Below are positions 1-59,964 of a DNA stretch of 59,964 nt, piece by piece. The notes under the pieces are model-generated. The model saw only the letters and a program-made list of their open reading frames with translations, did no database searches and had not been told where the DNA came from. Position numbers and translations under genes: made by a program. This DNA comes from Candidatus Coatesbacteria bacterium (GTDB lineage: Bacteria > JAFGND01), in assembly GCA_016927185.1 (NCBI GenBank), contig JAFGND010000064.1, forward strand, positions 1-59,964. Reading direction: 5' to 3'. Numbering within the stretch: the first letter of the stretch is position 1; each line of letters opens with the position of its first letter.

Positions 1-2
1 CT

Positions 3-479
3 CATTTATTGGATAGCAGGATGAAAGGAACAATCAAATCAGGTATACCCAAAAAAATATCATATATAATATCATTATTCATAATAAAGGATGATAAGGA
101 ATACTCTATTGATCGTTATGAGTTTTTACAGGAAATAAGCTATGATGTATGGGAAGAGGAATTCCATGTGAAACTTGATAATGATATAAGCCAGACTTTT
201 GATAATGATGATGAGGCTTTTTCAGCACTATGTACTTTGAATGGAATTAGATTATCTATTCCTGAACAATTCAAAGTCCACAATTTATTTTTTATTGTTG
301 TTGCGGCAAAAAGCGAACCTTTTTCAAGCAAGGAGAAAGAAGCTCTTCGAAACTGGGTTTCAACAGATAGAGGTAAAGGGATTTCTTTTCAGGGGCTTCT
401 CGACTTTTTTTTAGAAAAAGGTATAAAAACCACGGAGAAGAAAATACTTATTAAAAGCCCTTTATATAAGAGTAAATAA
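3..479 (+). CDS. Hypothetical protein, DUF4390-like, 5'-truncated by window edge
   Basis: Frame is open from position 3. It has a 'YDVWEEEF' segment and sits directly upstream of an NtrY-like kinase, the usual DUF4390 context. Confidence 0.5.
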   Translation, partial: HLLDSRMKGTIKSGIPKKISYIISLFIIKDDKEYSIDRYEFLQEISYDVWEEEFHVKLDNDISQTFDNDDEAFSALCTLNGIRLSIPEQFKVHNLFFIVVAAKSEPFSSKEKEALRNWVSTDRGKGISFQGLLDFFLEKGIKTTEKKILIKSPLYKSK

Positions 480-480
480 A

Positions 481-1953
481 ATGATTTTTAAAACATTGAG
501 ATCAAGCATAATATTCATACTATTGATTGGGTATGCATTATTGGTTATCCCACTAATTCTAGTTACAAGGGGAATAACAAACAGGGCTCTTGGACTGGGA
601 ATAAATCCTGATGTTGAAGAAACGCTTCAAGGAGCTACCAGGTTAGCTCAGGTAAGATATCAGGAGAAAAAGAGATTCTTGACAAGATCAGTTTCTGCTC
701 AATTATCATATGGAGAGGAATTACTAAACAGTGATCTGAATGAACTTGAACCAAGAGAACTGATATGGGCAATTACAGATAGCAATTATACAATAATAAA
801 AGCTGAGAAAGATTTCCCTGCGAATTTCTTGACTTCTGTTTCAAAATCATATCAGAGAGATGAAAAAACATTGGTATACAGGCAGCCATTATCAGATAGA
901 TATGTCGTTTGGGGATGCAACAAACTTGATGATGAATTTGTTAAACAGTTTGAATCATCTATTGCAGCAGTGCAGAATTATGATAGGCTGAAACGACAGA
1001 AAGTTGAATTGGAAAGCAGTCTGAACAGGTTATTCCTATTAACAGCTTTCATAATGATCATTTTTGGGACTTTCATAGGAGTTATTTTTTCAAGGGGAAT
1101 TACGAAACCTCTGGTTAAGCTTATTGAAGGGACTTCTAAAATAGCAAAAGGAGATTTTTCCACTCGTATAAAGGTAATGCCAAGAGGAGAAATTGGCTTG
1201 CTAATAGGAGCATTTAATTCTATGGCAGAACAGCTGGAAAATTATGAAATAGAGAAACAAAGGGTGCAGGAGGAAAAACTGAAAGAACAGAAAATAGTAA
1301 TGTGGCAGCAGATCGCTAAACAGATGGCTCATGAGATTATGAATCCATTGACTCCAATTTCTCTTAGTATTCAGCATTTAAAAGATATATATACTGAGAA
1401 ACCTGAGATTTTTAAGGATGTATTGAATAATTGTACACAGAAAATCCTGGAAGAAATCTCACATCTGAAGAAACTTGTAATGAGTTTTCAGAAATTTGCC
1501 AAGCTTCCTGAACCTAATATGAGTATGATTAGTTTGAAAGAACTTGTAATAGATTTTATAAGATTTCAGCATAATGAAAGAATCAGATTTGCTTTTGAGT
1601 GTCTTGTTGAAAATCCTTTAATAGAAGCAGACAAACAGCTTATTGAACAGATTCTTCTCAACCTGACTCAAAACAGCATTCAAGCAGAAGAAAGCAACAG
1701 GATAATTAATTTGAAGATAAAAATAGAAAAAGAGAAGAATAAGATTATCTTGCAATTCATGGATGACGGACCTGGAGTAAAGGAAGAAGATCTGGAAAAA
1801 CTTACAGATATTTATTTTACAACAAAAGAATCTGGAAGAGGATTAGGTTTAACGATAGTTGATAGAATTTTAGATCAGCATAAAGCTATCATAAATTTTA
1901 GAAACAATCATCCCAGGGGTTTGATAGTAATTATGACATTTCCAGAAGTCTAA
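481..1953 (+). CDS. HAMP-domain membrane sensor histidine kinase (NtrY-like)
   Basis: Two TM segments, HAMP (ITKPLVKL...GEIGLLIGAFNSM), H-box WQQIAKQMAHEIMNPLTPI, N-box NLTQNS, G-boxes DDGPG and GRGLGL. Confidence 0.93.
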   Translation: MIFKTLRSSIIFILLIGYALLVIPLILVTRGITNRALGLGINPDVEETLQGATRLAQVRYQEKKRFLTRSVSAQLSYGEELLNSDLNELEPRELIWAITDSNYTIIKAEKDFPANFLTSVSKSYQRDEKTLVYRQPLSDRYVVWGCNKLDDEFVKQFESSIAAVQNYDRLKRQKVELESSLNRLFLLTAFIMIIFGTFIGVIFSRGITKPLVKLIEGTSKIAKGDFSTRIKVMPRGEIGLLIGAFNSMAEQLENYEIEKQRVQEEKLKEQKIVMWQQIAKQMAHEIMNPLTPISLSIQHLKDIYTEKPEIFKDVLNNCTQKILEEISHLKKLVMSFQKFAKLPEPNMSMISLKELVIDFIRFQHNERIRFAFECLVENPLIEADKQLIEQILLNLTQNSIQAEESNRIINLKIKIEKEKNKIILQFMDDGPGVKEEDLEKLTDIYFTTKESGRGLGLTIVDRILDQHKAIINFRNNHPRGLIVIMTFPEV

Positions 1954-1967
1954 ACAAGGAGTTTTGA

Positions 1968-3374
1968 ATGTACAGCATTTTGATAGCAGATGATGAGAAG
2001 AACATAAGATCAAGTCTGGAGATGATTTTATCAAGTGAACCTGATTATCAGATATTTCTAGCTGCTGATGGAGCACAAGCAATCCAGATAATACAGAATG
2101 AGAATATTGATCTATTAATCCTGGATCTTAAGATGCCAGTTATGGATGGATATCAGGTTCTTAAACACCTGCAAGATAAAGATATAATTGTAATAGTAAT
2201 ATCAGGATTTGCAGATGTGGAAACAGCAGTACAGGCAATGAAATATGGAGCATATGATTTCATAGAAAAACCTTTATCTAAAGAAAAGATACTTGTAAAT
2301 ATTAGAAACTCCCTTGAAAGCAGAAGTATAAAGCAAGAGAACAAGCAGCTTAAGGAAACAGTATCTTCTCAATATGTAATGATTTATAGTGATCAAAAAA
2401 TGCAGAAGCTGGTTCAGGAAGTAGAAAAGATTGCTCCAACAAATGCAACAGTACTTATTTGTGGAGAAAGTGGAACAGGCAAAGAAGCTTTTGCAAATCT
2501 GATACATGAAAAGAGCAAAAGATCATCCTATCCTTTCGTAAAAGTAAATTGTGCTGCAATTCCGGAGAGCCTTATAGAAAGTGAGCTTTTTGGTTTTGAA
2601 AAGGGAAGTTTCACGAATGCATATAAGGCAAGAAAAGGCAAGTTCGAACTTGCACACAGAGGGACTCTTTTTCTTGATGAAATAGGGGAAATGAGTCTTT
2701 CAACTCAGGTGAAGATATTAAGAGTGCTTCAAGAAGGAGAATTTGAGAGAATTGGTGGAGAAAAAGGCATCAGGGTAGATGTAAGATTGGTTGTTGCTAC
2801 TAATAAAAATCTCGCCCAGGAAGTAAGAGAAGGTAGATTCAGAGAAGATCTTTTCTACAGAATAAATGTGATAAATTTCCAGATTCCCCCTTTAAGGCAA
2901 AGATATTCTGATATTCCCTTAATTATCGATTTCTATATAGATAAATTCTGCAGGGATTACGGCTTGCCTGAAAAGAAAGTGAGTTCACATGTTTACAATG
3001 AGCTCTCTGCTTATAGCTGGCCTGGTAATGTGAGAGAACTCAGAAATCTTATAGAAAGGCTTGTCATTATTACTGAAGGCAATATTATAAATGCAAGCGG
3101 CTTGGAAAAACATGTTGCAGCTTCTGTAAGCGAATCAAAAGTTGAAAGTGAAGTAATTTCATTTAAATCAGAGAAGATTGTCCCTTTAAGGGACTTCAGG
3201 GCAAAAACAGAAGAAGAATACATTATTCATGTCCTGAATCTGACTCAATGGAATATTACTCAGGCATCTGAAATACTTGGTATAGAGCGAACATATCTCC
3301 ACAGGAAAATCAAGGCATACAATCTGAAAAAGATTACTAGTACACAAATAGAAAAAGAAACTGAGTTCGACTAG
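1968..3374 (+). CDS. Sigma-54-dependent response regulator (NtrC/NtrX-like; REC-AAA+-HTH)
   Basis: Receiver (ADDE, DLKMP), Walker A GESGTGKE, Walker B LFLDEIGE, RFREDLFYR, WPGNVREL, Fis-type HTH. RBS AGGAG lies upstream. Confidence 0.95.
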   Translation: MYSILIADDEKNIRSSLEMILSSEPDYQIFLAADGAQAIQIIQNENIDLLILDLKMPVMDGYQVLKHLQDKDIIVIVISGFADVETAVQAMKYGAYDFIEKPLSKEKILVNIRNSLESRSIKQENKQLKETVSSQYVMIYSDQKMQKLVQEVEKIAPTNATVLICGESGTGKEAFANLIHEKSKRSSYPFVKVNCAAIPESLIESELFGFEKGSFTNAYKARKGKFELAHRGTLFLDEIGEMSLSTQVKILRVLQEGEFERIGGEKGIRVDVRLVVATNKNLAQEVREGRFREDLFYRINVINFQIPPLRQRYSDIPLIIDFYIDKFCRDYGLPEKKVSSHVYNELSAYSWPGNVRELRNLIERLVIITEGNIINASGLEKHVAASVSESKVESEVISFKSEKIVPLRDFRAKTEEEYIIHVLNLTQWNITQASEILGIERTYLHRKIKAYNLKKITSTQIEKETEFD

Positions 3375-4111
3375 AAGAATAAATTACTTCCTTTTTTAAA
3401 TCTTAATCCCAGCAATCCATATTTGGTTTTTCGTGAATCGCAATCATGTAATTCAAATTTACTGTTATAACTTCCGAACAAGCCCAATTCCATTTTTTCA
3501 GGAATATAGGAGATTGACAATTCCTGGAGATGGCTGAGGTTATTCCTTTCATAAGCACTTGTAACTTCAACTGTATAAGAAGGTCTTAAGAATATTTTGC
3601 TTTTTTTGAAAATTGGTATATTTGAATATATTTGACTATAAAGACTCCAATTCCTGGATGCTTTATGATTACCTCCATAAGCACCCCACATACTTGATAG
3701 AACAATGAATGAGAGTTCCTGGTTTATGCAGATATAATAGTATTCCCAGGATTCTGTTGTAAGATCCCATCTATCTACATTATGTCTGCATTGATGCCAT
3801 ATTCCCGAGAATAAAGTTGTTTTGTTCAGTCTATGGGAAGCTTTTATTTCAATATCATATTGAAGGAAATTTGGCTGCCAGATAACTCCCTTTGGATCAT
3901 CCTCAACAAAAGATCTCACTGCAAAACGCAGATTCATTTTATTCGTTGGATTTTCAAAAATTATCGGTATTACCTCACAAGTGACAAGCCAGTTTATGGT
4001 TGTAGTGTCAGAAAAACCTTTTGCCCATGAAAAGCTGCCATCCAAATCTGGAAATATTTCGCTATGCAAATTGATACTAAGACTATAAAAAAGCAAACCT
4101 ACAAAAAACAT
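3371..4111 (-). CDS. Hypothetical exported protein, probable outer-membrane beta-barrel
   Basis: Signal-peptide-like N-terminus, aromatic-rich alternating beta-strand pattern, C-terminal Phe. Confidence 0.55.
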   Translation of the reverse strand: MFFVGLLFYSLSINLHSEIFPDLDGSFSWAKGFSDTTTINWLVTCEVIPIIFENPTNKMNLRFAVRSFVEDDPKGVIWQPNFLQYDIEIKASHRLNKTTLFSGIWHQCRHNVDRWDLTTESWEYYYICINQELSFIVLSSMWGAYGGNHKASRNWSLYSQIYSNIPIFKKSKIFLRPSYTVEVTSAYERNNLSHLQELSISYIPEKMELGLFGSYNSKFELHDCDSRKTKYGLLGLRFKKGSNLFF

Positions 4112-4235
4112 GCAAAAACCGCTTTAAAAATAGATAGTTTTGTAAAGTAATTTCTTTAACAAGTACCAATCAAAAAATATTATTTACAAAACTTTATATT
4201 TTACAAAGCTTAGTAAGCATTATTTTGATTGAATA

Positions 4236-4285
4236 ATTTATGAACAGGTAAATAGGATAATAGTTCTATTATCTAGTTCATAAAT
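4236..4285. repeat. Nested inverted repeat in divergent intergenic region
   Basis: ATTTATGAAC (4236-4245) pairs with GTTCATAAAT (4276-4285). Inner GATAATAG (4256-4263) pairs with CTATTATC (4266-4273). Confidence 0.7.
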
Positions 4286-4387
4286 CAGGCAACAAAGCTT
4301 TAATAAGATTAGATTATTAGTGACTAGAAGGGAAAAAAGCATTGACGTTTGATTAGGGATTCCTAAGAAGGGGCAAGGATTAAAGAA

Positions 4388-4963
4388 ATGAAGCTAAAAA
4401 CAGCGCTTATTATTATAGGTATTTATGCTATTATTAGTGCATATATTCTGATAAAGGGAGATACTGATCCCCTTATTCATATTGAAGACAGACTAAAGAA
4501 ATTCAAGGATGCACTTCCTTCAGAAGTGAGGGATCCTTTTGAAAAAGGGGATTATGATTCTGCAACTATAGCACTGGAGGAGATACATACAAAAGCCATA
4601 TTATATAAAATAGGATCAGGCTTGGTAGAACATCAGAAAAAAACTGGCAAGTTTGTTGATAAGATTGCATTATTAGAAGATGAAATACCCTTTGCTATTT
4701 CTTACAGAAATCCAGTCAATAATGAGCCTTTGGAGATAAAAATTTCAGAAGATGGAAAGACAGCAACAATTAGTGCGAATTTTAAGGAAAAGGAATCCAT
4801 AAAGATTGATGTTTCTGAACTTGAGAAATACAAACCTTTTTATGAGAAAATGCAGAAGATAGATATAATCAAGGACGAAGAAGGAATAAATATATTTACT
4901 CCCAAGGAAGTTATTCTCTTCTTTAAGGATTACTTTGTAGACAAACTGAGCAAGAAAAAATGA
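4388..4963 (+). CDS. Hypothetical protein with N-terminal membrane anchor
   Basis: 191-aa ORF with hydrophobic N-terminus and an ATGA overlap with the next gene. Confidence 0.75.
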   Translation: MKLKTALIIIGIYAIISAYILIKGDTDPLIHIEDRLKKFKDALPSEVRDPFEKGDYDSATIALEEIHTKAILYKIGSGLVEHQKKTGKFVDKIALLEDEIPFAISYRNPVNNEPLEIKISEDGKTATISANFKEKESIKIDVSELEKYKPFYEKMQKIDIIKDEEGINIFTPKEVILFFKDYFVDKLSKKK

Positions 4964-5928
4964 AAAAGTCAATAATACTAATTATAATGAGTTTTTTAAG
5001 CACGTTGTATGCAACCAAATATGCAGGGGAATTCCTTTCTTATGGTATAGGAGCTAGAACTCTTGGAATGGGTGGAGGAGGAATTGCATTAAATCTAGGT
5101 ACTGAAGCATTATACTGGAATCCAGCTTCCTTGGGAAGAATGCAAACTCCTGAAATACTTGCGATGCATTGTGAACAATTCGGAGGATTATCGCAATTTG
5201 ATTTTATTGGTTTCAGTAAAAGATATAAAACGGATGAGGGTATTGGAATAGGTCTTTCTATGTTAAGCGTACCTGATATACCATATACTGAACTACCTGA
5301 TCCTTCGAAACCTCCTTCAGCGGATAACAGGCCATATATAAGTAAATATGTAACGAGCAGGGATTTTGCACTTAATCTTGGTTACAGCAGATACTTCAAG
5401 AATGTTGTTTCAAGCAAGGGATTAGTATTGGGAGCTACTTTTAAAGGGATATACAGGCATCTTGGAGATGATTCTGCTTATGGAGGTGGATTTGATTTGG
5501 GTATGCAGTTTCCTGTTCATCCAAGATTGGTAATAGGAACAATAGTAAAAGACTGCTTTACAACACCACTTATCTGGAGCACTGGGAAGAAGGAGATAAT
5601 TGTTCCATCACCATGGTTGGGTTTTGCTTACAGAATGCCTTTTATTTTTGGTGGAGAATTAACATTAATGAGTGACACTGAATGGCATTTCGAGAACAGA
5701 CAGACTGCAGACCAGTTTTCATTGGGAAAAACTACGATGAATCTTCATTATGGAATAGAATATTTAATAAAGAAGAGGGTAGCATTGAGAGCTGGAAGTG
5801 ATGAAGGCGTATTTACTGCTGGTTCAGGGATTTATCTGAACAAGATTGCTTTGAATTATGCTTTCTTGTCTGATGATGATTTCAATGGATCATCGCACAG
5901 GATTTCAGGGAATTATTTTTTTAAATAG
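4960..5928 (+). CDS. PorV/PorQ (UPF0164)-like outer-membrane protein
   Basis: Signal peptide, FLSYGIGARTLGMGG and ALYWNPASL motifs, C-terminal YGIEY..ALRAG..HRIS strands typical of PorV/FadL-like barrels. Confidence 0.85.
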   Translation: MKKSIILIIMSFLSTLYATKYAGEFLSYGIGARTLGMGGGGIALNLGTEALYWNPASLGRMQTPEILAMHCEQFGGLSQFDFIGFSKRYKTDEGIGIGLSMLSVPDIPYTELPDPSKPPSADNRPYISKYVTSRDFALNLGYSRYFKNVVSSKGLVLGATFKGIYRHLGDDSAYGGGFDLGMQFPVHPRLVIGTIVKDCFTTPLIWSTGKKEIIVPSPWLGFAYRMPFIFGGELTLMSDTEWHFENRQTADQFSLGKTTMNLHYGIEYLIKKRVALRAGSDEGVFTAGSGIYLNKIALNYAFLSDDDFNGSSHRISGNYFFK

Positions 5929-5938
5929 GAGGTATGAA

Positions 5939-6172
5939 ACGTTACCTGATAAGAATAACAAATCTGAATTAGGTAAGATTATCTGGTATGATAAGTGGAA
6001 AAAAATAGGTTTTCTGGAAAGAATTAGTGGGGAGCATGCTTTTTTTCACGAAACTGCCTGTATTGCAGAAGAACTAGAATTACTGGAACCAGGTAAAACA
6101 GTAGAATATGTTTATTTCACTAGCAAAAGAGGAAGTAGAGCAATTAATGTCCGTTTAGTTAACAATCAATAA
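5939..6172 (+). CDS. Cold-shock domain protein (start codon uncertain)
   Basis: GKIIWYDKWKKIGFL...AFFH...LEPGKTVEY...GSRAINVR matches the cold-shock OB fold. The SD AGGAGG (5927-5932) precedes only non-canonical in-frame codons. The track start at 5858 overlaps the upstream gene. Confidence 0.75.
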   Translation, partial: TLPDKNNKSELGKIIWYDKWKKIGFLERISGEHAFFHETACIAEELELLEPGKTVEYVYFTSKRGSRAINVRLVNNQ

Positions 6173-6186
6173 TCAAGGGGGTATAA

Positions 6187-6939
6187 ATGAATCAGAAAGG
6201 CAACAAACAAATAGATATTAAAACAGTTGAAGATGCATTACTGGATAGAGAAGTCATCGATGATCGTTTTGATAAGCTTTTGCGTCAGTTCAATACAATA
6301 GAAAAACTGAAAAAGGATTATGAGCAGAAAGTCAAGAATAGCACAAAAATGCTGAAGGATTACCAAACACAAATAGAAGATTCAATAAAGGAAGCCAACA
6401 AATCATTAAGGGAATTCAAGAAGAAGGAAGAAGGTATAAATCAGGAACTTTCAGATGTTATGTTAAGGCACAGCATTGGCGAAATAAATGACAAAGAATC
6501 TGCTGATAAAGAAGCTGCATTGAAAAAAGAAATAGGTAATATTAAAAGACAGATGTCAGAAGCATTGCAGAAAAGAAAAAAATACGCAGATTTATCAGAA
6601 AAAATCAAGGATCTTAATCTTGATTATTCTGATATAGCAACAGATATAAATGAAGATGAGATAAATGAAGCATTAGATGCCTTAGGTGATACAGAAACCA
6701 AGGAAGAAAAGGAAAATATTGTTGAGGAAAAAAATAAGGATATTCCTGTAGTCGATGCAAAGAAGCAAGATAAAGAAGATAAGAAAAAAGAGAGCCAGGA
6801 ATTTGATATAATGGATGAAATAGAGGAACTGGAATCTGAGGAAGTTGCTGAGGTTACCTGTAGTGTATGTGGTGAAAAGAACATCCTTGATGATAACAAG
6901 GAAATGAGATGCAAGAAATGCGGAGCAGATTTATTGTAG
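6187..6939 (+). CDS. Coiled-coil protein with C-terminal zinc ribbon
   Basis: Long K/E heptad region, LRHSIGEI motif, acidic linker, CSVCG...CKKCG. Confidence 0.8.
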   Translation: MNQKGNKQIDIKTVEDALLDREVIDDRFDKLLRQFNTIEKLKKDYEQKVKNSTKMLKDYQTQIEDSIKEANKSLREFKKKEEGINQELSDVMLRHSIGEINDKESADKEAALKKEIGNIKRQMSEALQKRKKYADLSEKIKDLNLDYSDIATDINEDEINEALDALGDTETKEEKENIVEEKNKDIPVVDAKKQDKEDKKKESQEFDIMDEIEELESEEVAEVTCSVCGEKNILDDNKEMRCKKCGADLL

Positions 6940-6989
6940 GAAAGAAATAGGGGTAATGACATTATTGAAAGCATAACCGGAAAGAAGTA

Positions 6990-8015
6990 ATGAACAGGCT
7001 TCCAAATGAAACTAGTGCAATCAAGCTTGAAGGCACATTGAGAAACGTGGATGAGATTCCAGGTTCTATCATGGTTATTGGTGAAGATGAATATCTTCAG
7101 AATCATTCCATTGATGTGCTGAAGGCCTATTTCCTTAAAAAGGGTGGGGAAATTGAGAAGTTTGATGCTGAAATTACGGATTTGCTTACATGTCTGGATA
7201 GCATTTCAAATCTCAGCATGTTTTCATCAAGAAAACTATCTATTATATATAATGCTGACAAGATAAATATAGCAGATGAAAAAAGAAGATTTGAAGAATT
7301 AGTTTTTACATCGGACAATGATAGATTGATTGTTTTTGTAACCAGCAAACTTGATGGAAGAACTTCTGTTGCCAAAATCCTGAACAAGATTCCCAAAATC
7401 GACTGCAAGAAAATGAAACCTCACATTTTGAAAGACTGGTGCACAGGCTATCTTAAGGAAAAGAGCATCAGAATTAAAGACAAATTGCTTGATGAAATAA
7501 TTTATGAATATAGCGACAATACAGCATTATTGGTATCTGAGTTTGACAAGATGTTATTGTATTTACCTAAAGATGGAGAATTTAAGGAAGAGCTACTAAA
7601 TCTGATGAGTCCTAATTTTAAAGCATCAAGCTATGATTTTGTCAATGCCATTATGGAAAGAAAGGTTTTAAAAGCATGGGATTATCTAAATAACATAGAA
7701 CTTTACAAGGGACTCCAGAATGAGTCCATGCTTATATTAACTGCACTCTATAAAGAATTCGTAAAACTTTTCCGGATAAAAGCATATATGGCTGCTAATG
7801 TTTCCAAACAAGAAATTGCTAATAAGATGTTCTTAAAGGAGTATCTATTGGCCAGTTATATTAATAATTCAAGCAAATGGGATTACAATGAATTAAAATT
7901 AGCTTGCATTTTAATTGCTGATTTAGACAAGGATTTAAAATTATTGAATGTTAACAGTATTTTTCTTTGGAAGAATTTTATAATTGAACTACTTAATGAA
8001 AAGGTGGTAGCATGA
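6990..8015 (+). CDS. holA: DNA polymerase III subunit delta
   Basis: IGEDEYL N-terminal motif, NLSMFSSRKL, EFDKMLLY, DLDKDLK C-terminus; typical length. Confidence 0.8.
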   Translation: MNRLPNETSAIKLEGTLRNVDEIPGSIMVIGEDEYLQNHSIDVLKAYFLKKGGEIEKFDAEITDLLTCLDSISNLSMFSSRKLSIIYNADKINIADEKRRFEELVFTSDNDRLIVFVTSKLDGRTSVAKILNKIPKIDCKKMKPHILKDWCTGYLKEKSIRIKDKLLDEIIYEYSDNTALLVSEFDKMLLYLPKDGEFKEELLNLMSPNFKASSYDFVNAIMERKVLKAWDYLNNIELYKGLQNESMLILTALYKEFVKLFRIKAYMAANVSKQEIANKMFLKEYLLASYINNSSKWDYNELKLACILIADLDKDLKLLNVNSIFLWKNFIIELLNEKVVA

Positions 8016-8233
8016 TACCATTTGTTCAGATAGGTCTGCTTTTTTCTTTTTTACTTGTAATATTTGCTATGCTGAAAAAAGTGGGAATCATACCAGAATT
8101 ATTGTTTTTTGGTCTCACATCAAGAACATTAATGGTAGGAGCTTTTTATATCGTGCTTTTAATGATATCTTTGGTTTTAATTGAGATTTGGAAGAAGTTG
8201 ACTAATGGTAAAGGAGGCGGGAATGACCGTTGA
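8012..8233 (+). CDS. Small membrane protein (two TM helices)
   Basis: 73-aa hydrophobic ORF with an ATGA overlap with holA. Confidence 0.65.
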   Translation: MIPFVQIGLLFSFLLVIFAMLKKVGIIPELLFFGLTSRTLMVGAFYIVLLMISLVLIEIWKKLTNGKGGGNDR

Positions 8234-9068
8234 TATCAAAGAGCTACAGGAACTGCTTAAGCAGAAAGAAACTCTAATTGATCGTTTGAAAAAACTTGAG
8301 GAAAAGAAGAAAGAAGTAAAAGAGAAAATCTATGTCAAAATAAGAGCAGATTATCAAATTCAGCTGGAAAGTCTTCAAGAAAACGTATTTAAGAAGAGTG
8401 TTTCTTTGAAGAATGAACTTAGTCAACTAAGGACTCAACAGCAGGAGATAAAAGACAAATATACTGTAGTGAAGGATGAAATTGATGAACTTAATGTAAG
8501 GCATGAACTCGGGGAATACAATAATGAAGAGGAATATAAACGAATTGTATCAACTGAAGATGAGAAGCTGAAAAATTTTGATCATAAATTGCAGATGATA
8601 AATGAAAGAATAAATCTTTATTCTTCCATGATTGAGAAAAGTGAGGATTCAGGCGGTTTTATACAAAAAGAGGAAGTTCTTGAGGAACAAGAAGTTCCTA
8701 TTGAAAGCGATTTAGATGAAATTCCTTCTGAAGATCTTGCTCCAGTTGAAGCTGTAACATCAGTTGAAGAAATACCAGAAGAAATCATAGAAGTAACCTA
8801 TTGCTCTAGATGTGGTGCAGAAAATCCCATTGATGCAAAGAATTGCAAGGAATGTGGTAGTGATCTGGAAGAGGGTCCAAGCATTGTTTGCCCAAGTTGT
8901 GGCGCTATTAATGACATGGATGCCAAGAATTGCAAGGAATGTGGTAGTGATCTAGCTGATGACGTATTCGAGACAATAGAATGCCCAGAGTGCGGAGCCA
9001 AGAATTCCTTTGATCAGACAAACTGTACCGAATGCGGCGCTGAACTGATACCAATTGACGATATATAG
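8223..9068 (+). CDS. Coiled-coil protein with three C-terminal zinc ribbons
   Basis: SD AAGGAGG before ATG 8223, coiled coil with VRHELGEY, three CxxC-x10-CxxC ribbons. Confidence 0.85.
   Translation: MTVDIKELQELLKQKETLIDRLKKLEEKKKEVKEKIYVKIRADYQIQLESLQENVFKKSVSLKNELSQLRTQQQEIKDKYTVVKDEIDELNVRHELGEYNNEEEYKRIVSTEDEKLKNFDHKLQMINERINLYSSMIEKSEDSGGFIQKEEVLEEQEVPIESDLDEIPSEDLAPVEAVTSVEEIPEEIIEVTYCSRCGAENPIDAKNCKECGSDLEEGPSIVCPSCGAINDMDAKNCKECGSDLADDVFETIECPECGAKNSFDQTNCTECGAELIPIDDI
8838..8953 (+). repeat. Exact 29-bp intragenic direct repeat (zinc-ribbon duplication)
   Basis: AAGAATTGCAAGGAATGTGGTAGTGATCT at 8838-8866 and 8925-8953 (87-bp period), encoding KNCKECGSDL twice. Confidence 0.9.
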
Positions 9069-9076
9069 AATTCGCT

Positions 9077-9622
9077 TTGAAGAGCTATTTCTTGGTTTTT
9101 CTTGTTCTGGTATTGTCAGGTTGTGGTACAATTAAACCTCAGCAACCAGTTATCAAATCACTGAAGGGATTATCTTTTGAGAAAATAGATGGCGAAGTTA
9201 TAAAATTAAACGCAACATGGGAAGTCTACAATCCCAATTCGTTTGCAATATCAATTCCCAGGATCAATTATAAAGTCCTGCTTGAAAATAAGGAAATTGG
9301 CGAGGGAGAGAAAACAAGCAGTTTCATTCTTGATGCTAAAAAGAAAACCGATATATCTACCCCATTAGATGTAAGTATTATAAAACTTCTGAAACTGATA
9401 CCCGATCTAATAAAAAAAGAGAAATTGAATTATCAATTATTAGGGAATGCGATTTTCGAAATTAAAGAAATAAAAATAGAAGTTCCATTCGAGAATAAAG
9501 GTATAATTGATTTAAAGCCAGCTCATGAATGGGTTAAAAAATACAAGGAGAAAATTATTCCAAAGGAAATGAAGGATATAGGAAAGGATGTGATAAAAAA
9601 AGGCAAAGAACTATTCAAATAG
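9077..9622 (+). CDS. LEA type 2 / WHy-domain lipoprotein
   Basis: Lipobox LSGC and the VYNPNSFAI (NPN) motif. Confidence 0.85.
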   Translation: MKSYFLVFLVLVLSGCGTIKPQQPVIKSLKGLSFEKIDGEVIKLNATWEVYNPNSFAISIPRINYKVLLENKEIGEGEKTSSFILDAKKKTDISTPLDVSIIKLLKLIPDLIKKEKLNYQLLGNAIFEIKEIKIEVPFENKGIIDLKPAHEWVKKYKEKIIPKEMKDIGKDVIKKGKELFK

Positions 9623-9709
9623 TTTGAACACATAATATGGGGAATATGGAAATGTTAATGATTAGATTGAAATTCAAGAAGCAATTGGCAAATGATTGTA
9701 TGATTTCTC

Positions 9710-9738
9710 TTGACAAGATTTATATATAATTATACAAA
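9710..9738 (+). promoter_or_regulatory. Putative sigma-70 promoter for the lipoprotein pair
   Basis: TTGACA (9710-9715), 17 nt, TACAAA (9733-9738). A strong SD TAAGGAGG lies downstream. Confidence 0.45.
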
Positions 9739-9790
9739 GGCGAGCAATTAGTAGAAAAATAGGTAGTTAAATAAGTTTAAGGAGGTAGAC

Positions 9791-10039
9791 ATGAAGCAGT
9801 GGCTAGTAATTGGGTTATTGGTATGTTTAGCAGCAATGTTCTCATTAGGTTGTGGTGAAGAGCAGAAACAACCAGACAAAAAAGAAGTAATCCCATCAAA
9901 AGAGGATTTGAAGAAAGCCATTAGGCCAGAAGAAAAGAAGGAAGAAATCAAGAGCGAAGAAAAGAAGGAAGAAACTAAGGGTGACGAGGGAAAGAAAGAG
10001 GAAGGCAAGAAGGAAGAGAAAAAAGAAGGACCAAAGTAG
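9791..10039 (+). CDS. Small Lys/Glu-rich low-complexity lipoprotein
   Basis: SD AAGGAGG, lipobox SLGC, mature part mostly K/E/G/P. Confidence 0.8.
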   Translation: MKQWLVIGLLVCLAAMFSLGCGEEQKQPDKKEVIPSKEDLKKAIRPEEKKEEIKSEEKKEETKGDEGKKEEGKKEEKKEGPK

Positions 10040-10142
10040 AGAATAAGAAGAGGGGAACTCACAAATTCTCTATGGAAAACCATCCAAACTGGTTTATACC
10101 AAATCATTATTTAGTCAAAGCAAACTAAATTAGGAGGTTAAG

Positions 10143-10727
10143 ATGAAGCGTTGGCTAGTTGTAGGGTTGATAATTTGCATAGGAATGTTCTTTGCATTTG
10201 GTTGCGGTGGAGAGCAACCACAACCCAAGAAAGATGAAAAGATAGAGGTTCCAAAGGATAAAGAAGATGATGTGAAGAAGGAAGATCTTGAAAAGAAAGA
10301 CGAACCGGAACCCAAGAAGGAAGAACCTAAAAAGATAGGTGATTTTACAGCTAAAGATGTTCCAGAAGAAGTTCAAAAAGGATATGAAACAAATCTGGAG
10401 AAAACAGCTGATGCATTACAGAAAATCTTCACTGATTCCGCAGCAAAGAATAAAAACTTGAAACCAGTAAAAGTTATGTTTACAATGACTGTTGACAAAA
10501 CAGGCAAAGTAAAGGTTACAAAAACTGATTGCAAAGACAAAGCTTTGGACGGAGCTCTCAGGAAGGAATTGGAAGGCTTGAAGGATCTTCCAAAAGCACA
10601 AGACAAACCTGTTGAAATCACATTCAGCATTGAGTTAGGCAAAGCTGCTGGTGAACCTGGCGAACCAAAAGATAAACCAGAACCCAAGAAAGGCGAACCA
10701 AAGAAAGCTGAACCAATTAAGAAGTAA
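10143..10727 (+). CDS. Lipoprotein with Lys/Glu/Pro-rich linkers and a TonB-C-like domain
   Basis: SD AGGAGG, lipobox AFGC, EPK repeats. VMFTMTVDKTGKVKV...LPKAQDKPVEITFSIEL resembles TonB-C/AgmX-type domains. Confidence 0.7.
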   Translation: MKRWLVVGLIICIGMFFAFGCGGEQPQPKKDEKIEVPKDKEDDVKKEDLEKKDEPEPKKEEPKKIGDFTAKDVPEEVQKGYETNLEKTADALQKIFTDSAAKNKNLKPVKVMFTMTVDKTGKVKVTKTDCKDKALDGALRKELEGLKDLPKAQDKPVEITFSIELGKAAGEPGEPKDKPEPKKGEPKKAEPIKK

Positions 10728-10743
10728 ATTTAATTTAATAAGC

Positions 10744-10775
10744 AAAAAACCCGAAGATCATCTTCGGGTTTTTTT
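10744..10775. terminator. Bidirectional rho-independent terminator
   Basis: AAAAAACCCGAAGA-tca-TCTTCGGGTTTTTTT between convergent genes. Confidence 0.9.
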
Positions 10776-11478
10776 ATTGCCCAACCATGAAAATCGCTGT
10801 GACAGTTAATTGATAAACTACTCTTGGTTTAGACATTGTAGCGTTTCCAAATCCTCCTCTTGATTCTTCACTGTAAGATACATTTGATTGAGCTACAGGC
10901 TGATTATATCCTCTATATGTATCATATGGACTATATTCGCTGAATCTAAGAATTTGAAGGTTTTTAGCTCCCAGCTGTTGTGCAACTATATCAGCTTTTG
11001 TTTGCGCAGCAATAATTGCCTGCTTGAATGCAAGCATCTTAATCTTGCTCATGTCTTCCACTTCATAATTGATATAAGGAGAGACTGAAATTCCCTCTTT
11101 AAGTAATGCTGAAACTAATGCGGGAATCGAATTTATTCGCTTGACTTTCACGCTTCCTGATTTAGATAAATTGACTTTGTCTGAAGTGAGAAGCGTTCCT
11201 GGCTTCAGGTTTATATACAAGTAGTTGAATTGGAAATCACTTGCTTCCAGACCAAATCTTTTTCCAATTTCTATTGCTTTGTTTTCAAGAGAAGCGAATT
11301 TTAACTGGGCTTCCTCTAATTTGCTTTCTACAACTAAAGTGAAACTTACTCTTCCAAATTCAGCTGGCAGATCTACTTTCCCTGTTCCTGTTACTGTAAT
11401 ATTCCTGCTTGATAATGCCAGGTCAGGTCCCTGATCTGCAAAAAGCAAGACAAACATCATTAAGTAGCACGAAAACAT
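10774..11478 (-). CDS. SIMPL (DUF541) domain periplasmic protein
   Basis: Signal peptide, ITVTGTGKV motif, AIIAAQTKADIVAQQLG, terminal VTAIF strand. SD AGGAGG lies upstream. Confidence 0.85.
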   Translation of the reverse strand: MFSCYLMMFVLLFADQGPDLALSSRNITVTGTGKVDLPAEFGRVSFTLVVESKLEEAQLKFASLENKAIEIGKRFGLEASDFQFNYLYINLKPGTLLTSDKVNLSKSGSVKVKRINSIPALVSALLKEGISVSPYINYEVEDMSKIKMLAFKQAIIAAQTKADIVAQQLGAKNLQILRFSEYSPYDTYRGYNQPVAQSNVSYSEESRGGFGNATMSKPRVVYQLTVTAIFMVGQ

Positions 11479-11613
11479 AATACCTCCTTATTATTATCAC
11501 TAAATCAGTGGATAAACTGGAAAAACCTAGAAAATTGTCAAAGGTATTGTGTTTTAATGATTGACAAAAAAGACATATATAAAATTCTAAATCAAAACAA
11601 CAAGAGAGGTAAT

Positions 11614-11781
11614 ATGCTATCAGAAAAGCTGTTGGCAATACTAGCATGCCCAAAATGCAAAGGTGGACTAGATTATAAGCCAGATCTTAATCAGCTGATT
11701 TGCAATAATTGCAGATTGATATACAAGATTGAAGATGATATTCCAAATATGATTATTGAAGAAGCTGAACCTTTGAAATAG
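11614..11781 (+). CDS. Trm112/YcaR family protein
   Basis: LLAILACPKCKGGL...LICNNCRLIYKIEDDIPNMIIEEA. Start moved to ATG 11614, which follows GAGG. Confidence 0.9.
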   Translation: MLSEKLLAILACPKCKGGLDYKPDLNQLICNNCRLIYKIEDDIPNMIIEEAEPLK

Positions 11782-11785
11782 AATT

Positions 11786-11941
11786 TTGATAGAAACAGAA
11801 AAAAGAAATGGATTAGTTTTTTTAATATGCTTGATTGTAATTGCATTAGTGCTTATTATAAATCAATATTTTCCATTAGCATTAAAAAAAGAGAATTCTG
11901 AGTCTCCGAATTCAATTGAAAACAAAACTGGAGAAATATGA
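11786..11941 (+). CDS. Small single-TM protein (51 aa, below the ORF-track cutoff)
   Basis: TTG 11786 to TGA 11941 gives MIETEKRNGLVFLICLIVIALVLIINQYFPLALKKENSESPNSIENKTGEI. It fills the gap and overlaps the purB start as ATGA. Confidence 0.55.
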   Translation: MIETEKRNGLVFLICLIVIALVLIINQYFPLALKKENSESPNSIENKTGEI

Positions 11942-13233
11942 TCCCAAGATACACATTAAGTCCTTTTGACACAATATGGACGGAACAATACAAATTCAGC
12001 AAATGGCTGGAAGTTGAAATTGCAGTTGCAGAAGCTCAGGAAGAACTTGGAATAATTCCTGAAGGTTTTTCAAAACTTCTAAGAGAAAAAGGAAGTTTTG
12101 ATATCAAGAGAATACTTGAAATAGAAGGCAAGACAAAGCATGATGTGATAGCTTTCCTTACTTGCATAAGGGAGAACCTTAATGATCCAGCTCCTTATCT
12201 TCATTATGGTCTTACCAGCTCGGATATACTTGATACAAGCCTTGCTCTTATATTAAGAGATTCTATAAGTGCTATAGAGAAAGAAATTATTGAGTTAAGC
12301 GAGGTAATAAAAGAGAAGATATTGCAATATAAAGATACATTGATGATGGGAAGAACACATGGAGTGCATGCAGAACCAATGACTGTAGGACACAAATTTG
12401 CAATATGGTTTGATGAGATAAACAGACATAAGAAAAGACTGGAAGAAATTAAATATAGAATTCTAATAGGGAAACTTTCAGGAGCAGTAGGTAATTTTGT
12501 ACATAATCCTCCTGAAGTAGAGGAAATTGCATTAAGAAAATTAAATCTTGGTTATGAGCCTGCAGCAAGTCAAGTGGTGCATAGAGACAGGCATGCTGAA
12601 TTTATATGTTTTTTGGCCTTGTTATCTGGAAGCCTGGATAAATTCATGACTGAAATAAGACATTTGCACAGGACTGAGGTGCAGGAAATGGAGCAGTTTT
12701 TTTCTGTTGGACAAAAAGGTTCTTCTGCAATGCCTCATAAAAGGAATCCCCAGGTTTGTGAGCAGATTTCTGGATTAGCCAGGATAATAAAATCTAGCGT
12801 TTCTTCAGCCCTTGATAACATAAGCCTATGGCATGAAAGAGATATTTCTCATTCAAGTGTTGAAAGAATTATATTGCCTGACTGTACTACTTTGGCACAC
12901 TATTTGCTAGTAAAAACAATAGACATCACAAGGAATTTGTTGATTCACCCGGAGAAAATGGAGAGGAATATTGGATTATCAAATGGTATATTTTTTTCTC
13001 AAAAACTGCTTCTGGCATTAGTAAGAAAGAGTATCTCAAGAACTGAAGCTTATGATATGGTTCAGAAAGTAAGTATGAGAGTGCAAACAGAAAACAGGGA
13101 TTTCAGAAAAATTGCAGAGGATGAAAAAAGCATCAGACTTCTTTTTAATGATGAAGAATGGGCTGAGATTTTTAATATGGAATCCTACAGTATGCATACA
13201 GATAATATTTTAAAAAGGATAGGTTTGAAATGA
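11938..13233 (+). CDS. purB: Adenylosuccinate lyase
   Basis: MIPRY start, TKHDV, GRTHGVHAEP, GSSAMPHKRNP, WHERDISHSSVER. Confidence 0.98.
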   Translation: MIPRYTLSPFDTIWTEQYKFSKWLEVEIAVAEAQEELGIIPEGFSKLLREKGSFDIKRILEIEGKTKHDVIAFLTCIRENLNDPAPYLHYGLTSSDILDTSLALILRDSISAIEKEIIELSEVIKEKILQYKDTLMMGRTHGVHAEPMTVGHKFAIWFDEINRHKKRLEEIKYRILIGKLSGAVGNFVHNPPEVEEIALRKLNLGYEPAASQVVHRDRHAEFICFLALLSGSLDKFMTEIRHLHRTEVQEMEQFFSVGQKGSSAMPHKRNPQVCEQISGLARIIKSSVSSALDNISLWHERDISHSSVERIILPDCTTLAHYLLVKTIDITRNLLIHPEKMERNIGLSNGIFFSQKLLLALVRKSISRTEAYDMVQKVSMRVQTENRDFRKIAEDEKSIRLLFNDEEWAEIFNMESYSMHTDNILKRIGLK

Positions 13234-13931
13234 AACTATATGAAGGCAAAGCAAAAATTTTAGAAACTACTGATAATAAAGATGTTTTAATCCAGTTATT
13301 CAAGGATGATTTAACCGCATTTAATGCTGAGAAAAAGGATAACAGGGAAGGAAAAGGAGCTTTAAATAATCAGACTTCATCTATTCTATTTGAATACCTT
13401 CAGAAAGAAGGTATAAAAACTCATTTTATAAAAGTGATTGATAATACAAAAATGATGGTTCAGAAGGTAAGCATATTCAAGATAGAAGTAGTTTTAAGGA
13501 ATGTCGCTGCAGGAAGTATTGTTAAGCGAATTGGAATACAAAATGGGACTACAATCAATCCTGCTATACTTGAATTTTATTATAAGGATGATGCTTTGGG
13601 AGATCCTCTTATCAATCAAGATCATATAAGATTTCTTAACCTTGCAAAGAGTGAAGAACTTGAAGAAATCTCTGTTATTGCATTAAAAGTAAATGATTTA
13701 CTAAAGAGTTTTTTCATCAAAAGAGATTTAATACTTGTTGATTTGAAACTTGAGTTTGGGAGGAATACCAGGGGAGAAATATTACTAGCAGATGAAATAT
13801 CTGCTGACACTTGCAGACTCTGGGATGCTAAAACAAGAGAGTCTCTGGACAAGGATATTTTCAGGGAAGACAAAGGTGATGTTTTAACAGGATACAGGGA
13901 AGTACTTAAACGTTTAAAAACAAAGAGGTAA
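13230..13931 (+). CDS. purC: Phosphoribosylaminoimidazole-succinocarboxamide synthase
   Basis: LYEGKAK, FKDDLTAFNA, YKDDALGDP, LVDLKLEFG, LADEISADTCRLWD, LDKDIFR. Confidence 0.98.
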   Translation: MKLYEGKAKILETTDNKDVLIQLFKDDLTAFNAEKKDNREGKGALNNQTSSILFEYLQKEGIKTHFIKVIDNTKMMVQKVSIFKIEVVLRNVAAGSIVKRIGIQNGTTINPAILEFYYKDDALGDPLINQDHIRFLNLAKSEELEEISVIALKVNDLLKSFFIKRDLILVDLKLEFGRNTRGEILLADEISADTCRLWDAKTRESLDKDIFREDKGDVLTGYREVLKRLKTKR

Positions 13932-13935
13932 AATC

Positions 13936-15144
13936 ATGGAAATAATTGCAATTCCATTAGCCGTAATATTTGCTATTGTAGCAGTAATCTTTTATTTTAA
14001 AGCTTCTTCAGCTAAAAAAGAGAAAGATGATTTGTCATCAAAATTAAATGAAGTTAATTTTGAGTTTAACAGATTGAAGGGAGAGCATAAGCATCTTGAT
14101 GAAATTTATGGAAAAGCAGAAGAAGCTCAGAAAGTATTGGATGATATACTATCAAGTTTTCCAGAAAGCTGTAAAAGATTAATAGAGGAGCAATCAAATT
14201 CTGAAAAAAGTGAAGTCCTGATAAGCCTTCTGAGAAGGCTTTTTGATGCCCCGAATGAAATAAAGATTTATATTGCAGACAGACAAGCTGAAAAACTTGC
14301 ATTGATAAAAACATCAAATGCTGATGAAAAACTAGATCAAATCTATGATGTAGAAAAAGGTTATATAGGATGGGCTATTCGCAAGAGAAATCCAGTATCA
14401 GATAGTGATCTGGAGAACGAAAGTAATCTAGTAAGACAGGAACTTGAAAAAGCTGACGATAAGCAATTCGCTTATGGAGTTTCACTGAGGTATGAAGATA
14501 GATTGCTTGGACTGCTTACAATAGGCATGGTACGAAAGAGAAGACCCTATGACAAAAAGATATTAGGATTAATAGCCAGGATAACATCTGTGGCTCTCAT
14601 AAACACAGAACTTATAAAACAAATCAAAAATCCGAATGATATTGATGAGGTAACTAAATTGTACAATGAAGGTTACCTTATGAGGAGAATAGAAGACGAA
14701 ATAAACAGGTGTCAGAGATTTAAAACAAAATTTTCAATACTCGCTTTTGAAATAGATGATTTTGAAGATTATTCCAGCAAATTTGGAGAAAATGCTGCAA
14801 CTCAGTTGCTAAAGAACTTTGCCAGCCTTTTCCCGTCTTTTTTCAGGACAACTGATATAATTGCATCTGTTAAAAGGAATTTATTCGTCATACTACTGAC
14901 AGGAACAACTGAACAGGATGTTGCAAAATTCAGGGATAACTTAAGAACAACAATAAAGGAATTTCCATACCCACATCAATATGAATGGAAGAAAGACTTA
15001 AGTATATCGGGTGGTGTTACTGAGTATCCCAAAGATGGTGAAGGTGTCCAGATGCTTGTAGAAGCAGCAGAAGAGTTGGTTTTAAGTGCAAGATTTAAAG
15101 GCAAGGACAGGGTATTATTTGTAGAAGAGGCAAACCAGCTTTAA
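13936..15144 (+). CDS. Membrane-anchored GAF plus degenerate GGDEF protein
   Basis: N-terminal TM and coiled coil, GAF-like middle, GGDEF fold (DEVTKLYN, EIDDF, SISGGV..YPKDG). The active site reads KRNLF and the RxxD I-site (RTTD) is kept. Confidence 0.85.
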   Translation: MEIIAIPLAVIFAIVAVIFYFKASSAKKEKDDLSSKLNEVNFEFNRLKGEHKHLDEIYGKAEEAQKVLDDILSSFPESCKRLIEEQSNSEKSEVLISLLRRLFDAPNEIKIYIADRQAEKLALIKTSNADEKLDQIYDVEKGYIGWAIRKRNPVSDSDLENESNLVRQELEKADDKQFAYGVSLRYEDRLLGLLTIGMVRKRRPYDKKILGLIARITSVALINTELIKQIKNPNDIDEVTKLYNEGYLMRRIEDEINRCQRFKTKFSILAFEIDDFEDYSSKFGENAATQLLKNFASLFPSFFRTTDIIASVKRNLFVILLTGTTEQDVAKFRDNLRTTIKEFPYPHQYEWKKDLSISGGVTEYPKDGEGVQMLVEAAEELVLSARFKGKDRVLFVEEANQL

Positions 15145-15146
15145 TT

Positions 15147-17447
15147 ATGGAAGAAGCTAAAAGCATCCTTTTGAAACTAAAGAAAGAAACAAACTGCTCT
15201 CTTTCAATAGAGGAGCTAGAGATACTGTCAAATAAACTTGGGAGAGCTCCTTCAAAACTAGAAATATATGTTTTCGATACGGTTTGGAGCGAGCATTGTT
15301 CTTACAAATCCAGCAGGATATTCTTAAAAATATTTTCCAATCATAAAAATCCTGATGTCTGGGTAGGAATAGGAGAAGATGCAGGAATAATCAAATTGGG
15401 AGTAGTAAACAACAAAGAATGGGGATTGGTGGTAGGGCATGAAAGCCATAACCATCCTTCTCAGGTTGTTCCTTATGAAGGAGCAGCAACAGGAATTGGC
15501 GGGATTGTAAGGGATGTTTATTGCATGGGTGCTGATGTAATAGGAGTTTTAGACTCTTTAAGATTCGGTGATATAAGTGAACAGTCTCTTGAAATAATTA
15601 ATGGTGTTGTTGATGGAATTGCAGGATATGCTAATCCATTAGGAATCGCTAATCTGGGAGGAGACACCTTTCTCCATCCTGACTACAATGATAATTGTCT
15701 TGTAAATGTAGTAGCATTGGGAATAGTTGAGAAAGACAGAATAATACATTCATATGTTCCTAAGGAGTCAACAGTTGAACCTTATGTTTTGATTTTAGTT
15801 GGAAAAGCTACTGATTCCTCTGGATTTGGAGGGGCTTCTTTTGCATCAGTAGTTCTGGATAATGAAGAAGCACAAAAAGGTGCTGTTCAGGTTCCAGATC
15901 CATTTCTAAAGAGAATATTAACTATAGCTAATAGAGCGTGTTTTGATTTAATATTCATTGAAAAAATAAACGCAGGTTTCAAGGATTTAGGAGCAGGAGG
16001 TATATTAGGGGCAAGTTCAGAGATCTGTGGAAAGGGGGGCAAGGGAGCTGATATTTATTTGGATAATATAGAATTAGCAGAAAAAAACCTTCCTCCTGAA
16101 GTGATTCTGACAGCTGAAACACAAGAAAGATATATATGGGCTGTTCCTGAAAGACACGCCCAAAAACTCCTCAATATATATAACAAGGATTATGAGCTTG
16201 GAAGAATGTATGAAGGAGCTTGTGCCAGGACAATAGGAAAAGTAAGAAATGATGACAAATACATAGTAATCCATGAAGGGAAAGAAGTACTCAATCTGCC
16301 TGTTTCAATTCTCACTGAAGGGATAACTCTCAACAGACAAGTAACATCGAGAAGAGAAAAAGTCTGCAAGCCCAAAAGAAAACAGCTTGATATTGCAAAA
16401 GCACTGGAAATGATACTTAACTCACCAAATATTGAAAGCAAGAGGGTATTATTTGAAGGATATGATCAGGAAGTTGGAGGCAGGGCTGTTCTTCGTCCTG
16501 GAGAAGCGGATGCTGGCGTCATAAGACCATTTCCAGATAGCAGGATTGGAATAGCTGTTGCAATAGACGGAAACCCTTTTTATGGCATAGAGAATCCGTA
16601 TTTAGCTGGAGCTTTAGCTGCCCTTGAATCTATTCATAATGTTGCTGCAACTGGAGCATTACCAATAGCTATAACAGACTGCCTTAATTTCGGAAATCCT
16701 GAAGATCCAGTTGTTTTATATGATTTTTCGGAAAGTATTCGTGGAATAAAGGATACCTGTGAAGAGATTGGCTATAAATTCAATAAACATGTTCCTCTTC
16801 CTGTGATTTCAGGAAATGTAAGTTTTTATAATCAGAGCAAGCAAGGGAATTCAATACCTCCTTCTCCAATTGTTGCTTGTTACGGCATTTTGGATGATTT
16901 TAATAATGCTGTTAGTATGGGATTTAAGAATCCAGAAAGTTCAATAATTCTTATTGGAGAGAGATATGAAGAACTGGGGGGTTCAATCTTCAGGGAGCTA
17001 TATTATGGTTGCAGCTGGGGTGAAATACCAATTCCAAGATGGAGGCAAGAAAGAAAAATTTTATGCAATTTGCATAAATTTATCAAGAAGAAGCAAATTC
17101 TTTCTGCCCATGACATCTCAAAAGGAGGTCTTCTTTTAGCTGCTTTAGAAATGGCTTTTACAGGTAAATTAGGACTGGAAATAGATACCAGCAAGATTAA
17201 AAGTGAAATGGGTTTGGATGTTATATTGTTTTCTGAATCTTCTGGATTTCTTCTTGAGGTTGATAAAAGAAATACTTCTTCGATAATCAATTCATTTGAA
17301 GAACTGGATATTTTTGCAGGAGTTATTGGGAAAGTAATTGATGAAGAGAGATTATTATTATATAATAATGAGCAAGTTCTTCTTGATACTAAATTGAAAC
17401 AAAAGAGAATTAATTGGGAAAAAGGCTGGAAAAAATATATATGTTGA
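15147..17447 (+). CDS. purL: Phosphoribosylformylglycinamidine synthase subunit PurL (small type)
   Basis: WSEHCSYKSS, ESHNHPS, GAATGIGGIVRD, DLGAGG, ETQER, TDCLNFGNPE, SGNVSFYN, HDISKGG. Confidence 0.98.
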   Translation: MEEAKSILLKLKKETNCSLSIEELEILSNKLGRAPSKLEIYVFDTVWSEHCSYKSSRIFLKIFSNHKNPDVWVGIGEDAGIIKLGVVNNKEWGLVVGHESHNHPSQVVPYEGAATGIGGIVRDVYCMGADVIGVLDSLRFGDISEQSLEIINGVVDGIAGYANPLGIANLGGDTFLHPDYNDNCLVNVVALGIVEKDRIIHSYVPKESTVEPYVLILVGKATDSSGFGGASFASVVLDNEEAQKGAVQVPDPFLKRILTIANRACFDLIFIEKINAGFKDLGAGGILGASSEICGKGGKGADIYLDNIELAEKNLPPEVILTAETQERYIWAVPERHAQKLLNIYNKDYELGRMYEGACARTIGKVRNDDKYIVIHEGKEVLNLPVSILTEGITLNRQVTSRREKVCKPKRKQLDIAKALEMILNSPNIESKRVLFEGYDQEVGGRAVLRPGEADAGVIRPFPDSRIGIAVAIDGNPFYGIENPYLAGALAALESIHNVAATGALPIAITDCLNFGNPEDPVVLYDFSESIRGIKDTCEEIGYKFNKHVPLPVISGNVSFYNQSKQGNSIPPSPIVACYGILDDFNNAVSMGFKNPESSIILIGERYEELGGSIFRELYYGCSWGEIPIPRWRQERKILCNLHKFIKKKQILSAHDISKGGLLLAALEMAFTGKLGLEIDTSKIKSEMGLDVILFSESSGFLLEVDKRNTSSIINSFEELDIFAGVIGKVIDEERLLLYNNEQVLLDTKLKQKRINWEKGWKKYIC

Positions 17448-18244
17448 ATAAACTTCCTGTTTTCGTGGTGATATTTCCTGGGACAAATTGTGAAATAGAG
17501 ACAGCATTGGCAGTAGAAGCTGTCGGGTTGGAAGCAAGATTATTTAGATGGAATGAAAATCCAAAACAACTCAAAAAAGCTGGAGGGATAATCTTGCCTG
17601 GAGGTTTTTCATATCAAGACAGGATAAGAGCTGGGGCTGTAGCAGCAAAAGAGGAGATAATGGAAAGTGTCTCCAGACTTTCTGAAAAGGGAGTTCCTGT
17701 GCTTGGGATTTGTAATGGAGCTCAAATATTACTGGAAACTGGACTCGTTCCCGGACTAAAACCTGGAAAAATAGATCTTGCTCTTGGAAGAAACAAAATG
17801 GCTGGAAGAAGCAGATATATTTGTAGATGGATATTCATGAAAGTAAATCACAAGAACAAAAGCCCATTCTTGAATAATATCAAGAGAAGTGATTATTTTC
17901 CATTGCCAATAGCACATGCTGAAGGCAAGTTTACAGGTAAAAACAAGAAGACACTTAAGGAGATAAAGGATAAAGAGTTGATAGCCTTTAGATATGGATC
18001 TAATGATGTTAATGAAGAAGATAACAATCCAAATGGATCATGGGAAAACTGTTCAGGTTTGACAAACAAGAATGGAAATATACTGGCAATGATGCCTCAT
18101 CCTGAAAGAGCAATATGGTTTTATCAGATACCATTAAATATAACAAGAATAATGAAAAATGAGAGCAAGGATATTAGAAAAGAGGATTTATCATTATTAC
18201 CAGGTCCTGGATTTAATATCATGTCAGGTTTCAAGAATTTTTAA
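17441..18244 (+). CDS. purQ: Phosphoribosylformylglycinamidine synthase subunit PurQ (glutaminase)
   Basis: FPGTNCE, LPGGFSYQD, GICNG, PIAHAEG, NPNGS, MMPHPER. ATG 17441 is the likelier start. Confidence 0.97.
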   Translation: MLNKLPVFVVIFPGTNCEIETALAVEAVGLEARLFRWNENPKQLKKAGGIILPGGFSYQDRIRAGAVAAKEEIMESVSRLSEKGVPVLGICNGAQILLETGLVPGLKPGKIDLALGRNKMAGRSRYICRWIFMKVNHKNKSPFLNNIKRSDYFPLPIAHAEGKFTGKNKKTLKEIKDKELIAFRYGSNDVNEEDNNPNGSWENCSGLTNKNGNILAMMPHPERAIWFYQIPLNITRIMKNESKDIRKEDLSLLPGPGFNIMSGFKNF

Positions 18245-18258
18245 CAGGAGTTCTTTAG

Positions 18259-19209
18259 ATGAAAAAACAGAAAAACCAGATTGATGAAAATGCAAAGAAT
18301 GGTAATAAAAGAACTGCGGGAAGAAAAAGCAGCTTTATACAAACACTTATTGTTACAGTAGGTATAGCATTAGTTTTAAGAACATTTGTTGTCCAGGCTT
18401 ATGAAATTCCAAGTGGATCAATGAGAATGACTTTGCAGGAAGGAGATTTCCTTCTAGCAGCCAAATTCCTATATGGTTTTAAGATACCATTTACAGAAGC
18501 TTCTATTGGAGGGTGGCTTGAACCTAAACATCAGAAGATAAGCATATTTCACTTTCCTCTGAGTCCCGACAGGGATTTTGTTAAAAGATGCATTGGACTT
18601 CCAGGTGATACAGTAGAAATAAAAGACAAGGTTGTATATGTCAACAGAAAGCAGTACAAGGAACCATATACTCAGTTTGTGGATCCAGTAATCAGGGACA
18701 AGGATTTCAGGAAGAATATGCAACCTTATACATTGAAGGAGAATGAATTAGCTTTTGCTATCAAACCGGATGCTGGAAATGATTTGATTGTAAAAATAAT
18801 AAATCCGAAAGGATATCCAAAGGACCAGGAAGAATTTTTCTTTTCTTGTATTGCTGTTCCAGGACAAATTATTGAAATGAGAAACAACGAGATTTTCGTA
18901 GAAGATAAGAAAATAGATTCAAGCAAGTTATTGACCTTCAAGGATATATTCGCTCATGGTTATTGGCCGGTTATAAGGGATAATTTCGGTCCTTATATTG
19001 TCCCGGCAAACTATTATTTCATGCTTGGAGATAACAGAGATGATAGCCTTGATAGCAGATTCTGGGGACCAGTTCACAAGAAATACATTTTTGGTGAACC
19101 TTTGATTATTTATATGTCCTGGTTAACATCAAGTCTTGATTCTAATTATGCTTCAATAGATATTTTTCATAGAATAAGATGGAACAGATTGGGAGTGATT
19201 ATAAGATAA
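18259..19209 (+). CDS. lepB: Signal peptidase I
   Basis: TM segment, IPSGSM (catalytic Ser), FVKRCIGLPGD (catalytic Lys), YFMLGDNRDDSLDSRFWG. Confidence 0.96.
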   Translation: MKKQKNQIDENAKNGNKRTAGRKSSFIQTLIVTVGIALVLRTFVVQAYEIPSGSMRMTLQEGDFLLAAKFLYGFKIPFTEASIGGWLEPKHQKISIFHFPLSPDRDFVKRCIGLPGDTVEIKDKVVYVNRKQYKEPYTQFVDPVIRDKDFRKNMQPYTLKENELAFAIKPDAGNDLIVKIINPKGYPKDQEEFFFSCIAVPGQIIEMRNNEIFVEDKKIDSSKLLTFKDIFAHGYWPVIRDNFGPYIVPANYYFMLGDNRDDSLDSRFWGPVHKKYIFGEPLIIYMSWLTSSLDSNYASIDIFHRIRWNRLGVIIR

Positions 19210-20160
19210 ATGAGAAATCAACAGAATCTTTCTCAGGTTAAGGCAGGGGATAACTTCAAGGGATTTCTTATGCTTTACAAGATATACGGAAAAACCTCAA
19301 AAATAGGGAAACTCTATGCTAATCTTGAACTTGGAGATGCAACAGGAACTATTGAAGGAAGATGGTGGGATATTGACAAGGAAATCATAGAGAATTTCTC
19401 TGAGATGCAACCTGTTGCTATCAAGGGAAGTATAGAAGAATGGCAGGATAAGCTGCAATTCAAGGTTGAGAAAATGAGAGCAATTTGTGAAGAAGATGAA
19501 TTGCATGGATTCGATTTTGCACTTCTTGTTCCGACAACTCCTTACAATGTTGATGAGATGTGGGGTGAGCTTATAGATATCATTACTGAAATAGCTGAAC
19601 CCAATCTGCAGGATTTACTTGGCAAGATATTTGCCAGATATGAAGAGGATTTCAAATCATTTCCTGCTGCCCATAGGCTTCATCATTCATACAGGGGGGG
19701 ATTACTGGAACATACTTTATCAGTAGTTAAAATCGTGAAGAATTTATGTGAGCATTTTCCAAGACTGGATAGAGATTTGGTTTTAACAGGAGCAATTCTG
19801 CATGATATAGGAAAGATAAAGGAATACAGGGAAGATCCAAGGCAATCAAGCACAATGAGTGGAGAGCTTATTGGTCATGTTGTTCAGGGATGGGAAATAA
19901 TTCTTGATGAATACAGGCAAATAGAGTATTTCCCAGAGAATTTACTTATTAAACTCGGGCATATAATCCTTTCTCATCATGGGAAATATGAATATGGATC
20001 CCCGAAACTTCCAAAAACAGCAGAAGCCATTGTAGTTAATTTTGCAGATGATCTTGATGCCAAGGTTTCGCTTTTTTATAGTGTCATTGATAATGACAAG
20101 GACAAAGGTGAGTTTACATATTATAACCAGATATTTGAAGGTAGATTATACAGGGGGTAA
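19210..20160 (+). CDS. yhaM: 3'-5' exoribonuclease YhaM family (OB + HD)
   Basis: N-terminal OB fold (LGDATGTIEG), PAAHRLHHSYRGGLLEH, LHDIGKI, SHHGKYEYGSPKLP, ADDLDAK. Confidence 0.92.
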   Translation: MRNQQNLSQVKAGDNFKGFLMLYKIYGKTSKIGKLYANLELGDATGTIEGRWWDIDKEIIENFSEMQPVAIKGSIEEWQDKLQFKVEKMRAICEEDELHGFDFALLVPTTPYNVDEMWGELIDIITEIAEPNLQDLLGKIFARYEEDFKSFPAAHRLHHSYRGGLLEHTLSVVKIVKNLCEHFPRLDRDLVLTGAILHDIGKIKEYREDPRQSSTMSGELIGHVVQGWEIILDEYRQIEYFPENLLIKLGHIILSHHGKYEYGSPKLPKTAEAIVVNFADDLDAKVSLFYSVIDNDKDKGEFTYYNQIFEGRLYRG

Positions 20161-21536
20161 TGATGGATTATCAAGTGATTTTTTTAGGCGGAGGTCCAGC
20201 AGGATATGTTGGAGCAATATATGCAGCAAAGCATGGTCTTAAAACAGCAATAGTGGAGAAGGATTTGATTGGAGGAACCTGCTTGAATAGGGGTTGTATA
20301 CCAACAAAAACCCTTCTTGCAAGCACCAGAATATTCTATCAGAAGGAGAAATCAAGTGAACTGGGATGGAAGATAGATAACTTATCATTTAATTGGGATA
20401 AAATAAGAGAAAGACGAGAAAGTGTTCCTTATAAACTCAGACAAGGAATAGAATACTTGTTCAAGAAACTGGGTATTGATTTAATAAGGGGAAGTGGCAA
20501 GATTCTGGAGCCACATAAATTGATGATAGACAATGGAGAAAGAGAAGTCTCTTTTGATAACCTTATTATTTCTACTGGCTCAAGACCTCAAATATTTCCA
20601 TTCCTGAAACCTGATGGCATAAATATACTTATAAGCACAGATCTGCTTAAATTAAACGAAATACCAGAGAATCTTGCTATAATAGGTGCTGGAGCAATCG
20701 GAATGGAGTTTGCGACAATCTATCATGCGCTGGGAACAAAGATAACAATAATAGAGTATTTACCAGAGGTATTACCATTATTTGACAGAGCTTTGGCAAA
20801 AAGACTTAGGTTGATCTATAAGAAAAGAGGAATTAACATCCTGATAGGAAGTAAAGTAACTGGCTGTGATATAATAGATTATAAATGTAAGATAAATATA
20901 GAAGGAGTTGAGAATCCAGTACTTTCTGATAAAATTCTTCTCGCTACTGGTGTAGTACCTAATTCTGAAAACATTGGACTTGCTGAGATTGGAATTGAGC
21001 AAGATAAACGTGGATACATCAAAGTGAATGACAAATTAGTTACTTCTTATGAAAACATCTTTGCAGTAGGTGATGTTATTGGTGGAAAGCAGCTTGCACA
21101 TAAAGCATCATTTGAAGCAAAACGGGTTATAGATATAATTCTTGGAAAGAATGTATTGATAAATCCTGTTATCCCTGGAATTGCTTATACTGAACCAGAA
21201 TTTGCTATGGCAGGTTTAACAGAGGAAGAGTGCAGGGAAAAGAATCTGGACTTTGCAACAGGACAATTCCCCTATCAAGCTCTTGGAAGGGCGATAGCTG
21301 AGAATGATATTGATGGACAGGTGAAAGTATTAATAGATACTAAAAGTAAAAAGATTCTTGGAGCACATATACTTGGAAATCATTCAGATAATCTTGTACA
21401 GATTATTTCTCAGATGATGGATTATGGCAAGACAGTTGATGATATTGAGAAATTATGTTTCTCTCATCCAAGTTACACTGAAATAATCGAGGAAGCAATA
21501 TTAGATTCAATAAAAATGGCTATTCATAAAATATGA
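20160..21536 (+). CDS. lpdA: Dihydrolipoyl dehydrogenase
   Basis: GGGPAGY, redox disulfide GGTCLNRGCIPTK, GAGAIGME, HPSYTE. Confidence 0.95.
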   Translation: MMDYQVIFLGGGPAGYVGAIYAAKHGLKTAIVEKDLIGGTCLNRGCIPTKTLLASTRIFYQKEKSSELGWKIDNLSFNWDKIRERRESVPYKLRQGIEYLFKKLGIDLIRGSGKILEPHKLMIDNGEREVSFDNLIISTGSRPQIFPFLKPDGINILISTDLLKLNEIPENLAIIGAGAIGMEFATIYHALGTKITIIEYLPEVLPLFDRALAKRLRLIYKKRGINILIGSKVTGCDIIDYKCKINIEGVENPVLSDKILLATGVVPNSENIGLAEIGIEQDKRGYIKVNDKLVTSYENIFAVGDVIGGKQLAHKASFEAKRVIDIILGKNVLINPVIPGIAYTEPEFAMAGLTEEECREKNLDFATGQFPYQALGRAIAENDIDGQVKVLIDTKSKKILGAHILGNHSDNLVQIISQMMDYGKTVDDIEKLCFSHPSYTEIIEEAILDSIKMAIHKI

Positions 21537-22135
21537 ATGAGTATGCTTTTGTATTCAAGGTGATTGCAGCTGCCATAATGGGTTTTTCTCTTTCAGCATG
21601 TGCAGGAATAAGAGCATTTCTTCCTCTTGCCGCTGTTTCTATTGCATCCAAGTTTGGTTCCCTGATTGGCTATAATCTGCCTTTGACTGAATATTTTACC
21701 TGGCTTTCAAGCTGGCCTTCAGTAATATGCTTTACAACTGCTGTTATAATAGAAATAATTGCAGATAAATTTCCTGCAATTGATAACATACTTGATGCAG
21801 CTGCATTCCTTCTGAAACCAATAGCTGGTGCTTTTATAGCTGCAGCAGTTATGACAAAGATGCCTCCTTTGTTACAAGCAGTTCTTGCAATAATAATTGG
21901 TGGAGGAATTGCTGAAGGAGTTCATTTGATAAAAGCGGGAGTGAGAGGATTATCTACTGTAGGGACTGCTGGCACTGCAAATACTGTAATAAGCATAATC
22001 GAAGATATAGGAAGTACAATCCTTGTAATTCTTTCTTTTGTTATTCCAATCCTGTCTGCAATACTGATAGTAATTCTATTTATAATAGTCTTCAAGTATA
22101 TGAAAAACAAGAAAAAACTTCAGGTTGCCAGATAA
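21533..22135 (+). CDS. DUF4126-like membrane protein
   Basis: LSACAGIRAFLPL, EIIADKFPAIDNILD, NTVISIIED motifs and multiple TMs. Confidence 0.85.
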   Translation: MNEYAFVFKVIAAAIMGFSLSACAGIRAFLPLAAVSIASKFGSLIGYNLPLTEYFTWLSSWPSVICFTTAVIIEIIADKFPAIDNILDAAAFLLKPIAGAFIAAAVMTKMPPLLQAVLAIIIGGGIAEGVHLIKAGVRGLSTVGTAGTANTVISIIEDIGSTILVILSFVIPILSAILIVILFIIVFKYMKNKKKLQVAR

Positions 22136-23223
22136 TGTCAGAACAGATAGAGAAAATAATCCTCCAGCTAGAAACAATTGGGAAAATACTCAATATAGAG
22201 AACAAAACGAAGAGAGTCGCATTACTGGACGAAGAAATAAATAAAGAAGGTTTCTGGAATGATCCGCAGAAAGCTCAGAATATTCTGAAGCAGAAAAAAA
22301 TGATGGAGAATCAAATTGAAGAGTGGAGAAATTCAAGGCAGGAAATTGATATGCTTTCGGAATTAATGCAGTTAGCAATAGATGAGGGAGATCAAAAGAC
22401 AATAGAAAAGTTAACTGAGGAAACTAATCAATTGAAAGAAAGAATTGATATACTTGAGAATAAAGCTCTATTGAAGGAAGAGGATGATGAAAAAGATGCC
22501 ATTCTTGAAATTCACAGTGGAGCTGGAGGAACAGATGCACAGGATTGGGCAGAAATGCTTTCCAGAATGTATCAAAGATGGTCTGAAAGGCAAGGTTATA
22601 AGATTGTTGTACTTGATCAGCTGACTGGTCTTGAAGCTGGTATTAAGAGCATTTCCCTTTCTATAGAGGGAGAATATGCATATGGATATTTGAAGGGAGA
22701 AACAGGAGTTCACAGATTGATAAGACTATCACCTTTTGATACCAATCACAGACGTCATACCTCTTTTGCAAGCGTATCTGTTTATCCTAGAATAGACAAG
22801 ACGATCAAGGTGGATCTTAAGGAAGAGGATTTAAGGGTGGAAACTTTTCGTTCACAAGGTGCAGGAGGTCAAAGCATCAATACAACTGATAGTGCTGTAC
22901 GTATAACTCATTTGCCGACTGGAATAAGTATATCATGTCAGAATGAAAGATCGCAGCTTAGAAACAAGGAAAATGCTATGATTTTGCTTCAGGCAAAAAT
23001 CTATGCATATTATCATGCAATAGAGGAAGAAAAAAAGAGAGAACTTGAAAAACTCAAGAAAAAAATTGAATGGGGAAGTCAAATAAGAAGTTATACATTC
23101 CATCCTTATACTATGGTAAAAGATCATAGAACGAAGACTGAGTCTGGTAATATTGCTGCAGTAATGGATGGAGATATTTCAATATTTATAGATTCATTTC
23201 TTCATATATTGAATGAGGAATAA
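22135..23223 (+). CDS. prfB: Peptide chain release factor 2 (no programmed frameshift)
   Basis: SPF anticodon motif (RLSPFD), GGQ, EWGSQIRSY. The ORF is continuous. Confidence 0.97.
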   Translation: MSEQIEKIILQLETIGKILNIENKTKRVALLDEEINKEGFWNDPQKAQNILKQKKMMENQIEEWRNSRQEIDMLSELMQLAIDEGDQKTIEKLTEETNQLKERIDILENKALLKEEDDEKDAILEIHSGAGGTDAQDWAEMLSRMYQRWSERQGYKIVVLDQLTGLEAGIKSISLSIEGEYAYGYLKGETGVHRLIRLSPFDTNHRRHTSFASVSVYPRIDKTIKVDLKEEDLRVETFRSQGAGGQSINTTDSAVRITHLPTGISISCQNERSQLRNKENAMILLQAKIYAYYHAIEEEKKRELEKLKKKIEWGSQIRSYTFHPYTMVKDHRTKTESGNIAAVMDGDISIFIDSFLHILNEE

Positions 23224-24402
23224 ATGTCATATTTAAACAGAAATATAATTAAAACATATTTCGCTGCAGCATTGATAATAATTGGTCTAGTCTTCTTGAT
23301 TTTTACTTACATTATTTACAGCAGATTAGAAGAACATGCAGAAAGTGTTTCAAATCTTGTAGCTAATTATTTCGCAGTCAATACAATAGAAGCATTGAAA
23401 AATCCAAGTGACTTCAAGAGAATTCTTGCGATTGTTGACTTTCCAATTATAATTACTGATGAAAATAGTGTCGCACAAGTATTCGTAGATATTAATGAAA
23501 GAGACGAACAGAAGCTGAAGAAAATAATAAAGGATATGGATAGCACTTATCCTCCCATTCCGATTGTTGCATTCCAGGATAATGAAAGTATTGTTATTGG
23601 TCACTTGCACAGAGGGAAATCCAAATTAGGTACTTTATTAAGATTTATTCCATTCATACAGTTTGGACTTGTTTCACTGTTTTCTGCAGTTGGTTTAATG
23701 GCATTCAGGGTTTTAAGAACTACTGAACAAAGCTATATCTGGGTTGGAATGGCCAAAGAAACTGCGCATCAACTTGGAACACCACTCACAAGTATTCTAG
23801 GATGGCTTCAAATGCTTGAGGAATATCCTTCTGAAGATAAACATGAAATAAGAGAAATGAAAAAGGATATTGAGAGATTAAATAAAATTGTATCCAGATT
23901 TGGCTTGATTGGAAGCTTACCCAAATTCCAGGATGTAGATTTAAATCCTCTTATTGATAATCTTATTACTTATTTTGAAGAAAGAACTCCACATCTCGGA
24001 CTCAAGAGAATTTCTATAGTAAATGAAGTCTCTAAATTACCAGTTGTAAAAGGAAATCAGGAGTTATTAGAATGGGTTTTCGAGAATCTTCTAAAAAACT
24101 CAATAACAGCTATGGATAAGGATGAAGGGATTATTACCATTTCTGGAGAATATGATGAATTCAATGTAAAAGTAAGAATTGTGGATAATGGAAGAGGTAT
24201 ATTACCATCCAATCAGAAGGCAATATTTGACCCAGGGTTTACAAGCAAGAAGAAAGGATGGGGATTGGGTTTAGCTTTAGCAAGAAGAATAGTTGAAGAA
24301 TATCATCAAGGTCAGCTTCAGCTAGTTTCTTCAAAAATAGGCATTGGTTCTATTTTTGAAGTGATTATTCCATTAGATTTACATAATAGACAATCAAAAT
24401 GA
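23224..24402 (+). CDS. Membrane sensor histidine kinase
   Basis: Two TMs, WVGMAKETAHQLGTPL, WVFENLLKNS, DNGRG, GWGLGL. Confidence 0.93.
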   Translation: MSYLNRNIIKTYFAAALIIIGLVFLIFTYIIYSRLEEHAESVSNLVANYFAVNTIEALKNPSDFKRILAIVDFPIIITDENSVAQVFVDINERDEQKLKKIIKDMDSTYPPIPIVAFQDNESIVIGHLHRGKSKLGTLLRFIPFIQFGLVSLFSAVGLMAFRVLRTTEQSYIWVGMAKETAHQLGTPLTSILGWLQMLEEYPSEDKHEIREMKKDIERLNKIVSRFGLIGSLPKFQDVDLNPLIDNLITYFEERTPHLGLKRISIVNEVSKLPVVKGNQELLEWVFENLLKNSITAMDKDEGIITISGEYDEFNVKVRIVDNGRGILPSNQKAIFDPGFTSKKKGWGLGLALARRIVEEYHQGQLQLVSSKIGIGSIFEVIIPLDLHNRQSK

Positions 24403-24418
24403 TTTTTAGGAGGATAAA

Positions 24419-25132
24419 ATGAAGTATTTAGTTGTTTTATTGACAATTATGGTTTTACTTGTTGGGAATCTGTTCGCGGATGAGCAAAGTAACAAAATTT
24501 TGGAGAAGGTTATTGAAGCAAAAGGTGGATTAAAAGCTATTAAGAAAATAAAAACCGTATCATCAGAAAGTGAAGGATTAATTCTTACTGAGAATCAGAA
24601 TATAAAAATAAGCACCAGGATAATCTTACCTGATAAATATAGTGTTGCCATGAGTAAGCTAAGTGTGACATATCTGAGGATAATAAATGAAAACAAGACG
24701 CGATTATCCTTGAATGGACAACCTGTAAAACAGACAAAGGATGAGGATCAGGAAGCATTCAACTCAATATATAGAAGTGAATTGTATATTCTCACCCATC
24801 TTGAAGATAAAACGACATCCACTGCATTTAAAGGTGAGGATAAATGGCAGGATACTGAGGTATACAAGATTATGATTGATATTTCAGGAGCAAATGTAAT
24901 CTTATATATTGACAAAACTAGTTACAGGATTATAGGAAAAAGCTATGAGACAAAGCATCAATTAGGAACACTTCAAGTTGAAGAAGTATACAGGGATTAC
25001 AAGACCATTGAGAATGTTGTTATACCAATGAGAACTCTTACAAGAATCAATGGTAATGGTTACATTGATGCAACTATCAAAACAATAGAGTTTAATGGTA
25101 AAATAGACAAGAAGATTTTCAATCTGGATTAA
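24419..25132 (+). CDS. Secreted protein, LolA-like/outer-membrane lipoprotein-sorting-like
   Basis: Signal peptide, ILEKVIEAKGG, LYIDKTSY, YRDYKTIENVVIP, EFNGKIDKKIF. Confidence 0.65.
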   Translation: MKYLVVLLTIMVLLVGNLFADEQSNKILEKVIEAKGGLKAIKKIKTVSSESEGLILTENQNIKISTRIILPDKYSVAMSKLSVTYLRIINENKTRLSLNGQPVKQTKDEDQEAFNSIYRSELYILTHLEDKTTSTAFKGEDKWQDTEVYKIMIDISGANVILYIDKTSYRIIGKSYETKHQLGTLQVEEVYRDYKTIENVVIPMRTLTRINGNGYIDATIKTIEFNGKIDKKIFNLD

Positions 25133-25133
25133 A

Positions 25134-25586
25134 TTAGAATGCCAGAGAAGATTTGCTATCTTTCTGGTAAATATATGCTTCTAGCACCTGCATAACTAAA
25201 TCAAGGTCATTCATTATACGTCCAAGCAGACTGATATAGTAAGTTCTTGGATTATCAAGTTCAATGTCACTGATTGCCTGCCAGAATGATTTGCTCATAG
25301 AGCAGATTTCATTATAATAACTTCGCAGCTTTTTCAAGAAATCCTGAGGAGAAAGCTCTTGTTCCTGCTTATGCCATGAAATAAAATCACAAATGTTAAT
25401 AATTAATTGATAATAAGTTACGAGTTTCTGATAAATATCCTCGTTTAAATTTCGACGATAATAAAACCTATTTTTCAGTCTTTCTGAAAGGAATTTGTAT
25501 TCATCGAAACGCTCTTTAATTCTCAATCCATCAATCTTTAACTGTGATAGATAATCTCTCATTGAAGCAAAAGAACTCTGTTTCAT
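25134..25586 (-). CDS. Hypothetical helical protein
   Basis: 150-aa ORF preceded by a strong SD (AAGGAGG). Confidence 0.7.
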   Translation of the reverse strand: MKQSSFASMRDYLSQLKIDGLRIKERFDEYKFLSERLKNRFYYRRNLNEDIYQKLVTYYQLIINICDFISWHKQEQELSPQDFLKKLRSYYNEICSMSKSFWQAISDIELDNPRTYYISLLGRIMNDLDLVMQVLEAYIYQKDSKSSLAF

Positions 25587-25669
25587 TTGAATACTTTCCT
25601 CCTTTGACTATGACAGGAAGTGTTAAAGATTAAATTGATATATCTTTTGTCAAGGAAAATTGGAAAATA

Positions 25670-25688
25670 ATTGTTATTCAATAACAAT
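25670..25688. promoter_or_regulatory. Palindromic putative operator upstream of the oxoacid:ferredoxin oxidoreductase operon
   Basis: ATTGTTATT-C-AATAACAAT, a perfect 9-1-9 inverted repeat in a 340-bp divergent intergenic region. Confidence 0.55.
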
Positions 25689-25926
25689 ATTGGTTCATGG
25701 AAGAGACAAAAACTTGGTTTTTCAAGTTAATCCTTTTGTTGTTTTTAACTAAATTTGACTAAGACACTTTGAGAAGTTAACTTGTTGAAGATAAATGATT
25801 TATATTTAAATCTCTTAATCATGCTGATTATTAAATCTATAAAGAATCAAAAATACTTGCCTAAAAAATAGGTCTCTTTCTCCTATGTCATATATATTTA
25901 TAAACCTTACTCAAAAGGAGGCGTAA

Positions 25927-26145
25927 ATGCCTAAGATTGAAATTGATGCAAATCATTGCAAAGGATGTGGACTTTGTATTGATGCGTGTCCCAAAAAAGT
26001 CATAGTTTTCAGTGAGGATATCAACAAATTGGGATACCATCCGGCAACCCCAAAGAATGAGGGATGTATAGGATGCGGGATTTGTTTTTATACGTGTCCT
26101 GAACCTGAATCTATAACTGTTTATAAGGAAGATAAATCAGCATAA
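25927..26145 (+). CDS. 2x[4Fe-4S] ferredoxin (delta subunit of 2-oxoacid:ferredoxin oxidoreductase)
   Basis: CKGCGLCIDACP and CIGCGICFYTCPEP. SD AAGGAGG. Confidence 0.95.
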   Translation: MPKIEIDANHCKGCGLCIDACPKKVIVFSEDINKLGYHPATPKNEGCIGCGICFYTCPEPESITVYKEDKSA

Positions 26146-26154
26146 GGAGTTGAA

Positions 26155-27198
26155 ATGGCGAAACAATTTATAAAAGGTAATGATGCCATAGTAAAGGGAG
26201 CGTTGCTTGCAGGTTGTGAATGTTATTTTGGATATCCAATAACACCAGCATCTGAAATAGCTCATGCTGCAGCAAAGTATTTCCCTTTGTTAGGTAGAGT
26301 ATTCTTGCAGGCTGAATCAGAAATAGCTTCAATTCAGATGGTGTATGGAGCATCTTCTGCTGGAAGAAGGGTTATGACTGCATCAAGTTCTCCTGGAATA
26401 TCACTTAAACAGGAAGGTATATCATATTGTGCAGGGAGTGAGCTTCCATGCGTAATAATTGACATCTCTCGTGGAGGACCAGGTCTTGGGAACATTGCAC
26501 CAGAGCAGAGTGACTATTTCCAGATTGTAAAGGGAGGAGGTCATGGTGCTTATAAATTGTTGGTACTTGCCCCGGCGAGTGCCCAGGAAATGTGTGATTT
26601 AACAATGCTTGCTTTTGATTTGGCAGAGAAGTATAGAAATCCGGTTTGTATATTAGCAGATGGATATATAGGACAGATGATGGAACCTGTTGAATTTCCA
26701 GAACCTTTGACAGGAAGAGAATATCCTGACTGGGCGGTGCTTGGCAATAAAGAAACAAGGCAGAACCTTATTAATTCCATCTATCTTGACCCCATAGAAC
26801 TTGAAAATCATATATTAAAACTGAATGGCAAATATGAGAGGATGAAAAAGGAAGAAGTGAGATTTGAAAAATACAAGACAGATGATGCAGAAATAATATG
26901 TATAGGTTATGGTGTTGTTTCCAGGTTGCTAAAATCAGCGATAGATGAGTGCAGGAATAAAGGAATCAAGGCAGGTCTTCTCAGACCAATTACATTATTC
27001 CCGTTTCCTGAAAAAGAGATAAGAAATTTTGCAGAGTCATGCAAGTCTTACTTCGTTTCAGAGCTTTCTCTTGGACAGATGGTTGAAGATGTAAAACTTG
27101 CAGTTAATGGATTGAAACCTGTTCATTTTTATGGAAGAACAGGGGGAGTCGTTCCATCAGTTACTGAACTTTATCAACAAATTGAGAAGATTAGATAG
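26155..27198 (+). CDS. vorB: 2-oxoacid (3-methyl-2-oxobutanoate-type):ferredoxin oxidoreductase alpha subunit
   Basis: [58 protein letters not shown]. Confidence 0.9.
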
Positions 27199-27206
27199 GG
27201 GGCAAT

Positions 27207-28643
27207 ATGAATATATTCTTGAGAAAACCAAAAGGCTTCTATGATGTTTATTTAAGAAGTCCGGCATCTGACAAAACAAATACCCATTATTGCCCTGGTT
27301 GCGGTCATGGGATAATCCATAAACTAATAGCTCAGGCAATAGAGGATTTTGATATAAAAGACAGGACAATAATGATATCACCTGTTGGTTGCAGTGTTTT
27401 TGTCTACTACTATTTTGATACTGGAAATGTACAAGTTGCACATGGAAGAGCTCCTGCTGTTGCAACTGGCTTAAAAAGAGCTAATCCAGACAGCATAGTC
27501 ATTTCATATCAAGGAGATGGAGATTTGGCTGCAATTGGCGGTAATAATATAATGCAAGCAGCAAACAGAGGAGAGAATATTACTGTTTTCTTTGTTAATA
27601 ATGCTATTTATGGAATGACTGGTGGACAGATGGCTCCAACAACCATGATTGGACAGAAGACAATGACTTCTCCTTATGGTCGAAATATATATAATGAAGG
27701 ATACCCTTTAAAAGTAGTAGAATTGCTTGCCACATTTGAAGCAACTACTTACCTGGAAAGAGTTTCTATAATGGATGCTGCAAGTATAAATAAAGCTCGC
27801 AATGCAGTAAGAAAAGCTATACAATGCCAGATAGATAACAAAGGTTTTTCATTGGTTGAGATTCTCTCTACTTGCCCAAGCAACTGGAAAATGAGTCCTG
27901 TTGAAGCGAAAAAATGGATAAAAACTGACATGATAACATATTTTACGCCACATGTTACAAAAGATAAAATCAATGAAAGAGAATCGCATAAAGTTGAAAA
28001 AATCAGGCTTAATTCTGAAGAAACAAAAAGCAAGCTAGATTTGCCTGAGAAGCGTGACTTGGTTAAGATAGATATGTCATCAGTTAAAGAGAAATATAAA
28101 AATCCAAGAATCAAGATAGCTGGATTCGGTGGTCAGGGGGTGCTTATTCTAGGTAACATGCTAGCTATTGCTGGCATGGAAGAAGGTTTCAATGTTACCT
28201 GGCTACCATCTTATGGACCTGAAATGAGAGGTGGAACAGCTAATTGTCATGTAAGAATAGATGAAAAACCAATAGGAGCACCTTCTGTGGCAAAAGCAGA
28301 TGTTTTAATAGCAATGAACAAACCCTCACTTGAGAAATTCGAGAAAGAGGAATATCTTGAATCAGGTGCTCTTTTGATATATAATACTACATTGATAGAT
28401 ATAGAGCCAAGCAGAAAGGATGTAGATATTATAGCTATTCCAGCAACTAAAATGGCAGATGATATGGGAGACCTAAAAGTTGCAAACATGATCATCATAG
28501 GTGCTTATATGGAAAAAACAAAACTCATTAATGAAGAAGCATTAGAAAGAGCATTGCAGACAGGAGTAAAGCGCAAGAATTTAATGGATTTAAACAAGAA
28601 GGCAATTAAAGCTGGAATGGACTTTGTCAAGAATCTCAAATAG
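27207..28643 (+). CDS. 2-oxoacid:ferredoxin oxidoreductase fused beta-gamma subunit
   Basis: HYCPGCGHG, TPP motif GDGDLAAIG...NNAIYGMTGGQ, then gamma domain AGFGGQGV and PSYGPEMRGGTANC. Confidence 0.93.
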   Translation: MNIFLRKPKGFYDVYLRSPASDKTNTHYCPGCGHGIIHKLIAQAIEDFDIKDRTIMISPVGCSVFVYYYFDTGNVQVAHGRAPAVATGLKRANPDSIVISYQGDGDLAAIGGNNIMQAANRGENITVFFVNNAIYGMTGGQMAPTTMIGQKTMTSPYGRNIYNEGYPLKVVELLATFEATTYLERVSIMDAASINKARNAVRKAIQCQIDNKGFSLVEILSTCPSNWKMSPVEAKKWIKTDMITYFTPHVTKDKINERESHKVEKIRLNSEETKSKLDLPEKRDLVKIDMSSVKEKYKNPRIKIAGFGGQGVLILGNMLAIAGMEEGFNVTWLPSYGPEMRGGTANCHVRIDEKPIGAPSVAKADVLIAMNKPSLEKFEKEEYLESGALLIYNTTLIDIEPSRKDVDIIAIPATKMADDMGDLKVANMIIIGAYMEKTKLINEEALERALQTGVKRKNLMDLNKKAIKAGMDFVKNLK

Positions 28644-28667
28644 TGAGTGTTTTCAATGATTTATAAG

Positions 28668-28698
28668 AGGGGTGTAAATAATTGCACCCCTTTGTTTT
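28668..28698 (+). terminator. Rho-independent terminator after the oxidoreductase operon
   Basis: AGGGGTGTAA-ataa-TTGCACCCCT followed by TTGTTTT. Confidence 0.8.
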
Positions 28699-29268
28699 AT
28701 GATAATGAATGAATCGCGATTGGAAAAAGAAGTAATCCAGAAAGCCTTGAAAGAAGGTAGAGAGGTTAACATAAAACCTTATGGGGGTAGCATGCTTCCT
28801 GTTATCTGGGAAGGAGAGATTATAAAAGTAGTGGCCTGTGATGTCAATTCAATCAAGCCCAGAACAATCATCCTTTACTGGGAAGAATCAAAAGAAATCC
28901 TAATTGCTCATAGATTTTGGAAGAGGATTGATGATAAACTACTTACCAAGGGCGACGCAAGTCTATCAAGAAAAGGTTTTATGAAAGTAAAACCAGAAAA
29001 TGTTATAGGTCAAGTGAATCAGGTAATAAAAAAATGGGGACATCTCAATTTTGATTGGTTACCAATGAGAATCTGGAGCTTACTATTTTGTTATATTTCA
29101 ATGATTTATGGGACAATAGTTCACATTCTTTTCAGAAAGAATGCGTTCTTTTGTAATAAAGCTGTTGCCTTGTTCAGGAAATGTGCATCTCTGTCTCTCA
29201 GAATGATTTATTACAAACAAGAGTTGGGTAGAAAGCTAGGTTTATGGGGAAGAAAGGTAATCCCTTAA
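28699..29268 (+). CDS. S24/S26-family peptidase-like protein (Ser-His type)
   Basis: GGSMLP, LIAHR, LTKGDA, VIGQV motifs and a hydrophobic C-terminal segment. Confidence 0.75.
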   Translation: MIMNESRLEKEVIQKALKEGREVNIKPYGGSMLPVIWEGEIIKVVACDVNSIKPRTIILYWEESKEILIAHRFWKRIDDKLLTKGDASLSRKGFMKVKPENVIGQVNQVIKKWGHLNFDWLPMRIWSLLFCYISMIYGTIVHILFRKNAFFCNKAVALFRKCASLSLRMIYYKQELGRKLGLWGRKVIP

Positions 29269-29802
29269 CTCACTTAGCTTGAATAGCGGTTCTACTTTAA
29301 TACCCATACTTTCAATGTTTTCTTTACCATTATTTTCTTCTCGGTCCACTATTACAATTACAATTAAAGGTTTATAACCTTCCTCCCTTAATCTCTTAAT
29401 TGCATCTATTGTGCTTTTACCTGTTGTTATAACATCATCAACAACAACAACTTCACTTCCAGATTCAATATTGCCTTCAATCCATTTTAAAGTACCATGT
29501 TTTTTGGGTTCCTTCCTTACTGAGAAAGAAGGAATTGGCTTGTTTTTCAAATAGCTTATCAAGGATACTGAAATTGCTATGGGATCCGCACCTAATGTCA
29601 TTCCACCAATTCCTTTTGGATCAAGTTTTTCGATAATTGAGAATATCATTTGGCCAATAAGAAATTGACCTTCAGGTAAAAATGTAACTTGTTTACAATC
29701 AATATAATAAGGACTTAATCTTCCCGAGGAAAGAAGAAAAGGAGACTCTTCATTATATCTATATGATCTCTCCAGTATTAACTCGATTAATCTGTTTCTC
29801 AT
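29242..29802 (-). CDS. pyrE: Orotate phosphoribosyltransferase
   Basis: FLLSSGRLSPYYIDCK, GGMTLGADPI, RKEPKKHG, PRPP motif VVVDDVITTGKS. Confidence 0.97.
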   Translation of the reverse strand: MRNRLIELILERSYRYNEESPFLLSSGRLSPYYIDCKQVTFLPEGQFLIGQMIFSIIEKLDPKGIGGMTLGADPIAISVSLISYLKNKPIPSFSVRKEPKKHGTLKWIEGNIESGSEVVVVDDVITTGKSTIDAIKRLREEGYKPLIVIVIVDREENNGKENIESMGIKVEPLFKLSELRDYLSSP

Positions 29803-30219
29803 TTACAGATTAGTCAGAATAAGATTCCTCAGGAAACTCACAGAATTTTCTATCATGTCAAGGCAGACTTCAGTATGACCTTTGAAATTATCTGTTATCA
29901 CAATATCTTCACATTTTTTTGCATATTTTTCAGAAATCCACTTCAAGAAATCCCTTGTGAGTCTGTAGTTTTTCTTTTTTGTTTCTAAATCATTTGGGTC
30001 AGTTCTTCCAAAGTAAAATCCAATTCCCATTGCTCCTCCCGTAATTATTCCGCAAATATCTCTAGAAGCACCTATACCACCACCAAAAGGGGTTACAACT
30101 TTAAGCAATTCTTCAGAAGCGTTGTTTTCTACCAAAGCAAGGAAAGTAGCTTCAGCGCAATTATAACCTTTATCTAGATATTCTCTAGCCTTCTTTGGGG
30201 CATTTTCTGATATAACCAT
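29803..30219 (-). CDS. C-GCAxxG-C-C family putative redox protein
   Basis: GYNCAEA, PFGGGIG, ICGIITGG and two further Cys. SD GGAGG. Confidence 0.88.
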   Translation of the reverse strand: MVISENAPKKAREYLDKGYNCAEATFLALVENNASEELLKVVTPFGGGIGASRDICGIITGGAMGIGFYFGRTDPNDLETKKKNYRLTRDFLKWISEKYAKKCEDIVITDNFKGHTEVCLDMIENSVSFLRNLILTNL

Positions 30220-30300
30220 TTGAACCTCCTGCGTGTACTTCTTAAAACATTGCCCTGATTCCAGAATTTACTTTTTTGTACAACAGGAAATAATAAAGCC

Positions 30301-30329
30301 TTGACTAACTTATATAATTTTATTAATAT
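30301..30329 (+). promoter_or_regulatory. Putative sigma-70 promoter of the HD-GYP/PilZ/truB unit
   Basis: TTGACT (30301-30306), 17 nt, TAATAT (30324-30329). Confidence 0.5.
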
Positions 30330-30346
30330 AGCCATGTAACGTAAAA

Positions 30347-31816
30347 ATGGAAAAGAAATTAATTTATATTGGTTCTCCTGAACGATCTATTATAAAGAAA
30401 CTCAAAGAAACAAAGTATCAATTTATTGTCTTCCATACAGTTAAGGAATTTGCTGACAGATATGACAAAAATGAGGAGTTTAATATTATCATTATTGATG
30501 CATCCCTTTCTCAAGACGAGCTTTATGCTTTTGAAGGTGGAGGCAACAAGAGTACAGTAATTCTTGCAATAAGCCCTGAAGAAAGCATACAAGAATTTCT
30601 CTATTCACCAGTAGCTGATGTTATTTTTGATGATTACACTCCGTCAAGCATTATTGAGAAAAAGCTAGACAGATTTTTGATAGAGAATATGGATCATAAA
30701 AGAGATTATCTAGATAAACTGGAAGAATTGGAAAAGGAAAAGGAAGAAAAAGTCTATCAGTTGGAATTAATAAAGGATATTAATCTGATACTAGGTAAAG
30801 TATTGCAATTGGATGAATTACTATCAGCCATATTGAAACTGGCACTTGATTTTACTGAAGGAAAATCAGGAGCTATCTTGATGCTTGAGGAGCAATCAGG
30901 AAATTACCAGGTAAAATCATTTCATGGATTAGATGGAGAAGGAGTATCTGGAGTCAGAATACCAAAAGATAAAGGAGTGATGTCTACAATAACACAGAAT
31001 AATATTGGGCAAATCTTCCATAGCAAGCAAGAAGTTTTCCACTGGGAACCTATTCTACCTATTGAACCAGATTTTAAAAGTTTTATTGCATACCCTATCA
31101 GTAGTTCAAATGGTATTCCAGCAATAATACTTTTATATGATAAACTTAATGGTTCTGGTTTTAGCAGAAATGACTATGAAATAGTAAAACTGATTTCCAG
31201 ACAAGCAGCAGGCTCTGTAGAGAATGCAAGATTATATGAGAGCATTAAGATGAATTACTATAATACTGTAAGGGCTTTAGCTATTGCATTAGAGGCAAGT
31301 GATCCTTATACAAGAGGTCATAGTGAAAGAGTTTCAAGTTATGCAATAATAATAGCTCATTCAATGGGATTACCCCAGGATGAGATTCATGAAATAGAAT
31401 ATTATGCAATTTTGCATGATATAGGCAAGATAGCTATTCCAGGTGAGATACTTCATAAAGAAGGTGCTCTGACAGAAAGTGAATATGAGATAATGATGAC
31501 GCATTCGCAAATTGGAGCTGATATTATAGCTAGTATTGGGTTTCTGCAGAAAGTGACTTCTCTGATTCGATATCATCATGAACATTGGGATGGAAATGGC
31601 TATTATCATCTAAAACACGAGCAAATTCCTGTACAAGCAAGAATTGTTGCTGTAGCAGATGCTTATGATGCAATGGTTTCTGATAGACCATACAGAAAGG
31701 CAATGACAAGCAAGGAAGCAATTATTGAGCTAAAAAAACATTCAGGAACGCAATTTGATCCTGATGTAGTCAAGGTTTTTGTTCAAATATTAGAGCGTTT
31801 TTACGGTCAAAATTAA
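30347..31816 (+). CDS. GAF plus HD-GYP domain c-di-GMP phosphodiesterase (degenerate REC-like N-terminus)
   Basis: DPYTRGHSERV, LHDIGKI, HHEHWDGNGY, VADAYDAMVSDRPYR, GTQFDP. Confidence 0.92.
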   Translation: MEKKLIYIGSPERSIIKKLKETKYQFIVFHTVKEFADRYDKNEEFNIIIIDASLSQDELYAFEGGGNKSTVILAISPEESIQEFLYSPVADVIFDDYTPSSIIEKKLDRFLIENMDHKRDYLDKLEELEKEKEEKVYQLELIKDINLILGKVLQLDELLSAILKLALDFTEGKSGAILMLEEQSGNYQVKSFHGLDGEGVSGVRIPKDKGVMSTITQNNIGQIFHSKQEVFHWEPILPIEPDFKSFIAYPISSSNGIPAIILLYDKLNGSGFSRNDYEIVKLISRQAAGSVENARLYESIKMNYYNTVRALAIALEASDPYTRGHSERVSSYAIIIAHSMGLPQDEIHEIEYYAILHDIGKIAIPGEILHKEGALTESEYEIMMTHSQIGADIIASIGFLQKVTSLIRYHHEHWDGNGYYHLKHEQIPVQARIVAVADAYDAMVSDRPYRKAMTSKEAIIELKKHSGTQFDPDVVKVFVQILERFYGQN

Positions 31817-31821
31817 TATCT

Positions 31822-32202
31822 ATGGTAATTAGAAGATTCAAAAGAACAGAAGTTCCTATTGAATTAAAAATCTCTTTTTTGAAAGAGTTAAATGGGAAAT
31901 GGTTTCCTGTGGGAAATGAATTAACTGTTCATACAAGAAATATTAGCCCTGGTGGATGTTTCATTCAAATAAATTCTATAGAAGCAGGTTTTCAATATGT
32001 TATATTGAAAGTTCTCTCATTTCCAGATGGTAACAATTTCAACTGGATATTCGGAGAAGTTATATGGAGCAGGAATGAACCTGTAAATGATAAAGACTAT
32101 AAACTAAGTCTGGGGATCAAGTTTATTCTTATGGAGTCAAGTCTAAGGAATTTCATCCAGGAAAGCATTCAAAGAGCATATCCGACTATATTTGAAGGAT
32201 GA
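31822..32202 (+). CDS. PilZ domain protein
   Basis: RxxxR (RRFKR) and NxSxGG (NISPGG) c-di-GMP-binding motifs, GEVIW, GIKF. Confidence 0.88.
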   Translation: MVIRRFKRTEVPIELKISFLKELNGKWFPVGNELTVHTRNISPGGCFIQINSIEAGFQYVILKVLSFPDGNNFNWIFGEVIWSRNEPVNDKDYKLSLGIKFILMESSLRNFIQESIQRAYPTIFEG

Positions 32203-33080
32203 ATTGTTTCATAAACATATACAAACCAGAAGGTTTGAAATCGATGGATATAACAAGATATTTCAAGAGAAAATTCAAGGAAAAAGTAGGTCATATAGGA
32301 ACACTTGATCCACTTGCAGAAGGAGTCTTACCAATTGCAATAGGCGGGGCAAACAAGCTTACGCGTTTTATTCATGAATTCAAAAAAACATATAAGGTGA
32401 AGATAAGATTAGGATTGACTACTGATAGTGATGATATAACTGGAAAAATAATGAATAGTCATGATGTCGGAAGTATTGAAATAACAGATATTATCTATGT
32501 GCTGAATAAATATAAAGGCAAGATACTTCAGAAACCTCCTTTATATTCAGCTTTAAAAATAAAAGGTAAAAGGGCATATTCCTTGGCAAGAAAGGGAATT
32601 GATCTGGAACTACCCGAAAAGGAAATTGAGATTTATTCCCTGGAATTTATAGACTTTGATAATCCTTTTCTTGCTCTTAAAATCGATTGCAGTAAGGGAA
32701 CTTATATCAGATCACTAGCAAGGGATATTGGAAACGAACTTGGATTAGGAGGATGCATAGATAAACTAGAAAGATTGAGTATCGGAGAGTTTAATACTGC
32801 AAATGCCATTAGAATGAACGAATTTAACGAAAATAGAGATTTGATAAACCCCTTAAATGTGCTAAGATGGAATATTCTGTTATTGGATAAGAACATGACA
32901 AAAAGATTAACCAATGGAAATTCAACAATTATTTCCAAGTCTGTTAAAGGTATATATTGGATGCAAGATATTGATGGAAGGATTTTCGGATTGGGAGAAG
33001 TAAATGGGAATGAAATAAAACCGATGATCATTTTTGATTTTCGCAATAGCTTATTCAGAAAGGAAACCTGTATATGTTAG
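32199..33080 (+). CDS. truB: tRNA pseudouridine(55) synthase
   Basis: KVGHIGTLDPLAEGVL, QKPPLYSALKIKGKRAY, CSKGTYIRSLARDIG. Confidence 0.97.
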   Translation: MNCFINIYKPEGLKSMDITRYFKRKFKEKVGHIGTLDPLAEGVLPIAIGGANKLTRFIHEFKKTYKVKIRLGLTTDSDDITGKIMNSHDVGSIEITDIIYVLNKYKGKILQKPPLYSALKIKGKRAYSLARKGIDLELPEKEIEIYSLEFIDFDNPFLALKIDCSKGTYIRSLARDIGNELGLGGCIDKLERLSIGEFNTANAIRMNEFNENRDLINPLNVLRWNILLLDKNMTKRLTNGNSTIISKSVKGIYWMQDIDGRIFGLGEVNGNEIKPMIIFDFRNSLFRKETCIC

Positions 33081-33147
33081 CTAATAAAAGGCTTGACAAT
33101 TCTTTCATGTACTTATTAAGCGTTGATTTGACAGAGGAGGAAACTAG

Positions 33148-33870
33148 ATGAGATTGATTTTTTTGCTTATTTTTGTTATTTCAAGTATAATTTCAGCTGC
33201 AATTCCTTTTGGTTTCTATACATGCAAACAGATTGTAGATGGAAAGGAAGATAAATCACAAACTCAATATTTGACATTGAGACAAGATAATTGCTACATT
33301 TATACAAATCTTAGAGGTGGTTTTTCAGCTGGTTATTATAAATATGAAGGAAACATAATTGTTTTCGAAGATGGTGTAGACATAAGAAAATTCAGGTACT
33401 TTATGAAGGGAAATTTTCTTACCCTAATTGCTATTGAAAGTGGTAAAGCAAGCAAAATTGGACATTTATCAGGTTTGCTCCCGACTAAAATTGGCTCTTC
33501 AGCAACTTATAATATTAGTAATATTGAACCAGCTGGGAATCTTAAATATCCATCACTCAGAAAAGGCAAATATGAATACTGGGATAGTAACAAAAAGCAG
33601 GTACATGTATTTCAGCTAATAGATAACATGAAATTCATATACATAAATCCTTTTAAAAAACAAATAGAAGGCACATATACTTATTCAGGAAATACGATTA
33701 CATTGACCAGCAATTCTCCAGACAAGGCAATGAGAGTATTCAATGTCATTAGAATTGGAAATAATCTGATCCTTTTACGCTCCAATAAGGATACGGCAAA
33801 GGGTAAATCACCTTTAAATGACATGAAACCATTGGAGTTAAGGGGAGCAGTATATGAACCTGAGGATTGA
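33148..33870 (+). CDS. Secreted protein with two lipocalin-like beta repeats
   Basis: Signal peptide, SD GAGGAGG, internally duplicated pattern (YIYTN..GYYKYEGNIIVF..GNFLTL versus FIYIN..GTYTYSGNTITL..GNNLIL). Confidence 0.7.
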   Translation: MRLIFLLIFVISSIISAAIPFGFYTCKQIVDGKEDKSQTQYLTLRQDNCYIYTNLRGGFSAGYYKYEGNIIVFEDGVDIRKFRYFMKGNFLTLIAIESGKASKIGHLSGLLPTKIGSSATYNISNIEPAGNLKYPSLRKGKYEYWDSNKKQVHVFQLIDNMKFIYINPFKKQIEGTYTYSGNTITLTSNSPDKAMRVFNVIRIGNNLILLRSNKDTAKGKSPLNDMKPLELRGAVYEPED

Positions 33871-33871
33871 T

Positions 33872-34513
33872 CTATTCTGCCTTTTTTCCCACAAAAATGC
33901 AATACTTCCATAATCCACCAAAAACAAGGGAAGTTTTTAAATTATAATCAGGGAAGCGCTTTTCCAGTTTATGAATAATGTCTTCATTCATTTGTACCTG
34001 ATGCCATTTAAACCAATCATGAACAAGTTTAAACTTGGTTTCAACAAAATCAACAACAGCTATATAACCCTTTGGGCATAAATCTTTGTAAGCTTGCTCA
34101 ATTACATACTCATAATCAGGCATCAGAGTTAATGCATAAGAGAAAAAAAGCACTCCCGGTTTTACATTTGTACCATTATTATCCAAGCAATGAATAGTGT
34201 CTTTTCCATAAAAGCATTGCTGCAAACTTATCCTTCCTGCATAACCATTTCTGGATATTCTTTTCCTTGCTTTATCAAGCATAGGAATTGTTGCATCAAC
34301 TCCAATGATTTCCTTATCAGGGAATCTTGCTGCCAGAGAGGTTAGATTAAATCCTGTTCCACAACCAATCTCAATAATAGGTCCTGGTGGGTCTTTAGGG
34401 AGCCAATCACAAATATTATTCCTGCCAAATAAATATAGCCAGCGAGTTTGATCATAAAAGTGGGAGTGTACTGCATAAAAATCATTCCATTTTTTTGTGA
34501 ATTTTTCTTTCAC
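33872..34513 (-). CDS. Class I SAM-dependent methyltransferase, BtaB-like
   Basis: EIGCGTG SAM motif. FYDQTRWLYLFGR, FSYALT and VVDF segments resemble the betaine-lipid methyltransferase BtaB. GTG start. Confidence 0.8.
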   Translation of the reverse strand: MKEKFTKKWNDFYAVHSHFYDQTRWLYLFGRNNICDWLPKDPPGPIIEIGCGTGFNLTSLAARFPDKEIIGVDATIPMLDKARKRISRNGYAGRISLQQCFYGKDTIHCLDNNGTNVKPGVLFFSYALTLMPDYEYVIEQAYKDLCPKGYIAVVDFVETKFKLVHDWFKWHQVQMNEDIIHKLEKRFPDYNLKTSLVFGGLWKYCIFVGKKAE

Positions 34514-34524
34514 CCAAATCTCCT

Positions 34525-35313
34525 TTATTTGTTAATATGTGAAGGAGGTAAATGTGCCTTCCATGAGTTTTCCAACAATATTCTCTTGTTCAAATCCAGC
34601 ATAGTTCTATTATTCGGGAAGTGTTTAAGAAATTCGTTTATCACATCTAATGCTTCCCTTCTTTTTCCCTGAAGCGTAAGAGTATTTGCTAGCATATAAG
34701 AATTATCCAGAAAGAAATAGAAGCTATCTGTCATGTCATCTTCAGATTTTGTTTTCTCAGCTTCATTATCTGTGCTCTTAAAATTCTCAGAAGCTTCAAG
34801 GTATTTCTTTTTTGCTATATTAATTCCCTTTCTGTAATTTACTGCAGCTCTTTCAAAATCATGTTTTTTTCTTAAATAGACTTGTCCAAGCACGAAATAA
34901 AGTTTTGCTGCATCAGGATTAGCTTTTATGCCTTCATTAAGAAAATCTATGCTTTCTTCAACTTTATTGAATCCAAAAGCCAGACTGTTTGCTCCAACAA
35001 AGTAGGATTCTACGTATGATGGATCGAAGTAAGTTATCAGTCTATCTATAGGGATAACTTCACTGTTCTCTTCCCAGCCTTTTTTACTATACTCTATCCA
35101 AACATGATGATACACATCAGTTTTTACCCATAAATTAGCCGCTATTGTCTTTCTGAATTCCCCCAGTATTCCCATAACAATCTGTTGTGGATGAAGTGTT
35201 GTATCTACATCATTTTTATTCCAGGCTTCCTTTAAAAAAGAACTTTCTGTTATATAAGAAAAAATGATAAATAAGAATAGCGCAAGAAAAATTCCCAGAA
35301 ATCTCATTGAATT
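34525..35313 (-). CDS. Membrane-anchored TPR protein
   Basis: N-terminal TM, AANLWVKTDVYHH, TPR helices (EGIKANPDAAKLYFVLGQVY). The start is approximate; the track start at 35343 overlaps the upstream ABC gene. Confidence 0.75.
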   Translation of the reverse strand, partial: NSMRFLGIFLALFLFIIFSYITESSFLKEAWNKNDVDTTLHPQQIVMGILGEFRKTIAANLWVKTDVYHHVWIEYSKKGWEENSEVIPIDRLITYFDPSYVESYFVGANSLAFGFNKVEESIDFLNEGIKANPDAAKLYFVLGQVYLRKKHDFERAAVNYRKGINIAKKKYLEASENFKSTDNEAEKTKSEDDMTDSFYFFLDNSYMLANTLTLQGKRREALDVINEFLKHFPNNRTMLDLNKRILLENSWKAHLPPSHINK

Positions 35314-36259
35314 ATTCCTCTTTTTCTTTAACAAGCTTGACAAAGATATCTTCCAGTCGCTCCTTTTTACATTCTGCTGAAATAATTCGTGCTCCCGCTT
35401 TTACCAGTAGATTCATGTAATTAATAAGCTCATTATTATCTATTTCAGGGAAGCTTATTATAAAATCTTTATCAATTTTCTGCACAGAAGTGTTTCCATA
35501 ACTTCTTAACTGAGGCAGAGACAAAGTATCAATGTTTGTTACTCTTATTTCATAACCAGACAGGCTTGTTAACTCTTGAATGGTACCCTCTTTTATGAGT
35601 TTTCCTTTCTGAATTATGCCAACTCTATCGCTTATAGATTCTACTTCTGATAGTATATGTGAACTGAAAAAAACGGTTTTATTATCATTCTTTAAATCAA
35701 TAAGAATATTTCTGATATCCTTTCTGGCTATTGGATCCAAACCTGAAGTAGGTTCATCAAAGATTACCAGTTCTGGATCACCAATTAAAGCTTGAGCTAT
35801 CCCAAAACGTTGAAGCATTCCCTTTGAGAACTCTCTCATTTTAAGATCACTGGCATCTTTTAATCCAGTTTTCTCCAGAAGCATATATATCTTGTTTTTC
35901 AGTTGTTTTCCAGTTAATTTATGAAGTTTCCCAAGAATATCCAGATATTCAGTAGCTGTTAAAAAAGTATGGTAATATGGAGATTCGGGGAGGTATCCCA
36001 ATTTCTGTCTGCTTCTGATATCTCCAAATCGATATCCAAGAAGGTTTCCATTCCCTGATGTCGGAAAAATCAAACCGATCAATATTTTTATTAAGGTAGT
36101 TTTTCCAGCTCCATTTTGACCCAGAAAGCCATAAATTTCACCCTTTTTAATTTTCAAATTTAAATCGACTAAAGCAGGTTTATTTTGTTCTCCAATACCC
36201 GGATAATAGGTTTTGCACAAGGAGTTGGTTTCAATTACAAATTGGTTTTCATAAAGCAT
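35312..36259 (-). CDS. ABC transporter ATP-binding protein (ABC-2/CcmA-like)
   Basis: Walker A GQNGAGKT, signature FSKGMLQR, Walker B IFDEPTSGLD, SSHIL. Confidence 0.95.
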   Translation of the reverse strand: MLYENQFVIETNSLCKTYYPGIGEQNKPALVDLNLKIKKGEIYGFLGQNGAGKTTLIKILIGLIFPTSGNGNLLGYRFGDIRSRQKLGYLPESPYYHTFLTATEYLDILGKLHKLTGKQLKNKIYMLLEKTGLKDASDLKMREFSKGMLQRFGIAQALIGDPELVIFDEPTSGLDPIARKDIRNILIDLKNDNKTVFFSSHILSEVESISDRVGIIQKGKLIKEGTIQELTSLSGYEIRVTNIDTLSLPQLRSYGNTSVQKIDKDFIISFPEIDNNELINYMNLLVKAGARIISAECKKERLEDIFVKLVKEKEE

Positions 36260-36404
36260 GTTAAATGCCTGTTTCTATAGGAAAAAATACTGTCAAGAGA
36301 TTTAACAATAACTCCTCTATATATAAATAGATATTAAGTTTTCTCTTGACCTTACTTTGCAAGAAAAAATTCAGGTCTTTGTTATTTATTGTATGGAGGT
36401 ATAA

Positions 36405-37445
36405 ATGAATTACTATGAAACTGCTTTGAAATTTCCCATAAATCTTGATAAAAACGAGAATAACTTTGGTCCTGCACCCATATGCAAAGAAGTAATGACA
36501 AACCTGAAAATGGAACACTTCACTGAATATGCAAGGGATAATGCAAAGAATATCAGACATGCATTATCAAGAAGATTTGGGGTTAAAGAAGAGAGTATAT
36601 TAACTGGTTATGGAGCGGTAGATGTATTGATTAATTCACTGAATTACCTGATGCAAAGAGGAAACACCATTCTTCTGCCATATGAAAGCTGGTGGTATTT
36701 TGACAAAATTATATCTGTAAGGGGAGGAGATATTTTATACTACTATTTAAAAACTCAGGAAGGAAATTACTATTATGATGTAAACTCAATACTGGAAATA
36801 GCAATAAGACATGATCCAAAGTTCTTGTTGATTTGTTCACCCAACAATCCTACAGGGACTTCTCTTCCTTTAGCTGATCTAGAGAAGATCTTAAGAACGC
36901 TTCCTGAAACCATTATAATTCTGGATGAAGCATATTGGGGTTTTAGCAAGGATAATCCTAGCTATGAGGCAAGATTTATAGAAAGATATCCTCAATTAAT
37001 CATAGTCAGAACTTTCTCAAAACTTTACGCAATGGCTGGGATTAGAATTGGATTTGCTTTTGTAGGAGACAATTATAAGAGATTATTGGAGAAAAACGAG
37101 AGATATCTTGGTTATAACAGGATAAGTGAGGAGCTGGCAGTAGCAGCTCTGGAATCATTTGATTATTATTCTCACATTGCAAATCTGTTTATTGAAGAGC
37201 GAGACAAGTTCTATAGTTTTTTCAGCAAATATCCAGAATTGACAACTTGCTATAAAAGTGAAAGTAATTTCATATTGGTAAAACTTCAGCCTGATTTTTT
37301 TAAAAGGCTACAACCTCATCTTATAAAGAAACAAGTAATAATAAAGTTTTTTACAGAAGAGAAATTCAAGGATCAGGTAAGAATAACAATTGGAACACCT
37401 CCTCAAAATGAGTACTTAAGACAATCAATTCAGGAAGTTATTTGA
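36405..37445 (+). CDS. PLP-dependent aminotransferase, histidinol-phosphate transaminase family
   Basis: LDKNEN, CSPNNPTG, LDEAY, RTFSKLYAMAGIRIG, SESNFILV, RITIGT. Confidence 0.88.
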   Translation: MNYYETALKFPINLDKNENNFGPAPICKEVMTNLKMEHFTEYARDNAKNIRHALSRRFGVKEESILTGYGAVDVLINSLNYLMQRGNTILLPYESWWYFDKIISVRGGDILYYYLKTQEGNYYYDVNSILEIAIRHDPKFLLICSPNNPTGTSLPLADLEKILRTLPETIIILDEAYWGFSKDNPSYEARFIERYPQLIIVRTFSKLYAMAGIRIGFAFVGDNYKRLLEKNERYLGYNRISEELAVAALESFDYYSHIANLFIEERDKFYSFFSKYPELTTCYKSESNFILVKLQPDFFKRLQPHLIKKQVIIKFFTEEKFKDQVRITIGTPPQNEYLRQSIQEVI

Positions 37446-37451
37446 AACAAA

Positions 37452-38201
37452 CTATTCTCCTCTTATGAGTCTGTTTGAAAGATAGGAAGCTGTTTCTTCA
37501 GACAAATCAGCTCTTGAGATTTTCCTGATTGCTTTTTGGGCAGATTCAATATCATATTCAGCTCTATGATACTCTATACAGTTTTGTGTTGTATCAAATT
37601 TCAAATAACATGCTCGTGGATCCTTATCTCTTGGCTGTCCAACACTTCCAACATTTACAAGATATCTTTTATTGTCCTCCATCTTGAATATAAAAGGATA
37701 ATTTTTGGGGTAGTAGATTTCACCATTGCTGTCTATAATTACTGGCAAATGACTGTGACCGAAAAAGCATATCTTTTCCCTGAAATACTGGAACTGGATC
37801 ATTGCCTCCTGTATGGTTAATATATAATGCCATCTGCTTGGGTTATAAGGTGATGAATGAACGAGTAAAGATTCCAGTGAACTATTGTAATAAGTTAATG
37901 ATTCTAAGAACTTTCTGTTTTCTTTTAAAAGCGTCATCTGAGTCCATATTATTGATTCTTTTGCGAATCTATTAAAAAATCTTATATCCTCTATCTTGGC
38001 TCCAACGGAATCATGATTTCCTAGAATTGTAGGAATATTCCTGTACTTAATAATCTCGATGCATTCATTTGGATATGCCCCATAACCTATTAAATCTCCT
38101 AAAGAGTATATTTGAGAAATTTTGTCTGAATCAAGTTTATCTAGAACGACTTCTAGTGCATGAAGATTTGCATGAATATCACTTATTAAAGCAAATATCA
38201 A
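37452..38201 (-). CDS. Metallophosphoesterase family protein
   Basis: SDIHAN, LGDLIGYG, GNHD, FGHSH, NVGSVGQPRD. Confidence 0.92.
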   Translation of the reverse strand: MIFALISDIHANLHALEVVLDKLDSDKISQIYSLGDLIGYGAYPNECIEIIKYRNIPTILGNHDSVGAKIEDIRFFNRFAKESIIWTQMTLLKENRKFLESLTYYNSSLESLLVHSSPYNPSRWHYILTIQEAMIQFQYFREKICFFGHSHLPVIIDSNGEIYYPKNYPFIFKMEDNKRYLVNVGSVGQPRDKDPRACYLKFDTTQNCIEYHRAEYDIESAQKAIRKISRADLSEETASYLSNRLIRGE

Positions 38202-38271
38202 TCATTATTCCTTTGTTAAGATTAATATATAAAACACTAACTATTTGTCAATTCAATTGAAGAATCATGCC

Positions 38272-38300
38272 TTGACATAAGATTCGCTTTTTATTAATAA
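38272..38300 (+). promoter_or_regulatory. Putative sigma-70 promoter of the PLD gene
   Basis: TTGACA (38272-38277), 17 nt, TAATAA (38295-38300). Confidence 0.45.
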
Positions 38301-38329
38301 CAGCATACTTGTTTTTCATGGAGGAAAAT

Positions 38330-39763
38330 GTGCGAGTATTATTACTTATCTTGATTTCAGTCACTATTATTAATGCAGAAAGAATAAAAGTCTATTTCAA
38401 TGCAAAGGTCGATACAACAGGATATTCCGGGAATTATGCAAAAGGTCTTTCAGATTTTGTATCAATTCTGAAGGAGAAGATAGATTCAACTAGATATAGT
38501 ATAGATATATGCTTATATAATCTTGATCTTTCTGAGATAACAGATAAAATAATTGAAGCGTACAGAAGAGGAGTAAAGATAAGAGTAATAACTGATGATG
38601 AGCATAAATATGATACTGAGATTCAAAGGCTAATATATGAAGGGATACCTGTAATAGATGATTCATTTGGAGGGAATCCCAGAAGTAATATAATGCATAA
38701 TAAATTCTGGATATTCGATTTCAGGGACAGTACAAGTATGGATGATGATTTTACGATGACAGGTTCATGGAATGTTACTTATGCAAATACTTACAAGGAT
38801 GCAAATAACATAGTTTTCTTTCAGGATAATGGTATTTCCAGGGCATATACAACAGAATTTGAGGAAATGTGGGGCAGTGGAACTGAAATACCAGATTCAG
38901 CTAATAGTTGCTTTCATAACCGCAAATCTGATAACACTGTTCATGAATTTGATATAGATGGAACAAAAATCAATTTGTTCTTTAATCCTACTGACACTAC
39001 TGAACTGAAAATGGTTAGACAGATTTCAGAATGCAAGAAAGAAGCAGATTTTTGTATATATGCTTTCTCCTCGGACACAGTTTCTCATTATATGAAAATA
39101 CAATGGGATGTTGTTGAGAATTTCAAAGTTCAGGGAGTGTTTGATAGAACTTTCTGGGATACTGACTGGTCAAAAGCCAGAGACATGAGGGGAGATTCTA
39201 CTGCGGAAGAACCTTGGGATCCCCCTGCACCAGTATATAGCGATAGTGTAAGATTTCCTGATCAGTCCAGCGGTTTATTGCATTCGAAATATATGATACT
39301 TGATCCATTTGATGATAGTGCTGTTGTTATTACTGGATCGTCCAATTGGTCATTAGCGGGTTTTTATGATAACGATGAAAATGTAGTAATGATTCATGAT
39401 AAAAAAATTGCCCAGCAGTATTATCAAGACTTCATTCAAAGATATAAGGAGGCACAAGGAACTGGGTTCAATTCAAAAAAAAATGCGATAAAAAAGAGTA
39501 ATATTGAACAATATGAGACACTCAAGATTTATCCAATACCAATAAAGGATTTCATAACATTTGACTTCAATCTTAAAAAAGAGAGAAAAGTGGATATTAT
39601 CCTTTATGACATTTCTGGCAGATATATAAGCTTGATTTCAAGCACTATTCTACGCAAAGGAAATAGCAAAAGGACATTTAAACTCCCTGAAGGCCTTAAA
39701 AAGGGAGTTTATTTAATAAAAATTTCCGATTTTGGGTACAAAAAAATTGAAGTATTAAGATAA
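38330..39763 (+). CDS. Secreted phospholipase D-family protein with T9SS type A-like C-terminal domain
   Basis: Signal peptide from GTG 38330 (after GGAGG), two HKD motifs (HNKFWIFD..TGSWN; HSKYMILD..TGSSN), CTD with IYPIP..LYDISGR..GVYLIKI. Confidence 0.9.
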   Translation: MRVLLLILISVTIINAERIKVYFNAKVDTTGYSGNYAKGLSDFVSILKEKIDSTRYSIDICLYNLDLSEITDKIIEAYRRGVKIRVITDDEHKYDTEIQRLIYEGIPVIDDSFGGNPRSNIMHNKFWIFDFRDSTSMDDDFTMTGSWNVTYANTYKDANNIVFFQDNGISRAYTTEFEEMWGSGTEIPDSANSCFHNRKSDNTVHEFDIDGTKINLFFNPTDTTELKMVRQISECKKEADFCIYAFSSDTVSHYMKIQWDVVENFKVQGVFDRTFWDTDWSKARDMRGDSTAEEPWDPPAPVYSDSVRFPDQSSGLLHSKYMILDPFDDSAVVITGSSNWSLAGFYDNDENVVMIHDKKIAQQYYQDFIQRYKEAQGTGFNSKKNAIKKSNIEQYETLKIYPIPIKDFITFDFNLKKERKVDIILYDISGRYISLISSTILRKGNSKRTFKLPEGLKKGVYLIKISDFGYKKIEVLR

Positions 39764-39877
39764 TTTTATTCTAAATATTTCTACTAAATTCAAGAGTTTG
39801 ATAAAAAACAGAAAACTAGTCTGACAAAATCTCCAAAGAACTTGACAAATCTATCTTTTCTTGGAACAGAGAGAACA

Positions 39878-42800
39878 ATGCAGTCAATATTCAAGTCATT
39901 AAAGGAAATAGCAAAAGGATTCTTATTCATAAGTATACTAATTGCCATCATTTGTACTGCACTTCTTATAATTACCTACAAGAATCAGACGATGCATTTA
40001 TATCTGGTAAGTTCACTAGCTACTTTATCAAAGCTGGTTGTTAATGGCTCAATAAAAGTAGATTCAATAGAAGGAGATCTATTTTCTCATGTCAGAATCA
40101 GGAATGCTGAGTTTTTTTATTACAGAACACCAGAAAAACCTTTTGTTAAGATAAAGGATATTGAGTTATTTTGGAAACCTGTCTATCTTTTTCTTGATAA
40201 AAAGGTTTTTATTGATAGTCTCAAGATAACTACTCCAAATTTTTATTTCAAGAGATATCTTCCCCAGGCAGATTGGAATATTGCTGATTTCTTCAAGAGT
40301 AAATCAAAAGCAAAATCAAAAACGGATATTTCCTTTTTTGCAACCAAGATAATAATCAAGGATTCAAACGGTATTGTTGATGATAGCGGAAAAGCTTATT
40401 ATACATTCAAGAAGTTGAAAATGGATGCAATACTGACTTCCAGTGAAAATGGTTTCTATGTATTGCTTAATGAATTAGATGGGAAAAGCAATGAACAGAG
40501 ATTCAGATGCAAGTTGATAAGTATTGATAAGGATGAACTCGGTATAAATATCAAGGGGAAGCAATTATTATTGAATGAAAGAAGTGTTTTGACAGGAATT
40601 GGAGGGCATCTCAGAGGAAAGGAAGATATTCTTTTCAAAGTAAGAAAGAGTCAGGTTTATTATCAGGATATATATCATTTCATTCCTGCAGATTTGCTTT
40701 TCAGGGGAGGATATTATACCTTGACTAATACAAATATAGGTTATAAGGAAGATAGTTTTTTTATAAACTCATTTGCAGTCTCTGATTCTATACCTTTTTA
40801 TACCCTTGATTTTTATAAAGCAAAAGGAAGATTTGATTTCTGGAAAAAAAGACTCAATATGTCTGATTTTTACGCAAAGTACTTTGATACATATTGGCAT
40901 CTGAATTATTCTAACATTGATTTCAGGGATTTTAGTTATACAGGAAAAGGAACTTTCAAAGGCTTCAATCTGAAAAGCACTGGAGTAAAAGGCCTTAGAG
41001 GGAAGATTGATGGTCAATTTATGATAAAGGGAAAGCAGTTTCTTCCTTCTAAAAGGCATTTCAATTTCAAGATAATTACAAAAGGAATCCTTTTTCAGGA
41101 TTACAGTTCCAGTTTTGTTGAAGCTGCTGGTGTTTACAATCCTTCTAATGTCAATTTCAGCAATTTAAAAATTGCATCGAAGAATGGAGTGGTTGATTTC
41201 AAGGGAACTGTTTTCAGGAATGGGAATTTTGATTTGAGTGTTAAATCAAGCAACTTTCCATTATTAAAACCGCTTCCTTTTAAGGGATTAGCCAGTTTTA
41301 ATGGACAATTGAAAGGATCTTTAAAAAACCTTGCTGTTCAGGGAAGAGGCAATATAAGAAATTTTGGTTGGGAAGGTGTTTATGCGAGTAATTTAACAAT
41401 AAACAATCTGTTGATCCAGGGGATAAATACAAGTGATTTCAATTATTTTTTCATGGGAAATGTTAATCTGAACGCACAAGGAGTAAATATAGGAAGGATA
41501 GAAGCAAATACCGGAGAAGTATTAGCCTTTTTTCAACCTAATAATATTATCATTCAAAGAGCTAAATTTGAGCTTCCTGATTTCCTTGTTGTAACAAGAG
41601 GAAATTGGGAGTTATCAACTGTTTATAAGGAGTTATATCTTAATAACACAAGAATTCAATCAGCCAAAGGGGTTTTCACGAATATAAATCCAATACATTT
41701 GAGTTTTGGAGATCGGGGAATAGAAGTTCAATCAATGCAGTTTAATTATGCAAAATCAGGTTTTGATAAAAAACTTGGTACTGTAAAGGTAGGAGGATAT
41801 TTTACCTATTCTGGAGATATAAATAGGATAAATATAAAAGGGAACAAGTTTAATATAGGGGAGTTATCTGGATTGTTCTTTCCAAGACACAGAATAAGTT
41901 CAACAGCAGACTTTGATATGGTTTTAAAAGGAAGTTTCTCAAATCCCCAAATTAATGGTAAGGTTGACCTGCATAAAACAGTCTATCATACTGGAAGCGT
42001 AAAGAATCTAGGTATTTCACAAAAACTGAATGATTTAAGAAAACCAGATGAGCATTCAGAAGATCCTTTCGCTTTAAAGGAAGTAAAACCTACAAGCATT
42101 CAGAGTGAATTTGGAAAGATAGATTTCAGTTACAAGGATGGTTGGTTGAATATAGAAAATGCCAGTTTTTATCAGAATAAAATACCTTCAGTTGTAAAAG
42201 GAAGGATTCCTGTAAAAGGAAGTTCGGATAAAGACGAGATAGATATGCAGATGGATATTAAAGGAATAGACACTGATTTATTAGGTTTATTTACAGATAT
42301 AATTACGTTAAATAAAGGTGATGTCTCTTTCAAGGGGACATTGAAAGGGACATTGGAAAAACCAGAAATTGATGGGAAAATGTCCATAGAAAATGGTCAG
42401 GTAGTTTTCATTCCAACTGGAACTATATTCACAGGTGTAAATGCTTATCTTGCATTTGTATATGACAGAATTTTGTTTGGAGGAGATCCATATTTTATAG
42501 AAGCAAAAACTCCTGAAGGTGGAAATATCTATGTGAATGGGAAATTAGATATTGGAGGATTTAAATTAAACCATATTCTTGCAAAAATAGAAGCACAAGA
42601 CATTCTTTTTGATGCAATTCCTGATATTGTAATAAAGGGCGATGCTTCATTGTTTGTTTATGGTCCCCCTGACCATATTCTTGTCAAAGGTAATGTAGAA
42701 TTGACTGAAGGTTTAATAAGTATCCCGTTCAACCAGGAAGAGACAATAGAATACAATCCTTCTTCAGGAGCACTCCAATATGATTTAAGAATCAGAGGAG

Positions 42801-43549
42801 ATAACAATATCTGGTTAAAAAACCAAGATATGAATGCTGAAATCCAGGTTGATATGGGATTTAAATGGTGGAATAAGGATATAATTTTTATAGGAAACCT
42901 TGAAACCTTGAGAGGTGAATACTATATTCTTGGCAATGAAATGAAAATTGAGGAAGGTTCGTTGATTTTCAATAATAATCCTGAATTTAATCCAAGACTT
43001 AATATTATAGCTTCAACTATGATTAGAGGTTCAGTAAGAGAGGAAGATACTATTATTAAAGCAAAACTTACTGGTACACTAAGAAAGAGCAATCTTGAGC
43101 TAACTGCTTATGATTATCTGGAATTTCCCAAGAAGGACTATAGCCAGGCTGACATATTATCCATGATAGCATTAAGAATGACATGGGCGGATCTTGAAAG
43201 AAGCAAGCCAAGTGGAGTAATGAGAAATCAAGGTCTGACAACAGCCTTGACTTCAGTGAGTGTACTTATGACTAGAGGTTTGGGAAAAAACTTTGGTTTG
43301 TCTACATTTTACATAAAGACGGATTTAGGTGCTACTTCATCAAAAACACTGGAGGTTACTGCAGGAAGATATATTTTAAGGAATTTATATCTTTCATATA
43401 CCCAGGATATAGTAAACAAAAGAGAGCAAGAGATATCTCTTGAATATATGCTGAATAGAATTCATTCTGTTCAGGTAAGTACCGATTATGATAAGGACTT
43501 GAAGGAAAGATTATTTAATCTTGACTGGAAAATACTATTTAAATATTAG
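39878..43549 (+). CDS. tamB: Translocation/assembly module TamB-like (AsmA/DUF490) protein
   Basis: N-terminal TM, long Gly-rich beta-taenia repeats (LKGSFSNPQINGKV, LKGTLEKPEIDGKM), C-terminal NPRLNI..TAGRYI..LYLSY..EY..FKY. The track's TTG start at 39842 coincides with a TTGACA box. Confidence 0.85.
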   Translation: MQSIFKSLKEIAKGFLFISILIAIICTALLIITYKNQTMHLYLVSSLATLSKLVVNGSIKVDSIEGDLFSHVRIRNAEFFYYRTPEKPFVKIKDIELFWKPVYLFLDKKVFIDSLKITTPNFYFKRYLPQADWNIADFFKSKSKAKSKTDISFFATKIIIKDSNGIVDDSGKAYYTFKKLKMDAILTSSENGFYVLLNELDGKSNEQRFRCKLISIDKDELGINIKGKQLLLNERSVLTGIGGHLRGKEDILFKVRKSQVYYQDIYHFIPADLLFRGGYYTLTNTNIGYKEDSFFINSFAVSDSIPFYTLDFYKAKGRFDFWKKRLNMSDFYAKYFDTYWHLNYSNIDFRDFSYTGKGTFKGFNLKSTGVKGLRGKIDGQFMIKGKQFLPSKRHFNFKIITKGILFQDYSSSFVEAAGVYNPSNVNFSNLKIASKNGVVDFKGTVFRNGNFDLSVKSSNFPLLKPLPFKGLASFNGQLKGSLKNLAVQGRGNIRNFGWEGVYASNLTINNLLIQGINTSDFNYFFMGNVNLNAQGVNIGRIEANTGEVLAFFQPNNIIIQRAKFELPDFLVVTRGNWELSTVYKELYLNNTRIQSAKGVFTNINPIHLSFGDRGIEVQSMQFNYAKSGFDKKLGTVKVGGYFTYSGDINRINIKGNKFNIGELSGLFFPRHRISSTADFDMVLKGSFSNPQINGKVDLHKTVYHTGSVKNLGISQKLNDLRKPDEHSEDPFALKEVKPTSIQSEFGKIDFSYKDGWLNIENASFYQNKIPSVVKGRIPVKGSSDKDEIDMQMDIKGIDTDLLGLFTDIITLNKGDVSFKGTLKGTLEKPEIDGKMSIENGQVVFIPTGTIFTGVNAYLAFVYDRILFGGDPYFIEAKTPEGGNIYVNGKLDIGGFKLNHILAKIEAQDILFDAIPDIVIKGDASLFVYGPPDHILVKGNVELTEGLISIPFNQEETIEYNPSSGALQYDLRIRGDNNIWLKNQDMNAEIQVDMGFKWWNKDIIFIGNLETLRGEYYILGNEMKIEEGSLIFNNNPEFNPRLNIIASTMIRGSVREEDTIIKAKLTGTLRKSNLELTAYDYLEFPKKDYSQADILSMIALRMTWADLERSKPSGVMRNQGLTTALTSVSVLMTRGLGKNFGLSTFYIKTDLGATSSKTLEVTAGRYILRNLYLSYTQDIVNKREQEISLEYMLNRIHSVQVSTDYDKDLKERLFNLDWKILFKY

Positions 43550-43555
43550 ATTAAT

Positions 43556-44941
43556 ATGAAAAAGATAGTTATTGTTGATGATGAAATCTCTATAGTTATT
43601 CAGCTAAAGATGCTTCTAAAGGACTATAACTATGATGTTTTCGCAACAGATGATTCTCTTGAAGCACTTGATTATATTAGAAATAATCCTGTCGATTTAT
43701 TACTTTCTGATATAAGAATGCCTGAAATGAATGGAATACAACTGACAGAGGAAGTCCTTAAAATAGATCCTGGGATTGTGACGATTCTACTGACAGCTTA
43801 TGCTGATGTAGAAAGTACAATAGAGGCTATGAATAAAGGAGCATTCAAGTATATTGTAAAACCATACAAGAATGAAGAGGTTATAGAGGCAATCAAACAA
43901 GCTCTAGAAAGAAGCAGCTATATAAGAAGGCAGTCTGTTGCGACAACTGATGATATAATATCAATAGATCCCGATACAATAGTTGGCAAGAGTTCAACGT
44001 TCTTGTCAATAATACAGCAACTTCCTGCAATTGCAGCTAGTGATGCAACTGTTTTAATCATGGGAGAATCTGGTGTTGGGAAAGAGCTTATTGCAAGACG
44101 AATTCATAATCTATCTAACAGATGTGATCATCCTTTTGTTGCAGTTAACTGTGGAGCATTACCAGAGAATTTATTGGAAAGTGAGCTATTTGGATTTGTA
44201 AAAGGTGCTTTTACAGGAGCAATCAGCAAAAAAGCTGGATTAATGGCAACTGCTGAAAAAGGAACTTTTTTTATGGATGAAATTAGTGAACTTTCACTAT
44301 CACTTCAGGTTAAGCTTTTAAGAGCCATACAGAGAAAAGAAATATTACCACTGGGACAGACATTTCCTCAGTTAATAGATATAAGATTGATAGTTGCGAC
44401 AAATAAATACTTGTATGAGGAAGTAAAACGTGGAAGATTCAGGGAAGACTTATATTATCGCCTTAATGTAATTCCATTAGTAATACCACCTTTGAAAGAA
44501 AGAAAAGATGATATTGAAGAGCTTGTGAAGTTGTTTTTGAAAAGACTGAACATGGAAGATATGTTCGAAATGATTACAAAGGAAGCATGGGATAAATTAT
44601 TGGGATATAAATGGCCAGGTAATGTAAGGGAATTGGAAAATATAATAGAGAGGCTCGTGGTAGTAAAACATGGACAGAAGATATATGCAAGCGATATACC
44701 TATTGATTCTGAAAGCGAAAAAGATGAGATTACAAAGGATATAGAATATAAAAAAGACTTACTAATTGTATCACAATCCTCTGATAACAGTGAGATATTA
44801 GAGGAGTTTAATGGTACTCTTGCAGAATTAGAAAGTATATATATAAGGAATGTTTTGGAAAGAGTAGGGGGGAACAGGAACAAGGCTGCAAAAATTCTTG
44901 GAATAAATCCAGCCACTTTGTTCAGAAAGCTTAGAGAATAA
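43556..44941 (+). CDS. Sigma-54-dependent response regulator (REC-AAA+-HTH)
   Basis: VDDE, SDIRMP, GESGVGKE, intact GAFTGA, FMDEI, WPGNVREL, HTH. Confidence 0.95.
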   Translation: MKKIVIVDDEISIVIQLKMLLKDYNYDVFATDDSLEALDYIRNNPVDLLLSDIRMPEMNGIQLTEEVLKIDPGIVTILLTAYADVESTIEAMNKGAFKYIVKPYKNEEVIEAIKQALERSSYIRRQSVATTDDIISIDPDTIVGKSSTFLSIIQQLPAIAASDATVLIMGESGVGKELIARRIHNLSNRCDHPFVAVNCGALPENLLESELFGFVKGAFTGAISKKAGLMATAEKGTFFMDEISELSLSLQVKLLRAIQRKEILPLGQTFPQLIDIRLIVATNKYLYEEVKRGRFREDLYYRLNVIPLVIPPLKERKDDIEELVKLFLKRLNMEDMFEMITKEAWDKLLGYKWPGNVRELENIIERLVVVKHGQKIYASDIPIDSESEKDEITKDIEYKKDLLIVSQSSDNSEILEEFNGTLAELESIYIRNVLERVGGNRNKAAKILGINPATLFRKLRE

Positions 44942-44952
44942 TTATATGTAAT

Positions 44953-45744
44953 CTAGTATGAATTCTCTTGTTTAGGGAACTCAGTTTTTCTTACTTCCGA
45001 GCAATATTCATTAACTGCATCTTTTATAGTTTTTTCAAGTTCTGCATAGAATTTGACGAATTTAGGTTTAAAATCTGAGTTCATTCCAAGCATATCATTT
45101 AGTACAAGAATTTGACCATCACAATGTACGCCAGCTCCAATGCCTATTGTGGGTATATTTAGCGAATCAGTTATTTCTGAAGAGAGAGCAGATGGAATTT
45201 TCTCAAGAACTATTGAAAAGCAACCTGCTTCTTCAATACTTTTCGCATCACTTAGTATCTTATCTGCTTCTTGTTTTTGCTTGCCTCTTGTTGCATATGA
45301 ACCGAAGATGTTTATAGATTGAGGGGTTAATCCAAGATGACCCATTACTGGAATTCCAGCATTTACTATAGCTTCTATGATTTCCGGTTTTGATCCTTCT
45401 AACTTGACTGCCTGGGCTCTTGTTTCTTTCAATATTCTTCCAGATGATCTTATTGCTTCTTCTGTCGAAGATTGATATGAAAGAAAAGGTAAATCAGCTA
45501 CTAATAAACATGTTGGATTAGCTCTCTGAACACATTTTGTATGATATATAATCTCTTCAAGGGTTACGGGAAGTGTCGTTTCATGACCCTGGATAACCAT
45601 TCCAAGAGAATCTCCAATGAGTATCATATCTATGTCAGTAGATCCAATTATTTTTGCAAAACAATAATCGTAGCAGGTTAAGGCAACTATTTTTTTGTTG
45701 AGTTTCTTCATCTCAACTATATCTACAACACTCTTATTATGCAT
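44953..45744 (-). CDS. panB: 3-methyl-2-oxobutanoate hydroxymethyltransferase
   Basis: LTCYD, LIGDSLGMV, ADLPFLSY, VKLEG, GHLGLTPQS, IGIGAG..CDGQILV. Confidence 0.98.
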   Translation of the reverse strand: MHNKSVVDIVEMKKLNKKIVALTCYDYCFAKIIGSTDIDMILIGDSLGMVIQGHETTLPVTLEEIIYHTKCVQRANPTCLLVADLPFLSYQSSTEEAIRSSGRILKETRAQAVKLEGSKPEIIEAIVNAGIPVMGHLGLTPQSINIFGSYATRGKQKQEADKILSDAKSIEEAGCFSIVLEKIPSALSSEITDSLNIPTIGIGAGVHCDGQILVLNDMLGMNSDFKPKFVKFYAELEKTIKDAVNEYCSEVRKTEFPKQENSY

Positions 45745-45911
45745 TTCTCTCCTTTTTTGTCATATCATTGGTTTAAATAAAAAATGTCAAGTAAGCTAAA
45801 ATGAATCATTGCAATAAAGTCAGGAATATTATCCTGAATGAATGATAGAAATTAAAGAAGCTGTTTTTGTTTTCAATTGACATAAAGTATATTATGGAGA
45901 AGATAGAGGCT

Positions 45912-46511
45912 ATGAATACAATATTGATAAGAGACTTACCCTCAGCAATACTCATTGGATTATTATTGTTAGGCGTTAGCTGCAAGGAAAATGAAGGTGT
46001 AAATCAGGCATTTACAAGTACTGAATATGGAAAAAGCTTCTTCTCTTATGCTAGAATAGAGGCAAAACTTGATAGTCTTGAAAAAGCTCCAAAGACTGAA
46101 GAATTGAAACCAGGTGCAATGTGCTATTCAGTATGTGTAAATAATAATATTACGAATTTTGTTTGCCTGAAATGTGGCAAGGCAACTAAATATGATGTAT
46201 GGACATATGATCTTATTCAAACAACAAGAAGCAAATTGAATGGAATAAAGGAACTTGATATAAAAGTCATTGATAATGGTTTTTGTGAACACTGTTATCC
46301 TGGCACTACTCCGAAAACCTTCAAAATTTATATAAAATATTCAGACAAAAAGGATAGAATTGCAAGTAGTGTCAATTTCCATGAAGCTGAAGTACTTGTG
46401 CAATTCTTGAAAGGAAATCATGTTTTCACGGGTGAGCAAGGTAATGAAAGTGATATGAAACAATACTTGCCATTGTTGAAAAAAATTCTGTTGGGGAAGG
46501 AAGTAAAGTGA
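45912..46511 (+). CDS. GAMCY-motif Cys-rich lipoprotein A (putative radical SAM substrate)
   Basis: Start at ATG 45912 (after GAGG) gives a signal peptide with lipobox LGVSC. KPGAMCY-x12-CLKC-x36-CEHC. Confidence 0.8.
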   Translation: MNTILIRDLPSAILIGLLLLGVSCKENEGVNQAFTSTEYGKSFFSYARIEAKLDSLEKAPKTEELKPGAMCYSVCVNNNITNFVCLKCGKATKYDVWTYDLIQTTRSKLNGIKELDIKVIDNGFCEHCYPGTTPKTFKIYIKYSDKKDRIASSVNFHEAEVLVQFLKGNHVFTGEQGNESDMKQYLPLLKKILLGKEVK

Positions 46512-47113
46512 GATCTCTTATAATTAAATATGTTCCTGGAGCAATTTTGTTATTACTTCTGGTGTTCGGGATTTACAAGAATCCTGCAATTACGGAAAAA
46601 CTGTCAGCTGGAAAAAGTCAAAACCAGGATAAAACTACATTTTCTTCTATGGAAGCAAAACTTGACAGTCTTGCAAAAACACCGAAACAGACTGACTTGA
46701 ATCCCGGGGCAATGTGTTATGAACCAGTTTGTATCACTGATTATGCCAACTTTGTTTGCTCGAAATGCAACAAATCGACTATCCTGTCAAGAGAAGTGGT
46801 AGAGAATATTAGGAATGCAAAAGCAATGTTAACTAATATTAGGGGATTAAAAATAGTCATTGATGATTCAGGCTTTTGTGGACATTGCAATAAAAATAAA
46901 ACAGACCACTTCTTTAAAATAACAATATTTTATCCTGATAGAAAAGAACCAGTTACAAGTAAGTTATACATTCATCAGACAGGAATTCTTACGCAATTTT
47001 TAAAAGGGAATTTGATTTACAAGGGTGAAAGAGATTCTGAAAGTGATATGAAAACTTATTTACCATTACTGAAGAAAATTCTGCTTGGGATTGAGGACAA
47101 ACGCGAGCAATAA
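46508..47113 (+). CDS. GAMCY-motif Cys-rich exported protein B
   Basis: GTG start overlaps the stop of A. Hydrophobic signal or anchor without a lipobox Cys. NPGAMCY-x12-CSKC-x36-CGHC. Confidence 0.8.
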   Translation: MRSLIIKYVPGAILLLLLVFGIYKNPAITEKLSAGKSQNQDKTTFSSMEAKLDSLAKTPKQTDLNPGAMCYEPVCITDYANFVCSKCNKSTILSREVVENIRNAKAMLTNIRGLKIVIDDSGFCGHCNKNKTDHFFKITIFYPDRKEPVTSKLYIHQTGILTQFLKGNLIYKGERDSESDMKTYLPLLKKILLGIEDKREQ

Positions 47114-47158
47114 GCATATGAATTTCTATTGAAATATAAAAAGAGGAGATAATCTCTC

Positions 47159-47656
47159 ATGAATAGTTTTTTTTTCAAGGGTATTCCACCTGCACTTGCC
47201 AGAATATTGTTAATATGGGCTTTGTTTAGTATACCCCAGCATACGGCTAGTGCACATTTCTCGATATCTGAAAAATTTATTAAGGATCTAGATTGTATAG
47301 CAAAAGAAGAAAAATCAATTAATATGAAGATAGGAGCAATGTGTTATGTCTGTGTAGATATGGATGAGTACAAGAACTATATCTGTCCAAAATGCAAAAA
47401 AGCTACCAAATATGATGAAAAAATAATACTAAGGTTGAACTCCATAAAAAGACAATTCAAAGCTTTGAAAGGAGTAATTGTTGAAATTGACGACACAGCA
47501 TTTTGCAGTCATTGTAATCCTGGGAAACCGAAATTATTAAGGCTCAGTTTTACTTTTCCAGACAAAAACTTGAAAGTAGATTTATCAGTGACTCCTGAGC
47601 AAGCTCCAAATGTATTGAAATTATTTACAGCTTTTACGAATACCAGCACAAAATAA
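47159..47656 (+). CDS. GAMCY-motif Cys-rich exported protein C (C-terminally shorter)
   Basis: SD GAGGAG, signal peptide ending in ASA, KIGAMCY-x12-CPKC-x36-CSHC. It lacks the LKKILLG tail. Confidence 0.8.
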   Translation: MNSFFFKGIPPALARILLIWALFSIPQHTASAHFSISEKFIKDLDCIAKEEKSINMKIGAMCYVCVDMDEYKNYICPKCKKATKYDEKIILRLNSIKRQFKALKGVIVEIDDTAFCSHCNPGKPKLLRLSFTFPDKNLKVDLSVTPEQAPNVLKLFTAFTNTSTK

Positions 47657-47667
47657 AGGAGAAAGAG

Positions 47668-48249
47668 ATGGGTAGTATTTTGAAGCATATTCCTTCGGCA
47701 ATTCTTGTTGTATTGCTTCTATTGGGAATATCATGCAGAGATAATACCAAAAACTCCTTATCTGCAGAAGAAACGAATAAGGGATTCAGAAACTATTCTT
47801 CTATTGAAGCTAAACTAGATTCTCTTTCAAAAGCATCTAAGCAAAGAGATCTTAATCCAGGAGCTATGTGTTACAAGGTAGCATTTGATAGAACAACTGA
47901 GACTTTCATTTGCGGTAAATGCAAGAAAGGAACAGTTTATAACGCAAAAGAATATAACAGGATTATTGAAGCGAAAAGAATTCTAGAAAGCATTAAGAAT
48001 ATAAAAATAATCGTTGATGATAGTGGATTCTGCAGTAATTGCAGTAAAGGTAATGTGATATACAAATTTAAACTAACAATTCAATATCCTGATAGAACTG
48101 AACCTGTTTATAGCGAAATTCATCTAAATGAAGTTTCATTATTGAAACAATTTTTGGAAGGTAAACTGGTTTTTAGAAGTGAAAATGATAATGAAGAAGA
48201 AATGAAGAATTATTTGGAGAAACTAAAAAAGATCTTGTTAGGGAAATAA
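47668..48249 (+). CDS. GAMCY-motif Cys-rich lipoprotein D
   Basis: SD AAGGAG, lipobox LGISC, NPGAMCY-x12-CGKC-x36-CSNC. Confidence 0.8.
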   Translation: MGSILKHIPSAILVVLLLLGISCRDNTKNSLSAEETNKGFRNYSSIEAKLDSLSKASKQRDLNPGAMCYKVAFDRTTETFICGKCKKGTVYNAKEYNRIIEAKRILESIKNIKIIVDDSGFCSNCSKGNVIYKFKLTIQYPDRTEPVYSEIHLNEVSLLKQFLEGKLVFRSENDNEEEMKNYLEKLKKILLGK

Positions 48250-48268
48250 AAAACAGAACGATTGATAA

Positions 48269-49426
48269 ATGAACCAGGAAATCCAGAGTTTAGCGGTAGA
48301 TACAATTCTTCCAAGCACTTGTGTCATTGAACTTACTTATAATTGTAATCATAAATGTCTTTATTGTTCATGCCCCTGGGAAGCTCCTTCTCCCAAATTC
48401 AAGAAGGATAAACTGCTGAATAAAGAGGAATGGAAGAAATGCATTAATCATCTTGTTGAAAAGCATAATATAGTCGATATCGCATTTACAGGTGGAGAAC
48501 CAACTCTATATCCAGATATAAAAGAACTTATAGCATTTGCTTCAAGACTGGAAGGGCTAAGTTATGAAATAGAAGAAGGAAGCGGGAAAATTGTAACCAG
48601 GAAAAGAAAGGTAAAAATACATTTAATAAGTAATGGAAGAAATGTAAGTGATGAAATAATTGACTTGATTGCTGAAAATGAAGGTTCAATGAGTGTTTCT
48701 TTACCTGGTTTAAAAACATATAGCTATCATACAGGCATAGAAAATGCATTAGTCCCTCTTGGAACGCTTAAAAGAATTCATGACAGGGGAATACAGGCTA
48801 CTCTCAATGTAACCGTAACAAAAGTCAATCTATTTGAGTTATATGAGACTATAGCTGAAGGATTAATAGCGGGAGCAAGGTTTTTGCTTATGAACAGATT
48901 CTTACCAGGAGGAAGGGGTCTTCTTTATTCAAAAGAGCTTTCCTTAAACAGAGAACAATTGATTGAGGCACTTGATATAGCAGAATCTGTTCTATCAAGA
49001 GCTGATATAAAAGGATCATTGGGAACAGAGGTCCCCAAATGTGTTCTTAATGGTAAGAAATGGGATCATATATCAACAGGAACTTTATGCAGTGCTACAA
49101 TCAGTTTTTTTGTAATTGATCCATCTGGTAGAGTAAGAGTTTGCAATCATTCAGAAAATGTATTAGGGCATTGGACTGAAATAGAAAAAATAGTACTTCA
49201 TGATTACTGGCAGAAATTCCTGCACAAGAAGTTCATTCCTCAGATCTGCAAATCCTGTGTTGAAATAGGAGAGTGTGATGGAGGTTGTAGAGAAGCTGCC
49301 AACATAGTAAATAATGAGCTATGTTCTCTTGATCCTTTACTTAAGGAAGAGGGATTTATTAAACCGGAAAAAGAAATTTCATTATCTTTTAATCAACTGA
49401 AGAGCATATTTGAAGGTGATGAATGA
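48269..49426 (+). CDS. Radical SAM/SPASM domain protein
   Basis: ELTYNCNHKCLYC (CxxxCxxC at residues 26-33), FTGGEP, SPASM CSATISFFVIDPSGRVRVC and CKSCVEIGECDGGC. Confidence 0.95.
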   Translation: MNQEIQSLAVDTILPSTCVIELTYNCNHKCLYCSCPWEAPSPKFKKDKLLNKEEWKKCINHLVEKHNIVDIAFTGGEPTLYPDIKELIAFASRLEGLSYEIEEGSGKIVTRKRKVKIHLISNGRNVSDEIIDLIAENEGSMSVSLPGLKTYSYHTGIENALVPLGTLKRIHDRGIQATLNVTVTKVNLFELYETIAEGLIAGARFLLMNRFLPGGRGLLYSKELSLNREQLIEALDIAESVLSRADIKGSLGTEVPKCVLNGKKWDHISTGTLCSATISFFVIDPSGRVRVCNHSENVLGHWTEIEKIVLHDYWQKFLHKKFIPQICKSCVEIGECDGGCREAANIVNNELCSLDPLLKEEGFIKPEKEISLSFNQLKSIFEGDE

Positions 49427-50922
49427 TAACCAAATCGGGCAATTTGAAAAAATACTATATCTTCATTATCATTGTAATCTGGCTTTTTTATTCGTTGATA
49501 TGGCTGGATAAATATCCTCTTCTATTCATGGATGAGAACTGGGATCTTGTTACTCCTTATTCTGTAATAACAAAAGGTAAATTTGCAACTCCATTTCTTT
49601 CGGAAATCTTTAGTGAGCATTTCAGAAGAGTAGAACCTAGATTATTTCATTTGGTTTTATTCATTCCATTTGGATATATATTTGGTGTAAGCCATATTAC
49701 AGCAAGAATATTAACTGTTTTATTAGGGCTGGGTTCAATTGTTTTCCTTTTCTATCTCATGAAGAAATACCTGGATGATAATGTGGCTTTTGCTGGAAGC
49801 TTGCTATTGATAACTGAAACTCTGTTCTGGACGATTTCAAGAAGTTACAGACCTGAAATTGGACTTACTTTTATTACTATTGCCAGTTTTTATTTCCTTG
49901 ATAAAGTCATAAATAAAAGCAATTTATCAAGCTGGTTTATGCTTGGATTATTCACAGGGATTGGAGGATGGACACATTTGAATTTCGTGTTCATTGCTAT
50001 AGGTATTTTTATATTTCTATTGTTCCATTATAAAACAAGATTATTAAAGGATAGAGGATTTTATTATTACCTTATTGGAGGAATAATTGGCTTTTTACCT
50101 TTTGCTTTGTGGATTTTATATTCTGGAATAAATCTTTTTCATGAACAAACCATTGCTTTAAGGAGTGATAGAACAGGACCATTTAGCTCCTTGTTAACTC
50201 TTCTAAATACTATTTATCTTGAAGGAAGAAGATATAGTAATGTAATCCTTTTTCCCAAAAGAATATTAGTGTTTATAATTGAAATAGGATCATTGATATA
50301 TATATTCAAGAAAAGAAAAAAGAATCCCACCTTCTTGGGTATTCTTTTTGTTTCAGTGTTTTATATGATTTGCATTGCTGCATTTATTACTCATAAAACA
50401 CCAAGATATATTGCATGTCTTATTCCAGTTTTTGTTTTCTCAATAATGATTTTGTTGAAAGATCTTTATGAAACTGGATATAAAAAAATTGCATATACAA
50501 TATTCACCATATTCCTTCTTAATAATTTAGCAGGGAATGCATTCGTTCTTTATAGAGACAGGAATGAAAGCTATTCAATAGTAAGGGAAAAGATAAGAAA
50601 TGTTATTCCCATGAATGCCAGGATTTTTGGATCTACAAATCTCTGGCTAGCATTGAAAGAAAATGAATACTTGATTACAGATTATTTCAGAATTGATGGG
50701 TTCTTGAAATTTGATCCTGACTATATAGTATTGATAAATCCTGATTCAAGATATGTAAGAACTTCTCAAATAATAGAAGCTCCTTACAACGAAAGTATTG
50801 ATAATTACAAATATTTCTATGACTGGATGAAAGATTATGTTTTCTATAGTGGAGGAAAACTTATCGGGACATACGAAGTTGGAAGATATGGCCCGATTGA
50901 TGTTTTCAAGGTAAGAAAATAG
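49423..50922 (+). CDS. ArnT/PMT-like (GT-C fold) polytopic glycosyltransferase
   Basis: First TM followed by a DE motif (MDENWD), ARILTVLLG, SRSYRPE, about 12 TMs, KTPRY. ATGA overlap with the radical SAM gene. Confidence 0.85.
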   Translation: MITKSGNLKKYYIFIIIVIWLFYSLIWLDKYPLLFMDENWDLVTPYSVITKGKFATPFLSEIFSEHFRRVEPRLFHLVLFIPFGYIFGVSHITARILTVLLGLGSIVFLFYLMKKYLDDNVAFAGSLLLITETLFWTISRSYRPEIGLTFITIASFYFLDKVINKSNLSSWFMLGLFTGIGGWTHLNFVFIAIGIFIFLLFHYKTRLLKDRGFYYYLIGGIIGFLPFALWILYSGINLFHEQTIALRSDRTGPFSSLLTLLNTIYLEGRRYSNVILFPKRILVFIIEIGSLIYIFKKRKKNPTFLGILFVSVFYMICIAAFITHKTPRYIACLIPVFVFSIMILLKDLYETGYKKIAYTIFTIFLLNNLAGNAFVLYRDRNESYSIVREKIRNVIPMNARIFGSTNLWLALKENEYLITDYFRIDGFLKFDPDYIVLINPDSRYVRTSQIIEAPYNESIDNYKYFYDWMKDYVFYSGGKLIGTYEVGRYGPIDVFKVRK

Positions 50923-50945
50923 CTGATATTTAATCAGCTATTTGT

Positions 50946-51935
50946 TTACTTTCTTATTAACCAGTATTTTACAGTCTTATCCTTGCTTCCAGAAATTGCA
51001 TGCTTTCCATCATCTGATATTGAGACTGATGTAACAACATCTGTATGGCTTGAGAATGTATTGATGCAAGAAGCATTATCTATTTGCCATAGTTTCATGG
51101 TCTTATCATTACTGCCTGAAAGTATATATAAACCATCTTTTGATATTGCAATTGAGTTTACAGAAGCCGAATGACCGGAAAATGTTTTTGTACAGGCTCC
51201 ATTTGTTAAATCCCAATACTTTATTGTTCCATCTTGACTTCCAGAAGCTCCTTTTTTACCGTCAGGAGAAAAAGCAACTGAATATACTGCATCTGTATGA
51301 CCATTCATTTCCCTAAGCAAAGATTTATTCTTGAGATCCCAGTATTTGACGGCAAAATCATCACCACAAGTTAATGCATATATGCCCTGGCTGCAGAATT
51401 TAACTGATCTTACATAGCCCGTATGTGCATCGGTTGAATAAACTTCTTTACCATCACTCAAAGTCCAGTATTTTAGGAACCTGAAAGTGCCAAGCAATCC
51501 ATATGCAGCATCAGGGCTTATATCTACTGTATAAACAACATCTCCGCTGATATTGAATTCCTGGCAGGTACTATTGTTTATATCCCAGTATCTTACCATG
51601 TAATCGCTATATCCTGAAATCAAATGTGTACAATCAGGGGAGAAAACTGATGAATAAACATTTCCTCCAAGATAGATCAACTCTTTAAGTACTTTATTGT
51701 CAGTTACTTGCCAATATATTATTTTGCCCCCATCCTCTGCTGATATAGCCTTAGTACCATCTGTACTAAGATCCAGCGAATTAATCGTTGAATTATGTTC
51801 TGAAAATGTTCTTATTAGACCTATTTCTTCCCCATTATTGTCTCCATCACCATTATCAGTGGAATCATCTCCACAAGATACTGATAAGATGGCAAAACAA
51901 ATCAGAAGAGTGACAAAAAGATACATCCTGCTCAT
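50946..51935 (-). CDS. WD40-repeat (about 7-blade) lipoprotein
   Basis: Lipobox SVSC, repeated GH..V.SVAFSPDG...SGS.D.T.KYWD units. The likely start is ATG 51935, after AGGAG. Confidence 0.92.
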   Translation of the reverse strand: MSRMYLFVTLLICFAILSVSCGDDSTDNGDGDNNGEEIGLIRTFSEHNSTINSLDLSTDGTKAISAEDGGKIIYWQVTDNKVLKELIYLGGNVYSSVFSPDCTHLISGYSDYMVRYWDINNSTCQEFNISGDVVYTVDISPDAAYGLLGTFRFLKYWTLSDGKEVYSTDAHTGYVRSVKFCSQGIYALTCGDDFAVKYWDLKNKSLLREMNGHTDAVYSVAFSPDGKKGASGSQDGTIKYWDLTNGACTKTFSGHSASVNSIAISKDGLYILSGSNDKTMKLWQIDNASCINTFSSHTDVVTSVSISDDGKHAISGSKDKTVKYWLIRK

Positions 51936-52042
51936 TCCTTCTCCTTTCAAGACGTTATTTCTTATGTTCTATATTCTGCTTTTAAATGTCAAGCATCAAT
52001 AAAAAACAATTATTTGACAAGAAAAATATCACTGGATTCTAA

Positions 52043-52657
52043 TTGAATATGTATCTTTTGAATTCATCATTCAAACCCTCATCCAATGGCTGGAAATTCG
52101 CTAATGATTTTCAGTTTAGTATTCCAATACTTAAGCCATTTCATAGCGGATTTTGTGGAGGGATGTGTTGGTTAGCCTTAAAGATATTTCATGAAAAAAG
52201 GAATATACCTGATATTTCTAGTACTCCCATAGAAGGTGAAGACCTGTTTAATGAGCTATTCAGAATGCAAATAAAGTCAGTAATCAAGATTGTCCATAAG
52301 GTTTATTTTTGGCAGATAAGCTCATACAATAAGCTCGATAGAAAAACGTTGCTTGAGGTTAAATTGTTGAAGAATTACTTAGAAAAAGAAGAACCAGTTA
52401 CATTATGTCTAATTAAAACAAACAAATTTTTTGGAAATATAACAAGAAATCATCAAGTGATAGCTTATGCAATGAGGCAGGAAGAGAAATCTGATAACAA
52501 TACAGAGATATTTATCTATGATCCCAATTATCCGTGCAGGGATGACATTTGCATAAATATAGTAAAAACTGAAAAAGGACTATTTATTAAGGATATGAAT
52601 AAGGGAGAGAGGATAACTGGTTTTTTCATAAATCATTTTTCAGTTAATTCAATCTAA
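52043..52657 (+). CDS. Hypothetical protein with papain-like Cys-His-Asp triad
   Basis: GFCGGMC, NHQVIAY and IYDPN occur in the order expected for a papain-like fold. Confidence 0.6.
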   Translation: MNMYLLNSSFKPSSNGWKFANDFQFSIPILKPFHSGFCGGMCWLALKIFHEKRNIPDISSTPIEGEDLFNELFRMQIKSVIKIVHKVYFWQISSYNKLDRKTLLEVKLLKNYLEKEEPVTLCLIKTNKFFGNITRNHQVIAYAMRQEEKSDNNTEIFIYDPNYPCRDDICINIVKTEKGLFIKDMNKGERITGFFINHFSVNSI

Positions 52658-54604
52658 TTTTATAACAGGCAATACTTTTCTATTTTTACCACTTATTACT
52701 TTGAGAAAGTATCTTCCTGGTCTTAATTTCTCGGTTTCAAGTACTAATGTTTCCTGCTTAAGACCTGCTTTTGTCCTGCTTGTTTTTTTCATGAGCAATC
52801 TTCCAGAAATATCGTAAACTGAAATGGATATTTCCTGATTCTCTGCAAAACTTGCAAAAATCTTTACTTTGAGTCTGTCCTTGAAAGGATTTGGAAATGT
52901 GCTTGCATTGAACAAAGGTCTGAGAATGGTTGAATAATAGTTATTTTTGTTGAATCCCATGTTTCCTTTCAGAACAGGAAGAGATATATAGGAATAATAT
53001 TGATTATTACCAGATTTACCATGCCAGATAGTGTTTTGGGCAATCTTAGTATGTGTGCTTTTCCCAAATGTTTCACCAGTATTTGGATTTGTCTCGAATC
53101 TTGGATAATTACTTGAAGAAATCGCTATCCGGATTCTATGATCCTTGTCGAAAGCTGTAGCAATTGACCATAAATCTATCTTCATTTCATATATTTTTCC
53201 TGGTTCAAGGAAATCCTCTCCATCAATTCTCTTATAGTGTCTTCCCATCAAAATTCCATCTGCAAGCAGGATTGATCTGCCATCTGGGTAAACATCAGTT
53301 ATCTTCGCAGTGAAATCAGTGTCTATGCAGTTAGAAGTTACAAACAAATGAACTTTTACTGGACCAATGACAGTAACTGGTTCCTTGAATACTTCACTCT
53401 GATAAACTAGTACATCGCTCCTGTTTTCCTGTTCCCTCTGATCAGCAAACCCCCAGTTTCTTGTCAGATTTCTGCCGCCATTAGTTGGAACTGGATTGTC
53501 AGGATTATAAAAAAATTGCTTGTAATAAGGTTGTGATGATGGGAAAGAATTCCTGAGTAATGCTCCATCGCCATTAAGAAACCATTTTTCATATACTACA
53601 CTATCTGGTGGCCAGACATCTGTGGTGAACCATTCATTGCCAGGAGATGTTGGATATCTGTCAACATCACCAAGCAAGTAATAAGTCATTAGGGGCAGGT
53701 CCATTATGTTATTTTGCTCTCCCTTCAAGTGATAAGCCCACCAGTCTATGATATGTTTGTAATAATCATAAGTGCCATTTGGAGGAAGTGTCATTTCTCC
53801 CTGTTGTCTCTGATTGAAATCGCAGTGACTCCACCATCCCATAAGAAGTTTCTGATTTCCCCTGGCTCCCTCTCCTCCATATTTCTGTATATCCCACATT
53901 GCATTGATAGTTGCATCACAGAAAATATCTATAAAACCACCAACATGGAAACCTGGTGTTCTTACGGAATCCAGTCTTGTTCTGAGATCCATTTTTGCCC
54001 ATGTTGAATCATAATTTGGATGCGATCTCCAGAATTCCCACATCCACATTGATCCCTGTCCATTCAACCAATCCCAAAGCATAGAGTATCTGAATTCTCC
54101 ACCCTGAAAAACTGCATAATTGTAAAAGTCATAGGTTGCCACTTCTGGAGTGATGCAAGTTAGATGAGGTGGATGAGCACCTGCAGCAAGAAGCTGGACA
54201 ATGCCGCATGCACTTGCACCCCACATGCCAATTCTTCCATTACTCCATGATTGAGCTGCTATCCATTCTATAGTGTCATACCCATCTTGTTTTGTTCCCC
54301 AGCCATCATCCCAGAAGCAAGAGTCTATTCCCTGGCTTTCATATCTTCCCCTTGTATCCTGAGTGACATATATATATTTCAAATCATCAGTTATATATTT
54401 TATTGTTGAAGAATCAACGTCAGAATTTTTGTTATAAGGAGTTCTGTGAAGTATAACAGGCATTTCTCCGCTATACGAATCCGGAAAATAGACATCAGTT
54501 GAAAGCAATCTATTATCTCTCATTTTGACATTATGAGATGTTCTGGTGAATGCATAAAGAGAGATAGTAGCAAAAAGAATTATAATACAAGTTATTCTTC
54601 TCAT
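52649..54604 (-). CDS. CocE/NonD family hydrolase with T9SS type A-like C-terminal domain
   Basis: RTPYNK, QDTRGRYESQG, DTIEWIAAQSWSNGRIGMWGAS, SSSNYPRF. CTD with FPNPF..VYDISGR..GRYFLKV. Confidence 0.93.
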   Translation of the reverse strand: MRRITCIIILFATISLYAFTRTSHNVKMRDNRLLSTDVYFPDSYSGEMPVILHRTPYNKNSDVDSSTIKYITDDLKYIYVTQDTRGRYESQGIDSCFWDDGWGTKQDGYDTIEWIAAQSWSNGRIGMWGASACGIVQLLAAGAHPPHLTCITPEVATYDFYNYAVFQGGEFRYSMLWDWLNGQGSMWMWEFWRSHPNYDSTWAKMDLRTRLDSVRTPGFHVGGFIDIFCDATINAMWDIQKYGGEGARGNQKLLMGWWSHCDFNQRQQGEMTLPPNGTYDYYKHIIDWWAYHLKGEQNNIMDLPLMTYYLLGDVDRYPTSPGNEWFTTDVWPPDSVVYEKWFLNGDGALLRNSFPSSQPYYKQFFYNPDNPVPTNGGRNLTRNWGFADQREQENRSDVLVYQSEVFKEPVTVIGPVKVHLFVTSNCIDTDFTAKITDVYPDGRSILLADGILMGRHYKRIDGEDFLEPGKIYEMKIDLWSIATAFDKDHRIRIAISSSNYPRFETNPNTGETFGKSTHTKIAQNTIWHGKSGNNQYYSYISLPVLKGNMGFNKNNYYSTILRPLFNASTFPNPFKDRLKVKIFASFAENQEISISVYDISGRLLMKKTSRTKAGLKQETLVLETEKLRPGRYFLKVISGKNRKVLPVIKLD

Positions 54605-54612
54605 ATTTGTAT

Positions 54613-54636
54613 GGAGCTCCTTATAGTGGGAGCTCC
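54613..54636. repeat. Intergenic GC-rich hairpin (two self-complementary GGAGCTCC octamers)
   Basis: GGAGCTCC (54613-54620), TTATAGTG, GGAGCTCC (54629-54636) between two co-oriented minus-strand genes. Confidence 0.7.
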
Positions 54637-54648
54637 TTTTAAGATTTT

Positions 54649-57240
54649 CTAGTTTCCAATTTTTAGTATCTTACCATCAAATTTCTCTGAATCTGCTTCT
54701 ATTATATAGAAATATACACCAGATTTCAGATTATTGATTTTTTGTGTGCAGGACTTGCCAGATACTTCTTTCCTTGCTTCTTTCACTAATCTTCCACTTA
54801 AATCATAAATCTTGATTATCGCAGCTGTTTTCGGTTCTCTATTGAAGCTTATGTTAAGAACATCTTTTACAGGATTTGGATATGTACTAATTCTCAGTTT
54901 ATCTGGTAACCTGACAGCAGATTTTCTTGAGTAAAATGAACTCTCGGAAATATTATATCCATAAACAGCGAAAGTATCATCAGTTCTGTCACTATACCAG
55001 ATTACCTTTATATCGCTCTTGTTTTGTACGATTACTGGTTCAAGATCCTGAGCAGGATCGGAAGCGATTATTTCAGGAGTTGCCCAGTTGACAGCATCAT
55101 CTGATATCGTCAATGCAACTTCCCAGTCAGTAGCACTTTTAACATTGAAAACCATGTAATACAGACCTGCATTAGTGATTAAAAGATTTGGTTCTGCGAA
55201 AATCCCGGTTGCATTCAGGGCATCCCTGGCGTTATCAAATGAAGTGCCATTCCATTTTGAAGTCATGATCTTCTGTTTACCAGAAGTATCTGTTAATATC
55301 CACGAAGCAACAGCTAATCCATTCTTTGAGGAAATTGCAGGAGTTGATACATAACCTGAGGGTCCTGAAATAGTAGCAGGAGAAGACCATTTTTCATCAT
55401 AGATTGACCAGTTTATCCTTGAATAACTGTCTGTTGCTTCTACCCACAAGGCTAGATATTTGCCATCTCCAAGATATCCAATAGATGGAGTATAATGTTC
55501 TCCTTTTCCGTTAGAAAGTTGATCTGGACTGGTTTGCCATGAAGTGCCGTCATAAAAAAGTGAATAAATATCTGCCTGGGTATTGTTGAAATTTTTGTAA
55601 ATAAGCATCATCTTTCCATTTTGTCCTGCTGCAAATGAAGGTTCAGTATCACAGCAAAGAGGAGTTGTAAGTCTTTTAGGGGATCCAAAAGCATTTCCAT
55701 CCCAGTATTTTGCAATTATGTCAAAATTCTCGTCTCCACCGTATCTGTAATTCTGCCATACAAACCAGGTTCCGCCCAAGTCATCAGAGCAAACATTTGG
55801 GCAAGCATCCCAGTAATGATAGTCTTCTACAACAACTCCATCATGCCATGAACCATCATTATATGCTGCATAAATGTCCATTCTTGTGTTTCTTGCACTC
55901 TCAAATACAACCCATATCTTGCCATTTATATCTACAGCAGCATTTGAATTTCCATCGGAAAAACCTGAATTTGTTATTTTTTCGATTTCTGCTCTTGATT
56001 TATGAACAGGATAGTTTTTTGCACTGTCAGGAACATATTTTGTTGTAGTCCTGATTTTTAGTGAAGGATCACCTAATAATGTCATTCCAGCAAGATCAGC
56101 TACAGAATAGGAAGCAACAAGAGCATTATATGCCTGTCCCAGAGTCTTGCCTTTTGCCAACTCCACATATAAGGAATCATAATGAATTGCATAAGCTGTA
56201 CGAGCTTCACCTATTGAAACTAGTGAATAATCGTTTGTAAACAAATACCAGTTTCCTATATTATCCTGCTCAACATACCGATTAACCATGCAAGCTTCAA
56301 GCGCAAAGAAAATGCATGGTGGATTCAGTGCTTGAGGTTCAAAACAGAGATATGTTCCCTCACAGGGATCTTCTCCATTAACAAGGAAAGTGTCTCCCCA
56401 AGGTGAACTGTGAGAAAGAAGATGTACCCATTCATATCCCTTCTTCATTTCCCTTTTGAAATGGGCAGCAGTCGTTGAATCATCTTCATAGAATGCAGTA
56501 ATGTCATCATATGCCAGTTTCATCCCTTCTATTGGGTCTGAGTAATATCTGAACGTATCAAGATATATCAATGCACGTCTAGGTATTACAGTATCGTATC
56601 CACCAGTTCTGTAAAGATGGTTTTTTCTGAAGTAATTCTTCAGCAAGGATATCTCACTACCCCAGCTTAAGCGTGAGGCATATAAACGCCCAAAAGCGAG
56701 CTTTCCATTTACATGACCTGGTATCTGATCAATTTTTCCATCATTATCTCTGTCAGTCCATGTACCATCCATATCCGTAAAGTACATGTCAACAGGATAC
56801 TCTCCATGGAAATCTCCCCTTGTTTGCTCATACCATGCAAGAGGTAAATCTCCTATCATCAGAACATGAGTTGCTCCGCTTTGATACTGGGATTTAAGTT
56901 CCTCCCTCAACTCGATATAATTACCTCCAGACCAGCTCAATATTACAACAGAAAAACCGTCATTCTGAAGATCGGTCTGAAAGGTTGCCAATTCATTTAT
57001 CAATGGAGCAACAAGTTTAGGTGTTATTACAATAACAAAGACTGGACTATCTATGCTTATATTACCTGATTTTGAGATGATTTTTTTCTCTACAGGTGCA
57101 TCAACAAATCGTTGTTTCCATTCCAGATAACCTGTCGGTTTCTTGCCTAATGCATCTATATATCTTATAATGGGATAAGATAATGGATTGCGACCAAACA
57201 GGAACATCGGTAAAAACATCAGAAGAAATAAGGTTTTCAT
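54649..57240 (-). CDS. C25 (gingipain-like) cysteine peptidase with beta-propeller region and T9SS type A-like CTD
   Basis: Signal peptide, VLMIGDLP, YFTDMDG, LAFGRL, His (LSHSS) and Cys (EACMV) dyad, LLGDPSL, propeller repeats. CTD with YPNPV..IYDLSGRLV..SGVYFY. Confidence 0.85.
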   Translation of the reverse strand: MKTLFLLMFLPMFLFGRNPLSYPIIRYIDALGKKPTGYLEWKQRFVDAPVEKKIISKSGNISIDSPVFVIVITPKLVAPLINELATFQTDLQNDGFSVVILSWSGGNYIELREELKSQYQSGATHVLMIGDLPLAWYEQTRGDFHGEYPVDMYFTDMDGTWTDRDNDGKIDQIPGHVNGKLAFGRLYASRLSWGSEISLLKNYFRKNHLYRTGGYDTVIPRRALIYLDTFRYYSDPIEGMKLAYDDITAFYEDDSTTAAHFKREMKKGYEWVHLLSHSSPWGDTFLVNGEDPCEGTYLCFEPQALNPPCIFFALEACMVNRYVEQDNIGNWYLFTNDYSLVSIGEARTAYAIHYDSLYVELAKGKTLGQAYNALVASYSVADLAGMTLLGDPSLKIRTTTKYVPDSAKNYPVHKSRAEIEKITNSGFSDGNSNAAVDINGKIWVVFESARNTRMDIYAAYNDGSWHDGVVVEDYHYWDACPNVCSDDLGGTWFVWQNYRYGGDENFDIIAKYWDGNAFGSPKRLTTPLCCDTEPSFAAGQNGKMMLIYKNFNNTQADIYSLFYDGTSWQTSPDQLSNGKGEHYTPSIGYLGDGKYLALWVEATDSYSRINWSIYDEKWSSPATISGPSGYVSTPAISSKNGLAVASWILTDTSGKQKIMTSKWNGTSFDNARDALNATGIFAEPNLLITNAGLYYMVFNVKSATDWEVALTISDDAVNWATPEIIASDPAQDLEPVIVQNKSDIKVIWYSDRTDDTFAVYGYNISESSFYSRKSAVRLPDKLRISTYPNPVKDVLNISFNREPKTAAIIKIYDLSGRLVKEARKEVSGKSCTQKINNLKSGVYFYIIEADSEKFDGKILKIGN

Positions 57241-57445
57241 AAGACCTCCTTGGTTCTTATTTGATGAGTTTACAGAATATAATAAAGTTGTTTATGTCAA
57301 GTAAAACAAGAATATTTTTCAGGTTATTTGAAATTCAGGGATTTTGTTTTTATATGGATTGAGAATTTTTAAGAAATAGTTTGTGATTTATCTGAACTTG
57401 ACTATTTATTAAAGTCTGGGAAATCAGACTTGAAACTTAAGGAGT

Positions 57446-58474
57446 ATGATGTCAGAATTAAGAAAAGACCCGATTATATGGAGATGGATAATCATTGCAC
57501 CTGAAAGAGGAAGAACACAGCTGCTTCTGAACTCGCAAAAAATGCCTCCGCAGACACCTGAGGATTGCCCGTTCTGTCCAGGGCATGAATACATGACTAC
57601 TCCTGAAATCTGGGCTTACAGACCATCATCTTCACCTGCAAATACGCCTGGCTGGGATATAAGGATTATCCCGAACAAATTTCCTGTTCTTAGAATTGAG
57701 GGAGATTTGAACCGAGAAGCTGATGGAATTTATGATAAGATGAATGCAATTGGTGCAAACGAGGTGATTATAGAGACACCAAACCATGAACAGAGAATGT
57801 GGCAATATGATATTCCAAGGTTTGTAAATCTTCTTAGAGCTTATAAAAACAGGCTGGAAGATCTGCAGAAAGACCCAAGATTCAGGTATATATTGTTATT
57901 CAAGAATGAGGGGCAGGAAGCAGGTGCAATGCAGGCACACAGTCATACCCAGATAGTTGCAACTCCAGTCACCCCGCAACTTGTCAGGGAAATATTGAAA
58001 GGAGCTCGTGATTATTTCATATTCAAGGAACGCTGCATTTTTTGTGATATAATTAATTATGAGAAGAAGGATGGAAGAAGAGTAATTTTCGAGAATGCAG
58101 ATTTCTTTGCTTTCTGTCCCTATGCTTCAAGATTTCCATTTGAGACATGGATACTACCCAAGAGGCATGATCCTGATTATCAGAGCATTAAAGAAGGCGA
58201 ATTATCATCACTTGCTGAAATACTTCAATCAGTTCTTTTGAGGCTGACAAAAGCACTCAATGATCCCCAGTATAATCTCGTGATGTATACCGGACCTGTA
58301 AGAAGATTAAGGGGAGGTTATTGGCAGACTCTTGATATGGATTTCCACTGGCATCTAGAGATAAATCCAAGACTTACAAAACTATCAGGATTTGAATGGG
58401 GAACAGGTTATTATATTAATCCAACTGCTCCAGAAGAAGCTGCAAAATATCTGCGTGAAATAGAACTTGGATAG
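57446..58474 (+). CDS. galT: Galactose-1-phosphate uridylyltransferase
   Basis: SELRKDPI, CPFCPG, PNKFPVL, EVIIETP, HSHTQ catalytic motif, CIFCD, GFEWGTG. Confidence 0.93.
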   Translation: MMSELRKDPIIWRWIIIAPERGRTQLLLNSQKMPPQTPEDCPFCPGHEYMTTPEIWAYRPSSSPANTPGWDIRIIPNKFPVLRIEGDLNREADGIYDKMNAIGANEVIIETPNHEQRMWQYDIPRFVNLLRAYKNRLEDLQKDPRFRYILLFKNEGQEAGAMQAHSHTQIVATPVTPQLVREILKGARDYFIFKERCIFCDIINYEKKDGRRVIFENADFFAFCPYASRFPFETWILPKRHDPDYQSIKEGELSSLAEILQSVLLRLTKALNDPQYNLVMYTGPVRRLRGGYWQTLDMDFHWHLEINPRLTKLSGFEWGTGYYINPTAPEEAAKYLREIELG

Positions 58475-58662
58475 ATAAGTTAAAATCTATCATGCAAGCA
58501 AATTCTGCTTCATTTCCTGAGTATGTCCTTTTTTATAGTATTGTTGCAGATAGAATATTCTGATTTTTTCTTTTCCTAATACATCAATATTACTTCCTCA
58601 TAAGTCAGTCCATTAGTCTTTGGGGCTATATTAAAAGAGAAGAAAAAATCCTTGACAATCTA

Positions 58663-58677
58663 TTTTTTTTTTTTTTT
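58663..58677 (+). repeat. T15 homopolymer in promoter region
   Basis: 15 consecutive T, starting 5 nt after TTGACA (58652-58657). Confidence 0.9.
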
Positions 58678-58705
58678 GACTATATGAAAACTTTGTATAA
58701 AGATA

Positions 58706-58714
58706 TGCTATAAT
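58706..58714 (+). promoter_or_regulatory. Extended -10 promoter element
   Basis: TGcTATAAT, about 50 nt upstream of ATG 58765. SD TAAGGAGG. Confidence 0.55.
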
Positions 58715-58764
58715 CTCTGAAAAATGTTTATACAAAATATCCGATTTAATTTAAGGAGGTTAAA

Positions 58765-59964
58765 ATGAAGACCTTTATAATTATGGTTTTTATACTTTAT
58801 TCAACTAGTATAGTTTTTTCAGCACCTGGGGATTTGATATGGAAGTATAAGACAGAAAATATTATAGGCTCTTCACCATCTGTTTCAGATATTGCTGTAT
58901 TTTTCGGAGGTTATGACACTTATATTTATTCTTTGCACACATCAGATGGATCACTTTTATGGAGATATAAAACTGGTGAAGTTATTCCTTCTTCACCTTT
59001 TTTACACGGAGATTTTTTATATATAGGAAGTAGTGATAATTTTATTTATGCTATTAATAAGACAGATGGAGAATTAAGATGGAGATATCAGACAGGAGGA
59101 GATGTTTTTTCTTCTCCATTTGTTTTTGCAGAAACAGTTTATATTGGGAGCAATGATAATTATCTTTATGCGCTTAATACTTCAGATGGGTCTATGGAAT
59201 GGAGATATCAGACAGGAAATGATATATTTTCTTCACCTTATGTAACAAACAGTATTATATGCTTTGGAAGTCGCGATTTCTACATTTATGCATTAAACAC
59301 CTCAGATGGAATATTAAAATGGAAGTATTTAACAGATGGATCTATAGATTCTTCTCCATTTATTTCCAATGGAGTTGTTTATATTGGAAACAAAAGCAAC
59401 CATGTTTACTGTATAAATGAGGATAATGGAACACCCAAATGGATATATTTGACAGGTGGAAGCGTAGATTCTTCTCCATTTGTCCTGAATAACATAGTTT
59501 ATATTGGATGCAGTGACAGTTATTTATATGCAATCAATGCATCAACAGGAGAATTTAAGTGGAGATATAAGTCAGGTGGTGCAATAGGTTCCTCTCCATT
59601 TGCAGATGAAGAAGAAGTATTTTTCGGGAGCTTTGATACTTATGTTTATTCATTGACTTGTTCTGATGGAAGTTTAAAATGGAGGTATAAAACCAGGACA
59701 ATTAAAGTGATATCTCCAAATGGAGGAGAGCTATGGGAAGTTGGTTCTATTTATGATATTACATGGACATCTGAGAATGTTGATTCTGTTTCAATTAAAT
59801 TTACTTCAGATGGTGGATCTTTATGGACAGAGATAGTAAAGATGTCTTCTAATGAAGGCAAGTATTCATGGACTATACCAGATACTCCTTCAGATAACTG
59901 TCTTGTAAGAATAGACGATATAAAAGATAATGCAACTGATACAAGTGACAGCACATTCACAATA
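58765..59964 (+). CDS. Secreted PQQ-like/BamB-type beta-propeller repeat protein followed by an Ig-like domain; runs off the window (absent from the ORF track)
   Basis: ATG 58765 opens 400 codons with no stop to the window end. Signal peptide MKTFIIMVFILYSTSIVFSA, about 7 repeats of 40 aa (W.Y.TG..I.SSP......VY.GS.D.Y.YA.N..DG), then IKVISPNGGELWEVGSIYDITW. Confidence 0.92.
   Translation, partial: MKTFIIMVFILYSTSIVFSAPGDLIWKYKTENIIGSSPSVSDIAVFFGGYDTYIYSLHTSDGSLLWRYKTGEVIPSSPFLHGDFLYIGSSDNFIYAINKTDGELRWRYQTGGDVFSSPFVFAETVYIGSNDNYLYALNTSDGSMEWRYQTGNDIFSSPYVTNSIICFGSRDFYIYALNTSDGILKWKYLTDGSIDSSPFISNGVVYIGNKSNHVYCINEDNGTPKWIYLTGGSVDSSPFVLNNIVYIGCSDSYLYAINASTGEFKWRYKSGGAIGSSPFADEEEVFFGSFDTYVYSLTCSDGSLKWRYKTRTIKVISPNGGELWEVGSIYDITWTSENVDSVSIKFTSDGGSLWTEIVKMSSNEGKYSWTIPDTPSDNCLVRIDDIKDNATDTSDSTFTI

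Follow-up and report, generated by a model that had tools for sequence, protein, structure and literature searches.

Genes for small proteins that share the motif GAMCY are conserved beside a gene for a radical SAM/SPASM enzyme, and this pairing probably marks an undescribed protein-modification system. In the window (the whole stretch of 59,964 nucleotides that was analysed) four such genes stand in tandem upstream of the enzyme gene, within a six-gene block laid out as follows:

45912..46511, + strand: GAMCY paralog A (199 aa; GAMCY at residues 68-72; CxxC at residues 85-88 and 125-128; lipobox-like LLGVSC)
46508..47113, + strand: GAMCY paralog B (201 aa; GTG start; 4-nt overlap with the stop of A; 42% identity to A)
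47159..47656, + strand: GAMCY paralog C (165 aa; 27% identity to A, the most divergent copy)
47668..48249, + strand: GAMCY paralog D (193 aa; lipobox-like LLGISC; 45% identity to A; stop codon TAA at 48247-48249)
46113-46127 (A), 46706-46720 (B), 47333-47347 (C) and 47860-47874 (D), + strand: GAMCY motifs, from the alignment, with Cys-Tyr as the invariant core
48269..49426, + strand: radical SAM/SPASM enzyme gene (385 aa), the proposed maturase
49423..50922, + strand: GT-C-type (PMT_2) membrane glycosyltransferase gene (499 aa; PF13231)
50917..50943, no strand assigned: terminator-like hairpin of 11 pairs (a consensus match only), closing the six-gene block

The four tandem paralogs, with the coordinates and motif positions given in a preliminary description of this locus, were all reproduced from the sequence, as were the 19-nt gap between paralog D and the enzyme gene and the ATGA overlap at the junction of the enzyme and GT-C genes. 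The ATG at 45912 lines up with the starts of the other paralogs and of two relatives found elsewhere (P0007 and P0008); the open frame of paralog A extends upstream to a TTG at 45867. The motif, at residues 67-71 of B, 59-63 of C and 65-69 of D, is followed in all four proteins by x12-CxxC-x36-CxxC, the spacing originally reported, and positions G68, A69, M70, C71, Y72, C85, C88, C125 and C128 (numbered as in A) are invariant in the four-way alignment. Divergence outside the motif is strong, as had been described and as the identities to A listed above attest. Paralog C lacks the C-terminal helix ending in LLG and has TASA-HF after its hydrophobic N-terminus, and a near-identical counterpart of this type was found elsewhere (P0009). 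The terminator-like hairpin at 50917..50943 is shared with a convergent WD40 gene.

Synteny was surveyed at 79 loci from MAGs of several phyla, labelled Planctomycetota, Verrucomicrobiota, Lentisphaerae, Kiritimatiellia, Bacteroidota, Fermentibacteria, Armatimonadia and others. An ortholog of the window enzyme (phmmer E 1e-45 to 1e-115) directly adjoins one or more GAMCY genes on the same strand at 64/79 loci. Seven of the remaining 15 run into a contig end no more than 181 nt downstream of their final GAMCY gene, and among loci not cut in this way the pairing holds at 64/72; this count of family members beside enzyme orthologs, proposed as a check in the preliminary description, bears out its suggestion that the two form a conserved pair. 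At 24 of the 64 paired loci the enzyme gene and the gene before it share 4 nt at their start and stop codons. The enzyme gene is missing from the flanks examined at eight of the 72 uncut loci (at L079 these covered only 226 nt upstream); for four of these loci the same assembly carries an enzyme-linked locus at another place, and GAMCY is kept in seven of the eight. Clustering of neighbouring genes from 80 sources, after ORF filtering, placed GAMCY proteins in 75, the enzyme in 61 and the next cluster in eight, so that there is no third conserved gene around these loci. The conservation of these two families and no other favours a two-part cassette. It is extremely improbable that the adjacency is functionally meaningless and the motif no more than that of a structural zinc-binding fold: the link between the two genes is, it is true, one of sequence and models, but their pairing recurs in several phyla while all other neighbours change, their start and stop codons often overlap, and a predicted complex of their products, described below, passed its controls.

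The GAMCY family is not a rare one: searched exhaustively with a profile (E<=1e-3), it yielded 925 clusters at 50% identity, which occur in at least 79 species-level genomes, and almost all hosts belong to uncultivated lineages. Among 363 unique members the motif letters have frequencies of 0.94 (G), 0.99 (A), 0.93 (M), 1.0 (C) and 0.99 (Y), and the cysteines C71, C85, C125 and C128 of 1.0, with 0.99 for C88; C-Y is also kept where M is replaced by T, L, E, S or C. GAMCY is present in 152/166 family domains from the 79 other loci and the window, and this recurrence, together with conservation of 93-100% per letter, indicates that its presence in A-D is not due to chance. Against a crosslink, neither the A-D alignment nor the 363 members show, at a constant short spacing downstream of the Cys, any residue besides Tyr that is conserved well enough to be an obvious acceptor. 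Loci from the 80 sources carry one gene copy in 30 cases, two in 27, three in 14, four in seven, and five and seven in one case each. All 23 members longer than 260 aa (23/23) consist of two to three repeats of the GAMCY unit, with no other domain. Such diverged copies, up to seven per locus, and the fusions of two to three units suggest that GAMCY proteins are substrates. That the rest of the sequence has diverged so far while these residues stayed fixed also counts in favour of the reading proposed below.

Existing annotation of the family reads ‘hypothetical protein’ only. The preliminary description knew of no characterised system with this motif, and its statement stands: neither Pfam nor NCBIfam has a model that covers the proteins, no NCBIfam equivalog was reached by the enzyme, and searches of Pfam, NCBIfam, PADLOC, PDB and the literature returned no name for the pair. 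The preliminary description had also proposed a comparison with TIGR04133 and TIGR04134, which it names as rSAM/lipoprotein models. In NCBIfam searches they gave no match to A-D at E<=0.1 and none to ten other members at E<=1e-9, and neither accession was among the matches listed for the enzyme of the window and for five orthologs (the best 25 in the case of the former and of the L021 enzyme).

In GAMCY proteins a hydrophobic segment at the N-terminus is followed by a linker of low complexity and by a unit of roughly 150 aa, itself made up of one helix, a loop bearing G-A-M-C-Y and an alpha/beta domain around two CxxC knuckles. An AF2 model of paralog A (mean pLDDT 80.3, pTM 0.70) places the four CxxC cysteines, 99-100% conserved in the family, at strand turns. 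With a knuckle consensus of VCPxCG, this domain reads as one of zinc-ribbon or rubredoxin type, with putative metal binding; every match of the proteins to Pfam zinc-ribbon models fell under its cut-off, and no PDB relatives of the fold were found.

All four paralogs had been credited with export signals. A hydrophobic N-terminal segment is indeed present in each (that of B has no Cys), and lipobox-like sequences are found in A and D, which have one K/R before the hydrophobic run and GVSC or GISC after it; these features suit a cleaved signal and a membrane anchor alike. Among 327 family members, with a median of 20 residues in the hydrophobic run, 118 have a lipobox-like Cys, whereas K/R precedes the run in only 54 and occurs within 10 residues after it in 312. 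This pattern of flanking charges may indicate either a cytoplasm-facing anchor or co-translational export, and the latter would restrict access for a cytoplasmic enzyme, in tension with the maturation proposed below. By lineage, lipobox-like cysteines were seen in 15/32 Bacteroidota proteins, 0/32 Fermentibacteria-like proteins and 16/18 from Planctomycetota, where [GAS]C closes the hydrophobic run.

The enzyme belongs to the radical SAM superfamily (PF04055, 65.9 bits against a gathering cut-off of 29.5) and to its SPASM subgroup (TIGR04085, 33 bits against 27), although with PF13186 alone it scores 16.1, below the cut-off of 21.5. The cluster motif C26-x3-C30-x2-C33 is followed by an invariant S-C35-P-W, and all 48 orthologs aligned retain C26, C30 and C33. 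Seven cysteines are conserved in the SPASM region, including the pattern CxxCx5CxxxC; 258, 274 and 292 are invariant, and 327, 330, 336 and 340 are kept in at least 90% of the 48 orthologs. Since the cluster motif begins at residue 26, an N-terminal RRE could not fit; the enzyme has no PqqD-type Pfam match, and no separate conserved third gene could supply such a domain. In Foldseek comparisons of its AF2 model (pLDDT 91.5) the nearest folds were SkfB, SuiB, anSME, ChlB, CteB and PqqE, SkfB (6efn) matching at E 4.8e-14 by sequence and 6.8e-18 by fold. A complete radical SAM plus SPASM architecture with a fold nearest to those of peptide and protein maturases argues that the enzyme is a maturase.

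Several known identities were rejected. The enzyme is not anSME (TIGR03942, 33.1 bits against a cut-off of 349.45), and the substrate motif of the anSME type, C/S-x-P-x-R, is absent from paralogs A-D. PqqE (TIGR02109, 67 bits against 381), MftC (TIGR03962, 50.9 against 265) and QhpD (TIGR03906, 39.4 against 453) were likewise excluded, and orthologs from five loci also fell far under the PqqE, MftC and QhpD cut-offs. Lacking RRE and PqqD, the enzyme also lies outside the RRE-dependent RiPP maturases.

Radical SAM/SPASM enzymes are familiar as tailors of short peptides; to our knowledge the proven whole-protein substrates are few, namely sulfatases, QhpC and, in 2026, CrpA. RiPP maturases of the PqqE, MftC, SkfB, PapB and SuiB type act on short peptides, at Tyr (PqqE, MftC) or Cys (SkfB, PapB), and depend on an RRE or on PqqD as a partner. 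In sequence and in fold they are the closest relatives of the enzyme, but the scores are far under equivalog cut-offs of 265-381 bits (67-103 bits for the enzyme and orthologs with the PqqE model) and the GAMCY system has no such partner. anSME, a radical SAM and SPASM protein of about 370-385 aa without RRE, modifies whole proteins that carry an N-terminal export signal, targeting a single Cys within a short fixed motif while they are still in the cytoplasm. It resembles the window enzyme in size, domain set, absence of RRE and, as proposed here, a single Cys target in a whole protein, and its structure (4k37) is among the best fold matches (TMq 0.65-0.66, TMt 0.68-0.69); it differs in its sulfatase substrates, as opposed to the zinc-ribbon-like units of 150 aa proposed here, and in having eight ligating SPASM cysteines rather than seven conserved ones. 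The SPASM enzyme QhpD installs intraprotein thioether links at Cys of the small, periplasm-bound QhpC, the gamma subunit of quinohemoprotein amine dehydrogenase. The window enzyme likewise pairs with small proteins as putative substrates, but the QhpD model TIGR03906 gives the window enzyme and orthologs only 39-44 bits against 453, and no dehydrogenase subunit, protease or exporter genes of the QhpD-type context are conserved near GAMCY loci. A precedent is CrpC of Methanococcus voltae, reported to be a SPASM enzyme with seven SPASM cysteines that forms thioether links on the neighbouring 28.8-kDa protein CrpA, in a cluster with a paralogous second gene and with enzyme-substrate engagement that is partly domain to domain (PMC13692751, 2026). 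The same study gives CrpC an RRE and the model TIGR04463, and CrpA ten 17-residue Cys repeats with C-x-x-Q/D (PMC13692751). The two systems share seven SPASM cysteines and a protein-sized target, proposed in the GAMCY case, encoded by the adjacent gene; they differ in that the GAMCY system lacks an RRE, has a single Cys-Tyr site in each unit and contains a folded domain of zinc-ribbon-like type.

A prediction of the enzyme-substrate complex, proposed in the preliminary description, passed its controls, with an ipSAE of 0.72 (median of runs at 0.73, 0.02 and 0.72) against 0.25 for the best control. The ipSAE mark applied was reached by 58/80 solved complexes and 2/110 mismatched pairs, counts that are only rough since self-made alignments were used. 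Contact agreement between runs was at least 51% and partner pLDDT at least 68, and a pass owed to memorised structures is unlikely, the substrate fold having no PDB relative. Residues 5-17 and 273-335 of the enzyme are predicted to face residues 76-95 and 124-135 of the substrate; the confident contacts are those of the zinc-ribbon hairpin and do not include GAMCY (residues 68-72), which the preliminary description had put forward as the recognition or modification site, and one of the three runs gave 0.02.

The reading we favour, and consider reasonably probable, is a two-part cassette of zinc-ribbon-like proteins and an RRE-less SPASM maturase that acts on their invariant Cys-Tyr. One to seven genes (four here) for proteins of about 200 aa would be followed by a dedicated radical SAM/SPASM enzyme, with the GAMCY proteins as its substrates. 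In the cytoplasm the enzyme may dock on the zinc-ribbon hairpin through its conserved N-terminal strand (consensus APSFLP, residues 5-17 here) and SPASM domain, docking on a folded domain thereby replacing the RRE/leader recognition of peptide substrates. The loop preceding the hairpin would then be offered to the SAM site and its Cys-Tyr pair modified. A first guess at the chemistry is a thioether from the Cys, its thiol bound to the open iron of an auxiliary cluster; Cys oxidation, as with anSME, or a C-C link at Tyr are alternatives. The modified protein would remain membrane-tethered, in many lineages as an exported lipoprotein.

The same confident contacts at the hairpin, with none at GAMCY, would also be expected if GAMCY proteins were instead partners of the enzyme, serving as membrane tethers or as rubredoxin-like donors of electrons or metal while the true target was a lipid, cofactor or other protein. 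The two VCPxCG knuckles do resemble a metal site of the CPxCG-type four-Cys kind, the flanking charges of most members suit a cytoplasm-facing anchor, and sequence matches to the tetrapyrrole enzymes NirJ2 and AhbD score similarly to those with peptide maturases. We nevertheless regard this as unlikely: diverged copies and multi-unit fusions are the behaviour of substrates, not of stoichiometric partners, the invariant Cys-Tyr loop would be left without a role, the [GAS]C of Planctomycetota proteins points to exported lipoproteins beyond redox reach, and no further conserved gene is present to provide a substrate.

The two-part cassette would add a large family (925 clusters) with one sharply defined site and no RRE to the protein-modifying SPASM systems. 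More tentatively, and with considerable doubt, Cys-Tyr could be turned into a crosslink or cofactor of a new protein-derived kind, such as a thioether between Cys and Tyr next to a four-Cys metal site, in a new class of membrane-tethered redox or metal proteins whose folded domain is recognised, free of RRE, via a short N-terminal strand. If so, this class would be widespread in uncultivated anaerobic lineages of Planctomycetota-Verrucomicrobiota-Lentisphaerae, in Bacteroidota and in Fermentibacteria. The small size and adjacency of the genes for the enzyme and its putative substrates make a direct test by co-expression and mass spectrometry feasible, and its outcome would permit a named family model for genome annotation.

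The GT-C gene, described initially as a component of the system, did not prove to be one in general. Its product is a GT-C enzyme (PF13231, PMT_2, 63.6 bits against a cut-off of 26.1), and PMT_2-type enzymes work on the outward-facing side of the membrane, where lipoproteins would sit. Glycosylation of exported, radical-SAM-modified GAMCY proteins by this enzyme, making a three-part system, would account for the ATGA overlap and for the position of the terminator-like hairpin at the GT-C end of the block. It is quite improbable, however, as homologs occur at 0/79 related loci, PMT_2 was not found in any of 21 same-strand downstream genes scanned there (0/21), whose families are mutually unrelated, and no other neighbour family exceeds eight sources. 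A general role being excluded, the form that remains is a lineage-specific add-on, no more than an addition local to this genome; here the GT-C gene is co-transcribed with the enzyme gene, outside the conserved cassette.

The four GAMCY paralogs, A–D, head a block of six co-oriented genes, with panB divergent on one side and a WD40 gene convergent on the other.

Genes and features of the six-gene block and its borders
44953–45744, − strand: panB, divergent from the block
45912–46511, + strand: paralog A, GAMCY protein
46508–47113, + strand: paralog B, GAMCY protein
47159–47656, + strand: paralog C, GAMCY protein
47668–48249, + strand: paralog D, GAMCY protein
48269–49426, + strand: radical SAM/SPASM enzyme gene, after D
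49423–50922, + strand: PMT_2-type GT-C glycosyltransferase gene, after the enzyme gene
50917–50943: terminator-like hairpin closing the block, common to the GT-C gene and the convergent WD40 gene

Although identity to A across the other paralogs is just 27–45%, G-A-M-C-Y and the following x12-CxxC-x36-CxxC are invariant, and alignment of the paralogs showed that the preliminary description had located the motif exactly. Two junctions given there were also read directly in the DNA: 19 nt separate D from the enzyme gene, and the enzyme and GT-C genes overlap at ATGA. An Rfam scan of 44900–52100 gave no match, and a promoter scan gave 30 matches against 30.8 expected from shuffles, no excess over chance. 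Three related proteins from the protein search (P0004, P0005 and P0009) are close counterparts of B, D and C, respectively, the longest contig being 2232 nt for each. This is consistent with a related genome carrying the same diverged B/C/D-type array, which in turn suggests that the paralogs are old.

At first the family looked rare, a word-index search of proteins with A–D returning just 11. An exhaustive profile search over 1.84 billion representative sequences overturned this: 925 clusters were recovered at E≤1e-3, 662 at E≤1e-10 and 111 at E≤1e-30. Among 363 unique members, C71, C85, C125 and C128 (numbered as in paralog A) had a frequency of 1.0, C88, Y72 and A69 of 0.99, G68 of 0.94 and M70 of 0.93; the M position tolerates T, L, E, S or C, with Cys-Tyr kept. 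All members longer than 260 aa (23/23) comprised two or three repeats of one unit, corresponding to profile positions of about 41–205, and fusion of the unit to other domains, seen in none of the 23, was ruled out. Since the long members are pure repeats, the unit can be taken as a helix, the GAMCY loop and a zinc-ribbon-like alpha/beta domain. The AF2 model of paralog A (pLDDT 80.3, pTM 0.70) matched no PDB structure at E≤0.001 (best 0.33), and the family profile found no solved relative among PDB sequences, only weak zinc-finger matches (E≥0.0066). Every Pfam and NCBIfam score for A–D lay below cut-off; central family members had no Pfam match above cut-off and no NCBIfam match at E≤1e-9, and only ‘hypothetical protein’ clusters were matched in the ESM Atlas. 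Source names of members, as far as seen, were ‘hypothetical protein’ or stray automatic labels.

GAMCY genes were mostly found beside a gene for the enzyme. An earlier genome scan had given no confirmed relative; the present scan, of one genome per species and based on a 16-sequence alignment, gave 285 matches by pattern, of which 96 were confirmed and 80 kept, representing 79 distinct loci. By record title all 79 are MAGs, labelled as Planctomycetota, Verrucomicrobiota, Lentisphaerae/Victivallales, Kiritimatiellia, Bacteroidota, Fermentibacteria and relatives, Armatimonadia, Melainabacteria, Desulfobacterales, Riflebacteria, Fibrobacteres, Spirochaetes or ‘uncultured bacterium’. The pairing anticipated in the preliminary description was seen in 64/79 loci, where an enzyme ortholog (E 1e-45 to 1e-115; identity 38–51% in the 47 orthologs aligned) was the immediate, co-oriented neighbour of the GAMCY gene(s). 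The enzyme gene was downstream in 62 loci and upstream in two (L019 and L022); in three, GAMCY genes flanked it on both sides, and in 24 its start lay on the preceding stop with a 4-nt overlap. Of the remaining 15 loci, seven end ≤181 nt past the last GAMCY gene. The other eight, with at least 1200 nt downstream, had no enzyme gene in the flanks covered; GAMCY was retained in 7/8, and for 4/8 an enzyme-linked locus was present elsewhere in the same assembly (L012/L043, L040/L047, L065/L020 and L074/L070).

Clustering of 1084 filtered ORFs from the 80 sources yielded GAMCY (75) and the enzyme (61) as the only recurrent families, the next best cluster reaching 8. The GT-C, proposed initially as a component of the system, had a homolog in 0/79 loci, no neighbour cluster extending beyond 8/80 sources, and it is no longer counted as such. 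The 21 downstream genes scanned on the same strand included no PMT_2; at E≤1e-5 they matched either no family or a mix of mutually unrelated ones (scramblase, CheR, SurE, hemerythrin, ABC ATPase and others). Directly after the cassette lies a hemerythrin gene in two Fermentibacteria loci (L064, 3624–4046; L066, 11732–12178) and, in L060 (4816–6495), a second radical SAM gene, of B12-binding type.

GAMCY copies per source numbered one (30 sources), two (27), three (14), four (7), five (1) or seven (1), these being minimum counts where arrays end at a contig edge. The largest array seen, in L018 (6771–11289), has seven tandem GAMCY genes and then the enzyme gene. The four-Cys domain of the GAMCY proteins may be a redox or tethering partner of the enzyme rather than its substrate, but a partner role would leave both the copy-number behaviour and the invariant GAMCY loop without explanation. 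The best-supported reading is an enzyme–substrate cassette, in which an RRE-less SPASM enzyme modifies the Cys-Tyr of GAMCY units.

The enzyme scored 65.9 bits with PF04055 and 33 bits with the SPASM model TIGR04085, whose cut-off is 27. Its best equivalog score, 67 bits for PqqE, fell far short of the cut-off of 381, as did those of orthologs, and assignment as anSME, PqqE, MftC or QhpD was rejected on the NCBIfam scores of enzyme and orthologs. TIGR04133 and TIGR04134, named for comparison in the preliminary description, gave no match to cassette proteins among the matches listed, and in PADLOC the enzyme showed just generic N-terminal similarity to viperins. An alignment of 48 orthologs contained C26-x3-C30-x2-C33, then an invariant S-C35-P-W, and seven more Cys (258, 274, 292, 327, 330, 336 and 340) that were invariant or nearly so. 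Because the cluster motif already begins at residue 26, the enzyme has no RRE, the N-terminal leader-recognition domain of many RiPP maturases; in its N-terminal strand, F13 is nearly invariant and L14 and P15 invariant. The solved folds closest to the AF2 model (pLDDT 91.5) were SkfB, SuiB, anSME, ChlB, CteB, TigE and PqqE, and the closest solved relatives by sequence were SkfB (4.8e-14) and PqqE (1.2e-9). In L025, a Bacteroidetes MAG locus, the enzyme ORF (10612–11616) stops short of the SPASM CxxCx5CxxxC block, which may reflect a frameshift, an assembly error or a truncated gene.

Prediction of the complex between the enzyme and its putative substrate, with the two chains' alignments paired by locus, passed with an ipSAE of 0.72 (runs 0.73, 0.02 and 0.72) against 0.25 for the best control. 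The pass mark is met by 58/80 solved complexes and 2/110 mismatched pairs, counts that hold only approximately here because own alignments were used. Contact agreement between runs was at least 51% and partner pLDDT at least 68. Confident contacts joined enzyme residues 5–17 (N-terminal) and 273–335 (SPASM) to substrate residues 76–95 and 124–135, the two knuckle strands; in this model the conserved N-terminal strand of the enzyme makes confident contacts, and on that basis it could replace an RRE. GAMCY itself (68–72) was absent from the confident contacts, and the loop immediately preceding residue 76 would face the cleft that separates the core from the SPASM domain.

In the proposed mechanism, the invariant Cys-Tyr of each unit would be modified by the SPASM enzyme before export or final folding. 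A thioether from Cys would be the first guess for the chemistry, since it fits the seven-Cys SPASM pattern and the nearest folds include thioether-forming enzymes. For CteB and CrpC, one report takes the seven-Cys pattern to leave an iron open to a substrate thiol (PMC13692751). Alternatively, Cys might be oxidised in an anSME-like manner, giving a product easier to thread through Sec. A further alternative would be a C–C link at Tyr, echoing PqqE and MftC.

The export signal attributed initially to the GAMCY proteins is plausible. Among 327 members with intact N-termini, the hydrophobic run (median 20 residues) ended in a lipobox-like [GAS]C in 118; by lineage, it did so in 16/18 Planctomycetota, 15/32 Bacteroidota and 0/32 Fermentibacteria-like proteins. 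In the window, A has GVSC and D has GISC. K/R preceded the run in 54/327 and occurred within 10 residues after it in 312/327. Run length and K/R pattern speak against a classical signal peptide and also fit a cytoplasm-facing anchor, an orientation that would be no less compatible with a zinc ribbon and a cytoplasmic enzyme. On balance we lean towards export, because the recurrent Cys at the end of the run is hard to explain otherwise. The N-terminal segment varies by lineage (loci L003–L072), Fermentibacteria-like proteins beginning M-W-Y, and the proteins may carry a lipid in some lineages but only a membrane anchor in others.

In its proposed working mode the cassette is nearest to anSME/sulfatase and QhpD/QhpC, and it also resembles the CrpC/CrpA pair, published in 2026 (PMC13692751), but by membership tests it falls outside these families. 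No account of the GAMCY motif or the gene pairing was found in the openly accessible articles searched, and ‘GAMCY’ as literature text was unrelated among the matches listed; a further search retrieved the CrpC paper alone. In line with the preliminary description, which knew of no characterised system with this motif, Pfam, NCBIfam, PDB, PADLOC and the searchable literature gave no name for the pair. We rate the cassette as a new, large, unnamed family of putative maturases and substrates, in which the substrate would be of protein size and recognition would not use an RRE.

Beyond the block, the WD40 beta-propeller protein (50946–51950, −), convergent with the GT-C gene, has a lipobox-like SVSC behind a hydrophobic N-terminus, and a 204-aa ORF (52043–52657, +) matched nothing in Pfam or NCBIfam at E≤0.1. 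On the other side (39842–44941, +), the gene for a 1235-aa TamB-family protein precedes one for a sigma-54-dependent response regulator, with no link to the cassette seen. Three proteins of the window (38309–39763, +; 52649–54604, −; 54649–57240, −) point to a Bacteroidota-like (FCB group) host, each having a T9SS sorting domain (PF18962) at its C-terminus; they comprise a PLD-like protein, an S15 X-Pro dipeptidyl peptidase and a protein in which PF18962 is the sole Pfam domain.
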